NCBI GenBank assembly: GCA_963977015.1
Contig: CAXBMO010000005.1
Coordinates: 1-64,000 of the forward strand
Length of the DNA: 64,000 nucleotides
Direction: 5' to 3'
Origin: an uncultured bacterium
GTDB taxonomy: Bacteria; Verrucomicrobiota; Verrucomicrobiia; Verrucomicrobiales; DEV007
Part shown: positions 1 to 64,000 of the stretch, one piece after another
Layout of the letters: each line of letters opens with the position of its first letter
Position numbering within the stretch: position 1 is the stretch's first letter
The notes under the pieces: model-generated
Seen by the model: the letters and a program-made list of their open reading frames with translations, nothing else
The model's database searches: none
What the model was told of the DNA's origin: nothing
Translations under genes and position numbers: made by a program

Positions 1-456
1 GCCTCAAAGTACAACCTCCATTCTCAACTTTGGAGGGTTTTCAAACACTCCCTAGTTCAGATTTCGGATTCGGATGTTGATCTTGTTAATTCTCTGCAGG
101 TTCAATCAGCAGACAAGGTGGTTATCTTCGATCCGGTTGCCGAGGCTTCTGAGATTGATTCGCTCTTTGACCGGTTTGGTCGTCTACGCGCTTCGATAGA
201 CGATCACCTAAAGGAAATTGCACTGAACTCAGAAGAAACCCTCCTGTGTTTTCTCAATTCAAATGTATCGTTGCCAACGTCTTGGAAGTTCTGTGGATTG
301 ATTCGTGATCCGAAAATTGGTGAACAAATGAGGAGAGATCCTACATGGACAGAGTATGCAAATATCGTAGCGACCGAATTTGAAGCGAATGCCGACGGCC
401 TAAATGAAGTTCTGAGAAGGGCCGAAAGCCGCTTTTCAGATGGATTATCCCACTAA
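1..456 (+). CDS. Hypothetical protein, 5'-truncated by the window edge
   Basis: Frame 1 is open from base 1 to TAA at 454-456. GC is low (27/60 at 1-60 and 25/60 at 241-300). No recognisable motif. Confidence 0.65.
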   Translation, partial: ASKYNLHSQLWRVFKHSLVQISDSDVDLVNSLQVQSADKVVIFDPVAEASEIDSLFDRFGRLRASIDDHLKEIALNSEETLLCFLNSNVSLPTSWKFCGLIRDPKIGEQMRRDPTWTEYANIVATEFEANADGLNEVLRRAESRFSDGLSH

Positions 457-524
457 GCAGTCCACTGCTCCGCGCCATGGCACGGGGCGCGCGCTAATCT
501 TTCGCCATCTTCAGCCCAACCAGT

Positions 525-3500
525 TTACTTCAAGGTCGAGATGTATTCCAACAGGTCAGCCATGGTTTGCTCGGGCAAATCCTTGTACATCGCGAGCATA
601 AAGGATTTTCCTGCCACACCGGCCTCACGCAGGACGTCGCGACGGGGAATGAAGACCTGCTGGTTCCCCATCGTTGCGAGGGTAACGCCATGCTCATTGC
701 TTGAGGAGAGATACCCTTCTTCCATGGGTCCATCCCTGCGGATCACGCGATACAATTCGTAGCCACCTTCAACGGCCGCATCAGGGATCATGATCGCAGT
801 GAGGAGAGCATGTGTTTCCCGAGCAGCCGAACCGTCCAAGGCCGGGGCGATCGAGTGGCCCTGATCTCCGACCGCGTGGCATGCCAGGCACCCCTGAAAG
901 AGTCCCTGCCCGACGATCGGATTGCCTTCCAACCCCGCGATTGCTTCGGCGTAGCGTTCCACCTTTTCGGTCAGCATCGAATTCTCCTGCGCTTTCTTTT
1001 TGGCCCAGGTTTTCATCAACTTGATGGCGGTGGGATTGCGCCGCAATGCGTCGGACATCCTGGTTGCAGCAAGGTAGTTGAAGTCACTTTCCGCAATGAC
1101 TTTTTTCCCAACAAGCTGTGCCAACGTTTGAGCTCCCTGGGTGGACATGGATAGACGGTTGACGGCCGCCGATCGCTCTCCGCCCTCAAGTCCGCTTAGC
1201 AATGGGGAAATGATTCCCGTTCCGGCTTTGGGATTGGCACGGTTGTAGGCATCAACCGCCTCGAGCCTTGCCGCGAACGAAAGCGTATCATCACTGGCCA
1301 ACGTCTTCAGGTGGCTCATGTTCCGGCCCGGATTCAGCATCAGAATGGGCAACACTATCCGAAGAGTCGCGGCCGACTTGTCTTGGCTGATGAACTCCAG
1401 CGCATGAGTTCTCAACTCCTCGGCTTTCAGCAACCGACCAGCTTGATAGAGCTTCGTTCGATCCGTCTCCGGGTCGTTCGCCAGGGCACTCAGGATGGGA
1501 CCATACAACTGCTTATATTGCAGACTATCCATCCGGTCTTGCGTCCCCAGGAGGAGGTCCAACATCGCCTTGTAATTCTCCGGGTCGGAAAACGCGGGGG
1601 CGACCAGCGACTGAATCGTGGGATTCTTGATGACCGTTGCCAGGGAAACGAACAACTCGTCGGGGATTCCGCCACCATCTTGCACGGACCAGATTTTCGG
1701 GAACAGCTCCACAAACGATTCTTCGCCGAGGGATTGCAACGCCCACAGGACGTTCGAGGCAGGGTAATCGCTCAGCTCAGCTGAGTTGAGGAAGGCTTCG
1801 ACCTCATCGCTGTATTTCTCCATGGCCACCCGAGCCAGGAAGCGCTCAAAATCGCGCTCGTAGACACCACCCATTTCATTTTTCCCGGTCAAGGGCGGCT
1901 TTGAGGCGGTGATGAGGAGCTTGATCGTCGATGAATCTGCCTTGCCCACCTCTGCCAGGGTTCGGAGGACTTGAGAACGCACGGTGCAGTGCTCGTCTTC
2001 GATCAAGGATCCCAACAGGGCGGTTACCTGGGCGGCAGCCAGGTCAAAACTGGCCAGGGAACGAATGATTTCCCTTCGGATATTGTGGTCCTCATCCTGG
2101 AGTAGGTTCCGGACAAAGCTTTCATCAAACTCACCAAGACTCTCATAGGCCCAGATGGCATGGATGCGTGAACTGAGCGAATCCGCCTTAAGCGCGATGT
2201 CCTTGATTTCCGGGAGGAGGACGGTCGCTTGACGATCCGCAATCTGATGCCAGGCCGCTCTCTTCTCCCAGCGGCTTGGTCCGGTCAGGGATTGGGCAAG
2301 GTCCTCGTCTTTGGCCTCGATCAAATTCGGGATCTCGCCGGGCTTCTGACTGACATGGCGCACTCTCCAGATCCGACCGTGCGTTTTGTCACGGGAAGGA
2401 TCCGTTCGGGGAATCTCATTGTGGGAAACCACCTTGTTGTACCAATCGGCAATGTAGAGGCAGCCATCCGGACCGAATTCCAGGTTGACGGGGCGAAACC
2501 AGTCGTCCTCACATTTCAGCAAATCCTCCAAATGGGTCGCAATGACTGCGCCCGATGCATCACGATCGACTTTCACGCGGTTGATCGTGTTCGTAATCGG
2601 GTTGGCGAGCAGGGCGACTTCCTTCCACTCGTCAGGGAAGCCTCCGGCGTCATCCTCACTGAACTCCAAACCGGAAAGGCCCGTCCCGCCAACGCGGAAG
2701 CTGTGGAGCTGCGGCATCATCGGCTGATAGGCCCGGAGTTTGTCGTTCCCAATCCCCAGATACCCCGTCATCGCCTCCATGGGCACGATGGACATGCCCT
2801 TGTCATTGGCCTCGGAACCCCACCACTGCCCGTTGGCACGGAGTTGGTAACCCCAGATATTGTTCAACCCGCTGGCGACTAACTCGAGCCTGCGTCCGTC
2901 GAGGGAAAAGCGAGCGATCTTGCAATAATTGATCTGCTGTTTCGCTCCGGAGGCGACCGCGGTAACCTCCCCCAGGTTCATCGCCCCGTGGGAAAAATTG
3001 ATCCACCCTCCCGGCGCGCGAGTGAGCAGATGAGACATGGTGTGGGAATCGATAAAACTGAAACCCGTCAGGACCGTGGTGGGCTTTTCGTAAATCCCAT
3101 CGCCATCCTCATCGGAGAGGTAGAGCATTTCCGAACCGTGGGCGACGTAGACTCCATTCTTGTAGGGGAGAATGCTCTGCGGCATGGTCAGGCCGCGGGC
3201 CACCTGTCTCACCTGTCCCTCGACGGGTTTGGTGGGATCGTCGATCACCACGATGCGATCCGTTCCCTGATCCTTCAGCTGATAGAGCCGCTTGATGCGG
3301 ACCATCTCCGGATGCTGATGGATCTTGGAATTGGGATCCGCCACTTGACCCCGAATGTGGCGGTTGTGCTCATCTCCCATCGGATCGAGGGGATACATCT
3401 CCGCGGTTTGCGTCCAGAGACGCCCGGCATCATCAAACGTCAGATCGATCGGGTTGATAATTCCGTTCTTTTCCGAGGCGACCAGTTCGATGACAAACCC

Positions 3501-3665
3501 ATCGGCCAGCTGGAACATTTTGAGCTGCTCCTCCGGGGAGAGCGCCTCCGTCCGGTTGGACTTCGTGATCTTGATGACGTCTGCATCCCGCTTGTAGGCG
3601 TGGCTTGAAGCGATCAATCCTGCAATCAGGGTCGCGATGATCGAGAGTTTATTGATCTTCGTCAT
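525..3665 (-). CDS. PVC-type heme-binding CxxCH protein (dehydrogenase-like beta-propeller, HEAT repeats, cytochrome c domain)
   Basis: Signal peptide; FRPVNLEFGPDGCLYIADWYN and HGRIWRV propeller motifs; HEAT-like helices; C-terminal GCLACH with a distal Met (SFM). Confidence 0.9.
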   Translation of the reverse strand: MTKINKLSIIATLIAGLIASSHAYKRDADVIKITKSNRTEALSPEEQLKMFQLADGFVIELVASEKNGIINPIDLTFDDAGRLWTQTAEMYPLDPMGDEHNRHIRGQVADPNSKIHQHPEMVRIKRLYQLKDQGTDRIVVIDDPTKPVEGQVRQVARGLTMPQSILPYKNGVYVAHGSEMLYLSDEDGDGIYEKPTTVLTGFSFIDSHTMSHLLTRAPGGWINFSHGAMNLGEVTAVASGAKQQINYCKIARFSLDGRRLELVASGLNNIWGYQLRANGQWWGSEANDKGMSIVPMEAMTGYLGIGNDKLRAYQPMMPQLHSFRVGGTGLSGLEFSEDDAGGFPDEWKEVALLANPITNTINRVKVDRDASGAVIATHLEDLLKCEDDWFRPVNLEFGPDGCLYIADWYNKVVSHNEIPRTDPSRDKTHGRIWRVRHVSQKPGEIPNLIEAKDEDLAQSLTGPSRWEKRAAWHQIADRQATVLLPEIKDIALKADSLSSRIHAIWAYESLGEFDESFVRNLLQDEDHNIRREIIRSLASFDLAAAQVTALLGSLIEDEHCTVRSQVLRTLAEVGKADSSTIKLLITASKPPLTGKNEMGGVYERDFERFLARVAMEKYSDEVEAFLNSAELSDYPASNVLWALQSLGEESFVELFPKIWSVQDGGGIPDELFVSLATVIKNPTIQSLVAPAFSDPENYKAMLDLLLGTQDRMDSLQYKQLYGPILSALANDPETDRTKLYQAGRLLKAEELRTHALEFISQDKSAATLRIVLPILMLNPGRNMSHLKTLASDDTLSFAARLEAVDAYNRANPKAGTGIISPLLSGLEGGERSAAVNRLSMSTQGAQTLAQLVGKKVIAESDFNYLAATRMSDALRRNPTAIKLMKTWAKKKAQENSMLTEKVERYAEAIAGLEGNPIVGQGLFQGCLACHAVGDQGHSIAPALDGSAARETHALLTAIMIPDAAVEGGYELYRVIRRDGPMEEGYLSSSNEHGVTLATMGNQQVFIPRRDVLREAGVAGKSFMLAMYKDLPEQTMADLLEYISTLK

Positions 3666-3705
3666 AGTGGTTCGGTCTCGGGAGCGAATGATCTCGGAGA
3701 AGCGA

Positions 3706-4479
3706 TTAAATCTTGGAATCTGTGGGTTTGGACGCTTTCGCCTTCGCTTTTCCTTTTTTCTTTCGCGGAGGCGTTACCTTTTTGAGGGCGGCCTCGATTC
3801 CGCCGAGCGATTCCCAAGTCGGGGCATCCGGCGTCGGGGGCAGTTCGCGGATCATCACGTCCTTGAATTGAACCATGACATGGCCGCCCTTGTGAATCTG
3901 CGGGGCAATCACGCCTTCCAGCGGGATTGCCGGATTTTCCTCCAGGTAGTCGGTGGCTTTGATCCCGTTGATCCAAACCTGAATCCTCGGCCCGTCGGCG
4001 AGGATCCGGTATTCGTTCCAGCCGAACGTGTCGACGCCCTCCAGAAGCTTCTCCTCATTGAGCGGAGTTGGGTAAATGAGCCGGCGTCGATGCTCGTCAA
4101 AGATCTTGCCGAACCACCCTTTGCCGCAATCGATCTGGTAACCGGCCACCCCGCCGTCGGGCAACCGGGCGCTGCGGACCTGGATCCCGCTGTTGACCTG
4201 CCCCGTCGCCAAATCCCCCGAGCATTTGATCTTCAAGGTCAGGTCGAAATTCGCGTAACTCTTCTCCGTGCTGATGAATTCGTTTCTCGGGAAGTTCTTC
4301 TCGTGAGAACCTGCGGTAATCGCCCCGTCCTCCACCCGCCAGACTCCCTTCGTGGATACCCAGCCGTCGAGCGTTTCGCCGTCGAACAAAGGCGTGGAGT
4401 CGGAGCCCGCTTCTTGGGCCAGTAAAAAGGCGGGGCAGACAAGCGCCAGGACGGCGATTGAGAAAACGGGGTTCTTCAT
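3706..4479 (-). CDS. DUF1080 / 3-keto-disaccharide hydrolase family protein, secreted
   Basis: PLFDGETLDGW, NSGIQVRS, GYQID, WNEYRI and VQFKDVMIREL motifs; signal peptide from ATG 4479. Confidence 0.9.
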   Translation of the reverse strand: MKNPVFSIAVLALVCPAFLLAQEAGSDSTPLFDGETLDGWVSTKGVWRVEDGAITAGSHEKNFPRNEFISTEKSYANFDLTLKIKCSGDLATGQVNSGIQVRSARLPDGGVAGYQIDCGKGWFGKIFDEHRRRLIYPTPLNEEKLLEGVDTFGWNEYRILADGPRIQVWINGIKATDYLEENPAIPLEGVIAPQIHKGGHVMVQFKDVMIRELPPTPDAPTWESLGGIEAALKKVTPPRKKKGKAKAKASKPTDSKI

Positions 4480-4588
4480 GGGAAGCAGGTTGTTCTTGAG
4501 AGACATCACGCGCCATGGTTGAGATCCACAACTAGATTTCATGGACCGGAAACCATGGTCCTCGCGAGGAAATGCGCGGGCAGGGTTC

Positions 4589-5332
4589 TCATTCGAATTC
4601 GCTCAAATCCAGCCCCTCCAAGTCCTTTCCCTCGGCCAGCGCATCCTCGATCATCTTCATCATCTGTTCCTCCTGAATCAGCTGCCGCTCAATCTCGTTG
4701 CCGGTCGACATCGACAAGCGGTAGCTGTAACTCTTCTCGGAATCCAGTTCGTCGATCTCCACGATGGTGACTTCTTCCGGAAACGGGACCACCCGCGAAC
4801 CAGAAGCGGCACCTCGCAGCTTGTCGATCTGGCAGAGTTTCAGCCATTCCTTGAACGCGCTCTCCTTTTGATTTCTCAAGAGGATCTCCAGCACGAAACG
4901 CTCGTCGATCATCACCTCGAGTTGCCCAACGGGGCCGGAAACGGAGCGGTAAGCCGGCATTCCATCGATGCTCAGCCCCTCAACCCCATCCTCGACTTCG
5001 CCCGGCTGAAAATCTTTGAAGATCTCGAGCGAGGAACCCTTTTTAGCGGTGTCCACGATGCTGATCCGGGTCAGGGCAGGCTTTGCTCCTTTCTCTTGAT
5101 CTTCCGGTGGCGGTGGCAGCTCGAAGATCCGTTCGGCTTGTGATTGAAGCCACTCGTCCACTCCGTTCGAGGCGGTGGACCTCTTGAGCGTCCACCCTTC
5201 CCGTGACCTGGGCAGCACGGCCAGCAGTTGTTGGGGCCGAAGCGGGAGCAGGCCCCGCTCGCCAGGCTGCGGCTCCTGCGCCACCGCGATCGCGCAGAAT
5301 GCGAACCAAATGGTCAGAACGAGTGTTTTCAT
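4589..5332 (-). CDS. Secreted hypothetical protein
   Basis: 247-aa ORF with a signal peptide (MKTLVLTIWFAFCAIAVA-Q); ATGA overlap with the upstream gene at 5329-5332. Confidence 0.8.
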   Translation of the reverse strand: MKTLVLTIWFAFCAIAVAQEPQPGERGLLPLRPQQLLAVLPRSREGWTLKRSTASNGVDEWLQSQAERIFELPPPPEDQEKGAKPALTRISIVDTAKKGSSLEIFKDFQPGEVEDGVEGLSIDGMPAYRSVSGPVGQLEVMIDERFVLEILLRNQKESAFKEWLKLCQIDKLRGAASGSRVVPFPEEVTIVEIDELDSEKSYSYRLSMSTGNEIERQLIQEEQMMKMIEDALAEGKDLEGLDLSEFE

Positions 5333-8300
5333 GAGTCGAGATATTTGAAGTAAACCACCCGGTATTTGATGACCGGCTGGGGGGGATTGTAAGCATCAAT
5401 GAGATCCGATTTCGTCCACTTGACCTTGCCGATAGCGCGCGCGGTGTACGGATCCATCCCAACTTCCTCCGGGCCGTCATATTCCGGATGAGTGCCCGCG
5501 TGATTCAGTCTCAGCCGCTGTCCGCTTGCCGGGGGAAGCTGCGGCGGTGAGCCCGGCAGATCAAAGAGACGATCGACAACGTTGGTAGTGCCGTCTTTTT
5601 GCTCCTCCTTTCGCGGAATCTTTCCATTGGGCCGGGCGATCCGATCCCAGGTCCCGACCGGTGAAACATGACCGTTGCCGGGAACGCCGTCCTTGCCCGG
5701 CCAGATGTAACGCTCGATAATCGCGAAAAACCGCTTTTCCGCACGAACGCTGTCCCCGGACTCCATTTCCCCGTAGGAAGCGCCAGCTCCGGGCTGACGC
5801 TGTTTCGTTACCACTTGGGCGACGCCCCAGAGGCTGAAGGTGTTCGACTTGGTGGTAAGGCATCCGGCCATGTTCCGAAGGATCTCCTCCTTTTCAAACT
5901 GGGTCGGTTCGTCGTCCCCGTCGTTGTTCTGATAACCTTCCGTGCGTTCATAACCGTCCACCTCAGCCAGTTCCCCGATGTAGCGGAAGCATCGGTCGTC
6001 GGTCTGGAAATCGACGATGTTGTCGACCAGCTCGTCCACTTCTTCATCCGGGCGCAGGTGTTTGAAGACGGCTTCGAGTGGTTTCTTGCGCTCGGGCGCC
6101 TCAAACCAGGGACTTTGCGGATAGACGCGGGTGTTCAGATTGATTTGGCCAGCAGTGCTGTTCATAAAAGACACCGTGGAAAATTGGTCCGGCAAGGTGG
6201 CCTCGATTTTCCATTGGTCGTGTTGCATGGGATAGGTCGCGCCGAGCAGATCGAGCAACAAGGCATCCGGAGGGTCGCCGTCCTGGGTGGAGGAGGGACC
6301 GAGATTGAGAGTCCGCCACGGCTCGTTCGACTGAATGCCGGTGTGAAGCATCGACCAAAATCCGATCGACGAAACCGCGCTGCGCGAGTTGAACTCATCC
6401 GGCTTGTTCAGGGGAAAACGACGTTTCTTGTGCGCGACGGATCTGATGGAGCCCCCGCCGCGCGAGATGTAGCGAAACTTGCTCTTCTCCGTGGACTCTT
6501 CCGGCGGTTCATCCGGGTTGATCTTTCCAGGGGTGCCCTTGTCGTCTTCTTTGCGGACCCAGGCGTCCTTCAACCCGCTGAGCCGGGGGTCCACGATGGA
6601 AAAGGTCACGAATTGCTCGCGGTCGCCGAACATGCTCAGTTCGACTTTGCCATCCAGAACATGCTCGTCCTGGTCGGTATCCCCCATTGGAATCATCTGT
6701 CGCGGGCGCCGTGGATCCGGACGAATGCTCATTCCCAGGCGGATCTTGAAATTCAACGTCAAGTCTTCGCTACTGAGATCAAAGATGCGGCCTTGAGCGG
6801 CCTCGGTCGGCACCACGCCATCACGCTTCCCAATAAACCGGGCAGGCGAACCGACCAGGATCCGATTTCGTGGGACCGCGTCCGGATTGCCGAGAAAGGC
6901 ATTCGACGGGCGGATCACCGTTCCGGCACCGGCGGTGGCCCGCAGTCGCCCCAGACTATTCTGGTGGTCCCAGTTCCGGTCGGGATCGCGGCTATCGGGA
7001 TCCGTCGGGCCAAGCTCCCAGGGTGTGTCCCCCTCGGGTTCAATCCAGAGGTAATCCACTTTCACCGGGAAGTGGTCGAGCCGAATCTCCGGACCAAACG
7101 GGTGCATGTAGAACTCGGATTCGTGCTTGAAATTGACGCGGTATTTGCCGGCCGCCTTGCCTGCCTTCACCAGCTTGAATCTCAGCCTCACTTCAGTGAT
7201 GTGCGGTCCCGGCGTTTGCGGAATCATGAGTTCCTCTTTCCCGTCGGCTTCGACTCGCCAGAAATGCCGCTCCGGGGTGTTGCCCTTTCGTTCATCACTG
7301 GGTGGCGAATAGTTGACGCTCGTCGTCCGCCAGGCCCAGTCGCGGGCACCGGTCGCGGTTTTCGTGTTCGTGTTCATCGTCGTCGTGGCCATGCGCGCCT
7401 GCAGCAGCATGCCAAGCGCAATCTGGTAGCACTCCTTCTCTCCGTATTTATCGACGAAACTCTTGTCGTAGCCCGGCCACGGCCTGCGCAGGTAGGCCAT
7501 CAGCATTTCCAGTTGCGCTTTGTTCACAGTATTGGAGGCATGTATCTGAATCTCCTTACCGGTGTCAGGGTCCTTTTTTCCCTCCGGGTCTTTCATGCTG
7601 TGGGTGAACCCGAGGCTCCCCATCAGCGAGTGCAGGTGCAGCACGCCGTCTTCGGGACGGGCCAAGCCGCTGCCATGAATGAATGGGAGTTGATAGAGCG
7701 GGCCGCCTTCCAGCGAGAGCGGAATGTTGGTGGTGAACAGGCGCGATTTACCAAACACGTTGAACTCCGGGCTCCGGCTATAGAACGTGAGGTTGTATTT
7801 CCGGTGGTGGTACCATTCCACGGGGTCGCCGGTCCGTACGAAATCCATGATTGCCTCTGGGTAACGACTGAAGCCGTTGAGCCAGGCCTGCTCGAGCAGA
7901 CCCGCGACGTCCAACTCCTCGGGACTTTCTGCCAAAACGTCCAGATTGATCGAACGAAGTTTACCAAGAGCCCAATCCCGCCCCATGCTGGCCTGGTTGT
8001 ATTCAATGTGCCCTCCTCCCAGGGTAAAGAGCGGCGGCATCAACCCACTGGCAAGTTGTTCATGAAAGCGCTCGTCATCTTGTTTGCCAATCGCCGTCTT
8101 GCCGCCGGCCACGTTGAAGTTGAGCTTCCCGCTTTCATCGTCCATCCAGAACGCGTAACGGCCCACGATCGGATTCTCCTTCGCTGCCGGCTGCGAGGGG
8201 TCGCGCAGCACATTGTGCCAACGCACCCGCATTTTCGGACGTTCGGTGTCCGGATCAGGCACCCCGCGCTCATCCAACGCCACCGTGATCGGTGGAAATT

Positions 8301-8727
8301 CCTCTCCCGCCATGGGCCGGTTCAGATCGACCGAATCCAGATCCCGTTCCGCTCCGCTGCCCGGTTCCCCGGTGACTGCTCCGGTGTGGAGATCGACGTA
8401 ACGAGGTTCACCGTTTCCCTGGAGAATGGTCAGTCGTCCCGGATTCGTCACCCAAAGTTCGGCATCCGCGTTGCTGGCGTCTTCGCTGAGCCGCGCCGGT
8501 TCCGGAATGTTCGCCCGGAGCAATTCGATGCCGTGGGAAAGTGCGCTTTGCGTAAGCACTTTGGCGCTCTGCGTTTGCTCATACGCTGACGCAGCCCCCA
8601 GCTCAATCCGCATACTCAGCAGATAGGCGATGACGACCATCGCCATCATACCGGCAAGCACCAGGGTCATGATCAACGCAGCGCCACGGGGTTTCGAAAT
8701 CGGAGACTGGAGTTTTGAAATCTTCAT
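5329..8727 (-). CDS. Verru_Chthon cassette protein A-like (PilX/GspK-like large minor pilin)
   Basis: Prepilin-like N-terminus RG|AALIMTLVLAGMMAMVVIAYL; GRYAFWMDDESGKLNFN, STAGQINLN, TTKSNTFSLWG and KYRVV motifs typical of this PVC family. Start set to ATG 8727. Confidence 0.8.
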   Translation of the reverse strand: MKISKLQSPISKPRGAALIMTLVLAGMMAMVVIAYLLSMRIELGAASAYEQTQSAKVLTQSALSHGIELLRANIPEPARLSEDASNADAELWVTNPGRLTILQGNGEPRYVDLHTGAVTGEPGSGAERDLDSVDLNRPMAGEEFPPITVALDERGVPDPDTERPKMRVRWHNVLRDPSQPAAKENPIVGRYAFWMDDESGKLNFNVAGGKTAIGKQDDERFHEQLASGLMPPLFTLGGGHIEYNQASMGRDWALGKLRSINLDVLAESPEELDVAGLLEQAWLNGFSRYPEAIMDFVRTGDPVEWYHHRKYNLTFYSRSPEFNVFGKSRLFTTNIPLSLEGGPLYQLPFIHGSGLARPEDGVLHLHSLMGSLGFTHSMKDPEGKKDPDTGKEIQIHASNTVNKAQLEMLMAYLRRPWPGYDKSFVDKYGEKECYQIALGMLLQARMATTTMNTNTKTATGARDWAWRTTSVNYSPPSDERKGNTPERHFWRVEADGKEELMIPQTPGPHITEVRLRFKLVKAGKAAGKYRVNFKHESEFYMHPFGPEIRLDHFPVKVDYLWIEPEGDTPWELGPTDPDSRDPDRNWDHQNSLGRLRATAGAGTVIRPSNAFLGNPDAVPRNRILVGSPARFIGKRDGVVPTEAAQGRIFDLSSEDLTLNFKIRLGMSIRPDPRRPRQMIPMGDTDQDEHVLDGKVELSMFGDREQFVTFSIVDPRLSGLKDAWVRKEDDKGTPGKINPDEPPEESTEKSKFRYISRGGGSIRSVAHKKRRFPLNKPDEFNSRSAVSSIGFWSMLHTGIQSNEPWRTLNLGPSSTQDGDPPDALLLDLLGATYPMQHDQWKIEATLPDQFSTVSFMNSTAGQINLNTRVYPQSPWFEAPERKKPLEAVFKHLRPDEEVDELVDNIVDFQTDDRCFRYIGELAEVDGYERTEGYQNNDGDDEPTQFEKEEILRNMAGCLTTKSNTFSLWGVAQVVTKQRQPGAGASYGEMESGDSVRAEKRFFAIIERYIWPGKDGVPGNGHVSPVGTWDRIARPNGKIPRKEEQKDGTTNVVDRLFDLPGSPPQLPPASGQRLRLNHAGTHPEYDGPEEVGMDPYTARAIGKVKWTKSDLIDAYNPPQPVIKYRVVYFKYLDS

Positions 8728-9177
8728 CCGAAATTCCGGTTCAAACATTTCACGCAAGTCGAACACGCTTGCGGTTGTTCCATCCTCCCGGCATTCGGAG
8801 AGCGCCGGCTGGGGTTTGGCTGATGACTCTTCAATTCCATATTCGCAACTGGGACCGGGCCTGATTCTGAGAGGTTATTGGATCAGCGGAATTGCACCAA
8901 TGGCGTTCGATGCATCTTTCCGACGCAGAAATCGTCCCGTCATGAATGAATGCTATCAGGAAAAAGCGGATCACTTCCATATCCAGAATCCACATCAGGA
9001 TTCCCTGTGCGAGTCAATACAAAATAAATACACGACTCCCGGAACTGGCTTCCTCGCGTTCCTCCTCGAACAAGAATGGCGGTGCCCTTGCCGGGTTCAG
9101 CAACGACATGATCCTTGCGCGATTCCCAGGCGTTCGTTTCAGACCATCGCGAGGGATTTTTCATGGTCGGAGGAGGT

Positions 9178-10512
9178 TCATAGGACGGGTATCTTGATTT
9201 TGGGATTCGGTTTCTCCGTGATGTTCCTTGCGAAGACTTCTTGGCGATCGCCGTCGAAAAGCTTCAGCTGAAATTTTCCCAGGCTATCCGCGACTTCACC
9301 CGCATGGTTGATTGCCGACCAGACCACGACGGAATCGACCGGCACCACTTCGCCCAAATCCAGCTCCCAATAGGGATTCTCGACACTCATTCGAGTAGCG
9401 GAAAAATGACCAGGTTTGTCAGTCTTCCCGTCAATGCCGTATTCCGCGAGGAAGCCTTCCGCCCGCGGATCGCTCAGCCTGGCTTCGCCTTCTTTAGCAA
9501 TGTTGTAACCGCCACTCATCACCTCCACTTCACCTACCGACAGGCCCCATCGCTGGTTTCCTTGCTTCCTGATTTGCACGTAGCGAACCAGTGTCTGCCC
9601 TTCCGTCGGCGCTGTTTTGGCAGGACGTTTGCTGGTGGTTGGCGCGCCGCCGGTATCAATGGCTTTCGCGAGCAATTCCTGAAACAAGGGGGGAGCGCCA
9701 TCCCAGAGTTTGCCCTGACCAAACAGCCCCGCGTAGATGTGAACCAGCGCCTGCAGTTCCGGCTGGCGTTCCGGATCTTCGCGCAGGATGTTTGCCGCTT
9801 CCGCCAGCGCTTCCTCGGCCATGGCTCGATCCATTCCAGGATGCGGGCCAAAGGCCTCGGCAAGGGCAATTACCGCACCTTTCGAATCTCCTTTTCCCTT
9901 GTAGGCCATGGCCCGGGCAAATCCCAGCTCGTTTGCCATTCCGGGAATCTGGCGTTCGGCCTCATCGGCAAGTTTCAAAGCTTGATCCCACTCCTCTCCC
10001 CCAATCGCTGCCCACACCGCCATGACCGGGCGGATTTCCCGCTCCATGATCGGCAGCTTTTCCCACTCCGATTTCATAAATACGTAGCGTAGTTCGCCCC
10101 AGTTCCGCGTTTTGCGATAACAATCCAGCAACCGGCGTTCGGCCAGGTTTGCAAAGTTACCGGGGGCCGGGTAATAGGTGGCGCGCGTCTTATTATTGGA
10201 AACGGGCGCGAATCCGACAGCCGCTGCAGCATAGTCTCCATTGCCAAACGCCGTCATCATCTCCTCCCAAACCCGTGGAGCGGGAAAATCAATGTAATCA
10301 ACCTGATTCATCGGCACGCTGGTAGAACCCGCTTCCATTTGCCAATTGAGACGATCGCCGGCGTCTCCGGCGTAGGTTCCTTCGAGGGTGCGCCCGTCCC
10401 GCAGATAGAGGGACTGTTGGGCGGATGCGGTGATCGGCAACCCATAAACCGTGCATAGTAGACAGACTGACACCGCACGAACTCTACAGATCTGAATGGA
10501 TGGAAACGTCAT
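9178..10512 (-). CDS. Exported TPR-like protein with C-terminal discoidin/F5-8C (F-type lectin-like) domain
   Basis: Signal-like N-terminus, LRDGRTLEG beta module, helical middle, and C-terminal LSVGEVEVMSGGYNIA...GIDGKT...NPYWELDLG...SVVVW. An alternative GTG start at 10557 overlaps the upstream stop. Confidence 0.75.
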   Translation of the reverse strand: MTFPSIQICRVRAVSVCLLCTVYGLPITASAQQSLYLRDGRTLEGTYAGDAGDRLNWQMEAGSTSVPMNQVDYIDFPAPRVWEEMMTAFGNGDYAAAAVGFAPVSNNKTRATYYPAPGNFANLAERRLLDCYRKTRNWGELRYVFMKSEWEKLPIMEREIRPVMAVWAAIGGEEWDQALKLADEAERQIPGMANELGFARAMAYKGKGDSKGAVIALAEAFGPHPGMDRAMAEEALAEAANILREDPERQPELQALVHIYAGLFGQGKLWDGAPPLFQELLAKAIDTGGAPTTSKRPAKTAPTEGQTLVRYVQIRKQGNQRWGLSVGEVEVMSGGYNIAKEGEARLSDPRAEGFLAEYGIDGKTDKPGHFSATRMSVENPYWELDLGEVVPVDSVVVWSAINHAGEVADSLGKFQLKLFDGDRQEVFARNITEKPNPKIKIPVL

Positions 10513-10553
10513 GGTTGTGGAAAGGAGGTCATTGAGAATTTGGCCGCGAAGGT

Positions 10554-13463
10554 TCACGATCGGCTGCTCACAAGTTCATCCCGCCATTTGAAGAAGATGG
10601 ACTTCCCTTCAGCGATGTTCGGATGATCATGATGGCCCATCCGTTTCATCATATCCTGCAACACTTTGAGAGAGTCCATCGTTCGATTTTGCTCTCGCAG
10701 AATTTCGGCGGTTCGCAGATAAGCTTCGGTCGACCAATCGAGGTGCCCGGCAAAGTTGGCATAGACGCTCACATAGATTTTGAGGGCTTCGGCATCTTTA
10801 CCTTGTTCGTCCATACAGAGGCCAAAGGAATAGTTCGCTTCCGGCCGGGCCATCGTCCAACCGCGATTTTTGAGGTAGCTCCTCCAGGCAGCCTGGGCTT
10901 CCGGCCATTTCTTCTGCTTCGTCAATATCCGGGCGGAGTTGAGGGCCGCTTCTTCGCGCAATTGTGGATTCTCCACCTCCGTCAGGACGCGCTGGAAACG
11001 GGTGAAGGCCCGATCCTGAATCTCGGGCGCGGCGGATTCCGCCTCTAACTTGCCGAGATCGACGAGGGCAAACCCCATGGCGTCGCCCGCAGTATCCGGG
11101 CGTTCGGTAAGGATGAACTCGTAGACTTCGCGCGCCTCGTCTTTCCTCCCATTGACCTCCCAATTCCATCGGGCCAGACGAACCAGGGTATAACTACTGA
11201 GGTCCTTGCCATTGCGCTCGTAAAGCGCGTTGAGCTTGAAGAACTGCAGCCTGATCTGATCGGCCACCTCATCCTGGTTCTCGGCGTCTTCCAGCGTTTC
11301 AAGCTTGGCCATGACCAGCCACGCATCCAGCGCTCCCGGTGGATTCGCCGGATTTGTGAACGGATAGTTCTCCAGTTGCTCCAGCTTTTCCTCCATGGTG
11401 TAGTTCGCATCCAGGTAATCCAGATAACTCCCGAACAACAAGTCAACCTGAGCCGGCTCATCTCCCGCATCGGCGAAGCGATTGACGAAGTCCGTCAACG
11501 TCTTGAGACCTTCTTCGCGACGATCGAGCGCGACCAAGGCATCGAGCACCGACAAGGTGGCGTCGATCTGGTAGCTGGACTCCCAATACTTCGCCTTGAA
11601 CTCATCGTAGTAGGCTGCCGACGCTTCCCAATCCTCCGCCTCGGCGGCTGCGGCGATCAATTGACGAAGGGAATAGGCCGCAACTTCATTGCTCCCACGC
11701 CCCTCACCTTCCACCAAACGCTTTGCCTCAAGATACTCAGGGGCGATTGAGTCATAACTCTCATCCAGGGCTGCCAGGATATCGCCTTTGACATTGTGCG
11801 ATGCCGGAATTTCGGCCGCTTCCGGGAATTTTTCCTGCAGTTCCTTGATGCGAGTGAGCGCCAGTTCCAGGTCCTCCAATACGAAGTGTGAGAGACCGCT
11901 CAGGAATAATACGGGCGGTCGCATCATCGAGTTGGGATAATCCACCAGGAACTTCTCCAGGATAACAGCCGCCTCCTCCCATTTCATCAGATTCACCTTG
12001 GTCGAGCCCAGGTAGAACTCGGCAGGCTCCTTGCGTTGAGGATCCGGGTAATTCTTGAAGTAGCCTTCCAGGTGGCGCTCGGCTTCCTCAAACTTCCCGA
12101 GATGAAAGGCGCAGGCGCCGACGACGAAATCCGGAATCTCGCGGATTTCTGACCCTACATCCATCTCTGAGCGGATTTCGTGGCAAATGGTATAAGCTTC
12201 CTGGTATTCGCCTTGGAGATAAACCACCTCAACCAGAACGCGCGCAACCGAAGGCTTCAATTCGTTTTCCGGGAATTCCTCGAAAAACTTGAGCCCATAG
12301 GTATAGGCTTCGGTCCAAAACTCCAGGTTTACGTCGCAAACCACGAGGTTGTGCAAAATCGTGGCACGCTTTGGGTGATTCGGGAACTCATTGGCCACAA
12401 GCCGGTAAGTTGCCCGGGCTCCGGCGATACTGCTGAGTTGGTAATGCGCCGCCCCCGTGCCGACCAGCGTCGAGGCCCAGGATTTTCTCGTCTCCACCAC
12501 TTCCTTGTCGAGCTCAGACAGCAATTTCCTGGCGGTTGACTTGATGCTTTCGATGTCCTTGCGATTCGCCCGTTTTGCGACATCCAGCTTTTGGTTGATG
12601 TCCACCTTCCGTTCCTCGAGAGCCTTCAAAATCTCGCTTTGCGGCGCCATCAGGCTATACCACATGAGGGCCCGAATCGGCTCATCCCCTTCCAGCGCCT
12701 TGCTCGCCAGCGCCTCAAACCTGGGGTTATGCGTTGCCCGCTCCATCGGCAAATCGTCGGTGATGAGACTGGCTCGGGGCGTGATGACATCACGCACTTC
12801 AGCAAAGGGTTTGTCGTGCGACCAGTCCCACGCCAGGATCATGAAAAGCTGCTGTTGACCTTCGATTCCCACCAAATCCTCGTCAATGACCCGAACGATG
12901 AAGTCCTTCCCTTTCGCGGGCTGACCGCCCAGGATGTACGAGCGCGCGAGATTGATCGAAACGGCAAGGCGATTGATCGGGGGTTCTCCCCGCGGGTCTT
13001 CCGCGAGGGTCTTTTCGTATTTCCCCGCAGCGGCGTCGTAGTTCTTCAAGGACATCAGCGCATTCCCCCACTGCATCAGGGCGTGGACATGGAACCGGTT
13101 GGGCAGCCGCGGATCTTCCTCCCCATCGGGAACCTTGATTTTCAGGGATGAGTTGTCCCATTCCTCGTAGCAGGTCCTGAGCGGGGGGATCGCCGCCTGA
13201 TACTGCTTCTTGCGAAGCAGATACATTCCCTTGATATAATAGAAGTGGCCGAATACCGGCCCGTATTTCTCCAAGGCCCCATCGCTGAATTCCCCGATCG
13301 CACGATCGCAGAGACTGATGCCCTTGTCGAGATCCCCGGAATTCCCTGCCTGAATCGCCAAGTCGTAATATCTGACGATTTTTTCCGCGGGAGATGCATC
13401 CTGGCTCAATGCCAGGACGGGACAACAGAGAACGCTGAAGAGAAAGGAGAGTCGGTAGATCAT
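10554..13463 (-). CDS. Large exported tetratricopeptide-repeat protein
   Basis: 969 aa, signal peptide, many CpoB/BamD-like TPR units (YFKNYPD, FLVDYPNS, LQEKFPE). Confidence 0.88.
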   Translation of the reverse strand: MIYRLSFLFSVLCCPVLALSQDASPAEKIVRYYDLAIQAGNSGDLDKGISLCDRAIGEFSDGALEKYGPVFGHFYYIKGMYLLRKKQYQAAIPPLRTCYEEWDNSSLKIKVPDGEEDPRLPNRFHVHALMQWGNALMSLKNYDAAAGKYEKTLAEDPRGEPPINRLAVSINLARSYILGGQPAKGKDFIVRVIDEDLVGIEGQQQLFMILAWDWSHDKPFAEVRDVITPRASLITDDLPMERATHNPRFEALASKALEGDEPIRALMWYSLMAPQSEILKALEERKVDINQKLDVAKRANRKDIESIKSTARKLLSELDKEVVETRKSWASTLVGTGAAHYQLSSIAGARATYRLVANEFPNHPKRATILHNLVVCDVNLEFWTEAYTYGLKFFEEFPENELKPSVARVLVEVVYLQGEYQEAYTICHEIRSEMDVGSEIREIPDFVVGACAFHLGKFEEAERHLEGYFKNYPDPQRKEPAEFYLGSTKVNLMKWEEAAVILEKFLVDYPNSMMRPPVLFLSGLSHFVLEDLELALTRIKELQEKFPEAAEIPASHNVKGDILAALDESYDSIAPEYLEAKRLVEGEGRGSNEVAAYSLRQLIAAAAEAEDWEASAAYYDEFKAKYWESSYQIDATLSVLDALVALDRREEGLKTLTDFVNRFADAGDEPAQVDLLFGSYLDYLDANYTMEEKLEQLENYPFTNPANPPGALDAWLVMAKLETLEDAENQDEVADQIRLQFFKLNALYERNGKDLSSYTLVRLARWNWEVNGRKDEAREVYEFILTERPDTAGDAMGFALVDLGKLEAESAAPEIQDRAFTRFQRVLTEVENPQLREEAALNSARILTKQKKWPEAQAAWRSYLKNRGWTMARPEANYSFGLCMDEQGKDAEALKIYVSVYANFAGHLDWSTEAYLRTAEILREQNRTMDSLKVLQDMMKRMGHHDHPNIAEGKSIFFKWRDELVSSRS

Positions 13464-13469
13464 GTCGTT

Positions 13470-14573
13470 TTACTGAAGATACCTCGCGAATCTTCCGGGA
13501 TTTTTCATATATTCGTCCCCGTCAATGGATTTGCCGTTCTTCCCAACCAGGGTAAACTTTCCGCCGGTTCCCTTGGCGATTTCCGCAAACTCCCTAGCGC
13601 CAGCCTTGGTCTGCATCGCAATGGTATTGATCGTCGGCTTCCCACGACGGCGATTCACCGTCAGGATGGGACGAGGGTCGTTGCCTCCGGTCCCGTCAGA
13701 CATGAAGAAGATAGCATCCGGCGGCGGTTCCATCAGATGGGCAATCTCCAAAGCCAATCCCCAATCCGTTCCGCCAAACAGGCGGTTGTCTTCGACCGCA
13801 TCCATCGTCCTCTTCACATTTGAGCTGCTCGCTTTCAGCCACTTAGTCGTTGGCAACCGTGACGACGCGCCTCTGAAATCGTAGTTATCCCAACCGGCAC
13901 CACTTTTCGGTTCGAATTCGTATTCCTTCCCCTGGGGATCTTTCACGGTGTTTGTGGGCGGGGTTCCTGACGAAGTCAAACTCCAGCCTTTTTCTGCATA
14001 ATAGGCGCCGCCCGCAAAGAGGAGGACCTGATACTCGACTCCTTTGAGGGCGCGCAAAGCCCGTTTCAATTCATTATTGCGAAGGTCGACCTGTTGCTCG
14101 GTCATGGAACCGGAATGATCGATGACGAACAGAAAACGGTTTCCAGTCGATTTACCGCCAAAGAAGGAAGCGCCCAAGCCCATGCCGCCGCCTCCGCCAC
14201 CACCCGAGCCAAACCCGCTTCCAAAGTCCCCCTCGCCGACGCCAATCGGGCCATCGCTAAACTTCGTGACTTCCGGGGTCGCGATCTTGGCGATGGAATT
14301 CGACCGTATCATCTTCGCGATCGGTGAAGCCGCCGCAGAAGCCGAGGCTTCCTTGGCCTGCTTGACGACCTGCTTCTTCTCCAGCTTGATCTCCGTCTGG
14401 ACGACCGGCGCGACGACTTGCGCCACGATTTCCGGCTCTTCCTTAGCGGAGGGCAAAACGGCGATGAGCATGGCCACGAAGATAATAACTGCGTGTACAA
14501 CGACTGCGACCAGCAGCGCGGAAACCTTCTTGCCGCCCTTCTTTTCTTTGATTTTCGTATCGGTGGTTAGCAT
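13470..14573 (-). CDS. Membrane-anchored vWA-domain protein with TonB-like N-terminal anchor
   Basis: Basic N-terminus, TM helix containing His (VAVVVHAVII), Ala/Gly-rich linker, MIDAS residues FVIDHSGSM, GGTD and FFMSDG. Confidence 0.85.
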   Translation of the reverse strand: MLTTDTKIKEKKGGKKVSALLVAVVVHAVIIFVAMLIAVLPSAKEEPEIVAQVVAPVVQTEIKLEKKQVVKQAKEASASAAASPIAKMIRSNSIAKIATPEVTKFSDGPIGVGEGDFGSGFGSGGGGGGGMGLGASFFGGKSTGNRFLFVIDHSGSMTEQQVDLRNNELKRALRALKGVEYQVLLFAGGAYYAEKGWSLTSSGTPPTNTVKDPQGKEYEFEPKSGAGWDNYDFRGASSRLPTTKWLKASSSNVKRTMDAVEDNRLFGGTDWGLALEIAHLMEPPPDAIFFMSDGTGGNDPRPILTVNRRRGKPTINTIAMQTKAGAREFAEIAKGTGGKFTLVGKNGKSIDGDEYMKNPGRFARYLQ

Positions 14574-14598
14574 GGGATGATCGGTGTAGGGATAGGAC

Positions 14599-15045
14599 TC
14601 ACTGTGCCAGGCTCACATTCTTGATTCCGCTCGCGGCGCAGGCATTGAGCACATCAACAAAGCGTTGTTCGGGGGTTTCGTCCGCGCAGCTGATTACCAC
14701 CATGGCCTCCGAGCCGGCAATTTGAGCACTGGCGGCGTAGCGTTCCAGGCGATCGGCCAAGACCGGGACCTTTCGATCGCTCGGGTCGGAATCGACCAAT
14801 TCATCATTGATGAAGATGGAAGAATCCCCCTCGATTTTTACCATCATCTGATCAATCTCCACATCCTCGCTCTGGGCGCTGGAAACACCGGGCAGGATCA
14901 TGCTCAGGTCCGCCTCCTGCTTCATCAGCGTCGTGGTGACCAGAAAGTAGATCAGGAGCAGGAAGCCAACGTCGATGAGGGGCGAAACATCCATTGCGGG
15001 TTCCGTCGTCGAATCCATGGGATTGCCTGAGCGTCTGCGAGCCAT
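14599..15045 (-). CDS. exbD: ExbD/TolR family biopolymer transport protein
   Basis: MDVSPLIDVGFLLLIYFLV TM helix with the conserved Asp; C-terminal VDVLNACAASGIKNVSL. Confidence 0.93.
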   Translation of the reverse strand: MARRRSGNPMDSTTEPAMDVSPLIDVGFLLLIYFLVTTTLMKQEADLSMILPGVSSAQSEDVEIDQMMVKIEGDSSIFINDELVDSDPSDRKVPVLADRLERYAASAQIAGSEAMVVISCADETPEQRFVDVLNACAASGIKNVSLAQ

Positions 15046-15051
15046 CTTATG

Positions 15052-15079
15052 ATTTGAGATTTGAAATTTGAGATTCGAA
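15052..15079. repeat. Degenerate heptamer tandem repeat, 4 units
   Basis: ATTTGAG-ATTTGAA-ATTTGAG-ATTCGAA fills most of the spacer between the two exbD genes. Confidence 0.8.
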
Positions 15080-15081
15080 GG

Positions 15082-15507
15082 TCACTTCACTTCATGGGTG
15101 GAGAAGATGACCGTGTTGACGCCACCTTTCGCGGAGGCTGCCACCACCTCCTTGACTTCCTTGTGCGGCACTCGGGCATCGGCGCGAAGGTGCAGGCGGG
15201 CGTTGGGATTCTTCGCCTTCGCCTGTGTCATCATCACCTCAACCTGGTCCAGAGACAGTGGGTTGCTGGATTCATCAGCGATACTTCCATCGTTATAGAC
15301 ATTGATGATCACACGGTCGCGAATCTCCTTCGGCACTCTGGCAGATGCCGCGATGGGGATTTGAACCCGCTCGTCCTTCTTATACGTGATCAAGGTCGAG
15401 GCGATCATGAAAAAGATCAGGAGCAAGAAGACCAGGTCGATCATGGGAGACATGTCCACGTTCGGCGCGGAACCACCCATCAAATCGCGTTTTCGTTTTC
15501 GGGCCAT
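15082..15507 (-). CDS. exbD: ExbD/TolR family biopolymer transport protein (second paralog)
   Basis: MARKRKR start; VDMSPMIDLVFLLLIFFMI TM helix; LRADARVP motif. The longer ORF-track extension overlaps exbB. Confidence 0.92.
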   Translation of the reverse strand: MARKRKRDLMGGSAPNVDMSPMIDLVFLLLIFFMIASTLITYKKDERVQIPIAASARVPKEIRDRVIINVYNDGSIADESSNPLSLDQVEVMMTQAKAKNPNARLHLRADARVPHKEVKEVVAASAKGGVNTVIFSTHEVK

Positions 15508-15524
15508 CGGTTTGGGGGAATCGA

Positions 15525-16394
15525 CTAAACGCTTGGTGCGGGAGGTTGACCCGGCACCGCTGGTTCGGCCGCGGCCTGAGCCTCTGCCTGCTCGTATTGT
15601 GCGAAGATGACATCGCGCAACGTGTTCAGCAGCTTCGATGCCTCGATCTCGGTTTGGGAAACACCGTCGGCCAGCTTGTCCCGAAACGCGAAATAGAGGA
15701 AAATCGCCGGCAGCGCAACCACCAGTCCGGTCGCCGTCGTCATGAGAGCCTCGGAGATGTTTCCCGCCAACTTTCCAGGGTCTCCCATTCCGCCGCTCGA
15801 CAAGGTCGCAAACGCCTTGATCATGCCCGACACCGTTCCTAACAATCCCACCATCGGAGCGGCCTGCGAGATTACCGACAGGTAGTTGATCGTCTTGGCT
15901 CGGCCTCGATTGGAGATCTGGGAGGCGTCGGCCATCAAATCGTAGACCGTGTCGCCATCCAGCACGTGGTAGCCACGCTTCGCGGTGTATTCCAGCGCCC
16001 CATTCATAACGCGGCCAAGGCAGGAAGAATTGTTCGACGCGAGCTCCATTCCCTGCACCACATCGCCATTTGCCATCGCAGTGGAGAGTTGGGCAACCAG
16101 CGGCTCCGGGGTGAATTTGCTCTTGGTGAGATCGGTGATGAGGAAGATCGCGAGCGTGATGATGGCAATGGACATCAAACCGAGCGGCCACATGGCCCAA
16201 CCGCCTTCTTTGAGCATATCGAGAAGGTTTCGGTCCGCCGCGGAGGCGGCTTCAGCGTCCTTGACGGCTTGGCTGGATAGAACGGGTTCTTCGTCACCAG
16301 GAAGGCTAAAGTCGTCTTGAGCCAGGGCCGGGGCTGAAACAAACAGGAACGCCAAGAACGACAGAGATATTGCGAGAAATCCGGGCTTTAGCAT
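15525..16394 (-). CDS. exbB: MotA/TolQ/ExbB proton channel family protein
   Basis: GGWAMWPL, APMVGLLGTVSGMIKAF and ISEALMTTATGLVVALPA motifs; N-terminal signal-peptide-like extension. Confidence 0.95.
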   Translation of the reverse strand: MLKPGFLAISLSFLAFLFVSAPALAQDDFSLPGDEEPVLSSQAVKDAEAASAADRNLLDMLKEGGWAMWPLGLMSIAIITLAIFLITDLTKSKFTPEPLVAQLSTAMANGDVVQGMELASNNSSCLGRVMNGALEYTAKRGYHVLDGDTVYDLMADASQISNRGRAKTINYLSVISQAAPMVGLLGTVSGMIKAFATLSSGGMGDPGKLAGNISEALMTTATGLVVALPAIFLYFAFRDKLADGVSQTEIEASKLLNTLRDVIFAQYEQAEAQAAAEPAVPGQPPAPSV

Positions 16395-16445
16395 AGGTTT
16401 TTTTGAAGTTAGTGGAGTTGATAGAGGAAGGGGCGGTCGCACCGC

Positions 16446-16474
16446 TGGATAGGAAATGACCCTTGCGCGGTCAA
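16446..16474 (-). promoter_or_regulatory. Putative sigma70-type promoter of the exbB operon, overlapped by a TGACC-N7-GGTCA inverted repeat
   Basis: Minus strand reads TTGACC-N17-TATCCA about 50 nt upstream of the ATG; inverted repeat at 16457-16473. Confidence 0.4.
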
Positions 16475-16574
16475 AGTGAGAACCTCCAAATCAAAAAAAC
16501 TTCAGCGCCCCTCGGTTGGCGGTCTTTCAGGCTTGCTGGGCCGCTGGCCTTGTCAGGCGCATTGGCGCCCCACC

Positions 16575-18539
16575 CTACCGCGCATCCGGAAAATGCTTTG
16601 CGATGATGTTGTCCAGGGCGGTGACAGCAGCTTCGCCATGTGAATCATTGTAGACCGACAGCCACTTGTGATAAAAACCATGCCCGAATAGGGTATTCAT
16701 TTCCATCAGGGTTCGTCCCGGGTTTTCGCAACGGGGATACATAATTAGAGCGTGCTTCTTGAATTCACTGGCCGTCATAGGGATGAGGGTTCGATAGTGT
16801 TTCAGTCTTTCATACACGGCTGGTGACGGTGATAGATCATTTCTCTTGATCGCCCTCGCCAAACTGGATTCATCCTCCGGATAGACTCCCCAGAATTCAA
16901 ACAGCGGCCGCAAATCATACCCTGTTGCCATGCAAAAGCGGAGGATTCGACCATCGGTTGGGTCGTCATTCACGTTGGCCGGGAAACCCTTGCCCTTTCG
17001 GTAGTTCTCATGGTCTTCAGCCGCAAACCGCAACAGAGGGTCCCAACCAAACAGCTTGGCCATATCCCCATAGTGCCCGTAGCCACGATGCTGATACTTC
17101 ACTTCATCTCCGGGGCGGTTGGTGGTGTTTCTCGGTTTTCCCTTCCGGAAGTTTTCGGTAATCATGCGGTCGACCGCGGCCCGTTCGATGCTGACATTAT
17201 CGCCGCGTCCCATCGACCGGCTGAACGCAACATCCAGATCAACTTCGAACCCCTGATTATGGATATAAACATAGGGAAAATTCACCAACGCTTCGGTCTC
17301 TCCTTTGAATTTGGTGATTCTTTCCATGTGACCCATCTCGTGAAACAGCTCGTGCTTGGCGAATTGAGGGCCCTTCAAAAACCAGTGATCCTTGTTTCCG
17401 TTCTCCTTCTCCAGCGGATTCCAGTTGTAGTTCGATTGAGGGTAGCCGGGAAAAAAGGCGCCCCCGCGCATAATCACGTCGATCTGATGATAGAGCACGA
17501 CTTTGGATCTGACTTTCGAACGCCCCGTGATTTCGGAGATCAGGTCCATACACTTATCATAGTCAGCAGTCAGTTTATCCGGCGTCTTGTAGTTGTAGAT
17601 CCAGGCGGTTGGCACTTGCATCATGAACTTCTCAGACTCGAAATCCGCCCAAGGAGCTGACTTTTTCCTCTCGACCCTCAACCAGTCCTGAAGAGTCGTT
17701 TTGTCGAACGAGCGGGCGGAATAGAACGGGGCTTCAACGATGTTCCTCGCATAGATGTCGCAGATTCCGCCATCGCCATCCGGAGGAACCTCCAGATAAA
17801 CGCCACCTCCCAATGGATGGGTGATGAGAATGCGATCCTGTTTGATCGGGTAGACGATCGAAATACGGTCGAGCCGTTTGATGACCGGCTTTTTTGCCAA
17901 ATCCCAGGAGTGAGCGCCGACACGAATTCCATAGCCTTTTTTCACGATGCCGGAAGGGACTTTCAGCTCGGCAATCGTGCCCGGAGCCACATACCATCCG
18001 GTGCAGCGGCGAGCCGGCGCGTCGTCAGTAGTGAGAGGCGCCCCATCAGGTGGCAGTTGGGAGGCATCGATTTTGATCTTGTAGACCTTTCGCGGATCCC
18101 GTGGAGGATCGACTTTACCGGGAAAAAAGTCAGCACACTGAAAGGCCCTGGAATCGAGATCTCTGGAGTGGTCTTTGACGTTCTCAAGATGATAAGCGTG
18201 ATCCAGCAAAGCCTGCTGCAATTGAAAAATAGCATGCTCCAATTCCTTGCCCTTCCGATCTCTCCGCGAGAACCCGCCTTTCGTTTCTTCATTCAAAAAC
18301 AGAGGCTGGTGAATTTCATCGTAAGCTGACACCACATCCAACGCCTTGGTCACCAGCCTAATATCTTTGGCAAGAGCGGAGCCCTGTTTGATGATGTCTG
18401 CTTCAACCCCGGAAAGCTCCTCTGGAGTCAGCGCTTCTCTCTTGTTCAAGTGAGCCGATAATTGATCGAGCGATTCCTCAAGGCCAGCTGCATTCAGCGA
18501 TGTGCACGAGAGGAGTAAGGCCGGTAATAGGTATTTCAT
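16575..18539 (-). CDS. Secreted M60-like (enhancin/mucinase family) zinc metallopeptidase
   Basis: Signal peptide; TGWYVAPG, HPLGGGVYL and APWADFES motifs; gluzincin LFHEMGH followed by GETEALVN. Confidence 0.88.
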   Translation of the reverse strand: MKYLLPALLLSCTSLNAAGLEESLDQLSAHLNKREALTPEELSGVEADIIKQGSALAKDIRLVTKALDVVSAYDEIHQPLFLNEETKGGFSRRDRKGKELEHAIFQLQQALLDHAYHLENVKDHSRDLDSRAFQCADFFPGKVDPPRDPRKVYKIKIDASQLPPDGAPLTTDDAPARRCTGWYVAPGTIAELKVPSGIVKKGYGIRVGAHSWDLAKKPVIKRLDRISIVYPIKQDRILITHPLGGGVYLEVPPDGDGGICDIYARNIVEAPFYSARSFDKTTLQDWLRVERKKSAPWADFESEKFMMQVPTAWIYNYKTPDKLTADYDKCMDLISEITGRSKVRSKVVLYHQIDVIMRGGAFFPGYPQSNYNWNPLEKENGNKDHWFLKGPQFAKHELFHEMGHMERITKFKGETEALVNFPYVYIHNQGFEVDLDVAFSRSMGRGDNVSIERAAVDRMITENFRKGKPRNTTNRPGDEVKYQHRGYGHYGDMAKLFGWDPLLRFAAEDHENYRKGKGFPANVNDDPTDGRILRFCMATGYDLRPLFEFWGVYPEDESSLARAIKRNDLSPSPAVYERLKHYRTLIPMTASEFKKHALIMYPRCENPGRTLMEMNTLFGHGFYHKWLSVYNDSHGEAAVTALDNIIAKHFPDAR

Positions 18540-18594
18540 ATGCAGATGATCAGGGAGGGATTGAGAGGGGTGTTATTCTTTAACCTGACGGTGA

Positions 18595-19410
18595 TTATTG
18601 GTAGGATGCGTAGTAGCGCCCCAAGGCAGTCAACGATCCATCCTGCCTCAGGAGCGCGGATGGGCCGAGGGCGGCGCTTTTTTCGCCGGCTGAAAACCAG
18701 GCATAACGCTCCACGAAATCCAATTTATCCAGCCTCGGCAAAGCGGCCTTCATGAATTGCTGGACCCGCCATGGTGTGTGCTTGTTCTCGGCGAGACTTT
18801 TGGCGTTCCAATCGGCCACCCCGAATTCCGTGATCCAGATTGGTTTTCCATAGAGCTGATGAACCTTTTTGAGATGGCTCACGAGGCTCTCGACATTGGG
18901 GCCGCCATACCAGTGGACGGTCACGAAATCGACCCGCAGGTTCTGCTGTCTCGCCTTGCGCATGAATTCCTGCATCCAGGGTCTGTCCGCATGCACGGCG
19001 GCGGGACTCCCTAGCCGAAGGTTGGTTTTCATAAGGTAAGGCCAAGCCTTCAGCGCGCGATCGACGGGCAAGTTGGCCTGCTTCTTACTGTCGGGTTCGT
19101 TGAAGCCGAGGAGGTGCCGGTGCCGATGGGGTTTTCCGGCGGCCAACTCACGGATGACGGTCTTGAAACCTTCATCGATGCCCCAAAAGCCATAGATCAT
19201 GGGGACGAATTCGACTCCGGCGGGTTCCGGCTCGGGAATCCTGGCGCCCCAGGAGTAATGCCAACTCACGTTCAGGGAATCGACCTTGGCTTTCCAGGTT
19301 TTCGTGTTCCCCTTCTTGGTTGTGATACAGACTCCCTTCTTCGATCCGGCGATGGCATCACACGGAAGTAGATAGAGAAGGGCGCAAATCAGGGTAATAA
19401 TCGCTCTCAT
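18595..19410 (-). CDS. Glycoside hydrolase family 128-like (putative beta-1,3-glucanase), secreted
   Basis: SWHYSWG, EFVPM, catalytic LGFNEPD and PIWITEF, and VERYAWF motifs; signal peptide from ATG 19410. Confidence 0.88.
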   Translation of the reverse strand: MRAIITLICALLYLLPCDAIAGSKKGVCITTKKGNTKTWKAKVDSLNVSWHYSWGARIPEPEPAGVEFVPMIYGFWGIDEGFKTVIRELAAGKPHRHRHLLGFNEPDSKKQANLPVDRALKAWPYLMKTNLRLGSPAAVHADRPWMQEFMRKARQQNLRVDFVTVHWYGGPNVESLVSHLKKVHQLYGKPIWITEFGVADWNAKSLAENKHTPWRVQQFMKAALPRLDKLDFVERYAWFSAGEKSAALGPSALLRQDGSLTALGRYYASYQ

Positions 19411-19475
19411 GAAAACCTTCCGAGATTGCCCTGTGCACCTTGGATCCTTGTTCCATCTGGATTCACGACGCCGCA

Positions 19476-21011
19476 TCAGTCCTTTTCCACGATGATTCGG
19501 ATCTGGTCGGTCCCCGGTGGCACTGCCCGCATACTCATCTGCACGGTGAAGCCATCCTCCAGGATCTCGACCGGGTCTTCACCAACCTCGAGCCCGCGGG
19601 CTATCGCCTCGTAAATCGCATCCGGTTGCACGCCCTTGACTCCCAGGCGCCGATCGGACCTCCCGAGCGTCGCGCCCGAGGTTTGAATCCCCAAAACTCG
19701 GCCATCAAAACGTATCGCCCCCCTGGAGGCCAACTTATCGGGCAGGGGGCTCAGGTGAACGAGGTAGGAGGTGACTTTGCTTCCTTTCCGCACCTTGCCC
19801 GATTTCCGTTCCGCTGCGATGTCGACCGAAACATCGCGCGCCAACGTGACCGCGAAACGTTCCCGAAATAGGAGAAGCTTACCGCTAAGCTCAGGCGTTA
19901 TTTCGCGCGGTGGCTTCTCCACGACCAATACTGAATCACTGTGCGACACCACGTCTCCGGTTCGATTCGGCGGAGTGGCGAAGAGATCCTGGCGGAACGG
20001 CATCGGCTCCATTTGACCTGTTTTCAGGTTCAAGCGGGAAGTCTGCCCCGCGACCAGCTCAAGTGGTGAAGCCTGCCCTGCCAATCCGGCCGTGACGCGC
20101 CCCTCGTAGACGTGAACCGCAGCATCGCCTTTGGTGTTGGCTGTGACGGCGAATTTGGTTCCCAGATCGATCACCTCTAACGCATTGGCATCGACCCAAA
20201 ATCCCTCCGCGGCCGGAGTAACCTCAGCAGCCAGGTGACCTGAGATCAACCTGAGGTGAACTCCGTCAATGATGGAAAAACGCGCGGGCCCTTCAATCGC
20301 AACCAACACTCCGTTCAGGTCGATCTCGACGCGTGCCGACTTGACTTCGTGCTCGCCGGAATACACGTCCGCTCCCACTTTCCAATCTGCGTCCTCCTGG
20401 GAAACTCGACGGACGCGGCCCAACAAAACTTCGTCCGCAACCGGATCCGACTTGGGCGTTTTGGGCTCCTCAATGTTCGTGACCACAGCCGTTCCTTCTT
20501 GGTCCTCATTCGAAGGCTCGGGATGCGCGGGCATCACTTTCGGCTCCTCCTTCTTCGGATCCGCATTTTCCACCAAATGAGCAGCGGGCTGAGACTCTGG
20601 AACCGGTGGCACAGGGGGTTCCGGCTCAACCGGCACGGAGTCAGGGTCTGAGACAGCCTCCGGAGTTTCCTCAACCAGATTCGGCACCGTCTTCGAATCG
20701 CGCCTGCTGACCACAAACCATAAGGTTGCCAAGCCAATCACGACCGCCGCCGCCACCGCGATGATTCCGTGCCATTGAGAACGGCTTGTGGGGAGTTTGG
20801 TCCGATGATTCGCACCGCCTTTGATTCCTCCCAAAGCTGCGGAATCCGAGATCGCCAATTCCAGTTCGCATCGCAGCAAATACCGTTGCCGAGCCTCCTC
20901 CGAACCGGCAAGCCACTTACGCAGTTCCGCCGCCTCATCCTCGCCCAGCTCTCCATCGGTCAACAGACGATCCATCAGCTCTTCAGCCCGGTTGTTTTTA
21001 GAATCGGTCAT
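19476..21011 (-). CDS. FecR-domain anti-sigma factor
   Basis: N-terminal anti-sigma helix (LRKWLAGSEEARQRY), single TM helix, Pro/Glu linker, IEGPARF and VIDLGTKFAV...VHVYEGRV motifs; ATGA overlap with the sigma gene. Confidence 0.9.
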   Translation of the reverse strand: MTDSKNNRAEELMDRLLTDGELGEDEAAELRKWLAGSEEARQRYLLRCELELAISDSAALGGIKGGANHRTKLPTSRSQWHGIIAVAAAVVIGLATLWFVVSRRDSKTVPNLVEETPEAVSDPDSVPVEPEPPVPPVPESQPAAHLVENADPKKEEPKVMPAHPEPSNEDQEGTAVVTNIEEPKTPKSDPVADEVLLGRVRRVSQEDADWKVGADVYSGEHEVKSARVEIDLNGVLVAIEGPARFSIIDGVHLRLISGHLAAEVTPAAEGFWVDANALEVIDLGTKFAVTANTKGDAAVHVYEGRVTAGLAGQASPLELVAGQTSRLNLKTGQMEPMPFRQDLFATPPNRTGDVVSHSDSVLVVEKPPREITPELSGKLLLFRERFAVTLARDVSVDIAAERKSGKVRKGSKVTSYLVHLSPLPDKLASRGAIRFDGRVLGIQTSGATLGRSDRRLGVKGVQPDAIYEAIARGLEVGEDPVEILEDGFTVQMSMRAVPPGTDQIRIIVEKD

Positions 21012-21556
21012 GACAAGTGGCCCTCCCGGAGGTCTTTGGAGTGCGCATTTTCGATGCAGTCCAACAATTGATCTTTCGTCTTCTTCAGCATTTTATGAAT
21101 GGCACGGCGACTTCGTTTCCACACTCCAGCCAACTCGACGATCTTGAACCCCTCCGCATAGAGATGACGGAGCAGGCTCGTCTGCCGTTCGCTGAGTTTC
21201 GCCAAACAGTCGTCCAGATGAGTCCGCACGGACTCAAGTGGCTTTTCCAGTTCGACATACGAATCCGCAATCGCGAAAAGTTCGTCATCTTCCAAAAAGA
21301 GCGGCACGCGTTTTTGCGACCGGCGCCATTCCAGAACGACGAACCGGGTAATGGCGAGGGCCCACGCTCCGAAGTTGCTTCCCTCCTCGTATTCATCGAA
21401 TTTCCGCCAAAGCCGGGCCGCCACGTCCTGCAAAATATCGTCCACGGCATCCCGATCCTGGGTCAACGCGTAGATGAGCCCTTGAATGCGTTTTTCGTGG
21501 GAAACAAAGAGTTTGGTGAAAGTTTCACCGCGCTCGAATGGCACCAATTCAGTCAT
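21008..21556 (-). CDS. ECF sigma-70 factor, Rhodopirellula/Verrucomicrobium type
   Basis: Region 2 DDILQDVAARLWRKFDEY...NFGAWA; region 4 CLAKLSERQTSLL. Confidence 0.93.
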   Translation of the reverse strand: MTELVPFERGETFTKLFVSHEKRIQGLIYALTQDRDAVDDILQDVAARLWRKFDEYEEGSNFGAWALAITRFVVLEWRRSQKRVPLFLEDDELFAIADSYVELEKPLESVRTHLDDCLAKLSERQTSLLRHLYAEGFKIVELAGVWKRSRRAIHKMLKKTKDQLLDCIENAHSKDLREGHLS

Positions 21557-21845
21557 TTGTCGTGACGGGTAATGGCCAAACTCGGGAGAAGTGGGAACCA
21601 GAAAGTTACTGCCAAAGCAATTACTTTGCCTCTCTAAAATCTTGATATTCCATCGAGAGAACGCGCAGTAAGCGCACGTTCCAACCCACTACGTTCCCAC
21701 ATTTGAGCGAACGAGACCGGCAATACCGCAAGAATCACCCTGCCCTCTTCCGACCCAACAGGAAGCGGGAATCAGGGAGATCCGCTCCGCTCACAGGTTT
21801 TGAGGAGCGAAAAACAGACGCAGGCAAGACGCCCAGATCCAGCAG

Positions 21846-23543
21846 CTACGCCGCCGTTGGCGTCGAACGTTGCGTTTTCTGATTCTCGCGAATCTTGACC
21901 AGCTTCTTCAGCATTCCGAACCAGAACGGCGCGCCGAGCGTCAACGCGAAAGCCGTAACGAGCCAGCCGAGCAACATTTGCAACAGCAACGACCATTTGA
22001 AGTACTGAGGAAGGAAATAACGACGACCGAGTTCCACCAATTCCGGATACTTTGACTTGGCATCGATCAAGAGAAACTCGATTTCCTTCTCCAGGCTTTC
22101 CGCGGAACGGTTGTCGTACTTTGGGTCTCGCCGGACACGCTCGATCGCTTCCTCTCCCAGCTCATAGCGCTCTGACTCCGAAAGCTTGTCCAAATAGGCA
22201 AGCTTCAACAACTTTTTGAAGCTCTCCCGCGTTTTCTCCTCATCCACACCGTTCTCAATCATTGCCCTCGACTCTTCCAACTGAGTTTCAGCATCGAAAA
22301 GCAACGATTCGACTCGGGCAATCTCGCCGCCGTTTCCATTCTCGCCCACCAACTCTACCAATTTCAAAAAATTCCCTGCCACTTGGCCCACCATTTGGGG
22401 ACTGGCCGAATCATAACTCTTGCTTTGTTTGCCGGCTTGAATGCGCTTCAGCCTCTCTTGAGCTTCCACTTTCTGAGCATAGATTTTTGACTTCTTTGCT
22501 TCGATGATCTCGGTAAATACCTCCAAGACAAGGGTCAGCTTTTCTCCCTGATTTTGATCCGTTTCAACCGCGGCGCCGAACCAGGTTTTGGTATTCCCAA
22601 TCCAACCCTTGAAGGCCTGGAGATCAGAGCCGTCCCAGCCAATTGGAATGTCGCTGGCGTGCAATCCCCCCAACAGGACCTCCACCTCCGACTGGATCGC
22701 CTCCCGCTGCTCGGCTTGGTCATAGACCGTGTAATAGCCCGATTCCAAAAACATGGGTTCAGTCGATGCCGCATCACTTGGCTGGGGACCGGGATTCTCT
22801 CCACTTTGCTGGCTGTTCCCGTAGATGGCCTGCCAGTTTTGCTGCTTTCTCGCACTGTTCGCAGCGACCTCGGCATACTCTTCGGCAAACTTCGTCATTG
22901 CGGGGAGCTTGACCTTCCCGTCATAGATCGTTTCCGCAATCCTGATCGAATCCGCGTTGAACGCAGCCGCGACAAAAATCGCGATGAAAAAGGTGATCCA
23001 CTTCACGTGCCCGGAATACCAATCCGAAACGTCTTCCATGGAGGAGTCGAACCATTGCTCCAGGTTTTGCTCGAAGCGGACATACGTCTGGGTCGCGTCA
23101 TCCACAGAATCTCCAACCTCACGTTTTGCCCGCTGATAGAGCGAGGCAATGTTTTCTCCAATCGGTGAACCATCGGTCAGCTTGATCAACTTTTCGATGT
23201 CATCGACTTCCTCATTAAATTCTGCTTTGACCTTGTCCGCCTTCTTCAAGCCCTGAATCAGCGCCGGAACGAACATCGACGTGTCAATCCAATTGGGCTT
23301 CTTTCCTTTCACTCCATCCGGGTCCACCGACGGTTTGATGAGCGGCGCGTCATACAGCAATTCGGTCACGTCGGTGCCGTCTTTCAGCTGTCCCAGCATG
23401 TTCTTCATCCCCTTTTCGAGCTTCTTCGCTCGCAGGGACATGAGCTGAGCGACATACCCGGTCACGGCGGTAACGATAAGACTCAGCAAGAGGTAAACCA
23501 ATGCCAGCCCTATCGCTATATCGATGATTGGAGAATTCAACAT
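21846..23543 (-). CDS. Uncharacterised membrane protein
   Basis: N-terminal IDIAIGLALVYLLLSL, central WFDSSMEDVSDWY plus a TM helix, C-terminal GWLVTAFALTLGAPFWFGML; start set to ATG 23543. Confidence 0.8.
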   Translation of the reverse strand: MLNSPIIDIAIGLALVYLLLSLIVTAVTGYVAQLMSLRAKKLEKGMKNMLGQLKDGTDVTELLYDAPLIKPSVDPDGVKGKKPNWIDTSMFVPALIQGLKKADKVKAEFNEEVDDIEKLIKLTDGSPIGENIASLYQRAKREVGDSVDDATQTYVRFEQNLEQWFDSSMEDVSDWYSGHVKWITFFIAIFVAAAFNADSIRIAETIYDGKVKLPAMTKFAEEYAEVAANSARKQQNWQAIYGNSQQSGENPGPQPSDAASTEPMFLESGYYTVYDQAEQREAIQSEVEVLLGGLHASDIPIGWDGSDLQAFKGWIGNTKTWFGAAVETDQNQGEKLTLVLEVFTEIIEAKKSKIYAQKVEAQERLKRIQAGKQSKSYDSASPQMVGQVAGNFLKLVELVGENGNGGEIARVESLLFDAETQLEESRAMIENGVDEEKTRESFKKLLKLAYLDKLSESERYELGEEAIERVRRDPKYDNRSAESLEKEIEFLLIDAKSKYPELVELGRRYFLPQYFKWSLLLQMLLGWLVTAFALTLGAPFWFGMLKKLVKIRENQKTQRSTPTAA

Positions 23544-23699
23544 AACGCTGGCGTAGCATGGTCGGAATAATGGCGTTAAAGCAAGGATAAAATCCTGAAA
23601 AGACGGCTGCTGATGGGCCTCGATTTTCGGGAGACCGTCCCATTTTTCAGCCGTTGCTTCCCCATTTGCGTTGACCAAAAGTCCCAGCTAGTCTCTGCC

Positions 23700-25961
23700 A
23701 TGAAATTTCAAACCCCGCTCGTTTTGCTCATGGCATTGCCGTTTGCCGCTTGGGCAGAGGAGGATGCCGAGGCCACTTTTGGACATTCCGTTCACGGTGA
23801 AGTTTTTAACGAAGGCCCTCGTCAGGCCGCCGTCCTGATTCCGGGAACCGGAGATGTTCATTTTCCCATCTCTACGAAAGTTGCCGAAACTCAGCAATTC
23901 TTCGACCAGGGAGTGGGACAGCTTCACGGCTTCTGGGACTTTGAAGCCGAACGATCCTTCCGTCAGGCGTCAGCTCTCGATCCCGAGTGCGCCATGCCTT
24001 ACTGGGGCATGGCCATGGCGAACTTTGACAACGCGAAGCGCGCCCGGGAATTCGTCGCCAAAGCGGGTCAACGGATCAAGAACGCCGATGAGCGCGAGAC
24101 GTTGTGGATCCAGGCGATCGCCAAATACTACGAAAACCTGAAAATCGACGAGAAGAAGCGGCGCCGCGATCTGGTTCGGGCGCAGGAAAACATCGTGCTG
24201 AAGTATCCTGACGATGTCGAAGCCAAGGCATTTTTGATGAAGCAAATCTACAAGAACTCGGGCAAGGGCTTGCCGGTCGCGAGTCATTTGGCCGTGAATC
24301 TGCTTCTCGACGAGATTTTCCGGCTCGCCCCCAATCACCCGGCCCACCACTATCGGATTCATCACTGGGATCGGGAAAACGCCGCGCGGGCGTTGGAATC
24401 AGCAGCCAAGCTGGGCCCCGCCGCGCCCGGAATCGCCCACATGTGGCACATGCCCGGCCACATCTACTCCAAGCTGCATCGCTACGACGACGCGATCTGG
24501 CAGCAGGAAGCTTCCGCCCGCGTCGACCACGCCCACATGATGCGCTTTCGCATGACGCCCGACCGGATCGGAAATTTTGCCCACAACAATGAATGGTTGA
24601 TTCGGAACTTTAACCATCTTGGTCAGGTTCAGCGTGCGGTGGATCTCGCGACCAACATGATCGAATTGCCCCGGCTGCCAAAACTCAAAGACGAAGTCTA
24701 CGATCATGGCGGCGGAAGCTGGAATCTTGGCCGTCAGCGTCTCCGCGACACGTTGCTGCGCTACGAGGAGTGGGATCGCCTGCTCGAATTTGGCGACTCG
24801 GCGTATCTTCAGCCCGGTTCCAACACCATCAACGACTCCGAATGGCATCGCTTCATGGGAATCGCAGCCTTCGAAAGCGGAAATTTGGACCGCGGGGAAA
24901 CGTTGCTTGCCGCGGTCGATGCCAGCCTCACCAAACTCAGGGAAGAGCAGACCGAAGCCGTCAAGAAGGCCGAAATCAAGAATGAGGAAACGCCCGAGAA
25001 GGATCGAAAGAAAGCGATCGAAGCCGCCAAGAAGACCTTCAAAACCAAGATCGACGGATGGGAGAAAGCTCAGAAGGAGCTTCAGGCTTATCAATTGATC
25101 ACCGCCCCATCTCCAGATTTAGCCGCCGCTGAGAAGGCGCTCGACGAGCTCAAATCCATGGGAAAAAGCCGCAAAGCCCGCTGGTTCGCCAAACTCGGAA
25201 AGTTCGAAAAGGCTCTGAAGCTGGCAAACGAAGATGTATCCGCTTCCAAGAATCAGGTTTATCCCCTCGCGATTCAATCCTGGGTTGCCTGGCTGGCAGA
25301 CAAACCCAAGGAGGCCGAAGCCGCGTTTGAAAAACTGCGCGTGGTTGGCCACACCGCAGACCAAAATCACCCGGTTTTTGCACGAATCTCTCCGATCGCC
25401 AAGGCGATGGGGGTGGACGGCGATTGGCGCCTTCCCCAAGAACCGGCTCCCGACCTCGGCGAACGCCCGCCGCTTGATTCCCTCGGTCCCTTCCGTTGGA
25501 AACCTTCCAGTGCTCCCGAGTGGACGCTCTTGAACTCTGAAGACAAGCCCATCTCGTTGGCTGATTATTCCGGTAAACCCGTCATCCTCATCTTCTTTCT
25601 GGGCCGGGGCTGCACGCATTGCATGGAGCAACTCAACCAGTTCACACCATTCCAGGCAACCTTTGCCGAGGCCGGTATCGACCTTCTCGCAATCAGCACG
25701 GATACGCCGGAAGGGCTCCGCCAAATGTTCACCGAGAACGGCGAGAACCCGTTTCCATTCCCACTCGTTTCCGACGCAGACCTACAAACCTTCAAGAGCT
25801 ATCGCGCCCACGACGATTTTGAAGATCAGCCACTTCACGGCACGTTTCTCATCGATGAAATCGGTCGAATCCGCTGGCAGGAAATCAGTTTCGAGCCCTT
25901 CACGCACCCCGAATTTCTCCTCGAAGAAAGCAAGCGACTCTTGAGCTACCCTGATACCTAA
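23700..25961 (+). CDS. Exported His-rich TPR protein fused to an AhpC/TSA (redoxin) domain
   Basis: Signal peptide; FFDQGVGQLHGFW, HPAHHYRIH and HMWHMPGHIY motifs; C-terminal APEWTL...ISLADYSGKPVILIFF...GCTHC. Confidence 0.85.
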   Translation: MKFQTPLVLLMALPFAAWAEEDAEATFGHSVHGEVFNEGPRQAAVLIPGTGDVHFPISTKVAETQQFFDQGVGQLHGFWDFEAERSFRQASALDPECAMPYWGMAMANFDNAKRAREFVAKAGQRIKNADERETLWIQAIAKYYENLKIDEKKRRRDLVRAQENIVLKYPDDVEAKAFLMKQIYKNSGKGLPVASHLAVNLLLDEIFRLAPNHPAHHYRIHHWDRENAARALESAAKLGPAAPGIAHMWHMPGHIYSKLHRYDDAIWQQEASARVDHAHMMRFRMTPDRIGNFAHNNEWLIRNFNHLGQVQRAVDLATNMIELPRLPKLKDEVYDHGGGSWNLGRQRLRDTLLRYEEWDRLLEFGDSAYLQPGSNTINDSEWHRFMGIAAFESGNLDRGETLLAAVDASLTKLREEQTEAVKKAEIKNEETPEKDRKKAIEAAKKTFKTKIDGWEKAQKELQAYQLITAPSPDLAAAEKALDELKSMGKSRKARWFAKLGKFEKALKLANEDVSASKNQVYPLAIQSWVAWLADKPKEAEAAFEKLRVVGHTADQNHPVFARISPIAKAMGVDGDWRLPQEPAPDLGERPPLDSLGPFRWKPSSAPEWTLLNSEDKPISLADYSGKPVILIFFLGRGCTHCMEQLNQFTPFQATFAEAGIDLLAISTDTPEGLRQMFTENGENPFPFPLVSDADLQTFKSYRAHDDFEDQPLHGTFLIDEIGRIRWQEISFEPFTHPEFLLEESKRLLSYPDT

Positions 25962-25964
25962 GCT

Positions 25965-27059
25965 CTACTCTTTTCGGGTAACCACATCGCTGATGTTGGG
26001 CTCCCAAGGCATGGTCGCCACGTTCTCCAAGCCACCTTCGCCGACGAGACGATAGACATTGAGACTTGCGCCCTTAAACGCTGTCACCACGAGGAATTTC
26101 CCTTCCGGCGACAACGCGAAGCCCCACGGAATGGGATCCGTTGGAGTCAGCCCCAGCAATTCGACTTGGCCATCGCTCTTGATGCGGTAGCGCGAAATCC
26201 GGTCAAAATCACGTTTGTGGCCCCGAATTCCGGCGAAGAGATATTTTCCATCGGGCGTGATGACGATGTCCGAGGAACTCACTCCTTCCTTTGACTCATC
26301 CGGCCCCACCGCATCGCAAATCTGAACCATCTCCAACTGCCCTGACTTCAGCTTTCGGTAAACCGAGACACCCAGATTTTGCTCATTGCTGAAGTAGACG
26401 AAGGGAAGAGTCGGATGATAAGCCATATGCCGCGGCCCCGAGCCTTCAGGAGGGTTCGCATTCTTGGGTTCGAGCGCAGTCAGGGCACCGCTCTCTGGAT
26501 CAAACTGATACTGAAAGAGTGCGTTGGTGTCTTTGACATATGGGATGTAGACAAAGGAATTATCAATCGAAGGCAGCACACAATGCGCGTTCTTCCTTCC
26601 TTCATCCAAAAAGGCAACCCGCTTGGCCGGGACTCCGTCAGCATCAAGTTCATAGACGTCAACCTGCCCGCCACCGTAAGCACAGCCCAGAAGGAAATGA
26701 TTCGCCCGATCCAAGCTCAGGTAGGAATAGCCATGATTGAAATTCACTGTCGTGATTCGATCCTCGCCTTCTCGATCCAAGTGAATGACCGCTCCGGGTG
26801 CCTGCCCCGGCTTTCCGGATGGAACCGATACGTAAACCAGCGGTTTCTCCGGATGCGAAACGATGGTCGAACCGGCAAAGCCAAGATCGAGTTTCTCAAC
26901 TACCTCCAACGTTAGCCCGTTTGCATTGGATTTGGCCTCTACGATCCACAATTGGCTGGTGGTTCGGCTTGCCGAATAGATGCGGAACGAATCTTCAGCC
27001 ATCGCAGTAGCCAAGCCAGCAAGGGTGAGAAACGTGAAAAGTAATCGGAGGGGATTCAT
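25965..27059 (-). CDS. Lactonase family (Pgl/cycloisomerase 7-bladed propeller), secreted
   Basis: NAHCVL, GSGPRHMAYHP, DIVITPDGKYLF and PWGFALSPEG motifs; signal peptide. Confidence 0.9.
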   Translation of the reverse strand: MNPLRLLFTFLTLAGLATAMAEDSFRIYSASRTTSQLWIVEAKSNANGLTLEVVEKLDLGFAGSTIVSHPEKPLVYVSVPSGKPGQAPGAVIHLDREGEDRITTVNFNHGYSYLSLDRANHFLLGCAYGGGQVDVYELDADGVPAKRVAFLDEGRKNAHCVLPSIDNSFVYIPYVKDTNALFQYQFDPESGALTALEPKNANPPEGSGPRHMAYHPTLPFVYFSNEQNLGVSVYRKLKSGQLEMVQICDAVGPDESKEGVSSSDIVITPDGKYLFAGIRGHKRDFDRISRYRIKSDGQVELLGLTPTDPIPWGFALSPEGKFLVVTAFKGASLNVYRLVGEGGLENVATMPWEPNISDVVTRKE

Positions 27060-27117
27060 GCTCCACCATTTGGCTCAGTTTCGCGCTTCCACAAGTCGCT
27101 TCAGCCCAATTTTCGGG

Positions 27118-27207
27118 AAGTCTGATGGACGAAAAGGAACCATGGATCTCCAACTCTTTTCACCGGATGATCAAGAATATGTCCAACAATTTGCGAACTC
27201 CCAGTAA
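27118..27207 (+). pseudogene. Possible 3' remnant of an SHD1-like domain gene
   Basis: Translates KSDGRKGTMDLQLFSPDDQEYVQQFANSQ*, which resembles KNGRTYTIPVNKLSPPDQQFVAKW in the 38301 protein. Confidence 0.4.
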
Positions 27208-27274
27208 ACCAATTTTTGGTTGGCTTGGGTAGACAAAGGAAAAGACTCGGCTCTCCTTCCTGGTCGCAAAGCGT

Positions 27275-28852
27275 CTACTTCTTGCTATCCTCAGCCTGCT
27301 TCAGACGAGTCTTCAACCGATCGGAAATCGTCTCCAGAACTTTCACCCGGGCCAGGCGTTTGTCGTTGGCTTCGACCATGGTCCAAGGAGCAAACGTGGT
27401 GCTGGTCCGCTCAACCATGTCGTTGACAGCCAACTCGTAGTCCTCCCATTTCTCACGATTGCGCCAGTCTTCGTCGGTTAGTTTCCACTGCTTGTAGGGA
27501 ATGCGTTGACGTTCCTCAAATCGTCTCAACTGCTCCTCCTTGGTAATATGCATCCAGAATTTGCAGAGCACGATGCCATGACGAACAACCTGATCTTCGA
27601 AGTCGTTGATCTCAGCATAGGAACGCTTCCATTCACTCTCCGTCGCAAACCCTTCGACGCGCTCGACCAAAACCCGGCCATACCAGGACCGGTCGAAGAT
27701 GGTGAATCGGCCGGCTCGCGAAAGGTGCCTCCAGAATCGCCACAGGTAATGGTATTCCATCTCCTCATCCGTCGGCGCCGCAATTGGGATGACTTGGGAA
27801 GCCCGCGCATCAATCGCAGAGACCAGTCTCCGAATCGCGCCCCCTTTCCCGGCGGCATCCCATCCCTCAAACACCACGATCGTAGAGATGCCCAGGTCAT
27901 GAGCTTTCCGGGCCCGTTTGTTGAGTCGGCCCAGGTGATGTTCGAGCTGGTGCTTATAGTCCTTTTTCTCGAGCTTCTTTGTCATGTCCAGCCCACTTAA
28001 AATCGTGAGCGGACTCCCGTTTTGAATGACGCCGGTGCTGGCAAATTTATCGAGGGTGCTCGCAGACGTGGGTTCTCCCGAAGCAGCGAGCGACTCCTCA
28101 CGTTTCGCCTTGCGGGCCGCTTGCGCTTCCTTCATCAACTCAATTTCGTCGAAATGCTTGTGGAGCGATTCGAGCAGAATCCGGCCAACGGTGAGGGAGC
28201 GATATCGCTCATCAAACCCTTCCACAATGTGCCAGGACGCCTGCCCGTTCGACGTCCGCATAATGGTCCGCTCCGCCGTCGCCACAAACCCATCGTAACG
28301 CTTGAGGTGATCGCGGTCTGAGTCTTTTACCCTCCAGCTCGTGAGCGGATCCTTCTCCAGCTGTTCCAGACGTTTTTTCTGGGCTTTCTTTCCCAGGTGC
28401 ATCCAGAATTTGAGGATGAGCGCATTGCCATCCGCCAAGGTTCGCTCAAAGGTGGCGATTCGCTCCAACGCTTCATCAAGCTCCGGCTCTGTCGTCTTTT
28501 CGTAAACCCGATCCAAAATGTGGCGGTGATACCAGGAGCTTTGGAAAAGACCGATTCGACCGTTGGGGGGGAGGTCCCGCCAATACCGCCAATACTCAGG
28601 CCGCTCCCGCATTTCGTCAGATGGAGGTCCGTAAGCCCGCGTGATGATCCAGCGCGGATCAAGCCAGCCATTCAGCAAATTGATTGTCTCGCTTTTACCT
28701 GCGCCATCCACCCCGCCAAACACCACGATCACCGGGAACGAAACCGCGCGAAGGCGCTGCTGAGCCAGGAGAAGTTCCTCTCTCAGTTCCGGCACCTGAA
28801 GCTCGTAGTCCTCTTTCGATACCGTCCGTCCGATTTCAGCCGTTCTAAACAT
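27275..28852 (-). CDS. pap: Polyphosphate:AMP phosphotransferase (two-domain PPK2)
   Basis: Two PPK2 domains with Walker A GVDGAGK and EGWDAAGK, and FDRSWYGRVLVERVEG; start MFRTAEIG. Confidence 0.95.
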   Translation of the reverse strand: MFRTAEIGRTVSKEDYELQVPELREELLLAQQRLRAVSFPVIVVFGGVDGAGKSETINLLNGWLDPRWIITRAYGPPSDEMRERPEYWRYWRDLPPNGRIGLFQSSWYHRHILDRVYEKTTEPELDEALERIATFERTLADGNALILKFWMHLGKKAQKKRLEQLEKDPLTSWRVKDSDRDHLKRYDGFVATAERTIMRTSNGQASWHIVEGFDERYRSLTVGRILLESLHKHFDEIELMKEAQAARKAKREESLAASGEPTSASTLDKFASTGVIQNGSPLTILSGLDMTKKLEKKDYKHQLEHHLGRLNKRARKAHDLGISTIVVFEGWDAAGKGGAIRRLVSAIDARASQVIPIAAPTDEEMEYHYLWRFWRHLSRAGRFTIFDRSWYGRVLVERVEGFATESEWKRSYAEINDFEDQVVRHGIVLCKFWMHITKEEQLRRFEERQRIPYKQWKLTDEDWRNREKWEDYELAVNDMVERTSTTFAPWTMVEANDKRLARVKVLETISDRLKTRLKQAEDSKK

Positions 28853-28907
28853 AAATATCAGTTCGCATATTGAACCCGATCGGGAAATTACGCAATCTTC
28901 TGGTGCT

Positions 28908-29633
28908 TCAATCCGTGGAATGCCCGGAACTCGCCGCAGAAGATCTCCGCGTCCAAAACCTCCAAATCCCCAGCCCCAACACCAGAAGGGCAACAATCTG
29001 ATAGCCGGAAACGGTGCCGCCGATCACTTTGGGCGTTCCCCGGAGAAACTCGTGACCGAAGCGAAACACCCCGTAGGCAATCAGATACACGTGAAAGAGC
29101 TGCCCTTTTAAGCTGGGAAATTTTCGCAATTGAAACAGGACCAAAAGAACGCCGAGATTGAACATCAACTCGACCCCGGCGGCCGGCCAACGAGCCACTC
29201 CTGCCTCGTCGAGCATCGCATACCAGGTTTCCGCATCGCATTCAGCGCCCAAACAACAACCGTAACGCAAACAGCCAGCTCTCCCGGTCGCGATTCCAAG
29301 CGGAACCACGAATGCAAACCAGTCCCCCGTTGGCTCCTGATAATGGATCAGCTTCTTGGTTAACTCGACACCGGCATAGCCGCCTAACAACGCACCCAAA
29401 ATCGATTTCCCCGCAGCAATTTGCAGCCAGAAATCTTCCGCTCCAAAATGAAGCCAACCTTCAGCCAGGATATAAATGACTTTCGCCCCGACAAACGCTC
29501 CTGTGATTCCTCCGACAAAAATCCCAAACAAGGTCGGATCGGTCGTCTTCCATCGCCGATACCACAACCACGCGCCAAAGATGATGGCAGCCAGGGTGAT
29601 CCAGCCGTATGCGCCGGGTTCCGGCAATCTCAT
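28908..29633 (-). CDS. Prolipoprotein diacylglyceryl transferase (Lgt) family protein, divergent paralog
   Basis: Multi-TM protein; GAFVGAK, GKSILGALLGG, GRAGCLRYGCCLG and YGVFRFGHEFLR motifs; ATGA overlap with the radical SAM gene. Confidence 0.85.
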   Translation of the reverse strand: MRLPEPGAYGWITLAAIIFGAWLWYRRWKTTDPTLFGIFVGGITGAFVGAKVIYILAEGWLHFGAEDFWLQIAAGKSILGALLGGYAGVELTKKLIHYQEPTGDWFAFVVPLGIATGRAGCLRYGCCLGAECDAETWYAMLDEAGVARWPAAGVELMFNLGVLLVLFQLRKFPSLKGQLFHVYLIAYGVFRFGHEFLRGTPKVIGGTVSGYQIVALLVLGLGIWRFWTRRSSAASSGHSTD

Positions 29634-31006
29634 CCTGGCTTGGGATAGAGAGCAGCCCCTCCGTGAAGGTAATAGCGGCAGAACGAATCCAGCACGCCAT
29701 CAGGACGAATCACGTGCGTGCAGCAACGGTCGATTCGATCCTGATCCCAGTTCTCGGCATCCATGAACGGTTTGATGAAGAGTCGAAACGTCGAGCGCTC
29801 ATCCATCTCCAGGTCGTGGAGCATCTTCCCCAGCGGCTCGGACTCGCAACCACATTGGCTCAAATCCTCCAGACTGTATCGGACCCGATCGCCGATAAAT
29901 CCCTGGAGCGTCTTGAAATCGACAAAGTCGCTAATGGAGCGGGTTCCCTGATCGGTCTTCAACAAATACCCGATGGTCGCACAGTTGGGATCGCCACATG
30001 GCAGTGGTGTAAAATCCTCGAACCCGAGTTGGCTGCCGGATTGCTCGACGAGCCCGAGAATGATATCAGCGGTGTTGAGCCGGTTTCGCGGTTGTCCGCC
30101 ATCGGCACGACCACTCCCAAACATCGGCTGAAAACTAACGCCCCGGATGTGATCGTATCGCAGACCAAACTCAACCGCCTGCCACAGCTGATCCAGGTTT
30201 TCAGGAATCACCGTCATGGCCAGGGTTAACGGGATTCCTAACTCCGAGGCGCGTTCGATGGCCTGGATCTTGATTTTCCGTAAATCCGCGCCACGCAATT
30301 CCTGTTCACCGCCTTCGCCGGGACCGTCGAATTGGAGATAGAACTGAAAATTCCCGTATTGCATGCACTGCCCCAGCGCCTCACCAAATTCGTGATCTTT
30401 CGCCAATCGAACACCGTTGGAATTCACCAGCACATAGTCGATTCCGGGATTCTCGTGACACCACGCGATCAGTTCAAAAAACTCAGGATGAAGGGTCGGT
30501 TCACCACCGGAAAGCTGCAGAATTTCGATCTTTCCCTTGCGATCGATCACCCCCTGAATTCGCGTTTGGAGATCATTGAGAGGATGCGCCTGGAGATGAG
30601 CTCCCGTGCCCACAGGTGAATCCGCAAAACACGTTGGACAGGTAAGGTTACAGGAGTCGACAATCTCAATCAGAGCCAGACAGGTGGAAAGCTTGTGAAA
30701 CGGTTTGGGATCCTCGGGAAGCAATTTGAGGCGCGCGTTTCGACCGAGAAAACCGATCTGATCTCCCACCACGGGCAGCGCGCATCCGTCAGTCGATCCA
30801 GAGCAACATGGGTCTTCCCGGGCTCCGGTCGAAAGCCAGTAGAATCTGGCGTCAGAGCTAACGAGCGACTCAAAAAAACCATGATCGGGACATTGCTTGG
30901 TTAACCAAACCTGATCTCGTCCCTCGGAGTGTCGAGATTCCACAGACGCAGGAATTGGCGCGACACAAACCGGACAACGGCTCGTGGTTTCTTTGAGCGT
31001 CCTCAT
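29630..31006 (-). CDS. Radical SAM protein of the tetraether synthase (Tes/GDGT-MAS/Mss, MJ0619-like) family
   Basis: N-terminal TSRCPVC...KQCPDHG; CNLTCPTCFA; QLSGGEPTLHP; YLQFDG; IRGVSFQP; C-terminal FMDAENWD...RCCTHVIRPDGVLDSFC. Confidence 0.88.
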   Translation of the reverse strand: MRTLKETTSRCPVCVAPIPASVESRHSEGRDQVWLTKQCPDHGFFESLVSSDARFYWLSTGAREDPCCSGSTDGCALPVVGDQIGFLGRNARLKLLPEDPKPFHKLSTCLALIEIVDSCNLTCPTCFADSPVGTGAHLQAHPLNDLQTRIQGVIDRKGKIEILQLSGGEPTLHPEFFELIAWCHENPGIDYVLVNSNGVRLAKDHEFGEALGQCMQYGNFQFYLQFDGPGEGGEQELRGADLRKIKIQAIERASELGIPLTLAMTVIPENLDQLWQAVEFGLRYDHIRGVSFQPMFGSGRADGGQPRNRLNTADIILGLVEQSGSQLGFEDFTPLPCGDPNCATIGYLLKTDQGTRSISDFVDFKTLQGFIGDRVRYSLEDLSQCGCESEPLGKMLHDLEMDERSTFRLFIKPFMDAENWDQDRIDRCCTHVIRPDGVLDSFCRYYLHGGAALYPKPG

Positions 31007-31032
31007 GGAATCAGGCGTCCACGATCCCTCCC

Positions 31033-31725
31033 CTATCCATTTTTCTCCCGGCGATCACGACGATCGGTTGCCGTTTCAATAAACACGATCGCTTCGCCCA
31101 GACTGCAGGCATGGAGGCCAATGTTCTCCAACCCATGAGTTGCGTTGACAGCCTCGACAAAGGACGTCGCCAAAACTTGATTCTTGGTCACCGATTTTGA
31201 AATCTGATTGCGCGCATCCTTGGCCAATTTTCGAATTTCCCGCTTCCAGCCTGAGGCTTTTGCCGCTTGATCGGGATCATGTTGCGAAAACGACTCCAGT
31301 GTTCCCGCGAGCGCCCGCTGACTCAACTTCCATTGCTCTTCCAACACCCGGTTGCTATCAAAAGCAATCCAGGCTTCCAACTGAGAAGCTTGAGTCGAGA
31401 TTCTGCGGGCATCGTCACCAATCTGTTCCAAATCCGTCGCAATTCTGACCGCTCCGGTGACACCGCGTAAATCCGTCGCCACCGGCTGATATTTGATCAA
31501 AATGAGCTGGGCCTGCTTGTCAATTTCAGCCTCAAGCTGATCCAAATCTTTCTCCCGGCCTTTGGCCTCCGAGACATCGAGCTTTTGGTTGTGTTGCAGG
31601 AGCCGCCCGATCTCCCCGACCATGTCCAGCGCTATCTGTCCCATCGTCAATACAGCCCCCCTAAGGCTTTGGAGCTCCAATTCAAAGTCTTCTAGCGTAT
31701 GTGGTGGATGGGGATTTGGTGTCAT
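31033..31725 (-). CDS. phoU: PhoU-domain phosphate regulatory protein
   Basis: LDQLEAEID...YQPVATDLR...DLEQIGD; the second repeat (LENIGLHA) is degenerate. Start uncertain (31725 or 31740). Confidence 0.85.
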   Translation of the reverse strand: MTPNPHPPHTLEDFELELQSLRGAVLTMGQIALDMVGEIGRLLQHNQKLDVSEAKGREKDLDQLEAEIDKQAQLILIKYQPVATDLRGVTGAVRIATDLEQIGDDARRISTQASQLEAWIAFDSNRVLEEQWKLSQRALAGTLESFSQHDPDQAAKASGWKREIRKLAKDARNQISKSVTKNQVLATSFVEAVNATHGLENIGLHACSLGEAIVFIETATDRRDRREKNG

Positions 31726-31835
31726 CTCAGTTCCTAGCATCGCGCCTAGTCTATACCACGATATCCGCAAGGGAAGTGGAGAATTGTCCACGTCGAGAGC
31801 CTTTGCAATTTGGAGGCAGATACTCATAATGAGGA

Positions 31836-33143
31836 ATGCTCCTTCGAATTTTCGTTATTTTTGTAGCCTTGGTTAATCCACTCAACGCGGTGGACTGGCC
31901 GGAATTTCGCGGCAAGGATCGTACGGGAATCTGGAATCAACCTGGAGTCCTCCAATCGTTCCCTGAAGGAGACGCGCCGCTGAAGAGAGTCTGGACTGCT
32001 CCGGTTGGCGCAGGATACAGCGGACCGACGGTCGCGGGAGACCATGTGTATCTGATGGACCGCGGGCCGGCAGGAAACCGAGCTCAGCTTGAGCGAATCG
32101 TCTGTGTCGACCGAAAGACCGGCGCCCAATCCTGGGTTCACACCTATCCCTGCGTTTACTCCGACATCGGCTATGCGTATGGGCCTCGGGCAAGTGTCAC
32201 CATTCGAGATGGCAAAGCCTGGGCGCTCGGAACAATGGGGCATCTTCATTGCCTGGATGCAAAAACCGGGTCCGTGATTTGGGCTCATGATTTGCGGCAG
32301 AACTACACGGTTGACCTCCCCATTTGGGGACTCACGGCGTCTCCACTCGTGGTCGGCGACGTGGTGGTCGTCCAACTTGGCGCCATGGCCGACAACGCCT
32401 GTGTCGTGGCGTTTGAGAAAGACACCGGCAAGGAAGTCTGGCGCGCGTTTGACGACAAGGCATCCTACGTTTCGCCGATCATGATTCGGCAGGGAAAAAC
32501 CGACGTGATGGTCGTCTGGACGGGCTTTCGAATTGCGGGAATGAATCCGGCTGATGGGAGTGTCTATTGGGAACTCCCGACTCGTCCTGCCAAAATGCCG
32601 ATCAACGTTCCCGGTCCGGCGCTCAACGAGGATGGCACGCTCATGTTTTTGTCCGTTTTCTATGATGGTTCGCGAATGATCGAACTCGATCCGGACAAGC
32701 CTGCGGCCAAGGAACTCTGGCATCGTCAGGGAATCAACGAACGCAAGACCGACGCACTTCATTGCATGATCAGCCCGCCGTATCTTGCCGATGGCTACGT
32801 CTTCGGAATCGACAGCTATGGCCAAATGCGTTGCCTCGATCCCAAGACCGGTGACCGAATCTGGGAAGACCAAACGGCAGTTCCCTATGGGCGCTGGGGC
32901 ACAGCTTTCATGGTCAGAAACGGAGACCAAACCTGGATGCTCAACGAACGCGGCCAACTCATTATCGCCCGTCTGACGGAAAAAGGGTATGAGGAAATTG
33001 ATCGCGCGAATTTGATCGAGCCGACGACCCCGCTCAACCAGCGAAAGGAAGGCACCGTTCTCTGGTCTCATCCGGCCTTTGCCGGGACCCAGATTTTTGC
33101 GCGAAACGATCGCGAACTGATCTGCGTTGAGCTTGCTGAATAA
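31836..33143 (+). CDS. PQQ-binding-like beta-propeller (BamB-like) exported protein
   Basis: Signal peptide then DWPEFRG; repeated CLDAKTGxxxW blades; WSHPAFAG at the C-terminus. Confidence 0.92.
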   Translation: MLLRIFVIFVALVNPLNAVDWPEFRGKDRTGIWNQPGVLQSFPEGDAPLKRVWTAPVGAGYSGPTVAGDHVYLMDRGPAGNRAQLERIVCVDRKTGAQSWVHTYPCVYSDIGYAYGPRASVTIRDGKAWALGTMGHLHCLDAKTGSVIWAHDLRQNYTVDLPIWGLTASPLVVGDVVVVQLGAMADNACVVAFEKDTGKEVWRAFDDKASYVSPIMIRQGKTDVMVVWTGFRIAGMNPADGSVYWELPTRPAKMPINVPGPALNEDGTLMFLSVFYDGSRMIELDPDKPAAKELWHRQGINERKTDALHCMISPPYLADGYVFGIDSYGQMRCLDPKTGDRIWEDQTAVPYGRWGTAFMVRNGDQTWMLNERGQLIIARLTEKGYEEIDRANLIEPTTPLNQRKEGTVLWSHPAFAGTQIFARNDRELICVELAE

Positions 33144-33187
33144 GGGGGCCAAACAGCCCAGGCTCGATTAGCTCCAGGGTTCAAAAG

Positions 33188-34354
33188 TCAGGCGTGGTGA
33201 TCACGAATTCCACCACTCAAGGCGAACTGAAGATGCGGGGAATACAGCCCCGGCTCGAGCAGGAACGAATCGTGCCCTTTCTCTGAATGCACGGTAATAT
33301 GCATGGAAGGAACATCCGCTTTCTTGAGCGCCCTCGCCAGGTGCAGTTGCTGATCCGGATAAAAGCAGACGTCGGAGTCGATGCTGAAAACGAGCCATTG
33401 CTGCTCCTTACTCTTAGCGAAAAGGTCTTTCGCCGTTGTCGTCTGGGTGTCGTGAAAGGGGTCAAACTTCTGCCAAACCTCCAAAACCCGGAGATAGGTG
33501 TTTGCGTCAAATCGATTTACGAATTTGAGCCCGTGATGCAAGAGATAGGATTCCAGCGGGCTTTCCACCTTGTACCAGGCCAAGGCATCGTCGAACTTCG
33601 CCACATCGCGGCGAGCACGGCGCTCCATCGTCTTCAAACTTACAAACGTCTTGTGGCTGATCATCCGCGCCAGCGCCAGGCCACGATTCGGCGGCTCACC
33701 GTCGTAATAATCGCCTCCATTGAAGTTTTGATCGTTCTCAATCGCCAGCACCTGCTCAAAAATCACGATTTTCTGGAGTAGCGAAATCTCCAGGGCGCTG
33801 GCCAATGAAACCACAATCCCGACACGGTCCGGAAACAGAGTGGCAAAACTCAAACTCAACAATCCGCCAATCGAAGATCCAATCACCGCCTTCAACTTGT
33901 CGATCCCCAGCGCGTCCAATATCTGAGCCTGAGAGCGCACAATATCCGCCGCGCCAACGCTGGGGAAGGTGGAACCGTAAGGCTTTCCGGTATCCGGCGA
34001 GATGGAAGCCGGTCCCGAAGATCCATAACATCCTCCCAGGTAATTCGCGCAAATCACAAAGTGCTTATTGGTATCAATGGCCTTGCCCGGGCCAACAAAT
34101 GCATCCCACCATCCAAGGTGACATTCCTCACTCCACCACGGACAGTCTCCCGGCCCCTCGGGATTGATTCCGGTCAGGTGTTGCGTCCCGGAGAGCGCGT
34201 GAAAGACCAGGATCGCGTTGTCTTTCGCCGCATTGAGTTCTCCGTAGGTTTGATAGGCAACACCAAGATCGCGGAGCGATTCTCCATTGCTGAGCTGAAA
34301 ATCGCCACCGTCGTTGAGCTTCAGATAATGCGTTTGGAAGTCGTTTTCGATCAT
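33188..34354 (-). CDS. metX: Homoserine O-acetyltransferase
   Basis: YQTYGELNAAKDNAILVFHALSG, GGCYGSSGP, nucleophile GSSIGG, RFDANTY and GHDSFLL motifs. Confidence 0.92.
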   Translation of the reverse strand: MIENDFQTHYLKLNDGGDFQLSNGESLRDLGVAYQTYGELNAAKDNAILVFHALSGTQHLTGINPEGPGDCPWWSEECHLGWWDAFVGPGKAIDTNKHFVICANYLGGCYGSSGPASISPDTGKPYGSTFPSVGAADIVRSQAQILDALGIDKLKAVIGSSIGGLLSLSFATLFPDRVGIVVSLASALEISLLQKIVIFEQVLAIENDQNFNGGDYYDGEPPNRGLALARMISHKTFVSLKTMERRARRDVAKFDDALAWYKVESPLESYLLHHGLKFVNRFDANTYLRVLEVWQKFDPFHDTQTTTAKDLFAKSKEQQWLVFSIDSDVCFYPDQQLHLARALKKADVPSMHITVHSEKGHDSFLLEPGLYSPHLQFALSGGIRDHHA

Positions 34355-34455
34355 TTCTAGGTTTTGGGGCAGCGAAAGTAGGGCAAAGGCCGTTGCCTTG
34401 CCAAAGCTTTCGGTGTCATACATCGACTGAGGTTCGGTGAAAGCACGGCACGAAC

Positions 34456-35304
34456 CTAAGCCTCCGAAGTATTGCGGGGAGGCAGCTTGTTGCCACAATC
34501 CCGGCAATACCGCGCACTTTCCAGGTGACCGGCCGATCCGCACTCACCGCATTCGCGATCATCGAGCTTGGATTGTCTGCTGATCTCAGCTCCAACAATC
34601 CCGGTAGGCACTGCAATGATGCCATAGCCAATGATCATCATGACAGCGGAAAGCACCTGACCAGCCGACGTCTGCGGAGTGATATCACCGTATCCTACCG
34701 TGGTAATGGTCACGATGGCCCAATAAACCGACCGGGGAATACTGACAAATCCACCCGCATAATCCGGATCATAGGTCGCCCCTTCAATCAGATAGAGAAA
34801 CGTCCCGAAAATCATCACCAGGGTAAGCACCGCGAAGAGAAATACCGTGATTTTTGGTCGGCTCGCGCGCAACGCATTCATCAGGAGCCTCGCCTCCCCC
34901 ATGTGGCGGACCATCTTGAAAACGCGGAACATCCGAAGCACCCGCAAGACCCGAATCACCACGAGTTGTTCGGCCCCGTAGACCACCAGCGAGAGATAAG
35001 TCGGGAGGATCGAGAGCAAATCGACAAGCCCGAAAAAGCTGAACATGTAGCGCAGCGGCTGGCGGCTCACGCAAATGCGTGTCAAATACTCAATCGTAAA
35101 GAGGATGGTGAAAAACCACTCTGCAGCGTCGAGCTGAATGCCGTATTGCTCTCGTACGCCCTTCATGCTGTCGAGCATGACGACGCCAATGCTGAACCCG
35201 ATCAGCCAGAGAAGCGCGATGTCAAAGTTTCGGGAAGCGCCGCTATCCGAGAGAAAGATGATTCTCCAAAGCCGCTCCCTGAGACTGTTTTTCTTGTCGT
35301 CCAT
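34456..35304 (-). CDS. Voltage-gated potassium channel (ion transporter) with C-terminal double zinc ribbon
   Basis: S4 segment IRVLRVLRMFRVFK, filter TTVGYGD, tail CGECG...YCRDCG. Confidence 0.95.
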   Translation of the reverse strand: MDDKKNSLRERLWRIIFLSDSGASRNFDIALLWLIGFSIGVVMLDSMKGVREQYGIQLDAAEWFFTILFTIEYLTRICVSRQPLRYMFSFFGLVDLLSILPTYLSLVVYGAEQLVVIRVLRVLRMFRVFKMVRHMGEARLLMNALRASRPKITVFLFAVLTLVMIFGTFLYLIEGATYDPDYAGGFVSIPRSVYWAIVTITTVGYGDITPQTSAGQVLSAVMMIIGYGIIAVPTGIVGAEISRQSKLDDRECGECGSAGHLESARYCRDCGNKLPPRNTSEA

Positions 35305-35418
35305 TGGTGGGGAGTGACATGGTCCTCACCCACGATCTTGTCAAACCGACGACACATCGCGGGAAACGAGGTCGCTGAACCGGGCGAGACTGTAGATTGA
35401 ATCGTAGGGAAAGCATTC

Positions 35419-35447
35419 CGCGTGACCACGCATTTGGTGGCCACGCG
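35419..35447 (-). terminator. GC-rich hairpin downstream of ahpC (terminator-like, no clear U-tract)
   Basis: Minus strand CGCGTGGCCAC-caaatgc-GTGGTCACGCG, 11-bp stem with one G-U pair, about 35 nt after the stop. Confidence 0.5.
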
Positions 35448-35481
35448 AAGAAAGTAACGAACGAGCGTCAGGAGCCCCTGC

Positions 35482-36111
35482 TCACCCTTTGGCGAGGTAC
35501 TGGGAAGTGCTCTCGTGCGTTGGCTTCATGGCATCTTTGCCTTTCTCCCAATTCATCGGGCAGACTTCGCCATGTTCCTCAAAATGCTGAAGAGCGTCAA
35601 CGACCCGCAACGCCTCTGAGATCGAACGGCCAAGAGGAAAGTTGTTCACGAGCTGGTGCTGAACCACACCCTCTTTATCAATCAGGAAAAGGCCGCGATA
35701 CGCGATCAATTCACCATCGACCGACAGATCTCCGTCCTCATCGATGTCGTATTCGCCTGCAAGAACGTCATAAGCGAAGGAGACCGTCTTGTTGGTATCG
35801 GCGACGATCGGGTAGGAAACGCCAGCGATACCGCCTTGATCGCGAGGAACCTGGAGCCATCCCCAGTGAGAGAACTCCGTGTCCGTCGAACAACCGACAA
35901 CCTGGACATCCCGGTCTTCGAATTCCTTCAAGGAATCCTGAAACGCGTGCAGTTCAGTTGGGCAGACAAAGGTGAAGTCCTTTGGGTAGAAAAAGAGAAC
36001 GACGTACTTTTTACCAAGATACTGGTCAAGCGAGAAATTCTCTTCGATTGCGCCATCAACAACGGCTGCACAGGAAAATGAAGGGGCGGCTTTGCCTACA
36101 AGAACGGACAT
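35482..36111 (-). CDS. ahpC: 2-Cys peroxiredoxin (alkyl hydroperoxide reductase C)
   Basis: FFYPKDFTFVCPTE and HGEVCP motifs. Confidence 0.97.
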   Translation of the reverse strand: MSVLVGKAAPSFSCAAVVDGAIEENFSLDQYLGKKYVVLFFYPKDFTFVCPTELHAFQDSLKEFEDRDVQVVGCSTDTEFSHWGWLQVPRDQGGIAGVSYPIVADTNKTVSFAYDVLAGEYDIDEDGDLSVDGELIAYRGLFLIDKEGVVQHQLVNNFPLGRSISEALRVVDALQHFEEHGEVCPMNWEKGKDAMKPTHESTSQYLAKG

Positions 36112-36245
36112 GATAAGAAATGATTAGGGATAAGTTAGACTTGCGCGGAACTTGAACAATCTGGGGGCTTTGTCAACATCTCACCAACGGTAGTAACCCG
36201 GTCCCCAAAGTGACCCATCCCGCACCAACTCCCCCAAATTTGGGG

Positions 36246-36274
36246 TTGACGGAATTGATGGTCCGGGGTATCGG
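36246..36274 (+). promoter_or_regulatory. Putative sigma70-type promoter for the small basic protein gene
   Basis: TTGACG-N17-TATCGG (weak -10), directly preceded by the palindrome CCCCAAATTTGGGG. Confidence 0.4.
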
Positions 36275-36330
36275 ACACGCCCGCCAGAAGACCTCTTTTC
36301 TGGCGCCTTAAGCATTTACTTCATTTCCCC

Positions 36331-36543
36331 ATGCCTCTCGGTCGCAAATACAACAAGAAGAACATGACTCGCCCCACGAAGGGTGGCGGCAAAAAGCGTC
36401 GTCGGCAGAATCTGCATCGCAAGCGCTTGATCGCGCTCGGAGTCAGTGAGGAAGTCGTCAACAAGATGAACCCACGCGACGTCCGCACGAAGCTGAAGTA
36501 TCCGGCGAAAGTTGCCGCTGAGGTTGCTGCGGCTAAAAAGTAG
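36331..36543 (+). CDS. Small highly basic protein (70 aa), function unknown
   Basis: Fills the gap between ahpC and uxaA without overlap; 22 of 70 residues are K/R and 4 are acidic; upstream promoter-like motif. Confidence 0.8.
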   Translation: MPLGRKYNKKNMTRPTKGGGKKRRRQNLHRKRLIALGVSEEVVNKMNPRDVRTKLKYPAKVAAEVAAAKK

Positions 36544-36554
36544 CCCGGCTCTTT

Positions 36555-38195
36555 CTACAGCGAAACGCCCCGTTTCCACGGGAGGAAGTCATCCTGCGCC
36601 AACCGAACTGCGCAGGGACTGTATTCGCCACTCGCGGTTTGGAGGGCAAGCTCGAGCAGCTTTTCGCCGACCTCCGCAATGGTTGCTTCACCGCGAATCA
36701 CCGCTCCAGCATCGAAGTCGATGATGTCGGTCATGCGTTTTGCCAACTGACTGTTTGTCGCAACCTTGAGGGTCGGAACAATGGGATTACCGGTCGGAGT
36801 GCCCAATCCGGTCGAAAAAAGCATCAGGTTCGCCCCCGCCCCCGCCATCGCCGTCGTCGATTCCACATCGTTTCCAGGCGTGCAAAGCAGTGTCAATCCG
36901 TCGCGTCGCACCGCCTCCGGATAATCGAGCACATCACGAACCGGGCTCGTTCCTCCTTTTTTGGCCGCCCCGGCTGACTTGATGGCGTCAGTGATGAGGC
37001 CATCGGCAATATTTCCCGGGGAAGGATTCATGTGAAGCGCGGATCCCGTTTCTTCGGCCCGTTTCTCATAGCGCCTCATCAACTCGGCAAAACGCTCGGC
37101 GCTGGCATTGTCGACACATCGATCGAGAAGCTCCTGCTCAACCCCACAAAGCTCGGGAAACTCCGAGAGAATGGTTCGCCCCCCCAATTGAACGATCAAA
37201 TCCGACACCTGGCCAATGGCGGGATTCGCTGAAATGCCGGAAAAGCCATCAGAGGCTCCGCATTCCATGCCGAACGTGAGCTTCGTCAGCGGCGCGTCCT
37301 CCCGCTCGAGGCGGTTCGCCTGCTCCAATCCGACAAAAAGTCGCTTCAACGCCTCGGCCAACATCGTTTGTTCCGATGGATAGCTTTGTTGGGTGAAAAT
37401 GTGGAGCGGCCGGTCAAAACCTGGGCATCGCCTCTCAATCTCGCTTTCGAGTTTGGACACTTCCGCATTCTGACATCCCAGACTCAACACCGTCGCACCG
37501 GCGACATTCGGGTGCGTGATATAACCGGCCAACAGACCGCAGAGAGCGTCGGAATCGCCGCGCGTCCCGCCGCACCCGATGCCGTGAGTCAAAAACTTTA
37601 CGCCATCGATGTTGGGAAAGAGCCGCTCGCCGGCATCGCCCTCCTGAGGCAACGGCTCCGCCAACAAATCAGCTTCAGCGGCGCCCCCGCGTTTCAATTC
37701 CGCCAAACGTCCCACGAGTCTGGCGTAATGGCTGGTGCGATCATATCCAAGAGCCTCGCTCAACGCCTCGCGCATGACGTCCAAATTGCGGTTCTCGCAA
37801 AAAACCATTGGAACCACGATCCAGTAGTTGGCGGTCCCAACCTGCCCGTTGCTCCGATGATACCCCTTGAACGTCCGCCCCGAGAATCTGGTAACATCCG
37901 GCCCCTTCCACTCGATCTTTCGATCGGGACGAATCTCAAATCCTTCCGCATCATGGCTCAGATTCTCCGTTGTGATCCGTTCCCCCGCTGAAATCGGCTT
38001 CGTCGCAGCCCCCACCACCACGCCATACATCTTGATGCGATCGCCCTGCTGAAAATCCTGAAGCGCGACCTTGTGCTTGGCGGCAACTTTTTCTCGAACG
38101 ATCAATCCTTCGAAGATTTCGCCTCCCGGTTCCAAATTCTGCAAGGCGACGGCGACATTGTCGCGAGGATCGATTCGGAGGGCGTTTTTCGTCAT
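36555..38195 (-). CDS. uxaA: Altronate dehydratase (UxaA family)
   Basis: SAF domain DNVAVAL...HKVAL; VFCENRN, GCGGTR, ECGASDGFSGISANP and NPSPGN motifs; ends WKRGVSL. Confidence 0.95.
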   Translation of the reverse strand: MTKNALRIDPRDNVAVALQNLEPGGEIFEGLIVREKVAAKHKVALQDFQQGDRIKMYGVVVGAATKPISAGERITTENLSHDAEGFEIRPDRKIEWKGPDVTRFSGRTFKGYHRSNGQVGTANYWIVVPMVFCENRNLDVMREALSEALGYDRTSHYARLVGRLAELKRGGAAEADLLAEPLPQEGDAGERLFPNIDGVKFLTHGIGCGGTRGDSDALCGLLAGYITHPNVAGATVLSLGCQNAEVSKLESEIERRCPGFDRPLHIFTQQSYPSEQTMLAEALKRLFVGLEQANRLEREDAPLTKLTFGMECGASDGFSGISANPAIGQVSDLIVQLGGRTILSEFPELCGVEQELLDRCVDNASAERFAELMRRYEKRAEETGSALHMNPSPGNIADGLITDAIKSAGAAKKGGTSPVRDVLDYPEAVRRDGLTLLCTPGNDVESTTAMAGAGANLMLFSTGLGTPTGNPIVPTLKVATNSQLAKRMTDIIDFDAGAVIRGEATIAEVGEKLLELALQTASGEYSPCAVRLAQDDFLPWKRGVSL

Positions 38196-38300
38196 TGGGC
38201 GTTGAGCGTTCGAGAAGAACATTTTTCAGCAGGAAGCTGATCCAATATTCTTACCTCTTTCTATTCGGTTCAGACTTCATTTTTTGCTAGTCTTCAATTT

Positions 38301-39014
38301 ATGAAAGCTGGGATTTCGTGTTTTCTGCCTTTCCTTTTCGCGGTTTCGATCGTTGCCGAGGAAAGTTATCGCACCTTTACCGATACCGAAGGAAGGAGCA
38401 TCGAGGCGATGCCTTCCATGATGAGCGGCAATTCCATTATCGTGAAGTTGAAGAACGGGCGGACCTACACCATTCCCGTCAACAAACTGAGTCCTCCCGA
38501 TCAACAGTTCGTGGCGAAGTGGAAGGAGACCGCGCCGAAGCCAATTCCCAGAATGATCGTCGATTTTACTTCCGGACGCCGAAACGAAGGCGAAAAAGGC
38601 TTCTCAGATCTCCGCATCGAAACGCTTTCGCCAAAGGTGAAAGTCGTGAATCAGGATTCGCGCTACGAAATTGAAAAGGCAAAGGCGACCTACTTTGCCT
38701 TTGGCAAGCACATTGCGGCTCGGAATAACCTGAAGGTGCTGCAAAAAGCATCGTTCGTATTCTCCCTCAAACCGGGCGAGACGATAGAACACGCCGGCAA
38801 GACGATTCAACACCAATACGACGACGAGTATGTCAAATATGGCTACAAATATACGGGCTACCTCGTCGTGCTTCAGGACTCCAATGGAAAAGTGGTCCAA
38901 TCGATTGGGAGTACGGGATTCGAGAAGTTTGCGGAGATGGCGCTTCCCTTGTCCCAGGATGCCATCATCGATCGCAAATTTCAGCCCGCAGAGGACCCTG
39001 GTTACATCTACTGA
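38301..39014 (+). CDS. Secreted protein with N-terminal SHD1-like domain
   Basis: Signal peptide, then RTFTDTEGRSIEA...IPVNKLSPPDQQFV. Confidence 0.8.
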   Translation: MKAGISCFLPFLFAVSIVAEESYRTFTDTEGRSIEAMPSMMSGNSIIVKLKNGRTYTIPVNKLSPPDQQFVAKWKETAPKPIPRMIVDFTSGRRNEGEKGFSDLRIETLSPKVKVVNQDSRYEIEKAKATYFAFGKHIAARNNLKVLQKASFVFSLKPGETIEHAGKTIQHQYDDEYVKYGYKYTGYLVVLQDSNGKVVQSIGSTGFEKFAEMALPLSQDAIIDRKFQPAEDPGYIY

Positions 39015-39104
39015 ACCCCGGTTTGAGCGATTCTCTTCGCTGGGTCTTGAAAATTCAGTCATGCGTGGGATTATTTCCAGCTTAACCCCCACAAACCCTA
39101 CTTC

Positions 39105-40298
39105 GTGCTGATTCGCGCCTTTTTTCTGAGTGCTTTTGCCTCGCTTTTCCCTCTCCTCGCATCTGCTGAGCTTCCAGCTTCCGCCAAGGCCCACGCCATT
39201 CTTCGAGGAACCTACGAAAACTCCCAAATTCGCTTCGAGCGAGAAAAGAAAGGCCACGTGGTCTTTCTGGGTGGATCCATCACGGAAAACAAATCGGGGC
39301 ATACCCAGATGATTCCGGCTTGGCTGGAAGAGCGATTCCCCGAAACGGAGTTTCAATTCGTCAACGCGGGGATTGCTTCAACCTGTTCGACCAGTGGCGC
39401 GTTTCGACTGCAAGATCACGCTTTGGCAACCGGTCCCGTTGACCTTCTCATCGTGGAATTCGCCGTCAATGACGATCAGGACGCGAATCATGCAAAGCGG
39501 GAGGCGCTTCGGGGAATGGAGGGAATCATCCAGCATACCCGATCCCACAATCCCGCCGCTGACATTCTCGTCATTCATTATGTGAATCCCCCGATCCTGG
39601 AGAAACTGCAAAACGGTGAAGCCGTGACCAGTGTTTCAGCTCATGAATCCGTTGCCGAGCGCTACGAGTTAGCCTCCGTCAATGTTGGGGCGGCGTTGGC
39701 TGCTGGAGCAATGACCTGGGAGACCTACGGCGGAACGCATCCGAAAAAGCCCGGCTATCGACTGGCATCAGACATGGCGATTTCGGTTTTGGAGAAGGCC
39801 TGGTCAGAGCCGGTTTCGGAAGATGCCACCATCATCGACTTTCCCGCCCCAATGCCCATGGATCCCGGCAGCTACAACAACGGGAGCTTTATCGATCCGA
39901 CCGAAGCGGACTGGATGGGAGGTTGGACGACCGGCCATGTCAGCAAAAAGCTGCTTCCCTCCGGAGGCATTCGCGAGCGTTACAAGGCATGGGACATCAC
40001 CGTGGCGGAAAAAGCCGGTTCCATGATGACGCTCAATTTTCGCGGATCCGCGATTGGGGCGTTTGTCCTGGCGGGGCCTGATGCCGCAAAGCTGGAGGCC
40101 AGTGTCGATGCCGGGGATTGGAAGCCCGTCGAGCTTTATCACCACCACAGCAAAGGTCTGAACTACCCCAGAACCGCCATGTTTTTCACGGATCTCCCAT
40201 TGGGGAACCACCAATTATCACTTCGAGTCGCACAACGCCCGGAAGGTCAGCCTGGAGGTGAGCGCGCCGCGATTCTGAAATTTGTCGTCGATGAATAA
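39105..40298 (+). CDS. SGNH/GDSL hydrolase, secreted
   Basis: VFLGGSIT, NAGIAST, EFAVND and GTHP blocks; C-terminal beta-sandwich. Confidence 0.9.
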   Translation: MLIRAFFLSAFASLFPLLASAELPASAKAHAILRGTYENSQIRFEREKKGHVVFLGGSITENKSGHTQMIPAWLEERFPETEFQFVNAGIASTCSTSGAFRLQDHALATGPVDLLIVEFAVNDDQDANHAKREALRGMEGIIQHTRSHNPAADILVIHYVNPPILEKLQNGEAVTSVSAHESVAERYELASVNVGAALAAGAMTWETYGGTHPKKPGYRLASDMAISVLEKAWSEPVSEDATIIDFPAPMPMDPGSYNNGSFIDPTEADWMGGWTTGHVSKKLLPSGGIRERYKAWDITVAEKAGSMMTLNFRGSAIGAFVLAGPDAAKLEASVDAGDWKPVELYHHHSKGLNYPRTAMFFTDLPLGNHQLSLRVAQRPEGQPGGERAAILKFVVDE

Positions 40299-41199
40299 CC
40301 CCACGCTCTGCGCCCTTGTCATCGCATCGCTTTCCCTCGGGACAAGTCATGCGGAACCTTTCCAGTTTCAAAACGACGACCTGGTCGTGATGCTGGGAAA
40401 TACCTTTGTCGAACGCGCTCAGCAAACCGGCCACATCGAAACCCAGCTCACGTTGGCGGCCGGAGATAAAACGGTGAGATTCCGCAACCTCGCCTGGAGC
40501 GGCGACACGGTTTACGGAACTGCCCGCTCCTATTTTGGCCCGCCTCAGGAAGGCTTCGACCGGTTGTCCAAGCAGATGAGCGAACTTCAGCCCAACGTGG
40601 TGTTGATCAACTACGGCGCGGTCGCGGCCTTTGAAGGAAGTGAGGGAATCGCCGATTTTTTGAAGGGATACAATCGGCTCCTGGATATGATTTACGAGAA
40701 GTCCGTTCCTCGAGAGCTGGTTTTGATCTCCCCTGCCCCGGCGGAAAACCTGGGGGCACCTCTCCCTGACCAAACGGAACACAACCGCAGGCTGGCCCTT
40801 TATCGGGATGCGATCCGCGATCTAGCGAAAGCTCGAAACGCCCGTTTTCTGGATCTCTTCGGTTCCGTCATTTCCGATGCGAGTCTCACGACGAACGGAA
40901 TTCACTATTCTCCCGAAGGATACGAGTACATCGCGCCTCTTTTCGCCAAGGAATTGGGCCTGAAGCCTGTCGACCCGGCTCAACTCAACGAAAACGCGGT
41001 CGAAAGGCTTCGCCAAAAGGTCGTCGAAAAGAACCGGCTTTATTTCCATCGATGGCGCCCCGCCAACGAGACGTATCTCCATCTCTTCCGCAAACACGAG
41101 CAAGGGCAGAATGCACGCGAGCTCTCCTTGTTCGAGCCCTTGGTCGAAGCCAGGGAAATTGAGATCCAGGTTTTCAAGCAACTCGTCCTTTCCAAGTAA
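40291..41199 (+). CDS. SGNH/GDSL-like protein, secreted
   Basis: LGNTF (Asn in place of the usual Asp-Ser), RNLAWSGDTV, TNGIH and RWRPANETY motifs; 8-nt overlap with the upstream gene. Confidence 0.85.
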   Translation: MNNPTLCALVIASLSLGTSHAEPFQFQNDDLVVMLGNTFVERAQQTGHIETQLTLAAGDKTVRFRNLAWSGDTVYGTARSYFGPPQEGFDRLSKQMSELQPNVVLINYGAVAAFEGSEGIADFLKGYNRLLDMIYEKSVPRELVLISPAPAENLGAPLPDQTEHNRRLALYRDAIRDLAKARNARFLDLFGSVISDASLTTNGIHYSPEGYEYIAPLFAKELGLKPVDPAQLNENAVERLRQKVVEKNRLYFHRWRPANETYLHLFRKHEQGQNARELSLFEPLVEAREIEIQVFKQLVLSK

Positions 41200-41201
41200 T
41201 C

Positions 41202-44200
41202 ATGACACGCGCGCTCCTACTTCTCCTTGCCGGCGGTTTCCTATTCTCTACCGGCTTTGCCCAACAGGGGTTGACCGAAATTCCGGATCCCGCGGTCGAG
41301 GTTCAGCAAGCAGGATTCAAGATTCCAGATGGGCTTGAGGTCAACGTTTTTGCCGCTGACCCAATGATTTCCAAGCCGGTTCAAATGAACTGGGATGCTC
41401 ACGGAAGACTCTGGTTGGTTAGCAGCCCAATGTATCCCCACATCGAGCCACTCCAGGAGGAATCGGATCAGGTCCTTGTTCTGGAAGATCTCGATTCGGA
41501 CGGCCGCGCCGACAAAGTGACGAGTTTCGCCAGCGGTCTTCACATCCCAACGGCGGTGATTCCGGGCGATGGCGGCGCTTACGTCGCAAACTCGACGGAG
41601 ATCCTCTTCCTGAAAGACACCGACGGCGATTTGGTCGCCGACGAACGGGAAGTGATGCTGAGCGGGTTTGGGACGGAAGACACGCATCACCTCATTCACA
41701 CCTTCCGGCATGGCCCGGACGGGATGCTCTACTTTGCTCAATCCATCTACATTCACAGCCACATCGAAACTCCCTACGGCGTACGGCGGTTGATGGGTGG
41801 CGGAGTCTGGCATTTCCGCCCAGAGACGAAACGACTTGAGATTTTGTCCAAGGGACTCGTTAACCCTTGGGGCTATGGATTTGATCAATGGGGCCAATCC
41901 TTCGCGACCGACGGAGCTGGCCGGGAAGGCATCAACTACATCTTTCCGCGGTCGGTCTTTGTTACCTCGCCCGGCGCAAAACGTACCGTTTCCGGCCTCA
42001 ATCCCGGCCAACCCAAGCACTGCGGCCTCGAATTCCTGAGCGGACGCCATGTTCCCGAGGAACTCCGCGGTCAGGTGCTCGCCCCCGATTTTCGGGGCCA
42101 TCGAATCAATCGATTCAAGCTCGAGCCGAAGGACAGTTCCTACAAATCAATCCAACAGGAAGATCTCCTCGCTTCCGTTCACCGGGCGTTTCGCCCCATC
42201 GACGTCAAGATGGGCCCGGACGGTGCGGTCTACATCGCGGATTGGTACAACCCGATCATCCAACATGGAGAAGTCGATTTCCGCGACCCCAGACGCGACC
42301 ATGTCCACGGTCGAATCTGGCGGGTGACCTTCAAAGATCGCCCGCTGGTGGAGAAGCCTGACATTCCCGGTGCCAGCATCGAAGAATTGCTGGAAATGTT
42401 GAGCGCTCCGGAAGACTGGACCCGCCACTTTGCCAAACGCGAGTTGCGTCACCGGGGAGCCGAAAAAGTGCTGCCCAAACTCGACGCATGGTCGGCAACA
42501 CTCGAAAGCGATGCGTTGAAGCAGGAAGCTCTCTGGACCTACCAATCCCTCGACCGCCTCAACCCGACGCTCCTCGATGCCCTGCTCAAGAGCGATGACC
42601 CGCGGTATCGCGCCGCTGCGCTTCGGGTCGTGTATCATCGCCATCAAGAGGTCGAAAAGGCCGATGAGATCCTTCAAACGGCGATTCGGGACGAGAACGC
42701 CCAGGTCCGGCTCTGGGCGATCAGTTGCCTGGCCCAAGTGGGAGGCGTTCACTCGGTCGATCTCGCCCTCCAGGCCCTTGATCATCCCATGGATGAGATG
42801 CTGGATTTCGCCCTTTGGTCACTGGTTCGGGAAAAGGAAAGCGAATGGCTTCCTTCGTTTACCCAGGGAGAACTCCAATTCGACGGACGGATCCACCATT
42901 TACTCTTTGCGGCAAGAGCCCTCGGGAAACCAATCGGAATCGAGGCGATCTTCTCGGCTCTTGAGAGCGGCAACTTGAGTGAATCGCAAGCCGATGACGC
43001 AACCCGCTATCTTTCCCGGGTGGGATCGGCTCAGGATTTGGCCCGTCTCTTTGCCATTGCATCGAAACCTGGAGGAAGACTAGTGGTGACGCTCGATACG
43101 TTGATCGAGGCAAAACGGCTTCGCAAACTCCAGCCGAGCGGCAATCTGAGTTCCATTGCAGGACTGGTGAAGTCCGAAAATCCGGAGGTGGTTCAGCGTG
43201 CCGCGCTTCTCGCCGGAATGTGGAACGTCACCGAAGCGCGCGCCGAGTTGGAGGAAGTCTTTGTCTACGAAAGTTCGAGCGAAGCCCTGCGGTTGGCCGC
43301 GGCGGAAGGCCTCCGTTACCTGGGCGGCAAGGAGACGCTGGCGCTTTTCGAATCCGTTGCGAGAACGTCCGAATCGTCATCAGCACGGATGATCGCCGTG
43401 AATGAACTCGCGAGGATGAACCCGAAACTCGCCGCACAATGCGCCATTTCCGTCCTCGCAAAGGCGGAGAATACCCAGCAATCGGCATCCATCTTCGACA
43501 CCTTTATTCGCAACCCTATCGCGACCGATGCACTTTCGCTGGCGCTCGTCAACCAGACCCTGCCGGAGGATGTCGCCGTTTCCGGCCTGCAACGCGCGCA
43601 AACCTCCGGAAAGAACCTTCGGCCGCTTCTGAACTCGATTCGCAAGGCTGGTGGACTGAAAAAGATGAAGACCCAGCTGACCCCTGAGGAGATGAGCGCG
43701 ATGGTGCAACGGGTTCAACAAGCCGGTAACCCTCATCGGGGTGAGCAGATTTATCGACGCATGGAACTGCAGTGCACGGTGTGCCACGCCATCGGCGGAG
43801 TCGGAGGCGTGATCGGTCCGGATCTGGTCAGCATCGGCTCGAGTGCCCCGATCGACTACCTCGTGAATTCCCTGCTTCTCCCCAACGACAAGATCAAAGA
43901 GGGATATCACATGACGCTTGTCGTGACCAAATCCGGAGACAGCGTTGCCGGCGGATTGATCAGCGAGGACGACCGCGAAGTCGTCTTGCGGGATAACCTG
44001 GGTAATCTGAAGAAGGTCGCGAAAAACGAGGTTGCCAGCAAAACGATTAGCCCGGTTTCGATGATGCCGGCTGGGCTCACCGCCAACCTTCGGGAGGACG
44101 AGTTCGTTGATCTGGTCAGGTTTCTCTCCGAGCTCGGCAAGGAAGGTGACTTCAAGGTTTCCCCTCAGCCAATCATTCGCCATTGGAGCGCTCTCCTCCC

Positions 44201-45743
44201 CCATCGTCGAACCCGGGACGACATCGGTCACTACGGTGAGGAGATTTTCGCCGAAAACTACGAAGGTTATCAATGGATGCCCGTTGGAAGCATGGTGGAT
44301 GGCAGCCTCCCCTTGAACGAGCTTCCGAAAGTCGTGGGCCGGGGAAAAAATCGCTGGGGAGTGGTTCGGTTTGATGTCGCAGGCGAAGTCGGCAAGGAAG
44401 TCGTCCTGAAGATCAACGAGACGAATCTGATGCACCTCTTCGTGGGGGAAGAACGCATTTCCATCCCGGAAAAAGGTCCGGCTTCCGTGGCCGTCAAAAT
44501 TCCGGGGGACGGCAAGCAATTCACGATCGCGGCAAACTCCGCCTATCGATCAACTCCCGTTCGCGTTGTCGTTGCCGACAAGAAGCCGGACCCTGTCAAA
44601 AAAGCCAAGAGATCGCCAGCGCCAGCGACTCCTGATTCGCTCAAGTTCAGGGTGCAGCAACTGCACAAAGACAACATTGAAGGAATCGCGGTTGGCGACA
44701 TCGATCAGGATGGCGATCTGGACATCGTTGCCGGCGAACATTGGTACACCAACCCGGATTGGAAACAGCGCAAGATCCGGAAAGTGCTGCCGTTCGGGGC
44801 AGACTACATGCAGGACAACGGGGACCACCTTTGGGACGTGAACGGCGACGGTTGGCTCGATCTCGTCAGCGGGCAGTTCACGGAAACCAAGGTTCACTGG
44901 TTCGAGAACCCCAAAGGCGAAGCGCTGCTTTCTGCGGAAGAACCCTGGCCAGCCCATCTGTTGGTCGATACTCAGACCACTCGCAACGAAGCGACGTTGA
45001 TGCACGACATCGATGGGGACGGCACGCCTGAGTGGTTTGAAAACAGCTGGGGAGACGACAATCCCATGCTGATTTGGAAATTGACGAAAACCGAGGACGG
45101 AACGCCAACCATGAAAAAAATCACGGTGGGTGAGAGCGGCAATGGCCACGGTCAGGGAATCGGCGACGTCAACGGCGACGGGCTTGAGGACATTGTCTTC
45201 AAACAGGGTTGGTATGAGCAACCCGCTGAAAATCCCTGGGGCCAGCCTTGGAAGTGGCGGAAGGATATGGCGCTCCCTCATGCCAGCGTTCCCATTCTGA
45301 TCCTCGACGTGAACGGAGACGGAAGAAATGATCTCATTTGGGGAGACGGGCACAACTACGGTCTGTATTGGGAAGAACAGCTCCTTCCAAAGGAAGATGG
45401 AACCACGGTTTGGGAACAACACCTCATCGACAAAGCGTTCTCTCAAGCTCATACCATGGCCTGGGAAGACATTGATAATGATGGCCAATCCGAACTCATT
45501 ACCGGAAAGCGTTATTATGCCCACAGCGGCAAGGACGCGGGCTCGGAAGACGAGATTGTCATCAATTATTACAAGTGGAATCCCGACACCTCCTCATTCG
45601 TCAAGTTTGAGGCCCATCGCGGCCAGGCGGGAGTCGGATTGCAGATTCGCGTTGCCGATCTCGATGCCGATGGCTGGAAGGAAATCATCGTTCCCGGAAA
45701 ATCCGGCACTCATATTCTCTGGAACGAGGGATTGGCCAAGTAA
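41202..45743 (+). CDS. PVC-type heme-binding CxxCH protein fused to C-terminal FG-GAP/VCBS repeats
   Basis: FRPIDVKMGPDGAVYIADWYN, HEAT repeats, QCTVCH...GPDL...SMMP, then repeated DxDxDGxxD loops. Confidence 0.92.
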   Translation: MTRALLLLLAGGFLFSTGFAQQGLTEIPDPAVEVQQAGFKIPDGLEVNVFAADPMISKPVQMNWDAHGRLWLVSSPMYPHIEPLQEESDQVLVLEDLDSDGRADKVTSFASGLHIPTAVIPGDGGAYVANSTEILFLKDTDGDLVADEREVMLSGFGTEDTHHLIHTFRHGPDGMLYFAQSIYIHSHIETPYGVRRLMGGGVWHFRPETKRLEILSKGLVNPWGYGFDQWGQSFATDGAGREGINYIFPRSVFVTSPGAKRTVSGLNPGQPKHCGLEFLSGRHVPEELRGQVLAPDFRGHRINRFKLEPKDSSYKSIQQEDLLASVHRAFRPIDVKMGPDGAVYIADWYNPIIQHGEVDFRDPRRDHVHGRIWRVTFKDRPLVEKPDIPGASIEELLEMLSAPEDWTRHFAKRELRHRGAEKVLPKLDAWSATLESDALKQEALWTYQSLDRLNPTLLDALLKSDDPRYRAAALRVVYHRHQEVEKADEILQTAIRDENAQVRLWAISCLAQVGGVHSVDLALQALDHPMDEMLDFALWSLVREKESEWLPSFTQGELQFDGRIHHLLFAARALGKPIGIEAIFSALESGNLSESQADDATRYLSRVGSAQDLARLFAIASKPGGRLVVTLDTLIEAKRLRKLQPSGNLSSIAGLVKSENPEVVQRAALLAGMWNVTEARAELEEVFVYESSSEALRLAAAEGLRYLGGKETLALFESVARTSESSSARMIAVNELARMNPKLAAQCAISVLAKAENTQQSASIFDTFIRNPIATDALSLALVNQTLPEDVAVSGLQRAQTSGKNLRPLLNSIRKAGGLKKMKTQLTPEEMSAMVQRVQQAGNPHRGEQIYRRMELQCTVCHAIGGVGGVIGPDLVSIGSSAPIDYLVNSLLLPNDKIKEGYHMTLVVTKSGDSVAGGLISEDDREVVLRDNLGNLKKVAKNEVASKTISPVSMMPAGLTANLREDEFVDLVRFLSELGKEGDFKVSPQPIIRHWSALLPHRRTRDDIGHYGEEIFAENYEGYQWMPVGSMVDGSLPLNELPKVVGRGKNRWGVVRFDVAGEVGKEVVLKINETNLMHLFVGEERISIPEKGPASVAVKIPGDGKQFTIAANSAYRSTPVRVVVADKKPDPVKKAKRSPAPATPDSLKFRVQQLHKDNIEGIAVGDIDQDGDLDIVAGEHWYTNPDWKQRKIRKVLPFGADYMQDNGDHLWDVNGDGWLDLVSGQFTETKVHWFENPKGEALLSAEEPWPAHLLVDTQTTRNEATLMHDIDGDGTPEWFENSWGDDNPMLIWKLTKTEDGTPTMKKITVGESGNGHGQGIGDVNGDGLEDIVFKQGWYEQPAENPWGQPWKWRKDMALPHASVPILILDVNGDGRNDLIWGDGHNYGLYWEEQLLPKEDGTTVWEQHLIDKAFSQAHTMAWEDIDNDGQSELITGKRYYAHSGKDAGSEDEIVINYYKWNPDTSSFVKFEAHRGQAGVGLQIRVADLDADGWKEIIVPGKSGTHILWNEGLAK

Positions 45744-45855
45744 GGCTCGCAGACGACCGGAATCCCCCGGTCTCCGATTGTCTCACCCTCAAGCGCATTT
45801 GGGGCGAATGGACAGCGTTCCCGCTCCGTGCGAGAGTCTCCAGATGTAGCGGATC

Positions 45856-45883
45856 TTGCGAAATCGCAAAATGCTCCTACTTT
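45856..45883 (+). promoter_or_regulatory. Putative sigma70 promoter of lepA
   Basis: TTGCGA-N16-TACTTT ending 20 nt upstream of the ATG. Confidence 0.45.
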
Positions 45884-45903
45884 CCGCCCCGCACCAATCA
45901 CCC

Positions 45904-47706
45904 ATGTCTATCGAACTCACCCGCAATTTCTCGATCATCGCCCATATCGACCATGGGAAGACGACGCTTTCCGATCGGTTGCTGGAGAAGACGCAGACGA
46001 TCACCCAACGACAAGCTCAGGATCAACTCCTGGATTCCATGGATTTGGAGCGGGAACGCGGGATCACGATCAAGTCGCACCCGGTAACGATGCATTACCC
46101 GTCAAAAAACGGGAAGACCTACAAATTGAACCTGTTGGATACGCCGGGACACGTGGATTTCTCCTATGAGGTGAGTCGAAGCTTGGCCGCGTGCGAAGGC
46201 GCCCTGCTCCTGATTGATGCGGCGCAAGGTGTTGAGGCTCAGACCATGGCGAATGTGAGCCTGGCACATCAACAGAATTTGACCGTGATTCCGGTGATCA
46301 ATAAGATCGATTTGCCGAGCGCGGACATCCCGAAAATCAATCAGCAGCTTGAGGATATTCTCCAGATTCCAGCGGAGGAGGCGATTCATGCGAGCGCGAA
46401 AATGGGAATCGGGATTGAGGACATTTTGGAGGCGGTGGTGGAACGGATTCCCGCGCCAGAGCAACCGGAGGATGATGTCCTGCGGGCCAGTGTGTTTGAC
46501 AGCGTTTATGATGGGTTTCGCGGCGTGATCAGTTATGTGCGGATTTTTTCCGGTTCGATGAAGCGGGGGAACGGGATCGTGATGATGAGCACGGAGAAGA
46601 AGTATGAGACGAAGGAGGTGGGGGTTTTCACGCCGAAAATGACGAAGCTGGACGAACTGGTGGCGGGCGATGTGGGCTACATCATCGCGAACATGAAGTC
46701 ACCCAGCGAAGTGAAGATTGGCGACACCATCACCGATTCCCAGAAGCCGGCCAGTAAGCCACTTCCGGGATTCAAAGAGATTCAGCCAATGGTGTTTAGC
46801 GGAATTTATCCCGTTAGTACTGATGATTTTGAGCAGATGAAGGGAGCAATGGGCAAGCTGCAGATCAATGACGCGGCGTTCACGTTCATGAGCGAAAGTT
46901 CGGCAGCCCTGGGATTCGGTTTTCGCTGCGGATTTCTCGGCTTGCTCCACATGGAGATCATTCAGGAGCGGTTGCGCCGCGAGTTCAACATGGATGTCAT
47001 CTCGACCTACCCGGGCGTGGTCTATGAGATCACAAAGACCGATGGCAGCGAGATTACGGTGGATAATCCCAGTTTCATGCCGGACCCGGCCGAGATTGAG
47101 GAAATTCGCGAACCCCTGGTGAAGGCCTTCATCATGGTGCCGAATGATTACATCGGGGAAGTCATGCAACTGGTGGCGGAAAAACGCGGCTGGATCGATC
47201 ACACGGAGAGCTTGGACGGAACCCGCGTGATGCTGACCTGCATGCTGCCGCTGAACGAGATTTTGGTCGACTTCAATGACAAACTGAAGAGTTCGACGCG
47301 AGGATACGGCTCGATGGACTACGAGCACGCCGGCTATGCACCGTCCAATCTGGTGAAGATGGATGTGTTGATCAATGCCGAGCCGGTGGATGCGTTTTCG
47401 ACCATCGTCCACCGCGACAAGGCGGAATTTCGCGGTCGCGACCTCTGCAAGCGATTGAAGGAAGTCATCCCGCGTCAATTGTTCCTCGTTCCGATTCAAG
47501 CGGCGATCGGTGGAAAGATCATTGCCCGGGAAAGTATCAAGGCGCTCCGGAAAAACGTCACGGCAAAGTGCTACGGCGGCGACATCTCGAGAAAGCGTAA
47601 GCTGTTGGAGAAGCAGAAGGAAGGAAAGAAGAAGATGAAGGCGATCGGGAAAGTCAATATTCCGCAAGAGGCGTTCATCCAGGTTCTGAAGAGTTCGACC
47701 GAGTGA
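45904..47706 (+). CDS. lepA: Translation elongation factor 4
   Basis: RNFSIIAHIDHGKTTLSDR, DTPGHVDF, NKID, GFRCGFLGLLH and KCYGGDISRKRKLLEKQKEGKK motifs. Confidence 0.99.
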   Translation: MSIELTRNFSIIAHIDHGKTTLSDRLLEKTQTITQRQAQDQLLDSMDLERERGITIKSHPVTMHYPSKNGKTYKLNLLDTPGHVDFSYEVSRSLAACEGALLLIDAAQGVEAQTMANVSLAHQQNLTVIPVINKIDLPSADIPKINQQLEDILQIPAEEAIHASAKMGIGIEDILEAVVERIPAPEQPEDDVLRASVFDSVYDGFRGVISYVRIFSGSMKRGNGIVMMSTEKKYETKEVGVFTPKMTKLDELVAGDVGYIIANMKSPSEVKIGDTITDSQKPASKPLPGFKEIQPMVFSGIYPVSTDDFEQMKGAMGKLQINDAAFTFMSESSAALGFGFRCGFLGLLHMEIIQERLRREFNMDVISTYPGVVYEITKTDGSEITVDNPSFMPDPAEIEEIREPLVKAFIMVPNDYIGEVMQLVAEKRGWIDHTESLDGTRVMLTCMLPLNEILVDFNDKLKSSTRGYGSMDYEHAGYAPSNLVKMDVLINAEPVDAFSTIVHRDKAEFRGRDLCKRLKEVIPRQLFLVPIQAAIGGKIIARESIKALRKNVTAKCYGGDISRKRKLLEKQKEGKKKMKAIGKVNIPQEAFIQVLKSSTE

Positions 47707-47812
47707 GAATCGGGCAAATGCGTCGTTGCAGATCGGGTGCGAATCGCTAGGTTCGGCGGCCATGGTCCCGACCACTTGGCTTGAATCCCTACCCCGGCCA
47801 ATCCGTCATTTG

Positions 47813-48940
47813 ATGGATTCCATGCTGAAACCCAAATACGTGAAGGAAGGCGAACTCCTGCTCAAGGGAGTGAAGCGGTTCGTCAATTATCGTCGCGATT
47901 TGCTGGAAAAGAGCTCGCCCGAGACGCTGGAGAAAATTGAGAGCCTGCGAGGCGACTTTGCCGCAGCCCTGAAAGCGCGGGATCGCGACAAAACCAAGGT
48001 CCTGGCCGAAGAGTTGACCGAAATTTGCGAAGGCGCGGGTTCTGATTATCGAAACTCCGCAATCGCTGAGAACATCGAGGTGATCTTTGTGGCCATCGCA
48101 ATCGCGCTCGGGATCCGCGCTTACATCGCCCAACCGTTCAAGATTCCCACAGGTTCGATGCAACCAACCCTGAACGGGATTGTCTCGCACCCAACCGAAA
48201 CACCGCCACCCAACGTGATTGTGCGGGTGATCGATTTTCTGCGATTGGGCAGGGCCTGGGAAAACGAGATTGCGAAAGAGGATGAGACGATTTCCGCTTT
48301 CAAGGAATACACAAAGGCCAAATTCTTCACGTGGACGGATGTGATCATGGAAAGCGGGCGCGTTTACACGGTGTTCGCCCCCAAGAAAAACGTGGAAGTC
48401 AGCTACGGGCAAAATCCTGACGGCACGTTTGGACTGTATCGCGGCAAATTCATTGCCAAGGGGGATCCGATCGCGCGGGGGCACATCGATACGGGCGATC
48501 AGGTAATCGTCGACAAAATGTCGTACCACTTTTTGGGGCCGCGCCGGGGCGAAGTCTTCGTGTTCACGACCAAGAATATTCGCATGATCAGCGTCGATCC
48601 TAACATGGGAAGTATCCACTACATCAAGCGGCTTGCGGGCGTTCCCGGCGATCACCTTCTGGTGAATGAGCCAGACCTTTTTGTGAATGGTGAACTGGCG
48701 AAAGAACGAGGATTCAAAAAAGTGATGAGCCGGGAGAACGGATATCGCGGTTATCAGAATGATCGCAGTGGCGACCCATGGGATCGCAACGTGCCGGAAG
48801 ATCGTTACGTCGCGCTGGGCGACAACAGTTTTAACAGCTACGACAGTCGGGGATGGGGGTTTGTCCCGGAGGAAAATTTGGTGGGTCGCGCGTTTGTGGT
48901 TTACTGGCCGTTCAATAGCCATTGGGGACTGATTCGCTAA
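47813..48940 (+). CDS. lepB: Signal peptidase I
   Basis: PFKIPTGSMQPTL (Ser), HYIKRL (Lys) and GDNSFNSYDSRGWG; follows lepA. Start uncertain (47762, 47813 or 47822). Confidence 0.95.
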   Translation: MDSMLKPKYVKEGELLLKGVKRFVNYRRDLLEKSSPETLEKIESLRGDFAAALKARDRDKTKVLAEELTEICEGAGSDYRNSAIAENIEVIFVAIAIALGIRAYIAQPFKIPTGSMQPTLNGIVSHPTETPPPNVIVRVIDFLRLGRAWENEIAKEDETISAFKEYTKAKFFTWTDVIMESGRVYTVFAPKKNVEVSYGQNPDGTFGLYRGKFIAKGDPIARGHIDTGDQVIVDKMSYHFLGPRRGEVFVFTTKNIRMISVDPNMGSIHYIKRLAGVPGDHLLVNEPDLFVNGELAKERGFKKVMSRENGYRGYQNDRSGDPWDRNVPEDRYVALGDNSFNSYDSRGWGFVPEENLVGRAFVVYWPFNSHWGLIR

Positions 48941-49028
48941 AATGTCAGGGTTTGAACGCAGGCGCGTGTCTTAACACTTGCGCCCTGACATTCCTTCAAC
49001 CACTTGTGCTGTGACTTTCGTCGCAAGC

Positions 49029-50099
49029 ATGAGAACTCCCCTCACAATTTTGCTTCTTCTGGTGAGCTTGACCTGCGCAGGCTGGGCCAAAACGTTCATT
49101 TACACGTCGTTGAGTGGCGACAATGCAATTGCCGTTCACCAACTGGACCCGAAGACCGGTGAACTGAGCTACATTGGCAAGGCCCAGGCCGACAGTAAAC
49201 CTGGAGCTTTGACGACCAGTTCCGACCACAAGTTTCTCTATGCCAGCTTGCGCGGATCCTCTGCGGTTGGCGTCTACGCAATCGACCCGGAATCGGGGGA
49301 ACTTTCCCATCAGCAAACCACCCCGCTTCCAGGGAATGCGTCGTACCTGTTTGTCGACCAAACCGGCCACTTCCTGCTCAGCGCCTACTATGCGGATGGC
49401 AGAATAGCCGTCAACAGAATCAGCGAAGATGGCAATGTGAAGGGCGACGACTTTCAGGTCATCGACAACGGGTTGAAGGCGCACTCGATTCGGGCCGACG
49501 CGAGCAACCGGTTTGTGTTTTGCCCCCACACCGGAGAGGTCAACAAGATCGACCAGTATTTATTCAACCCGGAAACGGGACGCCTTTCGCCCAACGACCC
49601 GCCAGTTGTTGCCCAACCCGCTGAGAATATCGGACCACGCCACTTTCAATTCCACCCCGATGGCGAGTGGGTTTACTTCGTGAACGAGCAAGGCGCCAGC
49701 GTGACGGGCTACGAGCTGAACAAGAAAAAGGGAACCCTTACTCCGTTGGAAACCGTTTCAACGCTTCCCAAAGACTTTGAAGGCAAGAATTCCTGCGCGG
49801 ATATCGAAATTCATCCGAGTGGCAAGTTTCTCTATGCCTCCAATCGTGGCCACGACAGCATCGCGTGTTTCGCCATCGATCCGGAGGGAGGTTCGTTGAT
49901 TCCCCTGGGTCAAGCCCCCACGGAGGCAACTCCTCGCAGCTTTGATTTGGATCCCAATGGACAATACCTGATCGCTGCAGGTCAGAAATCTGGAACCCAA
50001 GCCATTTATCGGATCGATCAAGAAACCGGCAAATTGACCAAACTCGCCGTCATGGAAATCGGAAACGGGCCTTCATGGGTTGAAGCCGTGAAATTTTGA
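49029..50099 (+). CDS. Lactonase family (6-phosphogluconolactonase-like), secreted
   Basis: AHSIRAD, GPRHFQFHP, ADIEIHPSGKFLYASNRGHDSI and TPRSF motifs; signal peptide. Confidence 0.93.
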   Translation: MRTPLTILLLLVSLTCAGWAKTFIYTSLSGDNAIAVHQLDPKTGELSYIGKAQADSKPGALTTSSDHKFLYASLRGSSAVGVYAIDPESGELSHQQTTPLPGNASYLFVDQTGHFLLSAYYADGRIAVNRISEDGNVKGDDFQVIDNGLKAHSIRADASNRFVFCPHTGEVNKIDQYLFNPETGRLSPNDPPVVAQPAENIGPRHFQFHPDGEWVYFVNEQGASVTGYELNKKKGTLTPLETVSTLPKDFEGKNSCADIEIHPSGKFLYASNRGHDSIACFAIDPEGGSLIPLGQAPTEATPRSFDLDPNGQYLIAAGQKSGTQAIYRIDQETGKLTKLAVMEIGNGPSWVEAVKF

Positions 50100-50119
50100 G
50101 CTTCGCTTCTCCTCTCCGA

Positions 50120-50743
50120 TCAGCGCGCAAGTGCGACTTTTACGCCCCCATCAAGACAGCTCTTGAGTTTGTGAAGCATATTTGGAAGGTCTTTCCTGAT
50201 GTTTTGGCGAACCAGCGATGGAGGGACAATGCCGCCGGGATCGACGTAAATTTGGTAGAGCACCACGGTTCCGCTCCCCAAACCTAGATCATTTGCGTCG
50301 ATGAGTTGCCAGTATCCTTCAAATTCGCGCAAATCGCCTTCAATCATCGTAAAATGGATATTTCGCTGGCGCGAGTAGTTCGCCTGATAGGTGTATCGAA
50401 CCGCCATTGGCAAAAACGACATTTTCACCTCGTGCGAAATGATCTGCATCTTGTTGGTGCGCTTGACCGATACTGACTTCCGCACATTGCGCAGATACCG
50501 GGGCATGGACTTCGCATTGGTGATGAGCTTCCAGACGTCCGCCGATGCGGCGTCGACGTGAATCGCTCCAGCCAAATGTCCTCCGCGACTCCGGGTTGCA
50601 GGATCAAACGTGACGACCTGCCCCTTCAAGAGTTCCTCAATCGCAGTTTTAGTCCAGGTAGGCTTTATTTTTGCTGATGAAGCCATCGCTGGTGTTGAAA
50701 AACCGACGAATGACAAAAAGAGAAAGAGGGCGACGCGGACCAT
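50120..50743 (-). CDS. SRPBCC/START (polyketide cyclase-like) family protein, exported
   Basis: IHVDAASADVWKLI, FTMIEGDLREFEGYWQL and VDPGGIVP motifs; signal peptide from ATG 50743. Confidence 0.85.
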   Translation of the reverse strand: MVRVALFLFLSFVGFSTPAMASSAKIKPTWTKTAIEELLKGQVVTFDPATRSRGGHLAGAIHVDAASADVWKLITNAKSMPRYLRNVRKSVSVKRTNKMQIISHEVKMSFLPMAVRYTYQANYSRQRNIHFTMIEGDLREFEGYWQLIDANDLGLGSGTVVLYQIYVDPGGIVPPSLVRQNIRKDLPNMLHKLKSCLDGGVKVALAR

Positions 50744-51010
50744 TGTATTTTTGATTGGAGGTTTTGGAGAACCAAGCGCTGACGCAAGATTCGCCACAAA
50801 CTTCCTTGTAATATTTACGATAATTTTAAATTTTGCGAATAGTTTTTGAAAAAGCTCAACCAAGCTGGCCTAATCAATTAAGATCCACGTAATTTAAATT
50901 ACCTTAAATATTTAGGGAATGGAATCTTTATTTTTGGAGTCCGCGCTCCATTGAGGATGCCCCAATTCGCCAACCAACAGATGGCGTTCCTGAACCCCGC
51001 CTTTGCTCCG

Positions 51011-52099
51011 CTACTTGGAAGCCGTCAGAAGGACATCCAGACTTACAAATTTGTCAGGCCCCCTCCGAACTTTCACGGGAACGGTGTCTCCAATTCTCCG
51101 CTTATCCAAGGCCTTGTAGAGATCTTCTGACCCTTGAATCTTTCGACCATCAACTTCGACCACGAGATCTCCAAGCTGCACTTGGCCCCTGTTATCCCGG
51201 GTCGTCCCCCGAATCCCGGCCTTTGCTGCGCCACTTCCCGGGACCACTTCCATCACCAAAACCCCATCAATCCCCTGGCGACGAAGAACCGCATCATTCG
51301 CAATTTCGATCCCCAAAACCGGCTTAATGACCCGCCCAAACTCGATCAGTTGCGGAACGATCCGGTTCACAACATTGACCGGCACGGCAAACCCAACGCC
51401 GGCATAGGCTCCGGAAGGGCTGAAAATCGCGGTATTCACCCCAATCACCCGCCCAGAACTGTCCAGCAACGGTCCACCGGAGTTCCCCGGATTGATCGCC
51501 GCATCGGTCTGAATCACATCTTCAATCGTCCGTTTGGTAACCGCTTCAATTTCGCGCCCCAATCCACTAATCACGCCGGTCGTGAGGGTCTGGTCCAAGC
51601 CGAACGGGTTTCCGATCGCAAAGACGCTTTGTCCAACGCGCAGATCGCTCGACGTCCCCACATGAATCGGACGCAACTTCTCTTTCGGGGCATCGATCTT
51701 GAGAACTGCCAGGTCCTTGTCAGGTTCAGCGCCAACGAGCTTCGCATTCCAAGTCGATTGATCACTTAAAATCACCTTCGCCGCGTTCGCGTCTTTGATG
51801 ACGTGATAATTGGTAACGACGTGCCCTTGCTGATCCCAAATGAATCCTGTTCCGGTCCCCGCTGGGATCTTGGTGAGGTTCAACGTAAAAAAGTCGCGCC
51901 GAACCGCAATGCTCTCGATGTGAACGACGGAGGGCGAGGTGGTCTCAAAAAGGTTAATTGTCGCGATCTCTGATGGATACAGATCGGCCCGCGGCGAAAT
52001 CTCCCGAGGTTGCCCCTGCCCCATCAACCAAAGTGTTCCCAGGAGGATGGCGGAGGAAAATCCCAGAACGGCGGCCCAATTTCGGCGAATGAGTTTCAT
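51011..52099 (-). CDS. HtrA/DegP-family trypsin-like serine protease with one PDZ domain
   Basis: VTNYHV, DLAVLK and IQTDAAINPGNSGGPL; N-terminal TM or signal segment. Confidence 0.95.
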   Translation of the reverse strand: MKLIRRNWAAVLGFSSAILLGTLWLMGQGQPREISPRADLYPSEIATINLFETTSPSVVHIESIAVRRDFFTLNLTKIPAGTGTGFIWDQQGHVVTNYHVIKDANAAKVILSDQSTWNAKLVGAEPDKDLAVLKIDAPKEKLRPIHVGTSSDLRVGQSVFAIGNPFGLDQTLTTGVISGLGREIEAVTKRTIEDVIQTDAAINPGNSGGPLLDSSGRVIGVNTAIFSPSGAYAGVGFAVPVNVVNRIVPQLIEFGRVIKPVLGIEIANDAVLRRQGIDGVLVMEVVPGSGAAKAGIRGTTRDNRGQVQLGDLVVEVDGRKIQGSEDLYKALDKRRIGDTVPVKVRRGPDKFVSLDVLLTASK

Positions 52100-52249
52100 G
52101 AAGTTCAAATCTGACGTTGTTGGACGTGTTCGCAATCGAACCTAGATCGATTTTTCGCAAGAAACCACGTCCAATATTCGTATGAACCTTTGACTGGCCA
52201 ACCTCGGTTTTCGTATCTATCCTAGTCGGTCGCCCCCAAACGTTCGCTT

Positions 52250-55200
52250 ATGGATCGCAATTTAAATCCAGGAGATTCGGACAAATTGTCCAAGTCCTTG
52301 CCTGATGAGGCGCTGGAATTACCGCCCAACCTGAAGGCTCGACTGGAGCGCTTTAGACGATCGGTTTGGACGGTGAAGCTCGCGGAGGGTATTCTCGCCG
52401 GAATATTCGGCCTCACACTGTCCTACCTTTTCGTCTTCGTTCTCGATCGGTTTTGGAACACTCCCTCGACCATACGCGCCTTCATTCTGGTCGCGGGCGC
52501 ATCGGGATTCGGCTTCTGGTTTCCCACCAAATGCCATCGCTGGGTTTGGGAACAACGCAACCTGGAACAAGCCGCACGATTGCTTCGCCACAAGTTCCGT
52601 CGGCTTGGTGACCAGCTTCTCGGCATCGTTGAACTCGCCAAACATAAGTCTGGCTCGGAAACGCTGATCAAGGCCGCGTTCCAGCAAGCGGACGAAAAAA
52701 TTGGCGATCGAGACTTTGCTCAAGCGGTGCCCAATCCCAATCATTGGAAATGGGCCGTTGCATCAGGATTGATTATCGGTGTGTCGATCGCGGCCATCGT
52801 CGCCGTGCCTAAGGCGGGAAAAAACGCGGGAGCCCGGTGGTTTCAACCTTGGAAAAAGACCGAGCGATATACCTTCGCCCAGCTCGACAACGTTCCCAAG
52901 AAAATGATTGTTCCCTACGCTGAACCCTTCGACATGAAGGTGAATCTCAGCGAAGAGAGCGACTGGAAGCCAGAAACCGGACGCGCCCGCTTTCTCGACC
53001 AGGAACCGGTTGAAGTTGCGCGTGAGGGCGAAGCGTTTTCCTTCTCGATCTCCGGGCGAAAAGAAATCGCAAATCTCAAGCTGGCGGTCGGGGATGACCG
53101 CGAAAGTGTCGAAATTCAGCCGACTCCCCGTCCGGAACTGACGTCCATCACCGCGACCGTTCGCTTGCCCGACTATTTGCGCTACAACTACGAGCCTTCG
53201 ATCGAGGTTCGCGATGGAACCATCTCGGTGTTGAAGGGAAGCGAAACGACGTTTCGGGCCGAGGCATCCCGCCCCCTCGCAATGGCAGAGATGAACGGCG
53301 ACACTCTAAACGTGCGTTCCAACAAGATGGAAACGGAGCCACTCTTTGTCTCAGAATCCCAACAGCACAGACTCACGTGGCGGGATGATTTGGGCTTGAC
53401 GGCCAAGGAGCCTCTTTCGCTTCGCATCAATGCAATTGAAGATGCGAAACCCAATGTCGTCGCGAAAATGGAGCATCGGGAACAGGTCGTTTTGGTCGAT
53501 GAAACCGTGCAATTTGACATTAAGGTCGACGACGACTTCGGAGTTCGCGAAACCGGCCTGATGTGGTCCGGCAGCCTCTTTCAACAAGGGAGAGATCCCC
53601 AGATGGGCGCAAAAGTGGTAGCGGCAGGTGCGCCGGAACGAAAAACGATCGAAACCACCGCAACTTTCAATCCCCAGCGCGAACGGGTAAAACCACAGAC
53701 GATTCAACTGGTCGCCTACGCTCAGGATTATCTGCCCGGTCGGGCACCTGCGCTCTCCCGCCCCTTCATTCTGCACATTCTCGGCACGGATCAACACGCC
53801 CTCTGGATCACGGATCAGATCGGGAAGTGGTTTCGCCAGGCCCAGGAAGTCTACGAACGCGAAAAACAACTTCACGCAGCCAACCAGGAGTTGCGCAGGC
53901 TCTCGGCAGAAGAACTCGACGAGGCAAAAACTCGCCAACGAATTCAGGCCCAGGCCCAGGCGGAAGCCAACAATGGAAAGCGACTTCAGAATCTGACCGA
54001 AGCTGGCAAAGAAATTGCTGAACAGGCGACTCGAAATCGCGACTTCGATGCGGAACGCCTTGAGAAATTTGCCGAAATGCTGGAGCAGCTTAAAAACATT
54101 GCCGAAAACCGGATGCCATCCGTTTCCGAGATGCTGAAAGATGCGGCGAGTGCTCCTCCACAACAACCCGATTCCCAAAAATCGGAACCCGGCAAACCTT
54201 CCGAGTCCGATCCTCAACTCGCTCAAAATGCTCCCAAACCCGGGGAACAAGGCGAAAACAAGCCCGGGGAGAGCCCCAAGGGTCCGCAGATGGAGAACAA
54301 GCCGGAGGACAATTGGCTCAAGCCTGTGGATCCCGATCCCAATGCTCCCAAGCCTCCATCCGGTGGTTCCGGCGGCCTTGGGCTTCCCTCCACCAGTCTG
54401 GGCGCTGTGCCCACGGAGAAAAAGGCTCCAGCGCCTTCGCCTGCTCAGGAAGCCACTGAAGACGCGGTCGTCGAGCAATCCGGTCTTCTGGAAGAGTTCG
54501 CCAAAATTTCCGACGAACTGAAGCAACTGCTGAGCAAGTTGGAGGGCAGCACGTTCGTGAAACGGCTCAAAGCTGCCTCGCGCGCTCAAATCTCCGTGGC
54601 GAGTGACCTCAACGAAACCCTCAATGGCGTCTTTGGGATGCCCGATCGCCAGGTTACGGACGATGTGCGCTCACGGGCGGAAGTCATCGCAGACCGCCAG
54701 ATTGAGCAAAGCGAAACCATCCATACGATCCAGCAGGATCTCCAAGCCTATTTCCATCGGAAGCAGGACCTTCGCTACAAGAAAATCCTCGATCAAATGC
54801 GCGAAACCAGCGTCGTTTCTGAAATTCGGGAGATTGGGGATGCAGTGCGCGTGAATCAAAACGGCCTTTCGATCGCAGCGGCAGAATATTGGGCTGATGC
54901 GCTGGATTGCTGGGCCGAGGAAATGGTTCCCGCCCCGGAGGCCGGCCAACCGGGTGGTCCGCCCCAGGATGCAGACAGCCTTCCTCCAGAGATTGTGCTG
55001 AAGGTGATGCAAGTCCTTCATGATGAAATCAAGCTCCGTGAAGAAACCCGAGAGTTGGAGAACGCGAAACCCGCGCTGGATTCCGACGACTATTCGGACC
55101 GGGCGGAAGGATTGACCGACACTCAGCGCGATCTCCGCGACCGCACGTACGGGGCTTTGCGAAGCATCGAGTCGCTCCCTTTCGGCCCTCGCCGCTTTGA

Positions 55201-55573
55201 AAAGCCGATCAAGCTGCTGACCGCTGTAGCAGAAGTCATGGGCGAAGCGCGCAACATTCTCGCCAAGCCCGACACCGGTGAAGAAGCGGTTGCCGCCCAG
55301 ACCGAAGCCATCGAGTTGCTGCTCCAGACTCGCCGCTCCGATCCCAATGGGGGCGGTGGTGGCGGAGGCGGAAGCCCTGGAGGAGGTGGCGCGGGAGGCG
55401 CCAGCACACGTTCGGCTCTGGCTGGGCTGGGGCCGGGTGCAGACGAAGGAACCAATGTCGAAGATCGCGATGTCGACCAGAGCACGGGCCGCGACGGCCG
55501 TAAGTTCCCCGAAGAATTTCGGTCTGGTCTTGATGCCTACTTTAACGAATTGGAACGCGGAGCCGGTAGTTAG
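52250..55573 (+). CDS. Large membrane-anchored coiled-coil protein (DUF4175-like)
   Basis: Three N-terminal TM helices, Ig-like beta region, long Q/E/A coiled coils, Pro/Gly linkers, C-terminal PEEFRSGLDAYFNEL. Confidence 0.8.
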   Translation: MDRNLNPGDSDKLSKSLPDEALELPPNLKARLERFRRSVWTVKLAEGILAGIFGLTLSYLFVFVLDRFWNTPSTIRAFILVAGASGFGFWFPTKCHRWVWEQRNLEQAARLLRHKFRRLGDQLLGIVELAKHKSGSETLIKAAFQQADEKIGDRDFAQAVPNPNHWKWAVASGLIIGVSIAAIVAVPKAGKNAGARWFQPWKKTERYTFAQLDNVPKKMIVPYAEPFDMKVNLSEESDWKPETGRARFLDQEPVEVAREGEAFSFSISGRKEIANLKLAVGDDRESVEIQPTPRPELTSITATVRLPDYLRYNYEPSIEVRDGTISVLKGSETTFRAEASRPLAMAEMNGDTLNVRSNKMETEPLFVSESQQHRLTWRDDLGLTAKEPLSLRINAIEDAKPNVVAKMEHREQVVLVDETVQFDIKVDDDFGVRETGLMWSGSLFQQGRDPQMGAKVVAAGAPERKTIETTATFNPQRERVKPQTIQLVAYAQDYLPGRAPALSRPFILHILGTDQHALWITDQIGKWFRQAQEVYEREKQLHAANQELRRLSAEELDEAKTRQRIQAQAQAEANNGKRLQNLTEAGKEIAEQATRNRDFDAERLEKFAEMLEQLKNIAENRMPSVSEMLKDAASAPPQQPDSQKSEPGKPSESDPQLAQNAPKPGEQGENKPGESPKGPQMENKPEDNWLKPVDPDPNAPKPPSGGSGGLGLPSTSLGAVPTEKKAPAPSPAQEATEDAVVEQSGLLEEFAKISDELKQLLSKLEGSTFVKRLKAASRAQISVASDLNETLNGVFGMPDRQVTDDVRSRAEVIADRQIEQSETIHTIQQDLQAYFHRKQDLRYKKILDQMRETSVVSEIREIGDAVRVNQNGLSIAAAEYWADALDCWAEEMVPAPEAGQPGGPPQDADSLPPEIVLKVMQVLHDEIKLREETRELENAKPALDSDDYSDRAEGLTDTQRDLRDRTYGALRSIESLPFGPRRFEKPIKLLTAVAEVMGEARNILAKPDTGEEAVAAQTEAIELLLQTRRSDPNGGGGGGGGSPGGGGAGGASTRSALAGLGPGADEGTNVEDRDVDQSTGRDGRKFPEEFRSGLDAYFNELERGAGS

Positions 55574-55585
55574 TCGTATTGCTGA

Positions 55586-56479
55586 ATGAATCACCTTCCC
55601 CCAGTCTCAACACCACCTCGCGAGCGGATCCTGACCTGGCTACTGAGTTTCGTCTTTCTGGCATCCCCTCTGGTTTGGGGACAGGCACCGCCCTTTCTCT
55701 CCCCCCCTCCAGATGCCGAAACGGAAGCAAATGAGGAGGGAGACGAACTTTCCCCGGAAGACAAGATCAACCAGTATCTTCAACGATTGGCCGAAACTCA
55801 AAAAGAGGAACGCCTCAAGCGAATGAGCGCCGTGATCGGGGATATTGATCGCGTTTGCCAACTGAGCGACGAGCAAAAGAAAGTCCTGAACCTCGCGGCC
55901 AAGGGAGCCACTGACAAAGGCTTGGATGGCTGGAGAACGCGAATGGATGCGTGGGTTCGGGATCGCGCCCGCCATTCCGACCAAGACATCGACGAGTTCT
56001 TGTCCGGCGTGGGAAATGTCCGCTTTGGGGAATCCAGGCAATGGGCACCTGAGCGTCAGGCAATCTGGACGAATTCCCTCAAAGAAACCCTGACCAATCC
56101 CCAACGAGAAGCTTATTGGAATGATCTGAAAGCGCGATTGGCCTTTAAGCACGAATCCATGGCTCGCGTCATCGTCGCCGATTTGGATCGTCATCTGAAG
56201 TTTTCGGCAGAACAACGCAGCATGGTGCTGACCAAGATGATTGCTTCATCCGAGAAGTATTGGGAGCGACTGGAAGAATGGTCGGGAGACGAAGACAATC
56301 TACCGCTCTACCAGATGGGTGCTCTTGTCGGAGCGATCAGCAATGACGAGCTGAAAACCATTCTCAACGAAAACCAATTGGATGGCTGGCAACGATACTT
56401 CGCCCGGCATTCCGGCGTCTGGGACACGATCCGGGGACGTCCCGAACCTCAGTTGGATCACCTTTTCCTTGCGCCTTAG
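55586..56479 (+). CDS. Exported alpha-helical hypothetical protein (paralog 1)
   Basis: Signal peptide; repeated L[ST]xxQ helix caps; similar to the next gene. Confidence 0.8.
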   Translation: MNHLPPVSTPPRERILTWLLSFVFLASPLVWGQAPPFLSPPPDAETEANEEGDELSPEDKINQYLQRLAETQKEERLKRMSAVIGDIDRVCQLSDEQKKVLNLAAKGATDKGLDGWRTRMDAWVRDRARHSDQDIDEFLSGVGNVRFGESRQWAPERQAIWTNSLKETLTNPQREAYWNDLKARLAFKHESMARVIVADLDRHLKFSAEQRSMVLTKMIASSEKYWERLEEWSGDEDNLPLYQMGALVGAISNDELKTILNENQLDGWQRYFARHSGVWDTIRGRPEPQLDHLFLAP

Positions 56480-56488
56480 CAATCAGGA

Positions 56489-57277
56489 ATGACATCGCCT
56501 CACCTCAACTTCTTGCTCGTGATCTCTTGGCTGACTTTAACAGTTGGCCTTAAGGGAGAAGATCCAATTGTGCTCGAAGGGCTCGATTTGGACATCATCC
56601 TGGATGGAAGCCCATTCGATGGTGAAAAACCTTCCAATGAGACGATGCGCCCCCTCAAGCTCGCCACTGAAGATGCGCGTCGAGAGATGCTCAGCTACAT
56701 GAAGGGCCAAATTGCCGACTTGGAGACGGCCTGCAATTTGAGTAGTCAGCAAAAACGCCGCCTTACAACTGCGGCAAAAGGGGCCATCGACTCATCCATG
56801 GAACAGTGGGTACGAAAAATTGAGAGCTGGGGATGGATCGAGAGGAGCGGACGGCTCGACCGCGACACTGCCCGCAGATTCCTCACCAACGTTGGTGCGT
56901 CGGAGTCCGCCGTGATTCGGAACAAGATCTGGATTGATGCCGTTGAGTCGACACTCAGCCCGTCGCAACAAGCTCAACGCAGTTCGGTTCTCAGCCAGCG
57001 AGCGATCAGCAAACGCAAAAACGCCGTCCAAATGGCGGCCAATCGACTGGGGGAAGAACTCGACTTGAATCCTGATCAACTGAAACTGGTCACCCAACTG
57101 ATGGATGAAAAAATTGGCCGGCGACTTGCCCGACAGGAGAATCCCCCGGAGAGCGTCATCGCCTTCGCACGATTTCTCCCACTCGATGACCTGAAAACGA
57201 TCCTGAATGAGGACCAATTTCAACAATGGGAGCAATTTCTGGAACATGCTCCTGAAAACGAACCTGTCGGATTTTGA
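56489..57277 (+). CDS. Exported alpha-helical hypothetical protein (paralog 2)
   Basis: Signal peptide; shares CxLSxxQKxxLxxAAKGA and LKTILNExQ with the previous gene. Confidence 0.8.
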   Translation: MTSPHLNFLLVISWLTLTVGLKGEDPIVLEGLDLDIILDGSPFDGEKPSNETMRPLKLATEDARREMLSYMKGQIADLETACNLSSQQKRRLTTAAKGAIDSSMEQWVRKIESWGWIERSGRLDRDTARRFLTNVGASESAVIRNKIWIDAVESTLSPSQQAQRSSVLSQRAISKRKNAVQMAANRLGEELDLNPDQLKLVTQLMDEKIGRRLARQENPPESVIAFARFLPLDDLKTILNEDQFQQWEQFLEHAPENEPVGF

Positions 57278-58311
57278 TGAAGAATTTTTGGATTACCTTC
57301 ATCGTTAGCTCGTTTTTCTTCCTGAATTTGGCAAACGCTCAGAGCCCATTGATCCGCTACGGTTCCAAGGTTCCCGCCGAGGTCGAAACCATTTACGAAC
57401 GCGGACTTGGTTGGCTGGTTCAGAACCAGGGGGAAAGTGGAAGTTGGGAAGGTGATGGAGAACACGGCATTACCGGCATGTGCGTCATGGCGATGATGGC
57501 GAGTGGTCAGGATCCCAATTTTGGCCGCTACAGCACTCCAATTCGACGCGCCATACGCCACATGATCATGGGCCAGGATCCCAAAACCGGCTATCTTGGC
57601 GACAGCATGTATCATCATGGTTTTGCCATGCTGGGATTGTCCGAGGCCTACGGCGCGGTGGATGACACGCTCATTTGGGAAGGAAGTGAAGATCAAAATC
57701 GGAGACGAAGCATTGGTGAAGCACTGGAATTGGCGGTGAGCTGCGCTGCCATTTCTCAAAAGAACAATCGCTGGGGCGGCTGGCGGTATTCTCCCGAGTC
57801 CAGCGATGCAGATACCTCCGTGACCGGGGCGGTGTTGATGGGGTTGCTCGCGGCTCGCAACGCAGGGTTGGAAGTCCCGGATGAGGTGGTGGAAAAGGCG
57901 CTTGGCTACTTTAAACAAAGCACCGGCCCAACGGGGATGGTGGCCTACACCGGCGGCTTGGGCGGGATGGGCGAATCGATGAACCGCTCAGCCATCGGTG
58001 CCCTTGTCTATGCGGTCGGGAGGAAGAAGGAGTGGCCGGAATATGGCGCAACGCTGAAGCACATCACGGACCGGCTCGAACATCCGGAAAGCGGCTATCC
58101 CCATTATTTTCGTTACTACATGGCTCAGGCTCTGTTTCAGGGCAATTTCGAGGCTTGGGAAAGCTGGAATCGGGAAACCGCCCGTCTTCTCAGCCAAACG
58201 CAGCAGGAAGACGGCAGTTTTCCTGGCAGCCACGGAGATGCGTATGGAACTGCGATGTCCATGCTCGCACTCGCCCTCAACTACCGCCTCTTACCCATTT
58301 ACGAGCGATGA
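57277..58311 (+). CDS. Prenyltransferase/squalene-oxidase repeat (alpha/alpha barrel) protein, exported
   Basis: QW-like repeats GLGWLVQNQGESGSW, SQKNNRWGGWRY and QQEDGSF; MYHHGFA and ADTSVTG motifs; signal peptide; TGATG overlap. Confidence 0.88.
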   Translation: MKNFWITFIVSSFFFLNLANAQSPLIRYGSKVPAEVETIYERGLGWLVQNQGESGSWEGDGEHGITGMCVMAMMASGQDPNFGRYSTPIRRAIRHMIMGQDPKTGYLGDSMYHHGFAMLGLSEAYGAVDDTLIWEGSEDQNRRRSIGEALELAVSCAAISQKNNRWGGWRYSPESSDADTSVTGAVLMGLLAARNAGLEVPDEVVEKALGYFKQSTGPTGMVAYTGGLGGMGESMNRSAIGALVYAVGRKKEWPEYGATLKHITDRLEHPESGYPHYFRYYMAQALFQGNFEAWESWNRETARLLSQTQQEDGSFPGSHGDAYGTAMSMLALALNYRLLPIYER

Positions 58312-61300
58312 AAAACACCTTTCAAATTCATCGCACGATGCGGGAGTACGCATCCGTTGTCGCAATGGTCATCGCAGCACTGCTGCTGTGCCCGGAATCT
58401 GGGGCACAAACCACGAACCTGCCCGGGGAATTGGTTTGGACGAACGGCGACAAGCTGGTTGGGAAACTGGTGGGAGCAAGAAACGACCAGATTCATTGGA
58501 GTTCCGAGATTTTCGCGGAGCCGATCGTCCTCGACACCGCCCACCTGGAATCGATCGAGCTTTTTTCCGAAAAAGAAACCGCATCCGGTGGCCCTTTCCG
58601 AGCCAGTTTAGTCAATGGTGATGTGATCCACGGTTCACTGATTCATTTGAACGATACCTGGATCACGATGGAAAGCTCCCGCCACGGCACCATCAAGATC
58701 AAGCGCGACAGCGTGATTCATCTCCGACGACTGAACCATCCTTCCCTGATCTTTTTGGGCCCCAATGGCCGCGAAGGCTGGAGCGTGCAAAGCCGGCGCA
58801 CGAGTGTCAACTTCTGGGGAATGCGTCCCGGAGGAGGTCTCTACTCGCCCCGTTGGCGATCTGAGTTATTTCGCCGCTTGATCTACCCGGAGAAGGTTGA
58901 GGTAGAGGTCATGCTTCGTTCCAGCGAACGCCCCGAATTTACGATTGCTCTCGACCAACGACTCGATACCACCGTGCGGCTCGAAACGTGGGATGATGAG
59001 TTGGTCGTAACCCGCGGAACCGACTTTTCGCCGGTCATGACGTTAGGCAAAAACGACAGGTCGGTTCATCTTCGCTTGTTTTGGGATCGTCAGGCTGGTG
59101 AAATGTTTATCCATTCGGGGGACGGCACCCAATTGGCGCGTCTGCCGGCCAAAACGGATTCCAACTCGACAAAGAACGATGCGTTCTATCTTCTCAACAA
59201 AGGAATCGACCTGGAATTGGGCAAATTGCGCATTTCCAAATGGAATGGCCGTCCGCCGGTGAAGGTTCGAAATGACGAAGGTCACGTTCGTTTGCTCGAT
59301 GGCGAATTTGCCTACGGGGCCGTGACGGGCCTGACAGCCTCCGATGGAAGTATCACGCTTTCCGGCGGCAAACGCGTGCCGCTTGACCGCATCGACACCA
59401 TCCGTTTCAGCAATCCGGCCACGGCCACGCCCAAGCAGCAGCCCGTTGAGATGACGTTCGCGGATGGCTCCCTGCTTTCCGGGACGCTCGCCGGAATCTC
59501 GAACGGAAAAGTCCTTCTTCAAACTCCCTACACGGATCAGCCCATTCCATCCGGTCTGCAGGAAGCTCGACAATTGCGGTTCCGGAAGGATTCCGCTCCT
59601 CCGATCGATACCTCGGACCAGCTCCACACTTCCGAAAAAGTATTGCACGGCTCCATTGCGGGCGGTGCTGGCCCAAACCCGATTCGCTGGCGGCCACTGG
59701 GTGCCGTTGAGCCGGTTTCGTTGGCGCCGGGAATTCCCGCCAGGATGGTCCGAACCCGCACTCAATCCGTCGGGAACCTGGATGGTGACCGCGTTTTTCT
59801 CAGCAGTGGTGAAATTGTCTCCTGCCGGGTCGCGAGCATGAATGGAACGGAGATGAAGCTTTCCAGCAGTTTCTCAGAAATCGAGACCCTTCCGGGAAGC
59901 CAGATTCGTGCGGTTGAATTTCGCGAAGGGCGTCTGCAACTTTCAGGATTCCGGGATCGCGCTTGGACCAAAATGCCGATCGATGGCGGTAAGAGCCTGC
60001 GCGAAGCCGAGAGGCTCGTTCTCGATGGAGGCGGCATTGCTCACCCATCCATTTTGCGGGCTGACGAGATTGCGTTTGACCTGAAATGGCTCAAAACAGA
60101 GCAAGGCGGCGTCACCTTGAGCCTTTTTGCTCAGGAACTCCTCGATACCCCGGCACCGCTCGACATCAGCTTCAGTTGTTGGAGCAATCGCCTTTGGGTT
60201 GCCGGAATGGAACCAACTTTGGGCAACAATTTGGGCGGCGACGATATCAATATCGAGAACGGATATGCCCAAGTCATGATTCGGGCGACGACCGACCGGG
60301 TTTTTGTCTGGGTGAATGGCAAGCAGCTTGTGAATCTCCATTTGGACGCCAAAAAGCGACTCGGAAATGGCCTCCGAATTTGGAGCGGTGGACCGTGGTT
60401 CGAAGCCGGAGCGAAACTCAGTAGCGTCACGATTCAGAAATTTGAGGTTCGCAGCAGCACCGGACTCTTGGCGCCCCTGCGTGTTGATGACAGCGCCAAA
60501 GAACACGTTCTCGCAACCCCCAGATTTCGACGCGACAATCCCGACACTCACGTCTTGATCGCTCCGAACGGAGACCTTCTCCGGGGACGACTGGGCGACG
60601 CCAACAGCGAACAGATCGGCTTCACGTCTCGACTGAAAGAGTTTCAATTTCCGCGAGAGCGCGTCGCAGGTCTGGTTTCCCTGGAATCAAGCGATAGTAC
60701 CCTTCCCCAGTTGGAGAACGAAGCCCGCGTGGTTCTGAACGACGGAGCCGTGATTCGGCTCGTTCCAACGGAAATGAGCGCGACAATCCTCAAGGGTAAA
60801 TCTCCCAGCCTCGGCGACTGTGAGCTGCCTGTCGCCGCCATCCGCCAAATTCACCTTGCCGAAGTCGAGCCGATTCCGGATCAATTGATCTATGCCGACT
60901 GGACTCGGCAGGAACCGCGGGAACCCGTCATCCCAAAGGCCGGTGCTCCGGGAACACAATCTCAGATGATCGGCAAAGCGGCTCCTCCTTTTCGATTGCC
61001 CTTACTCTCGGGGGAAACCTTCGACCTCGAAGAGCAGCGTGGGCAGCTTGTCGTCTTGGAGTTTTGGGCCACTTGGTGCGGCCCATGTCAGGCAGCTTTT
61101 CCAGAGTATCTGGAGGCATTGGGACATTTCAATCCTGATGAGGTCCGGTTCATCACCGTCAACCAGGCGGAACCCGCCGCGATCGTGAAACCGTACCTGA
61201 AACGCCACAACTGGAATTTCGAGGTCGCTCTCGACTCTCGCGAATCAGTCGCTCGGAAATACGGAGTTCAGGGCATTCCCCACACCGTGTTGATTGATCG

Positions 61301-61409
61301 AGAAGGCAAGGTGGCCTGGGTTCAAACCGGTTTCGTTCCCGGAGTTGGCGAGGAACTCAAGAACGTCATCACAGAGCTTCTCAATCCCAGCGAGCCTGGC
61401 TCGAATTGA
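58308..61409 (+). CDS. Large exported repeat protein with C-terminal TlpA/ResA thioredoxin domain
   Basis: ATGA overlap with the upstream gene; repeated [ND]Gxxhx G modules; C-terminal LEFWATWCGPC and YGVQGIPHTVLID. Confidence 0.88.
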   Translation: MKNTFQIHRTMREYASVVAMVIAALLLCPESGAQTTNLPGELVWTNGDKLVGKLVGARNDQIHWSSEIFAEPIVLDTAHLESIELFSEKETASGGPFRASLVNGDVIHGSLIHLNDTWITMESSRHGTIKIKRDSVIHLRRLNHPSLIFLGPNGREGWSVQSRRTSVNFWGMRPGGGLYSPRWRSELFRRLIYPEKVEVEVMLRSSERPEFTIALDQRLDTTVRLETWDDELVVTRGTDFSPVMTLGKNDRSVHLRLFWDRQAGEMFIHSGDGTQLARLPAKTDSNSTKNDAFYLLNKGIDLELGKLRISKWNGRPPVKVRNDEGHVRLLDGEFAYGAVTGLTASDGSITLSGGKRVPLDRIDTIRFSNPATATPKQQPVEMTFADGSLLSGTLAGISNGKVLLQTPYTDQPIPSGLQEARQLRFRKDSAPPIDTSDQLHTSEKVLHGSIAGGAGPNPIRWRPLGAVEPVSLAPGIPARMVRTRTQSVGNLDGDRVFLSSGEIVSCRVASMNGTEMKLSSSFSEIETLPGSQIRAVEFREGRLQLSGFRDRAWTKMPIDGGKSLREAERLVLDGGGIAHPSILRADEIAFDLKWLKTEQGGVTLSLFAQELLDTPAPLDISFSCWSNRLWVAGMEPTLGNNLGGDDINIENGYAQVMIRATTDRVFVWVNGKQLVNLHLDAKKRLGNGLRIWSGGPWFEAGAKLSSVTIQKFEVRSSTGLLAPLRVDDSAKEHVLATPRFRRDNPDTHVLIAPNGDLLRGRLGDANSEQIGFTSRLKEFQFPRERVAGLVSLESSDSTLPQLENEARVVLNDGAVIRLVPTEMSATILKGKSPSLGDCELPVAAIRQIHLAEVEPIPDQLIYADWTRQEPREPVIPKAGAPGTQSQMIGKAAPPFRLPLLSGETFDLEEQRGQLVVLEFWATWCGPCQAAFPEYLEALGHFNPDEVRFITVNQAEPAAIVKPYLKRHNWNFEVALDSRESVARKYGVQGIPHTVLIDREGKVAWVQTGFVPGVGEELKNVITELLNPSEPGSN

Positions 61410-61414
61410 TCCGG

Positions 61415-62404
61415 CTACTTCTTGGCAAACGCCTCGAAAGCTTCGGAAATCTTCGCCGACTTCTCATCGCCTTCGTGAAAAATGACGCGATAGCGCAGGG
61501 CAAATGAATCGCCGTTTTTCAGTTCAAAGGTGCCATCTTCCAGTTTCGCGACGCTCTTCATTCCGAACGGGTTTGCGGTGAAGAGCCCGTAACCCCGGAC
61601 GTGCCAGGGCGTTGGGTGGCGCATGTTCGTTGGATGATCCAGAATCGCGATTCCAACGTGGGAACCATCCACCGGTCCGTTGAAATCGCACCACTCCGCC
61701 CGCTTTCCCCAAGCGTCGCCGTCACGGTCTCCGAGACTATTGACGATCGTCCCTCCTTCCTTCGCCTCCACACACATGCTGTGGGCAACCCGGAGATTGA
61801 ACCCCGAATCCTTGGCATCACCGATCGTGACGCCGTTCTCGCCCCCCGTGAACTGAAGCGTCGCATCAACAATTCGCGATCCCGTTTCTTTATCGACCGA
61901 AAACTCAAAGGTTCGCACGTCTGACATCATCGTGTTACCCGAAGAGTCGCGATAATCATTCGTCACGATGAGAGTCGCAGAATTTCCTGACGCTTCCGCT
62001 GTTTTCACCGCCGTATGAGCCGTCGAACCGAGCACCTTTAGGCGTTTCTCCAATTCTTCCGGCCCTTTCTTGGAATAGCGCTCTTCCAGGGTCAATTTTT
62101 CGTGCCAAGTATCGAATCCATTCAACTCCTGATGACCAAACCAAAAGGATCGATGGTGAGGATGATCCTGCTTTTCCCCCTCCACATCCTTCATGGGGTA
62201 ATTCCGCGTCATCTCTTTCCCCGTTGGTCCAATCACCGGCCAAAAATACGGTTTGTTGGTGCCCTCTCCGAAGTGGTATTTCGTGAAGAGTTTGCCATCG
62301 ATCGAAATCTCAACGCCATCATCAGCCGTTTCGATCGAAAATTCCGCAGCATTGAGCGGACCAACCAGCAAGAGGGACAGAAAAAGAAGAGGGGCTAACT
62401 TCAT
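61415..62404 (-). CDS. PmoA-like (PF14100)/DUF6807 family secreted protein
   Basis: KPYFWP, DHPHHRSFWF, WGKRAEWCD and WHVRGYGLFTANPF motifs; signal peptide. Confidence 0.85.
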   Translation of the reverse strand: MKLAPLLFLSLLLVGPLNAAEFSIETADDGVEISIDGKLFTKYHFGEGTNKPYFWPVIGPTGKEMTRNYPMKDVEGEKQDHPHHRSFWFGHQELNGFDTWHEKLTLEERYSKKGPEELEKRLKVLGSTAHTAVKTAEASGNSATLIVTNDYRDSSGNTMMSDVRTFEFSVDKETGSRIVDATLQFTGGENGVTIGDAKDSGFNLRVAHSMCVEAKEGGTIVNSLGDRDGDAWGKRAEWCDFNGPVDGSHVGIAILDHPTNMRHPTPWHVRGYGLFTANPFGMKSVAKLEDGTFELKNGDSFALRYRVIFHEGDEKSAKISEAFEAFAKK

Positions 62405-62473
62405 CAGACACCATTTGTGGGGATCGCGAAATTGCAATCCCTCATCATCCCGATTTGCCCACCAAATCCGCGA

Positions 62474-62923
62474 TCAGCCCTGTCTTTCTTCTCCCCCGCC
62501 CGGCAAATCTTCCAGTTTATGGCGTCGAGTCTCCTCAATGAATTCGCGAATCCCCTTGAGATCGACCGACGAGGTCTCCTTCAAATATTCGCGCACTTCT
62601 TCAGACATGGGGCGGCCGGACTCCAGCGTATTCTGCGTTGGTGGGGCAACGCGTGGTGCCGGCGTTGAAGCCGCAGCGGCCGAAATGGCTTCGGCCTGAT
62701 GATTCAACTCAGCTTGCTTCTTCAACAATTTCTGTTTCTCGCGAAAAAAGCCAACCACGAACCCGAGCAAGGAGAAGAGCAAGGGCACGGCGTAAAGAAC
62801 AACCGAAGGGAGAACCTTAAACAGTCGCCCCGCGTCTCCCTGAAAAAACGCATACCCGCTTCCCACTATCAGCAGAAGAGAAGCGACGTAAAAAATGGCA
62901 GCATATACAAATCCCGTAGTCAT
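62474..62923 (-). CDS. Hypothetical membrane protein
   Basis: Two N-terminal TM segments and a charged tail; fills an intergenic gap without overlap. Confidence 0.7.
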   Translation of the reverse strand: MTTGFVYAAIFYVASLLLIVGSGYAFFQGDAGRLFKVLPSVVLYAVPLLFSLLGFVVGFFREKQKLLKKQAELNHQAEAISAAAASTPAPRVAPPTQNTLESGRPMSEEVREYLKETSSVDLKGIREFIEETRRHKLEDLPGGGEERQG

Positions 62924-63154
62924 GATCTCTACAAAGGTGACGCTGATTGAGCGAAATCGTATCTTCTAAAGTGGGGCAAATGCTCAATCTTGCAACCTCT
63001 AGTCGAAATTCCCCCACCAGAAGCGCCCCACAGCGAGGTTCCGCTTCCCCAGCCCATCCAATTCTCCGCATGACAAATCACTACACCTTGCTAAGGTCGC
63101 GCCGAAATCCCCCGCTAAAATAAGTAAAAACACACCTAAAAATCGACTGATTCG

Positions 63155-64000
63155 ATGGCTACCAAATACGTATACTCCTTCTCTCCCTCTGGCTCCGATG
63201 GGGATGGCAAACAGAAACCTCTCCTTGGCGGAAAAGGAGCAAACCTCGCTGAAATGTGCAACATCGGCCTGCCAGTTCCTGCAGGCTTCACGTTGAGCAC
63301 TGAAGTTTGCGTTGATTACTACAAAAACGACAAGAACTACCCCGCCGAGCTCGAACAGCAGGTCAACGACGCAGTAGCCAAGCTCGAAGCAGATCAAGGC
63401 AAAAAGTTTGGCGATCCTTCCAACCCGCTTCTCGTTTCCGTCCGCTCCGGCGCCCGCGAATCGATGCCCGGAATGATGGATACCATTTTGAACCTCGGCA
63501 TCAATGATGAAGTGGTTGCAGGTCTCGCGAAAAAGACCGGTAATGAGCGTTTCGCATGGGACAGCTACCGTCGTTTCCTTCAAATGTACGGCGACGTCGT
63601 CATGGGCGTCCAGGCCGGCGAAGGCGAAGATCACGAACCCTTTGAAGAAGTCATTCACGCCCTCAAAACCGAATTGGGTAAGGTGGAGGACAATGATCTT
63701 ACGACGGACGATCTCAAAGAACTCGTCACGCGCTTCAAGCACCTCATCAAATCGCACACCGGAGAAGATTTCCCGGAAGATCCAATGACCCAACTTTGGG
63801 GCGCTGCCAGCGCAGTGTTCAACTCCTGGGAAAACGATCGCGCGGTTGTTTATCGCCGGAAGTATGACATCCCCGCAGCTTGGGGAACGGCCGTCAACGT
63901 TCAGGCCATGGTCTTTGGCAACAGTGGTGACACGTCCGGAACTGGAGTCGCCTTCACTCGTGACCCCGCCAACGGTGAAAAGGTCTTCTACGGTGAATAC
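63155..64000 (+). CDS. ppdK: Pyruvate, phosphate dikinase, 3'-truncated by the window edge (absent from the ORF track)
   Basis: MATKYVYSF...[12 protein letters not shown]...[25 protein letters not shown]...[14 protein letters not shown]...TGVAFTRDP. Confidence 0.97.

Follow-up and report, generated by a model that had tools for sequence, protein, structure and literature searches.

A vWA force-transducer gene cluster with a Mul1B-related sixth gene in an uncultured member of the Verrucomicrobiales

Introduction

Motors of the ExbB/ExbD type, driven by the proton motive force (PMF), have been put to use in several envelope machines, and it is against these that a new gene cluster of the kind must be read. 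Apart from the Ton and Tol-Pal systems, the gliding machine of Myxococcus combines the AglRQS stator with the TPR proteins GltD/E and a vWA adhesin, CglB, which is an outer-membrane lipoprotein. Membrane-anchored vWA proteins also stand beside TPR proteins in the Bat aerotolerance operon (BatA/BatB, with BatC as the TPR protein), but the other genes of such operons code for a MoxR ATPase and a DUF58 protein, and ExbBD is not known from them.

Two described systems come closest to the locus considered here. One is the class of vWA force transducers, reported in 2025 in Mol Biol Evol from Verrucomicrobia and Planctomycetes (PMC12204202). These proteins, derived from Ton/Tol stock, begin with a histidine-bearing membrane helix and end in a vWA head, the two being linked by a disordered stretch of some 100 residues that includes a motor box; an AF3 model sets the histidine at the edge of the motor, and in PVC bacteria the genes adjoin one tolQ-like and two tolR-like genes together with a TPR gene (PMC12204202). 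Their function was given as unknown, with no phenotype reported, and a role in gliding was suggested (PMC12204202). The cluster that we describe belongs to a stretch of 64,000 nucleotides (positions 1 to 64,000 of contig CAXBMO010000005.1, assembly GCA_963977015.1), hereafter the window. It shares with this class the His helix, the linker and a vWA head standing where TonB/TolA has its C-terminal domain, as well as one tolQ-like gene, two different tolR-like genes and a TPR gene, and it is on these described features that we place it there.

The other system is the MUL1 locus of Akkermansia muciniphila, which we take to extend from Amuc_0543 to Amuc_0550, Amuc_0543 being presumably Mul1B. The gene table of this organism gives the order Amuc_0543, Amuc_0544, AMUC_RS02980, Amuc_0546, Amuc_0547, Amuc_0548, where Amuc_0546 is labelled ExbD/TolR and Amuc_0548 MotA/TolQ/ExbB, the other four being hypothetical, and where the read counts of AMUC_RS02980 are far below those of its neighbours (PMC11480725, supplement). 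According to PMC12570417, amuc_0544 is mul1A, a 'mucin transport gene', the transposon mutant of which cannot use mucus glycans; the mutation is not lethal and does not prevent colonisation of germ-free mice, the defect being specific to these glycans. MUL1 is likewise described as a mucin transporter, and the review PMC12418764 presents the MUL genes as 'pili and a periplasmic protein complex' and A. muciniphila as non-motile. Aquatic Akkermansiaceae are reported to lack MUL1 synteny (PMC13174399). Among the papers listed by a literature search, no MUL phrase stood beside the terms vWA, TolQ, ExbB or force transducer, and the supplement of PMC12204202 makes no mention of Akkermansia; Davey 2023 and Hughes 2025 may provide the link.

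Gene arrangement

Six co-oriented ORFs of the minus strand span positions 9178-16394 of the window (Table 1). The first-pass annotation, made from the letters alone, had described six such genes with gaps of 41 nt or less, and the ORF coordinates bear it out: from exbB onward the intergenic gaps are 11, 36, 25 and 6 nt, and the TPR gene overlaps the sixth gene by 4 nt, a junction that becomes a gap of 41 nt if the ATG at 10512 is the start. Alternative starts are found at both ends of the cluster, with a GTG at 16442 for exbB and, for the sixth protein, a 420-aa form starting near 10440, which is the entry in the protein collection. Between 4300 and 22000, promoter-like sites (8, with 5.9 expected) and terminator-like sites (22, with 20.4 expected) are no more frequent than chance would have it, and the whole window gave no match to Rfam.

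Table 1. Coordinates, strand and supporting evidence for the cluster and the genes around it.
Feature	Position	Strand	Evidence
exbB (289 aa)	15525-16394	minus	Pfam MotA_ExbB 1.4e-24
exbD1 (143 aa)	15082-15513	minus	Pfam ExbD 3.6e-21
exbD2 (148 aa)	14599-15045	minus	Pfam ExbD 1.1e-19
vWA force transducer (367 aa)	13470-14573	minus	model, Foldseek, MIDAS residues, His tally
TPR protein (969 aa), signal peptide, mul1A position	10554-13463	minus	Pfam TPR families
Mul1B-superfamily protein (459 aa)	9178-10557	minus	NF052542 1.7e-11, model, profiles
Verru_Chthon cassette protein A-like large pseudopilin (1145 aa), possible partner	5329-8766	minus	TIGR02600 9.5e-39
M60-like peptidase	16575-18539	minus	Pfam
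Glyco_hydro_cc	18595-19476	minus	Pfam
FecR-like protein	19476-21011	minus	Pfam
ECF sigma factor	21008-21556	minus	Pfam

A motor and a putative transducer with a vWA head

ExbB, the N-terminus of which resembles a signal peptide, scores 61.9 bits against the TolQ model of NCBIfam and 50.3 bits against that of ExbB (cutoff 206.2), in both cases far below the cutoff, and its nearest solved chains are an ExbB (42 bits) and a TolQ (34 bits). ExbD stands in the same situation, with 38.8 bits against the NCBIfam equivalog, for a cutoff of 152.95. Residue D26 of ExbD1 aligns with the membrane aspartate of solved ExbD and is invariant in 24 of 24 sequences; ExbD2 has TolR as its nearest solved chain, again with the membrane aspartate aligned, and its D25 is invariant in 23 of 23. 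It had been claimed that both paralogues keep this residue of the membrane helix, and they do.

The AlphaFold model of the transducer displays a membrane helix (residues 15-39) carrying His27, a disordered linker (47-134, pLDDT <50) and a confidently modelled domain from about 140 to 367. Just past the helix, residues 47-56 form a conserved, Pro-flanked, strand-prone segment that is likely to be an ExbD-binding box. Pfam VWA_2 reaches only 22.4 bits there (cutoff 27); Foldseek returned 157 PDB matches at E<=1e-3, the top ones among those listed being vWA-domain proteins, and each of 19 homologues keeps the MIDAS residues D152, S154, S156, T269 and D293. The TonB/TolA-like His-containing anchor, flexible linker and intact MIDAS vWA domain proposed at first pass are thus retained. 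The fold matches comprise BatB (3ibs) and a Bat-like protein (4jdu); a Bat operon was considered and rejected, as neither MoxR nor DUF58 appears among the window proteins.

All 32 motor-linked proteins (those of 31 loci and of the window) have the membrane histidine, 30 by alignment and 2 by eye, as against 4 of 45 unlinked vWA paralogues. Once shared descent is corrected for, the association comes down to 3 independent contrasts (5 when all branches are used), in which the histidine goes in the same direction in about 2 cases and in the opposite direction in none (sign test, p 0.5), so that the test has little power. A complex prediction assembling ExbD1, ExbD2 and transducer residues 1-145, run without the ExbB pentamer, gave a score of 0.00 (mark 0.32) and is neutral on binding.

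All this is reminiscent of Ton, with its PMF motor of the ExbB/ExbD type and membrane aspartate, its long transducer linker, its N-terminal His helix and a Pro-flanked strand-prone segment placed where TonB has its D-box (PMC10907165). The window differs from Ton in its two distinct exbD genes, in ExbB and ExbD scores that remain far from equivalog level, and in a transducer where Pfam finds no TonB_C family. It also differs in what surrounds the motor: the first-pass annotation had seen no TonB-dependent receptor, TolB or Pal, and a Pfam search of the 45 window proteins is indeed negative for the TonB_dep_Rec, Plug, TolB and Pal/OmpA families, nor did any of the 45 show a TonB C-terminal domain.

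A relative of Mul1B and the neighbouring TPR protein

That the fifth gene codes for a TPR protein is confirmed by the Pfam families matching its ORF. This protein contains TPR modules of the CpoB/YbgF type, with 108.4 bits against TIGR02795 (tol_pal_ybgF), above the cutoff of 90.1, and a further match to CpoB; it is present in all 26 core loci, as defined below.

Three parts can be told apart in the model of the sixth protein: a small beta domain, a helical domain resembling TPR and, at the C-terminus, a beta sandwich of the discoidin type (283-418). The corresponding family, F5_F8_type_C_2, is weak in the window protein (23.5 bits, cutoff 27.8) and passes the cutoff in homologues (35.7 and 31.9 bits), which upholds the initial reading of a TPR plus discoidin-like protein. 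The C-terminal module varies by subgroup, being either discoidin or a weak Laminin_G-like match.

We find this protein to be homologous to the Mul1B family, as judged from sequence profiles. It matches NF052542, 'Mul1B family putative transporter subunit', with 43.9 bits, the cutoff of 75 not being reached, and 20 of 20 relatives match the same model. An HMM built from 30 bona fide Mul1B members retrieves the window protein at 1.6e-23 and also matches the sixth gene in 21 loci. Conversely, a profile of the N-domain, run against 1.84 billion representatives, gave 214 matches at E<=1e-10; among 81 proteins of about 270-380 aa, the length-chosen part of the best 150 of these 214, NF052542 is matched by 72 and its cutoff reached by 47, which are about 290-370 aa long. 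Because the scores of the window protein and of its closest relatives fall below the family cutoff, these proteins are, by this measure, a sister subfamily of Mul1B rather than members of it; the window protein differs further in carrying an extra discoidin module.

Other searches were less informative. Foldseek, run with the Mul1B-like model, gave nothing beyond generic TPR or BamD-like proteins (7 of them at E<=1e-3), with no SusD-like fold among the matches listed. A word-indexed protein search with the sixth protein returned 5 proteins, itself included (9 with its alignment), with no name bearing on the Akkermansia link, and the ESM Atlas gave only TPR-labelled clusters, from Verrucomicrobiota and Planctomycetota.

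Distribution and genomic surroundings

Conservation of the neighbourhood, one of the checks suggested at the outset, was examined across 79 related loci. The order ExbB-ExbD-ExbD-vWA-TPR is kept in 26 of them, each from a different assembly and each from a record titled Verrucomicrobiota; its repetition in so many independent assemblies shows the cluster to be more than a chance arrangement. In 6 further loci, a distant vWA relative has ExbB and two ExbD genes as neighbours; the titles name an uncultured Verrucomicrobiales, Chthoniobacter, Terrimicrobiaceae, the acidobacterial family Vicinamibacteraceae and the planctomycete families Pirellulaceae and Planctomycetaceae, so that the motor adjoins a vWA gene in 32 of the 79 loci and, by record title, in several phyla. 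The Mul1B-like gene is absent from 3 of 23 assessable core loci (L017, L025, L026). In the PVC examples of PMC12204202 the TPR gene stands upstream of the motor, as it does in our L064, L071 and L072, whereas in the window and the 26 loci it stands downstream of the vWA gene, commonly followed by the Mul1B-like gene.

The product order in the A. muciniphila gene table is that of the window. This likeness is one of product names, not of sequences or strands, and our scan of genome contigs for related loci did not return the A. muciniphila locus.

Flanking genes vary widely. Downstream of the window cluster, at 412 nt, lies a large pseudopilin gene, which scores 133 bits against TIGR02600, below the cutoff of 332, and has a GspK-like N-terminus (GspK 1e-3). 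Homologues of it are found downstream of the cluster in L004, L007, L010 and L014, with cassette proteins D/B/C intervening in L007; a secretin follows the cluster in L024 and L027, and an ATPase of the T2SS type (T2SSE) precedes it in L032. Pilus or secretin neighbours are in this way restricted to 7 of 27 clusters, in about four lineages. The co-oriented block upstream of the window cluster (16575-21556), which contains a match to TIGR02989 (129.8 bits, cutoff 124.55), is specific to the window, and an ECF/FecR pair also adjoins the cluster in L002. In 5 of 26 loci, sulfatase genes are found no more than three genes away from the cluster. None of the 125 flanking genes of the 26 loci codes for a TonB-dependent receptor, a TonB C-terminal domain, TolB or Pal. 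As regards the substrate, hints may be sought in the variable C-terminal module of the sixth protein, the nearby sulfatases, and the M60 peptidase and glycoside hydrolase upstream.

What the cluster may do

The first-pass annotation had proposed a PMF-driven mechanical machine in which a vWA domain replaces the C-terminal domain of TonB. The topology, the MIDAS residues, the motor-vWA adjacency in 32 of 79 loci, the histidine and the absence of a receptor from the window and the flanking genes all support it, but the idea is not new: for PVC bacteria, a vWA domain replacing the TonB head on a motor with one TolQ-like and two TolR-like subunits, accompanied by a TPR partner, had already been published in 2025 (PMC12204202). 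What is added here is the placing of the sixth gene in the Mul1B superfamily, and the presence of mul1A in a cluster of like order in A. muciniphila. Among the three functions then offered (adhesion, pulling in macromolecules, envelope remodelling), the second fits best for this very reason. Our preferred explanation, to which we give a probability of about 0.55, is that the cluster is a relative of MUL1, involved in the PMF-driven capture and import of large glycans or glycoproteins without a TonB-dependent receptor; as a MUL1 relative it would therefore be an engine for taking up polymers rather than for gliding.

In such an engine, ExbB and an ExbD1/ExbD2 heterodimer would make up the inner-membrane motor, on which the conserved-His membrane helix of the TonB/TolA-like transducer would dock, its Pro-flanked strand-prone segment binding ExbD just outside the membrane. 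The disordered linker, of some 90 residues, would span the periplasm, and the metal-dependent MIDAS of the vWA head would hold a partner. The TPR protein may then act as a periplasmic scaffold and the Mul1B-related protein, through its lectin-like module, as the substrate-binding part, while large glycans or glycoproteins would cross the outer membrane, possibly via a conduit of the pseudopilus/secretin type.

This has to be weighed against an envelope system similar to Tol-Pal, which would act on the outer membrane by tethering or remodelling it, at division for instance, the TPR protein being a CpoB-like regulator and uptake defects an indirect effect. The succession motor, transducer, TPR protein resembles tolQ-tolR-tolA and what follows it, the CpoB/YbgF-type modules and the proximity of ExbD2 to solved TolR point the same way, and such transducers are of Ton/Tol stock (PMC12204202). 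The single copy of the cluster in each of 26 assemblies, taken with the TPR modules, fits a housekeeping role of the Tol type equally well. Yet TolB and Pal were found neither in the window nor in the flanking genes, the vWA head takes the place of TolA domain III, and a Mul1B-like protein with lectin-like modules is supernumerary to Tol-Pal; the viability of the mul1A mutant of A. muciniphila and its mucus-glycan-specific failure, as given in PMC12570417, also speak against it, and on the whole we regard this explanation as unlikely.

We give still less credence to two other machines. A stator with one TolQ-like and two TolR-like subunits, both of the latter with their aspartate, in the company of TPR and vWA proteins, recalls AglRQS with GltD/E and CglB, and could move a vWA adhesin arm for adhesion or gliding traction. 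The special likeness to AglRQS put forward at first pass finds no support here, however: no Glt-type partner was found in the window, apart from a chance-level GltJ match to the FecR-like protein (E 0.0019, 17 bits, cutoff 450), and the stator is about equally close to the TolQ and ExbB models, and far below the cutoffs. Moreover, the vWA protein has an inner-membrane anchor, unlike CglB, the Mul1B link points to uptake, and the gliding role suggested in PMC12204202 sits poorly with a like-ordered cluster in an organism described as non-motile in PMC12418764. It seems just as improbable that the PMF motor serves an apparatus similar to type IV pili or T2SS, gating or retracting it for secretion rather than uptake while the vWA head holds on to pseudopilins or a secretin. 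The pseudopilin cassettes downstream in the window, L007, L010 and L014, with the secretin and T2SSE genes of other loci, would suit this machine, as would the 'pili' of the MUL description. It remains that Verru_Chthon cassettes exist in many copies per genome, so that adjacency may be due to chance, that most of the 27 clusters lack such neighbours, and that the sequence gives no direction of transport.

Implications

Returning to the MUL1-related uptake engine, the evidence assembled here suggests that the genetics of Akkermansia MUL genes and the vWA force-transducer work of 2025 describe the same kind of machine. If this link is right, existing Akkermansia mutants and assays would make the mechanism of a new Ton/Tol branch directly testable, and MUL1-like uptake would reach well beyond the gut. 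A further step, which we find rather doubtful and advance only tentatively, would be to see in the cluster a general polymer-import engine of Verrucomicrobiales and related PVC bacteria, working independently of any TonB-dependent receptor, in which the vWA-headed transducer conveys the pull of the motor either to a TPR/Mul1B-lectin complex or to a pseudopilus/secretin conduit, large glycans or glycoproteins being thereby drawn into the periplasm. The cluster bears on the open question of how large polysaccharides and glycoproteins are taken up in Verrucomicrobia and Planctomycetes in the absence of receptors of the SusC/D type. Were this further reading true, the vWA force transducers, the function of which is given as unknown, would gain their first phenotype, and MUL1 would be understood as one gut-adapted member of an old and widespread machine rather than as an invention specific to the gut.

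A conserved motor cluster and its proposed vWA transducer

The six genes that head the table form a tight array on the minus strand, separated, as computed from coordinates, by 11, 36, 25 and 6 nucleotides, while the last two overlap by 4 nucleotides, or lie 41 apart if the final gene starts at the ATG at 10512. The first-pass annotation had seen here an ExbB-ExbD-ExbD motor associated with a vWA protein and TPR/lectin proteins; the cluster is real and conserved, and that description is a good one. When the vWA alignment was searched against genomes, one for each species, 79 loci were recovered; in 26 of them, from 26 different assemblies all labelled Verrucomicrobiota, ExbB, ExbD, ExbD, vWA and TPR genes stand in identical order. 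The gene of the 459-aa (sixth) protein is present in 20 of the 23 core loci that reach far enough (L017, L025 and L026 are without it; L001, L008 and L015 end at a contig edge and stand outside this count). ExbB and two ExbD genes also adjoin the vWA gene in six more distant loci, labelled uncultured Verrucomicrobiales, Chthoniobacter, Terrimicrobiaceae, Vicinamibacteraceae, Pirellulaceae and Planctomycetaceae. For the 45 further members of the vWA family, the flanking sequence examined contains no motor gene; some of them are extra paralogues in genomes that carry the full cluster.

Both ExbD paralogues keep, as was claimed at first sight, the membrane aspartate, which falls on the corresponding aspartate when aligned to solved ExbD and TolR chains and is invariant in their relatives (24/24 for ExbD1, 23/23 for ExbD2). 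The motor proteins of the window are equivalogs of no named system in NCBIfam (61.9 bits for TolQ and 50.3 for ExbB, where the cutoffs exceed 200), and its ExbB is about equally near to solved ExbB (42 bits) and TolQ (34 bits) chains.

The vWA protein had been read as a histidine-containing anchor followed by a flexible linker and an intact MIDAS domain. This account is right, because its AlphaFold model (19 homologues) has a helix at 15-39, a stretch of low confidence (47-134, pLDDT below 50) and a domain modelled with confidence at about 140-367; Foldseek gave 157 PDB matches at E<=1e-3, with vWA-domain proteins, including BatB, at the top among the matches listed; the MIDAS set D152, S154, S156, T269 and D293 is invariant (19/19); His27 lies within the membrane helix; and a conserved, strand-prone, Pro-flanked stretch comes just after it. 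The latter occupies the position of the TonB D-box, the ExbD-binding element (PMC10907165), and may resemble it in its binding role.

A membrane histidine occurs in 32 of 32 motor-linked proteins (31 loci and the window; the aligned column shows it in 30, and in L076 and L078 it was recognized by eye) and in 4 of the 45 family members without motor linkage, in a tally that excludes L004 and L012, cut on their upstream side, and two short rows. Since the vWA-domain tree offers three well-supported independent contrasts, with histidine going in the same direction in about two and in the opposite direction in none (p 0.5), the pattern suggests, without statistical proof, that this residue tracks motor linkage.

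Another class of vWA paralogues, also anchored in the membrane (45 rows, L029-L063 and others), combines an intact MIDAS, mostly no membrane histidine and no motor genes nearby; they often have a long N-terminal extension and often share a genome with the full cluster, a single assembly being the source of L006, L009 and L033. Tandem pairs of vWA genes are found in L038, L071, L045, L049, L070 and L077, and in L023 the vWA genes diverge from the motor operon, the main copy being without the membrane histidine.

Inner-membrane-tethered vWA force transducers, with TolA/TonB topology, a SHLS/His helix and a motor box, have already been described, an AF3 model placing the transducer histidine at the motor edge (PMC12204202). 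The central proposal of the first-pass annotation, a vWA domain replacing the TonB head on a PMF motor, is therefore correct but not new, and the window cluster is a member of this published class.

The sixth protein and the mucin utilization locus

The model of the sixth protein shows helical repeats at 56-258 and a beta sandwich at 283-418, besides a small beta domain. The discoidin-like module initially proposed scores above cutoff in homologues and below it in the window copy. The N-terminal two-thirds match NF052542, which NCBIfam names 'Mul1B family putative transporter subunit', at 1.7e-11; their 43.9 bits fall short of its cutoff (75), and this model is matched by 20 of 20 aligned relatives. 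A profile of the conserved N-domain, searched against 1.84 billion representatives, yielded 1932 matches at E<=1e-3, of which 214 had E<=1e-10; among the 150 matches listed, 81 of about 270-380 aa were scanned, of which 72 match the Mul1B model and 47 reach its cutoff (best 259.6 bits). Conversely, an HMM of 30 bona fide Mul1B members finds the window protein at 1.6e-23, together with the sixth gene of 21 loci. The N-terminal domain is constant, while the C-terminal module depends on the subgroup (L003-L021 or the window's): one has discoidin, the other a different beta module that matches Laminin_G weakly. Matches that belong to the Mul1B family proper are of about 300 aa, without a C-terminal module of either type.

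In Akkermansia muciniphila, mul1A (amuc_0544) of the mucin utilization locus MUL1 is termed a mucin transport gene, and its transposon mutant is unable to use mucus glycans but colonizes germ-free mice (PMC12570417). A supplementary table orders Amuc_0543, Amuc_0544 and AMUC_RS02980 (all hypothetical, the last with read counts much below its neighbours'), Amuc_0546 ('biopolymer transporter ExbD/TolR'), Amuc_0547 (hypothetical) and Amuc_0548 ('MotA/TolQ/ExbB proton channel'), bordered by unrelated genes (PMC11480725). The products of the window cluster follow one another in this way too, a likeness of listed product names, and AMUC_RS02980 (old Amuc_0545) may correspond to the vWA transducer. 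We take Amuc_0543 to be Mul1B. The window cluster is most likely a relative of MUL1. No paper listed in the literature search joins MUL to vWA, TolQ, ExbB or force-transducer terms, though Davey 2023 and Hughes 2025 may make this link, and the examined supplement of PMC12204202 does not mention Akkermansia.

Genomic surroundings

The flanks of the cluster vary between lineages, with sulfatases at most three genes away in 5 of 26 loci. A whole Verru_Chthon pseudopilin cassette (D/B/C/A) lies directly 3' of the cluster in L007, L010 and L014; in the window, the A-like protein is the only component seen. The ECF sigma factor upstream of exbB belongs to the Rhodopirellula/Verrucomicrobium family, and in L002, too, the cluster has an ECF/FecR pair next to it. 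Every gene from 525 to 21556 is on the minus strand. No family matched the N-terminal 600-950 residues of the 782- and 1125-aa proteins; the 610-, 1107- and 442-aa ORFs had no Pfam match at E<=0.05, nor the first two any in NCBIfam, and Rfam at gathering threshold gave none across the 64 kb (1-64000).

Features of the window and of related loci (L handles: loci with relatives of the vWA protein)
Feature	Position	Strand	Remark
ExbB	15525-16394	-	Pfam MotA_ExbB 1.4e-24
ExbD1	15082-15513	-	Pfam ExbD 3.6e-21
ExbD2	14599-15045	-	Pfam ExbD 1.1e-19
vWA protein, 367 aa	13470-14573	-	Pfam VWA_2 22.4 bits, below cutoff 27
TPR protein, 969 aa	10554-13463	-	many Pfam TPR families
Sixth protein, 459 aa	9178-10557	-	Pfam F5_F8_type_C_2 23.5 bits, below cutoff 27.8
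Verru_Chthon cassette protein A-like giant pseudopilin	5329-8766	-	GspK-like N-terminus; 412 nt downstream of cluster
M60-like peptidase, Glyco_hydro_cc hydrolase, FecR-like protein, ECF sigma factor	16575-21556	-	co-oriented, upstream of exbB
Two very large DUF7133/HEAT proteins	525-3665; 41202-45743	-; +	one with cytochrome c domain, the other with FG-GAP repeats
782- and 1125-aa proteins	23613-25961; 58032-61409	+; +	only C-terminal AhpC/TSA or thioredoxin-like domain recognized
Long ORFs, 610, 1107 and 442 aa	21846-23678; 52250-55573; 31824-33152	-; +; -	
Verru_Chthon cassette, pseudopilin region	L007:15828-21071		
Secretin	L024:15643-18165		directly 3' of Mul1B-like gene
Secretin with TPR N-terminus	L027:15741-18251		directly 3' of Mul1B-like gene
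T2SS/T4P-type ATPase	L032:3126-5336		upstream of cluster
Second-class vWA paralogue	L033:8972-11071		
Tandem vWA pair	L038:6391-8633		
Tandem vWA pair	L071:8449-10984		

Possible functions

Given its place among the vWA force transducers and its probable kinship with MUL1, the cluster is best understood, with a probability of roughly 0.55, as a PMF-powered importer of large glycans or glycoproteins working without a TonB-dependent receptor. In such a machine, how the motor touches the transducer, what the vWA head binds, which substrate is taken up and how it crosses the outer membrane are all inferred; for the missing outer-membrane route, the secretins of L024 and L027 and the ATPase of L032 are putative candidates. 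A Tol-like role in the envelope is unlikely. The TPR protein exceeds the tol_pal_ybgF cutoff (108.4 against 90.1 bits) and also matches CpoB. In agreement with the initial reading of the window, no TonB-dependent receptor, TolB or Pal was seen among its 45 proteins, nor among 125 of the 126 flanking genes of the 26 core loci. We consider still more doubtful, and to the same degree, secretion directed to a pilus or a secretin, and gliding or adhesion; gliding was guessed for the published transducers, whose function was given as unknown and for which no deletion phenotype was reported (PMC12204202).

To return to import as the preferred reading and to its link with mucin use, MUL1 synteny is described as absent from aquatic Akkermansiaceae, and MUL1 is read as a gut adaptation (PMC13174399). 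Some of our cluster-bearing loci are labelled Akkermansiaceae or uncultured Akkermansia sp., and on the present data divergent clusters of the MUL1 kind seem to occur widely across the order.

Follow-up and report, generated by a model that had tools for sequence, protein, structure and literature searches.

A radical SAM enzyme of the GDGT-MAS/Tes family paired with a divergent Lgt paralog: a candidate membrane module for protein lipidation in Verrucomicrobiota

A stretch of 64,000 nucleotides from an uncultured bacterium of the Verrucomicrobiales (contig CAXBMO010000005.1, positions 1 to 64,000; here called the window) encodes a radical SAM enzyme and, overlapping with it, a divergent protein of the Lgt family. 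We consider the chances about even that this pair represents a conserved membrane module which is dedicated to protein lipidation together with lipid tailoring, with a chemistry that we infer. Such a module probably builds a lipid-protein modification that has not been described. It would consist of a cytoplasmic radical SAM enzyme of the GDGT-MAS/Tes type and a pared-down, dedicated Lgt paralog, in most cases joined by one to four small membrane proteins whose last helix would be like a lipoprotein signal peptide and would end at the acceptor cysteine. The Lgt paralog would put a glyceryl-lipid onto this cysteine at the periplasmic face of the membrane. The radical SAM enzyme, like Tes, would act on the lipid tails from the cytoplasmic face.

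The features of the locus are collected in Table 1. The stop codon TGA of the radical SAM gene (29632-29630) and the ATG of the Lgt-like gene (29633-29631) share the letters ATGA at 29633-29630 of the minus strand. The sequence across the overlap reads ...CCAGGATGAGATTGCC... and bears out the initial annotation, which had described the overlap. Because of it, translational coupling of the two genes appears likely. The PhoU-like gene ends 26 bases upstream of the radical SAM gene and the PPK2-family gene follows downstream of the pair, both on the same strand. The true start of the latter is probably near 28852, because the family match covers the listed ORF only from residue 50 onwards. With these two neighbors the earlier observation that no substrate gene is adjacent is true for this locus. 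The order of PhoU and radical SAM genes was also present in the related locus L005, the order with PPK2 in locus L007. PhoU and PPK2 were rejected as parts of the module because this gene order was found only in these closest relatives. The PhoU-like gene sits at the place where relatives have small genes with a Cys-tail. A scan for promoters and terminators in 26800-33400 stayed at chance level, and an Rfam scan of 26000-34000 yielded no match.

Table 1. Genes and gene overlap at the radical SAM/Lgt-like locus (positions in the window).
Feature	Position	Strand	Evidence
Radical SAM enzyme, 458 aa	29630..31006	-	ORF; Pfam PF23545 + PF04055
Divergent Lgt-family membrane protein, 241 aa	28908..29633	-	ORF; PF01790
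ATGA overlap, radical SAM stop/Lgt-like start	29630..29633	-	Sequence read
PhoU-like gene, context only	31033..31827	-	Pfam PhoU 80.4 bits; TIGR02135 106.3 vs cut-off 130.25
Two-domain PPK2 (polyphosphate:AMP phosphotransferase), context only	27275..28996	-	PF03976 442.8 bits; TIGR03708 654.9 vs 547.65

The translated radical SAM protein contains every motif that had been listed for it initially, i.e. C11xxC14...C39xxH42, C119xxxC123xxC126, Y223LQFDG228, R288GVSFQP294 and, C-terminally, R427CC429...P435DG437...F442C443. Most of them were invariant when 18 family members were aligned. Pfam recognized Zn_ribbon_HMPTM (PF23545, 53.3 bits) and Radical_SAM (PF04055, 56.6 bits). The N-terminal site is a rubredoxin-like Zn-ribbon, C11X2C14X24C39X2H42, in which C11, C14 and C39 were invariant in the 18 sequences; in GDGT-MAS the N-terminal site is C9X2C12X20C33X2H36 (PMC9433317). 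The cysteines of the core cluster, C119, C123 and C126, were likewise invariant. A C-terminal Cys-rich domain comprises C337, C342, C385, C387, C428, C429 and C443, the last three of which were invariant. Between ribbon and core is a Cys triad, C67, C68 and C75, with C67 invariant and C75 present in at least 90%; its spacing is unlike that of GDGT-MAS, the region is variable and the model is of low confidence there. The N-terminal auxiliary [4Fe-4S] cluster of GDGT-MAS is bound by three cysteines (C73, C77, C80) and a histidine.

A sequence comparison with the PDB entry 7tol gave an E-value of 2.1e-35 in three stretches. Among these, residues 5-56 aligned to 23-70 of 7tol and residues 412-446 (FMDA..RCCTH..FCRYY) to 459-493, where the pLDDT of the model was low. 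The AF2 model as a whole had a mean pLDDT of 70.1 and matched 7tol in Foldseek with an E-value of 1.2e-27 and a TMq of 0.74 over about 500 columns; the next match, SkfB, had a TMq of 0.38. Judged by sequence and predicted fold the enzyme belongs with MJ0619/GDGT-MAS/Tes (7TOL/7TOM; NF045702), with which it has the order of domains in common, from the ribbon and possibly an N-terminal Cys triad to the CxxxCxxC core and the C-terminal Cys-rich cluster domain with RCC.H...FC, a domain that in GDGT-MAS adjoins the lipid pocket. The initial designation as tetraether-synthase-like thus stands as far as membership in this family is concerned. It does not extend to a Tes equivalog, as the protein reached 165 bits on NF045702 with a cut-off of 450. 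In fact, it remained below every NCBIfam equivalog cut-off. The best match was TrsS (NF045646), with 224.9 bits against a cut-off of 490 and residues 104-448 aligned. TrsS is a radical SAM (seleno)protein that is listed without function in the table of a review (PMC13188914, in the part available); the window enzyme is not a selenoprotein. It also differs from GDGT-MAS/Tes in that identity is only about 23-30% and in that it comes from a bacterium, whose lipids are ester lipids. The motif layout had further been said to be shared with bacterial Mss, for which we found no support. For Mss from Thermotoga and Thermoanaerobacter, also a radical SAM enzyme, the coupling of two fatty-acid tails has been demonstrated, which is chemistry of the type that we propose here. 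Because no Tes homologs are reported from Mss-bearing organisms in the accessible text of that work (PMC13159169), Mss is a different radical SAM enzyme and not a Tes homolog.

The second gene of the pair codes for a protein that matched PF01790 with 83.7 bits (gathering cut-off 24.9). The canonical Lgt, which is encoded elsewhere in the same genome, attained 205.1 bits and is 24% identical to the paralog. Since this separate canonical Lgt is available, the copy considered here is a spare one. On TIGR00544 it scored 44.4 bits, below the cut-off of 118.9, in agreement with the earlier classification as non-canonical. The AF2 model (pLDDT 88.3) had a sole PDB fold match at E≤0.001, E. coli Lgt (5azb; probability 1.00, TMq 0.62), and according to this model the protein has the seven-helix Lgt fold. 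Residue equivalences were set via an alignment with the genome's own canonical Lgt. R118, R191, E195 (in at least 90%), R198, Y9 and Y187 are the equivalents of R143, R239, E243, R246, Y26 and Y235 in the E. coli enzyme (5AZB), whose Arg/Tyr/Glu network was called essential by Mao et al. (PMC4728403).

In contrast to E. coli Lgt, the paralog is without His103, Asn146, Glu151 and the periplasmic head, and it has four conserved cysteines in the signature region. The canonical GGMASHGG aligned to AGKSILGA, which places Leu79 at the position of His103, and none of 22 Lgt-like rows had a histidine. In E. coli, none of the mutants H103A/N/Q/R/Y complemented (PMC4728403). The canonical signature G142RLGNFINGELWG154 corresponds to G117RAGCLRYGCCLG129 in the paralog; G, R, G, G and G are kept, C121 replaces N146 and C126 replaces E151. 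C121, C126, C127 and C132 are conserved among the Lgt-like proteins. The missing head showed up in all Lgt-like rows as a gap of about 41 columns, with a second one of 13, against the canonical insert. Because His103, Asn146 and Glu151 are missing, the paralog would not necessarily transfer diacylglyceryl from phosphatidylglycerol (PG) to a cysteine; its donor may be another lipid. A prediction of a complex between the radical SAM enzyme and the Lgt-like protein scored 0.00, 'no answer', which speaks neither for nor against binding. When longer proteins were searched with the Lgt-like query six fusions to PF00144 were found and none to a radical SAM domain, the latter being weak evidence of absence.

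Two features which the initial annotation had left to a neighborhood analysis, recurrent linkage to lgt and small Cys-containing peptides near the pair, were both encountered in relatives. In 70 of 80 related loci the Lgt-like gene is located downstream of the radical SAM gene and has the same orientation; counting only loci with at least 800 bp of downstream sequence, these are 70 of 74. Of the 70 linked loci, 43 had a gap of 100 bp or less between the two genes. Four genomes without a same-strand downstream Lgt-like gene at the radical SAM gene were tested, and all four encode a strong Lgt-like protein (319-376 bits), three on another contig and one (L025) upstream and divergent. In the syntenic relative L005 the radical SAM gene has no adjacent Lgt-like gene. 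The module was found in Verrucomicrobiota, with a few records labelled as other phyla. The distribution is patchy: of 150 further genomes taken as a sample of the order, 31 had orthologs (E<1e-90), and a sample of 400 further genomes of the phylum had none at E≤1e-60. Unlike for this subfamily, a pairing with an Lgt paralog was not found described for Tes in the literature searched. No paper retrieved ties Lgt to a Tes-like radical SAM enzyme; the supplementary homolog lists of PMC8941075, PMC13159169 and PMC11868695 were outside this search and may name members. The accessible part of a 2026 review (PMC13459092) has no mention of Lgt, diacylglyceryl or lipoprotein.

Small membrane-protein genes, one to four per locus, accompany the pair in 55 of the 80 related loci. 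The initial annotation had suggested a lipid transfer to a protein or to another acceptor, and the recurrence of these genes favors the protein acceptor. No small Cys-tail ORF was detected by the strict test in the other 25 loci. The C-terminus of the small proteins is made up of K/R, a hydrophobic helix of about 22 residues, F-[A/G]-G-C and then 3-16 residues. Among same-strand ORFs near the pair 82 of 771 were small with a helix-[GAS]-C-tail. The controls yielded a single case among 3118 ORFs located elsewhere in these loci and none among 744 antisense ORFs. In ORF clusters that were formed from BLAST similarity alone the motif was present in 42 of 42 members vs 503 of 3850 background ORFs. 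Features which had not been selected for were also shared by the Cys-tail ORFs. Of 81 ORFs, 72 had glycine at -1 and 38 had phenylalanine at -3. In 79 the first charged residue ahead of the cysteine was K or R, with 23 residues as the commonest distance. Strict conservation is limited to the lipobox-like cysteine; for the rest the small proteins are largely transmembrane helix of low conservation (mean column identity 9%). The F-[A/G]-G-C after a K/R-flanked helix is like a lipobox, [LVI][ASTVI][GAS]C (PMC12462473). In lipobox substrates an N-terminal signal peptide bears the motif and a mature domain follows, whereas here the motif is on the last helix.

Small proteins with an N-terminal zinc ribbon have either one or three helices ahead of the cysteine. 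An N-terminal zinc ribbon is cytoplasmic. Given this location and the one or three helices in between, the cysteine is predicted to be on the periplasmic side. The active site of Lgt faces the periplasm (PMC4728403). We also considered the 'lipo-invert C-terminal anchoring domain' (NF058595). Of 10 small proteins two were hit, at non-significant E-values of 0.5-0.65. A scan of 82 small proteins at E≤0.1 found 50 families, and the domain did not appear among the 25 that were listed; in the window's own genome it had no match over the cut-off.

How the two enzymes might cooperate can be envisaged in two ways. The radical SAM enzyme would either make a tail-coupled, i.e. macrocyclic or membrane-spanning, donor lipid which ordinary Lgt cannot use, or it would remodel the tails of a lipid that is already attached. 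A more specific proposal is a second route of protein lipidation, in which the Lgt paralog attaches a lipid with tails C-C-coupled by the radical SAM enzyme, macrocyclic or membrane-spanning, to the lipobox-like cysteine of a mini-protein. We rate this specific route as unlikely. If true, the product would be a protein-bound bolalipid that is missed by ordinary lipid extraction.

Several findings would also agree with a pathway for a free lipid. Here, the radical SAM enzyme would couple or modify the fatty-acyl tails of membrane phospholipids, much as Tes acts on archaeal lipids, the Lgt-like protein would bind, present or transfer a glyceryl moiety to a non-protein acceptor, and the small proteins would be accessory. 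GDGT-MAS binds lipids without head-group specificity, even E. coli phospholipids (PMC9433317), and the paralog is without His103 and the PG-selecting Glu151 (PMC4728403). A FabF-type ketoacyl synthase gene lies between the radical SAM and Lgt-like genes in one locus, and a DUF116-polyprenyl synthetase gene lies upstream in 13. The failure to detect a Cys-tail gene in this window and in 25 of the 80 loci fits as well. We regard such a pathway as possible but rather doubtful, because it does not explain why a lipobox-like cysteine, placed where a helix resembling a signal peptide reaches the periplasm, is all that is strictly conserved in the small proteins, nor why a locus can have up to four copies of their genes.

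An arrangement typical of RiPP clusters is a small gene in several copies immediately ahead of the radical SAM gene, and here 20 loci had 2-4 copies of the small gene. Accordingly, the small proteins might be precursors which the radical SAM enzyme modifies, for instance by a thioether or C-C crosslink at or near the cysteine, with the Lgt-like protein as a membrane scaffold or exporter. A beta-lactamase-family hydrolase, which is fused to or adjoins the Lgt-like protein in some relatives, could then be a tail peptidase. This we hold to be highly improbable. The radical SAM enzyme is without the SPASM/twitch architecture of peptide maturases and resembles GDGT-MAS, which acts on lipids, from end to end. 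A cytoplasmic radical SAM enzyme would not be on the same side of the membrane as the cysteine, for which the predicted topology is periplasmic, and the small proteins consist mainly of poorly conserved transmembrane helix. That the pair in this genome is a remnant or redundant, i.e. a second ordinary Lgt next to a radical SAM gene without functional meaning, is hardly credible: the missing adjacent acceptor gene, the phosphate-related flanking genes that are unrelated to the module and the patchy distribution would fit, yet both ORFs are intact and highly conserved (60-77% identity to many homologs for the radical SAM enzyme, 50-74% for the Lgt-like protein), the linkage holds in nearly all assessable loci, and the paralog is far removed from the genome's own Lgt and without residues needed for ordinary Lgt function.

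For a module dedicated to protein lipidation and lipid tailoring, the reading which we prefer, an acceptor was searched in the window and in its genome, which is 95% complete. There was no Cys-tail gene beside the pair in the window. The strict motif scan of the genome retrieved 2 of 63807 ORFs, neither of them convincing; the best E-value of a C-terminal HMM was 0.16, and a tblastn search in which 12 small proteins of the 8 closest loci served as queries had a best E-value of 0.40. A relaxed scan yielded 26 matches, among which only C11:176157-176480 on contig 11 resembles a real 3-helix mini-protein. It forms a reciprocal best match with the ORF upstream of the radical SAM gene in locus L074 (E 0.0074 and 0.041) and may be taken as a weak candidate acceptor. 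As no acceptor gene is next to the pair here, the acceptor may be encoded elsewhere, possibly by this ORF, may be missing from the assembly or may have been lost.

Membrane-spanning lipids such as the brGDGTs, which serve as palaeoclimate proxies, have been ascribed tentatively to bacterial Tes homologs; in the text available from these studies none of the homologs has demonstrated activity (PMC8941075, PMC11868695). The specialized Lgt and the Cys-tailed mini-proteins give the present Tes-like subfamily a concrete context, that of a protein-linked and not of a free lipid. If true, lipoproteins would have an anchor of a new kind and the Lgt fold a second function, and not all bacterial Tes homologs should then be taken for brGDGT synthases. 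The full module is present in cultured and harmless hosts, including Chthoniobacter flavus Ellin428 and Haloferula species, so the question is directly testable.

Four minus-strand genes in the window form a head-to-tail array, in the order PhoU-like, radical SAM, Lgt-like and PPK2. The sequence ATGA at 29633-29630 is common to the stop codon of the radical SAM gene and the start codon of the Lgt-like gene, bearing out the overlap reported in the initial annotation. The radical SAM motifs listed there were likewise all found in the translation, and most are invariant in an 18-member family alignment.

Genes of the array, with the basis of each assignment.
Feature	Position	Strand	Basis
PhoU-like gene	31033-31827	-	Pfam/NCBIfam
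Radical SAM gene, 458 aa	29630-31006	-	ORF + Pfam/NCBIfam
Lgt-family gene, 241 aa	28908-29633	-	ORF + Pfam/NCBIfam
Two-domain PPK2 polyphosphate:AMP phosphotransferase	ORF 27275-28996	-	Family match from residue 50

Two Pfam domains were recognised in the radical SAM enzyme, a zinc ribbon of the HMPTM/MJ0619 type and a radical SAM core. In NCBIfam it scored highest with TrsS, at 224.9 bits for a cut-off of 490, followed by Tes, at 165 bits for a cut-off of 450; no other radical SAM family reached 35 bits. Among solved structures GDGT-MAS (7tol/7tom) was the sole strong sequence match (E 2.1e-35), with three separate aligned stretches that cover the ribbon at the N-terminus, the core and an RCC.H..FC segment at the C-terminus. 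When an AlphaFold2 model (mean pLDDT 70.1) was compared with known structures, 7tol came first with TMq 0.74 across some 500 aligned columns, and SkfB second with 0.38. GDGT-MAS has a rubredoxin site C9X2C12X20C33X2H36, an N-terminal cluster on three Cys and one His, and a C-terminal cluster adjoining the lipid pocket (PMC9433317). The window enzyme resembles it in ribbon, core, C-terminal Cys segment and predicted fold; its ribbon site is C11X2C14X24C39X2H42. Three Cys lie at 67, 68 and 75, and seven are conserved C-terminally in the 18-member alignment. Taken together, motifs, structure comparison and NCBIfam scores indicate an enzyme with the build of Tes that is the equivalog of no curated family. 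Its likening to Mss in the initial annotation failed: going by the available text of PMC13159169, Tes homologs were not detected in organisms bearing Mss. A 63% identical ortholog in another genome (G497:C86:174199-175530) has one in-frame TGA. As TrsS, the nearest NCBIfam family, is a selenoprotein family, this TGA could encode selenocysteine rather than interrupt the gene.

The Lgt-like protein scored above threshold with Pfam LGT (83.7 bits) and below the Lgt equivalog threshold (44.4 versus 118.9 bits). A canonical Lgt (205.1 bits) is encoded on contig 28 of the same genome. It shares 24% identity with the Lgt-like protein, which as a tblastn query did not recover the canonical gene at E 1e-3. 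In an AlphaFold2 model (pLDDT 88.3) the single significant PDB fold match was E. coli Lgt 5azb (E 1.5e-6, TMq 0.62). Residues were mapped via the canonical Lgt of the same genome and the motif string and mutant data in Mao et al. (PMC4728403). By alignment, the paralog family shares with Lgt equivalents of Y26, R143, Y235, R239, E243 and R246; His103 is replaced by Leu, Asn146 and Glu151 by Cys, and the periplasmic head insert is absent. In the signature region four Cys (C121, C126, C127, C132; conserved in at least 90% of the family) replace polar residues of the Lgt motif in the arrangement G-R-x-G-C-x4-C-C-x4-C, on the periplasm-facing side of Lgt. These Cys might form disulfides, bind a metal or serve as catalytic thiols. 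The protein belongs to the Lgt superfamily but has altered active-site surroundings, and it should not be taken to have normal Lgt activity. The absence of Glu151 (which selects PG), Asn146, His103 and the head is compatible with a different donor, and just as much with a different reaction. Six proteins of about 605 aa (P0241-P0246) are fusions in which the Lgt-like protein continues C-terminally into a PF00144 beta-lactamase-family serine hydrolase. A PF00144 gene lies near the module in six loci, directly after the Lgt-like gene in at least four; L038, L039 and L041 are among the related loci with this downstream order, and L092 also carries such a gene (2233-3342). The hydrolase could be the module's own tail peptidase or esterase.

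Does the gene pair recur? Close homologs of both proteins are numerous and mostly labelled Verrucomicrobiota. Those of the radical SAM enzyme were 59-90% identical among the matches listed (60-77% if near-full-length), those of the Lgt-like protein 50-74%. A scan of one genome per species yielded 478 relatives of the radical SAM enzyme, of which the best 80 loci were kept. In 70 of these 80 an Lgt-like gene follows on the same strand, with 43 of the gaps no longer than 100 bp, 13 of 100-600 bp and 14 larger. Among the 10 loci lacking it downstream, the sequence stops within 651 bases of the radical SAM gene in six. In L025 the Lgt-like gene is upstream and divergent; in L005, L023 and L054 none was found within about 8 kb. 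The genomes of these four loci each carry a strong Lgt-like match elsewhere (319-376 bits). Therefore the linkage, whose failure to recur the initial annotation had named as speaking against its proposal, is recurrent. A radical SAM protein of Tes architecture is co-inherited with a spare protein of the Lgt fold. The distribution of the module is patchy: an ortholog was present at E<1e-90 in 31 genomes out of a sample of 150 others from the order, and no match at E<=1e-60 was obtained in 400 other genomes sampled across the phylum. A few loci carry bin labels of other phyla (Oligoflexia, Bdellovibrionota, Planctomycetota, an acidobacterial MAG).

All ORFs within 6 kb of the radical SAM gene were clustered. 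Besides shadow ORFs, the recurrent neighbours were small hydrophobic proteins, encoded directly upstream of the radical SAM gene or between it and the Lgt-like gene. A strict test was applied to same-strand ORFs of 35-260 aa, demanding a C-terminus of at least 18 hydrophobic residues, the last 16 uncharged, then [G/A/S]-C and 2-16 residues. It was passed by 82 of 771 ORFs adjoining the pair, in 55 of the 80 loci, compared with 1/3118 same-strand ORFs elsewhere in the loci and 0/744 antisense ORFs of the same regions. Two to four copies occur in 20 loci, and all three components together in 48. Because this filter requires the Cys, ORF clusters formed by BLAST similarity alone were examined: in these, 42 of 42 members had [GAS]C at 2-20 residues before the C-terminus, a placement seen in 503 of 3850 background ORFs. 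Also conserved, though not selected for, were Gly at -1 (72/81), Phe at -3 (38/81) and Lys or Arg as the nearest upstream charge (79/81), mostly 23 residues before the Cys. The tails, mostly 5-11 residues long, often terminate in an aromatic and then a basic residue. Otherwise these mini-proteins are very diverse (mean column identity 9%), with no significant match to any Pfam or NCBIfam family. Their C-terminus, a positive flank, about 22 hydrophobic residues and F-[A/G]-G-C, is laid out like the signal peptide of a lipoprotein, lipobox included (consensus from PMC12462473); it forms the final helix here instead of the initial one. Where Pfam recognises a zinc ribbon at the N-terminus of a mini-protein, the Cys is preceded by one or three helices. 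With a cytoplasmic ribbon and the positive-inside rule this would place the Cys at the periplasmic face, the side to which the Lgt active site opens (Mao et al., PMC4728403). In 12 loci (L028:7365-7760 and 11 more), mostly labelled Chthoniobacterales/Spartobacteria, the Cys-tail gene is closely preceded by a gene for another small membrane protein, about 131 aa long. This protein ends ...LFYPR, lacks the C-terminal Cys motif and has no Pfam or NCBIfam match.

The radical SAM/Lgt-like pair usually travels with Cys-tailed mini-proteins. The window copy is atypical in that no such gene is alongside; the upstream slot is taken by PhoU. A search of its own genome (95% complete) for a mini-protein gave nothing convincing. 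The sole plausible candidate, a 107-aa protein with three predicted helices (C11:176157-176480, minus strand, outside the window), ends with ...RWKTK, 17 hydrophobic residues, F-G-C and 12 further residues. In L074 the ORF immediately preceding the radical SAM gene is its reciprocal best hit, though a weak one (E 0.0074/0.041); as a lead, the 107-aa protein may be an unlinked acceptor for the pair.

How might the components work together? We infer, as the most likely reading, that the Cys of the mini-protein would be lipidated by the Lgt paralog and that the radical SAM enzyme would act on lipid tails. It might make a coupled donor lipid, for which a special transferase would be needed, or remodel the lipid once attached. 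Alternatively, the pair may serve a free-lipid pathway with the mini-proteins as accessories. This is the main rival, in our estimate the less likely of the two; loci devoid of a mini-protein gene, including the window, are in its favour. So are two kinds of lipid-synthesis neighbours. In one close relative (L006:9428-11227) a FabF-type beta-ketoacyl synthase (Pfam ketoacyl-synt, 183 bits) and a likely TetR-type regulator (judged by eye) lie between the radical SAM and Lgt-like genes, which ties the module to fatty-acid synthesis. In 13 related loci (L012:5684-7426 and 12 others) a DUF116-polyprenyl synthetase fusion of about 580 aa is encoded upstream of the radical SAM gene, at a median distance of about 590 bp, which could point to an isoprenoid lipid or reflect lineage synteny. 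A RiPP-like maturation, which the multi-copy mini-protein genes would fit, is improbable since neither the radical SAM architecture nor the proposed Cys topology agrees with it.

Of the initial annotation, the observations stood, the interpretation found support in part, and the Mss parallel did not hold. Bacterial Tes homologs appear in the available text of PMC8941075 and PMC11868695 in sequence surveys only, with no function shown. An Lgt partner of a Tes-like radical SAM enzyme was not mentioned in the literature searched, supplementary tables of the surveys excluded, nor in a 2026 review (PMC13459092) on radical SAM enzymes that modify lipids. The module is an undescribed variant made up of two known enzyme kinds, with a well-supported gene-neighbourhood signature and a putative chemistry.

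L005 is a syntenic relative with the same PhoU-radical SAM order as the window, but the Lgt-like and PPK2 genes are missing there, and its Tes-like enzyme has no adjoining Lgt-like gene. Elsewhere in the genome of L005 (L094:268-2223) its Lgt-like gene comes after a different, 403-aa radical SAM protein with best matches of NirJ/AhbC/SPASM type (51-65 bits). Therefore the Lgt paralog can pair with another type of radical SAM protein.
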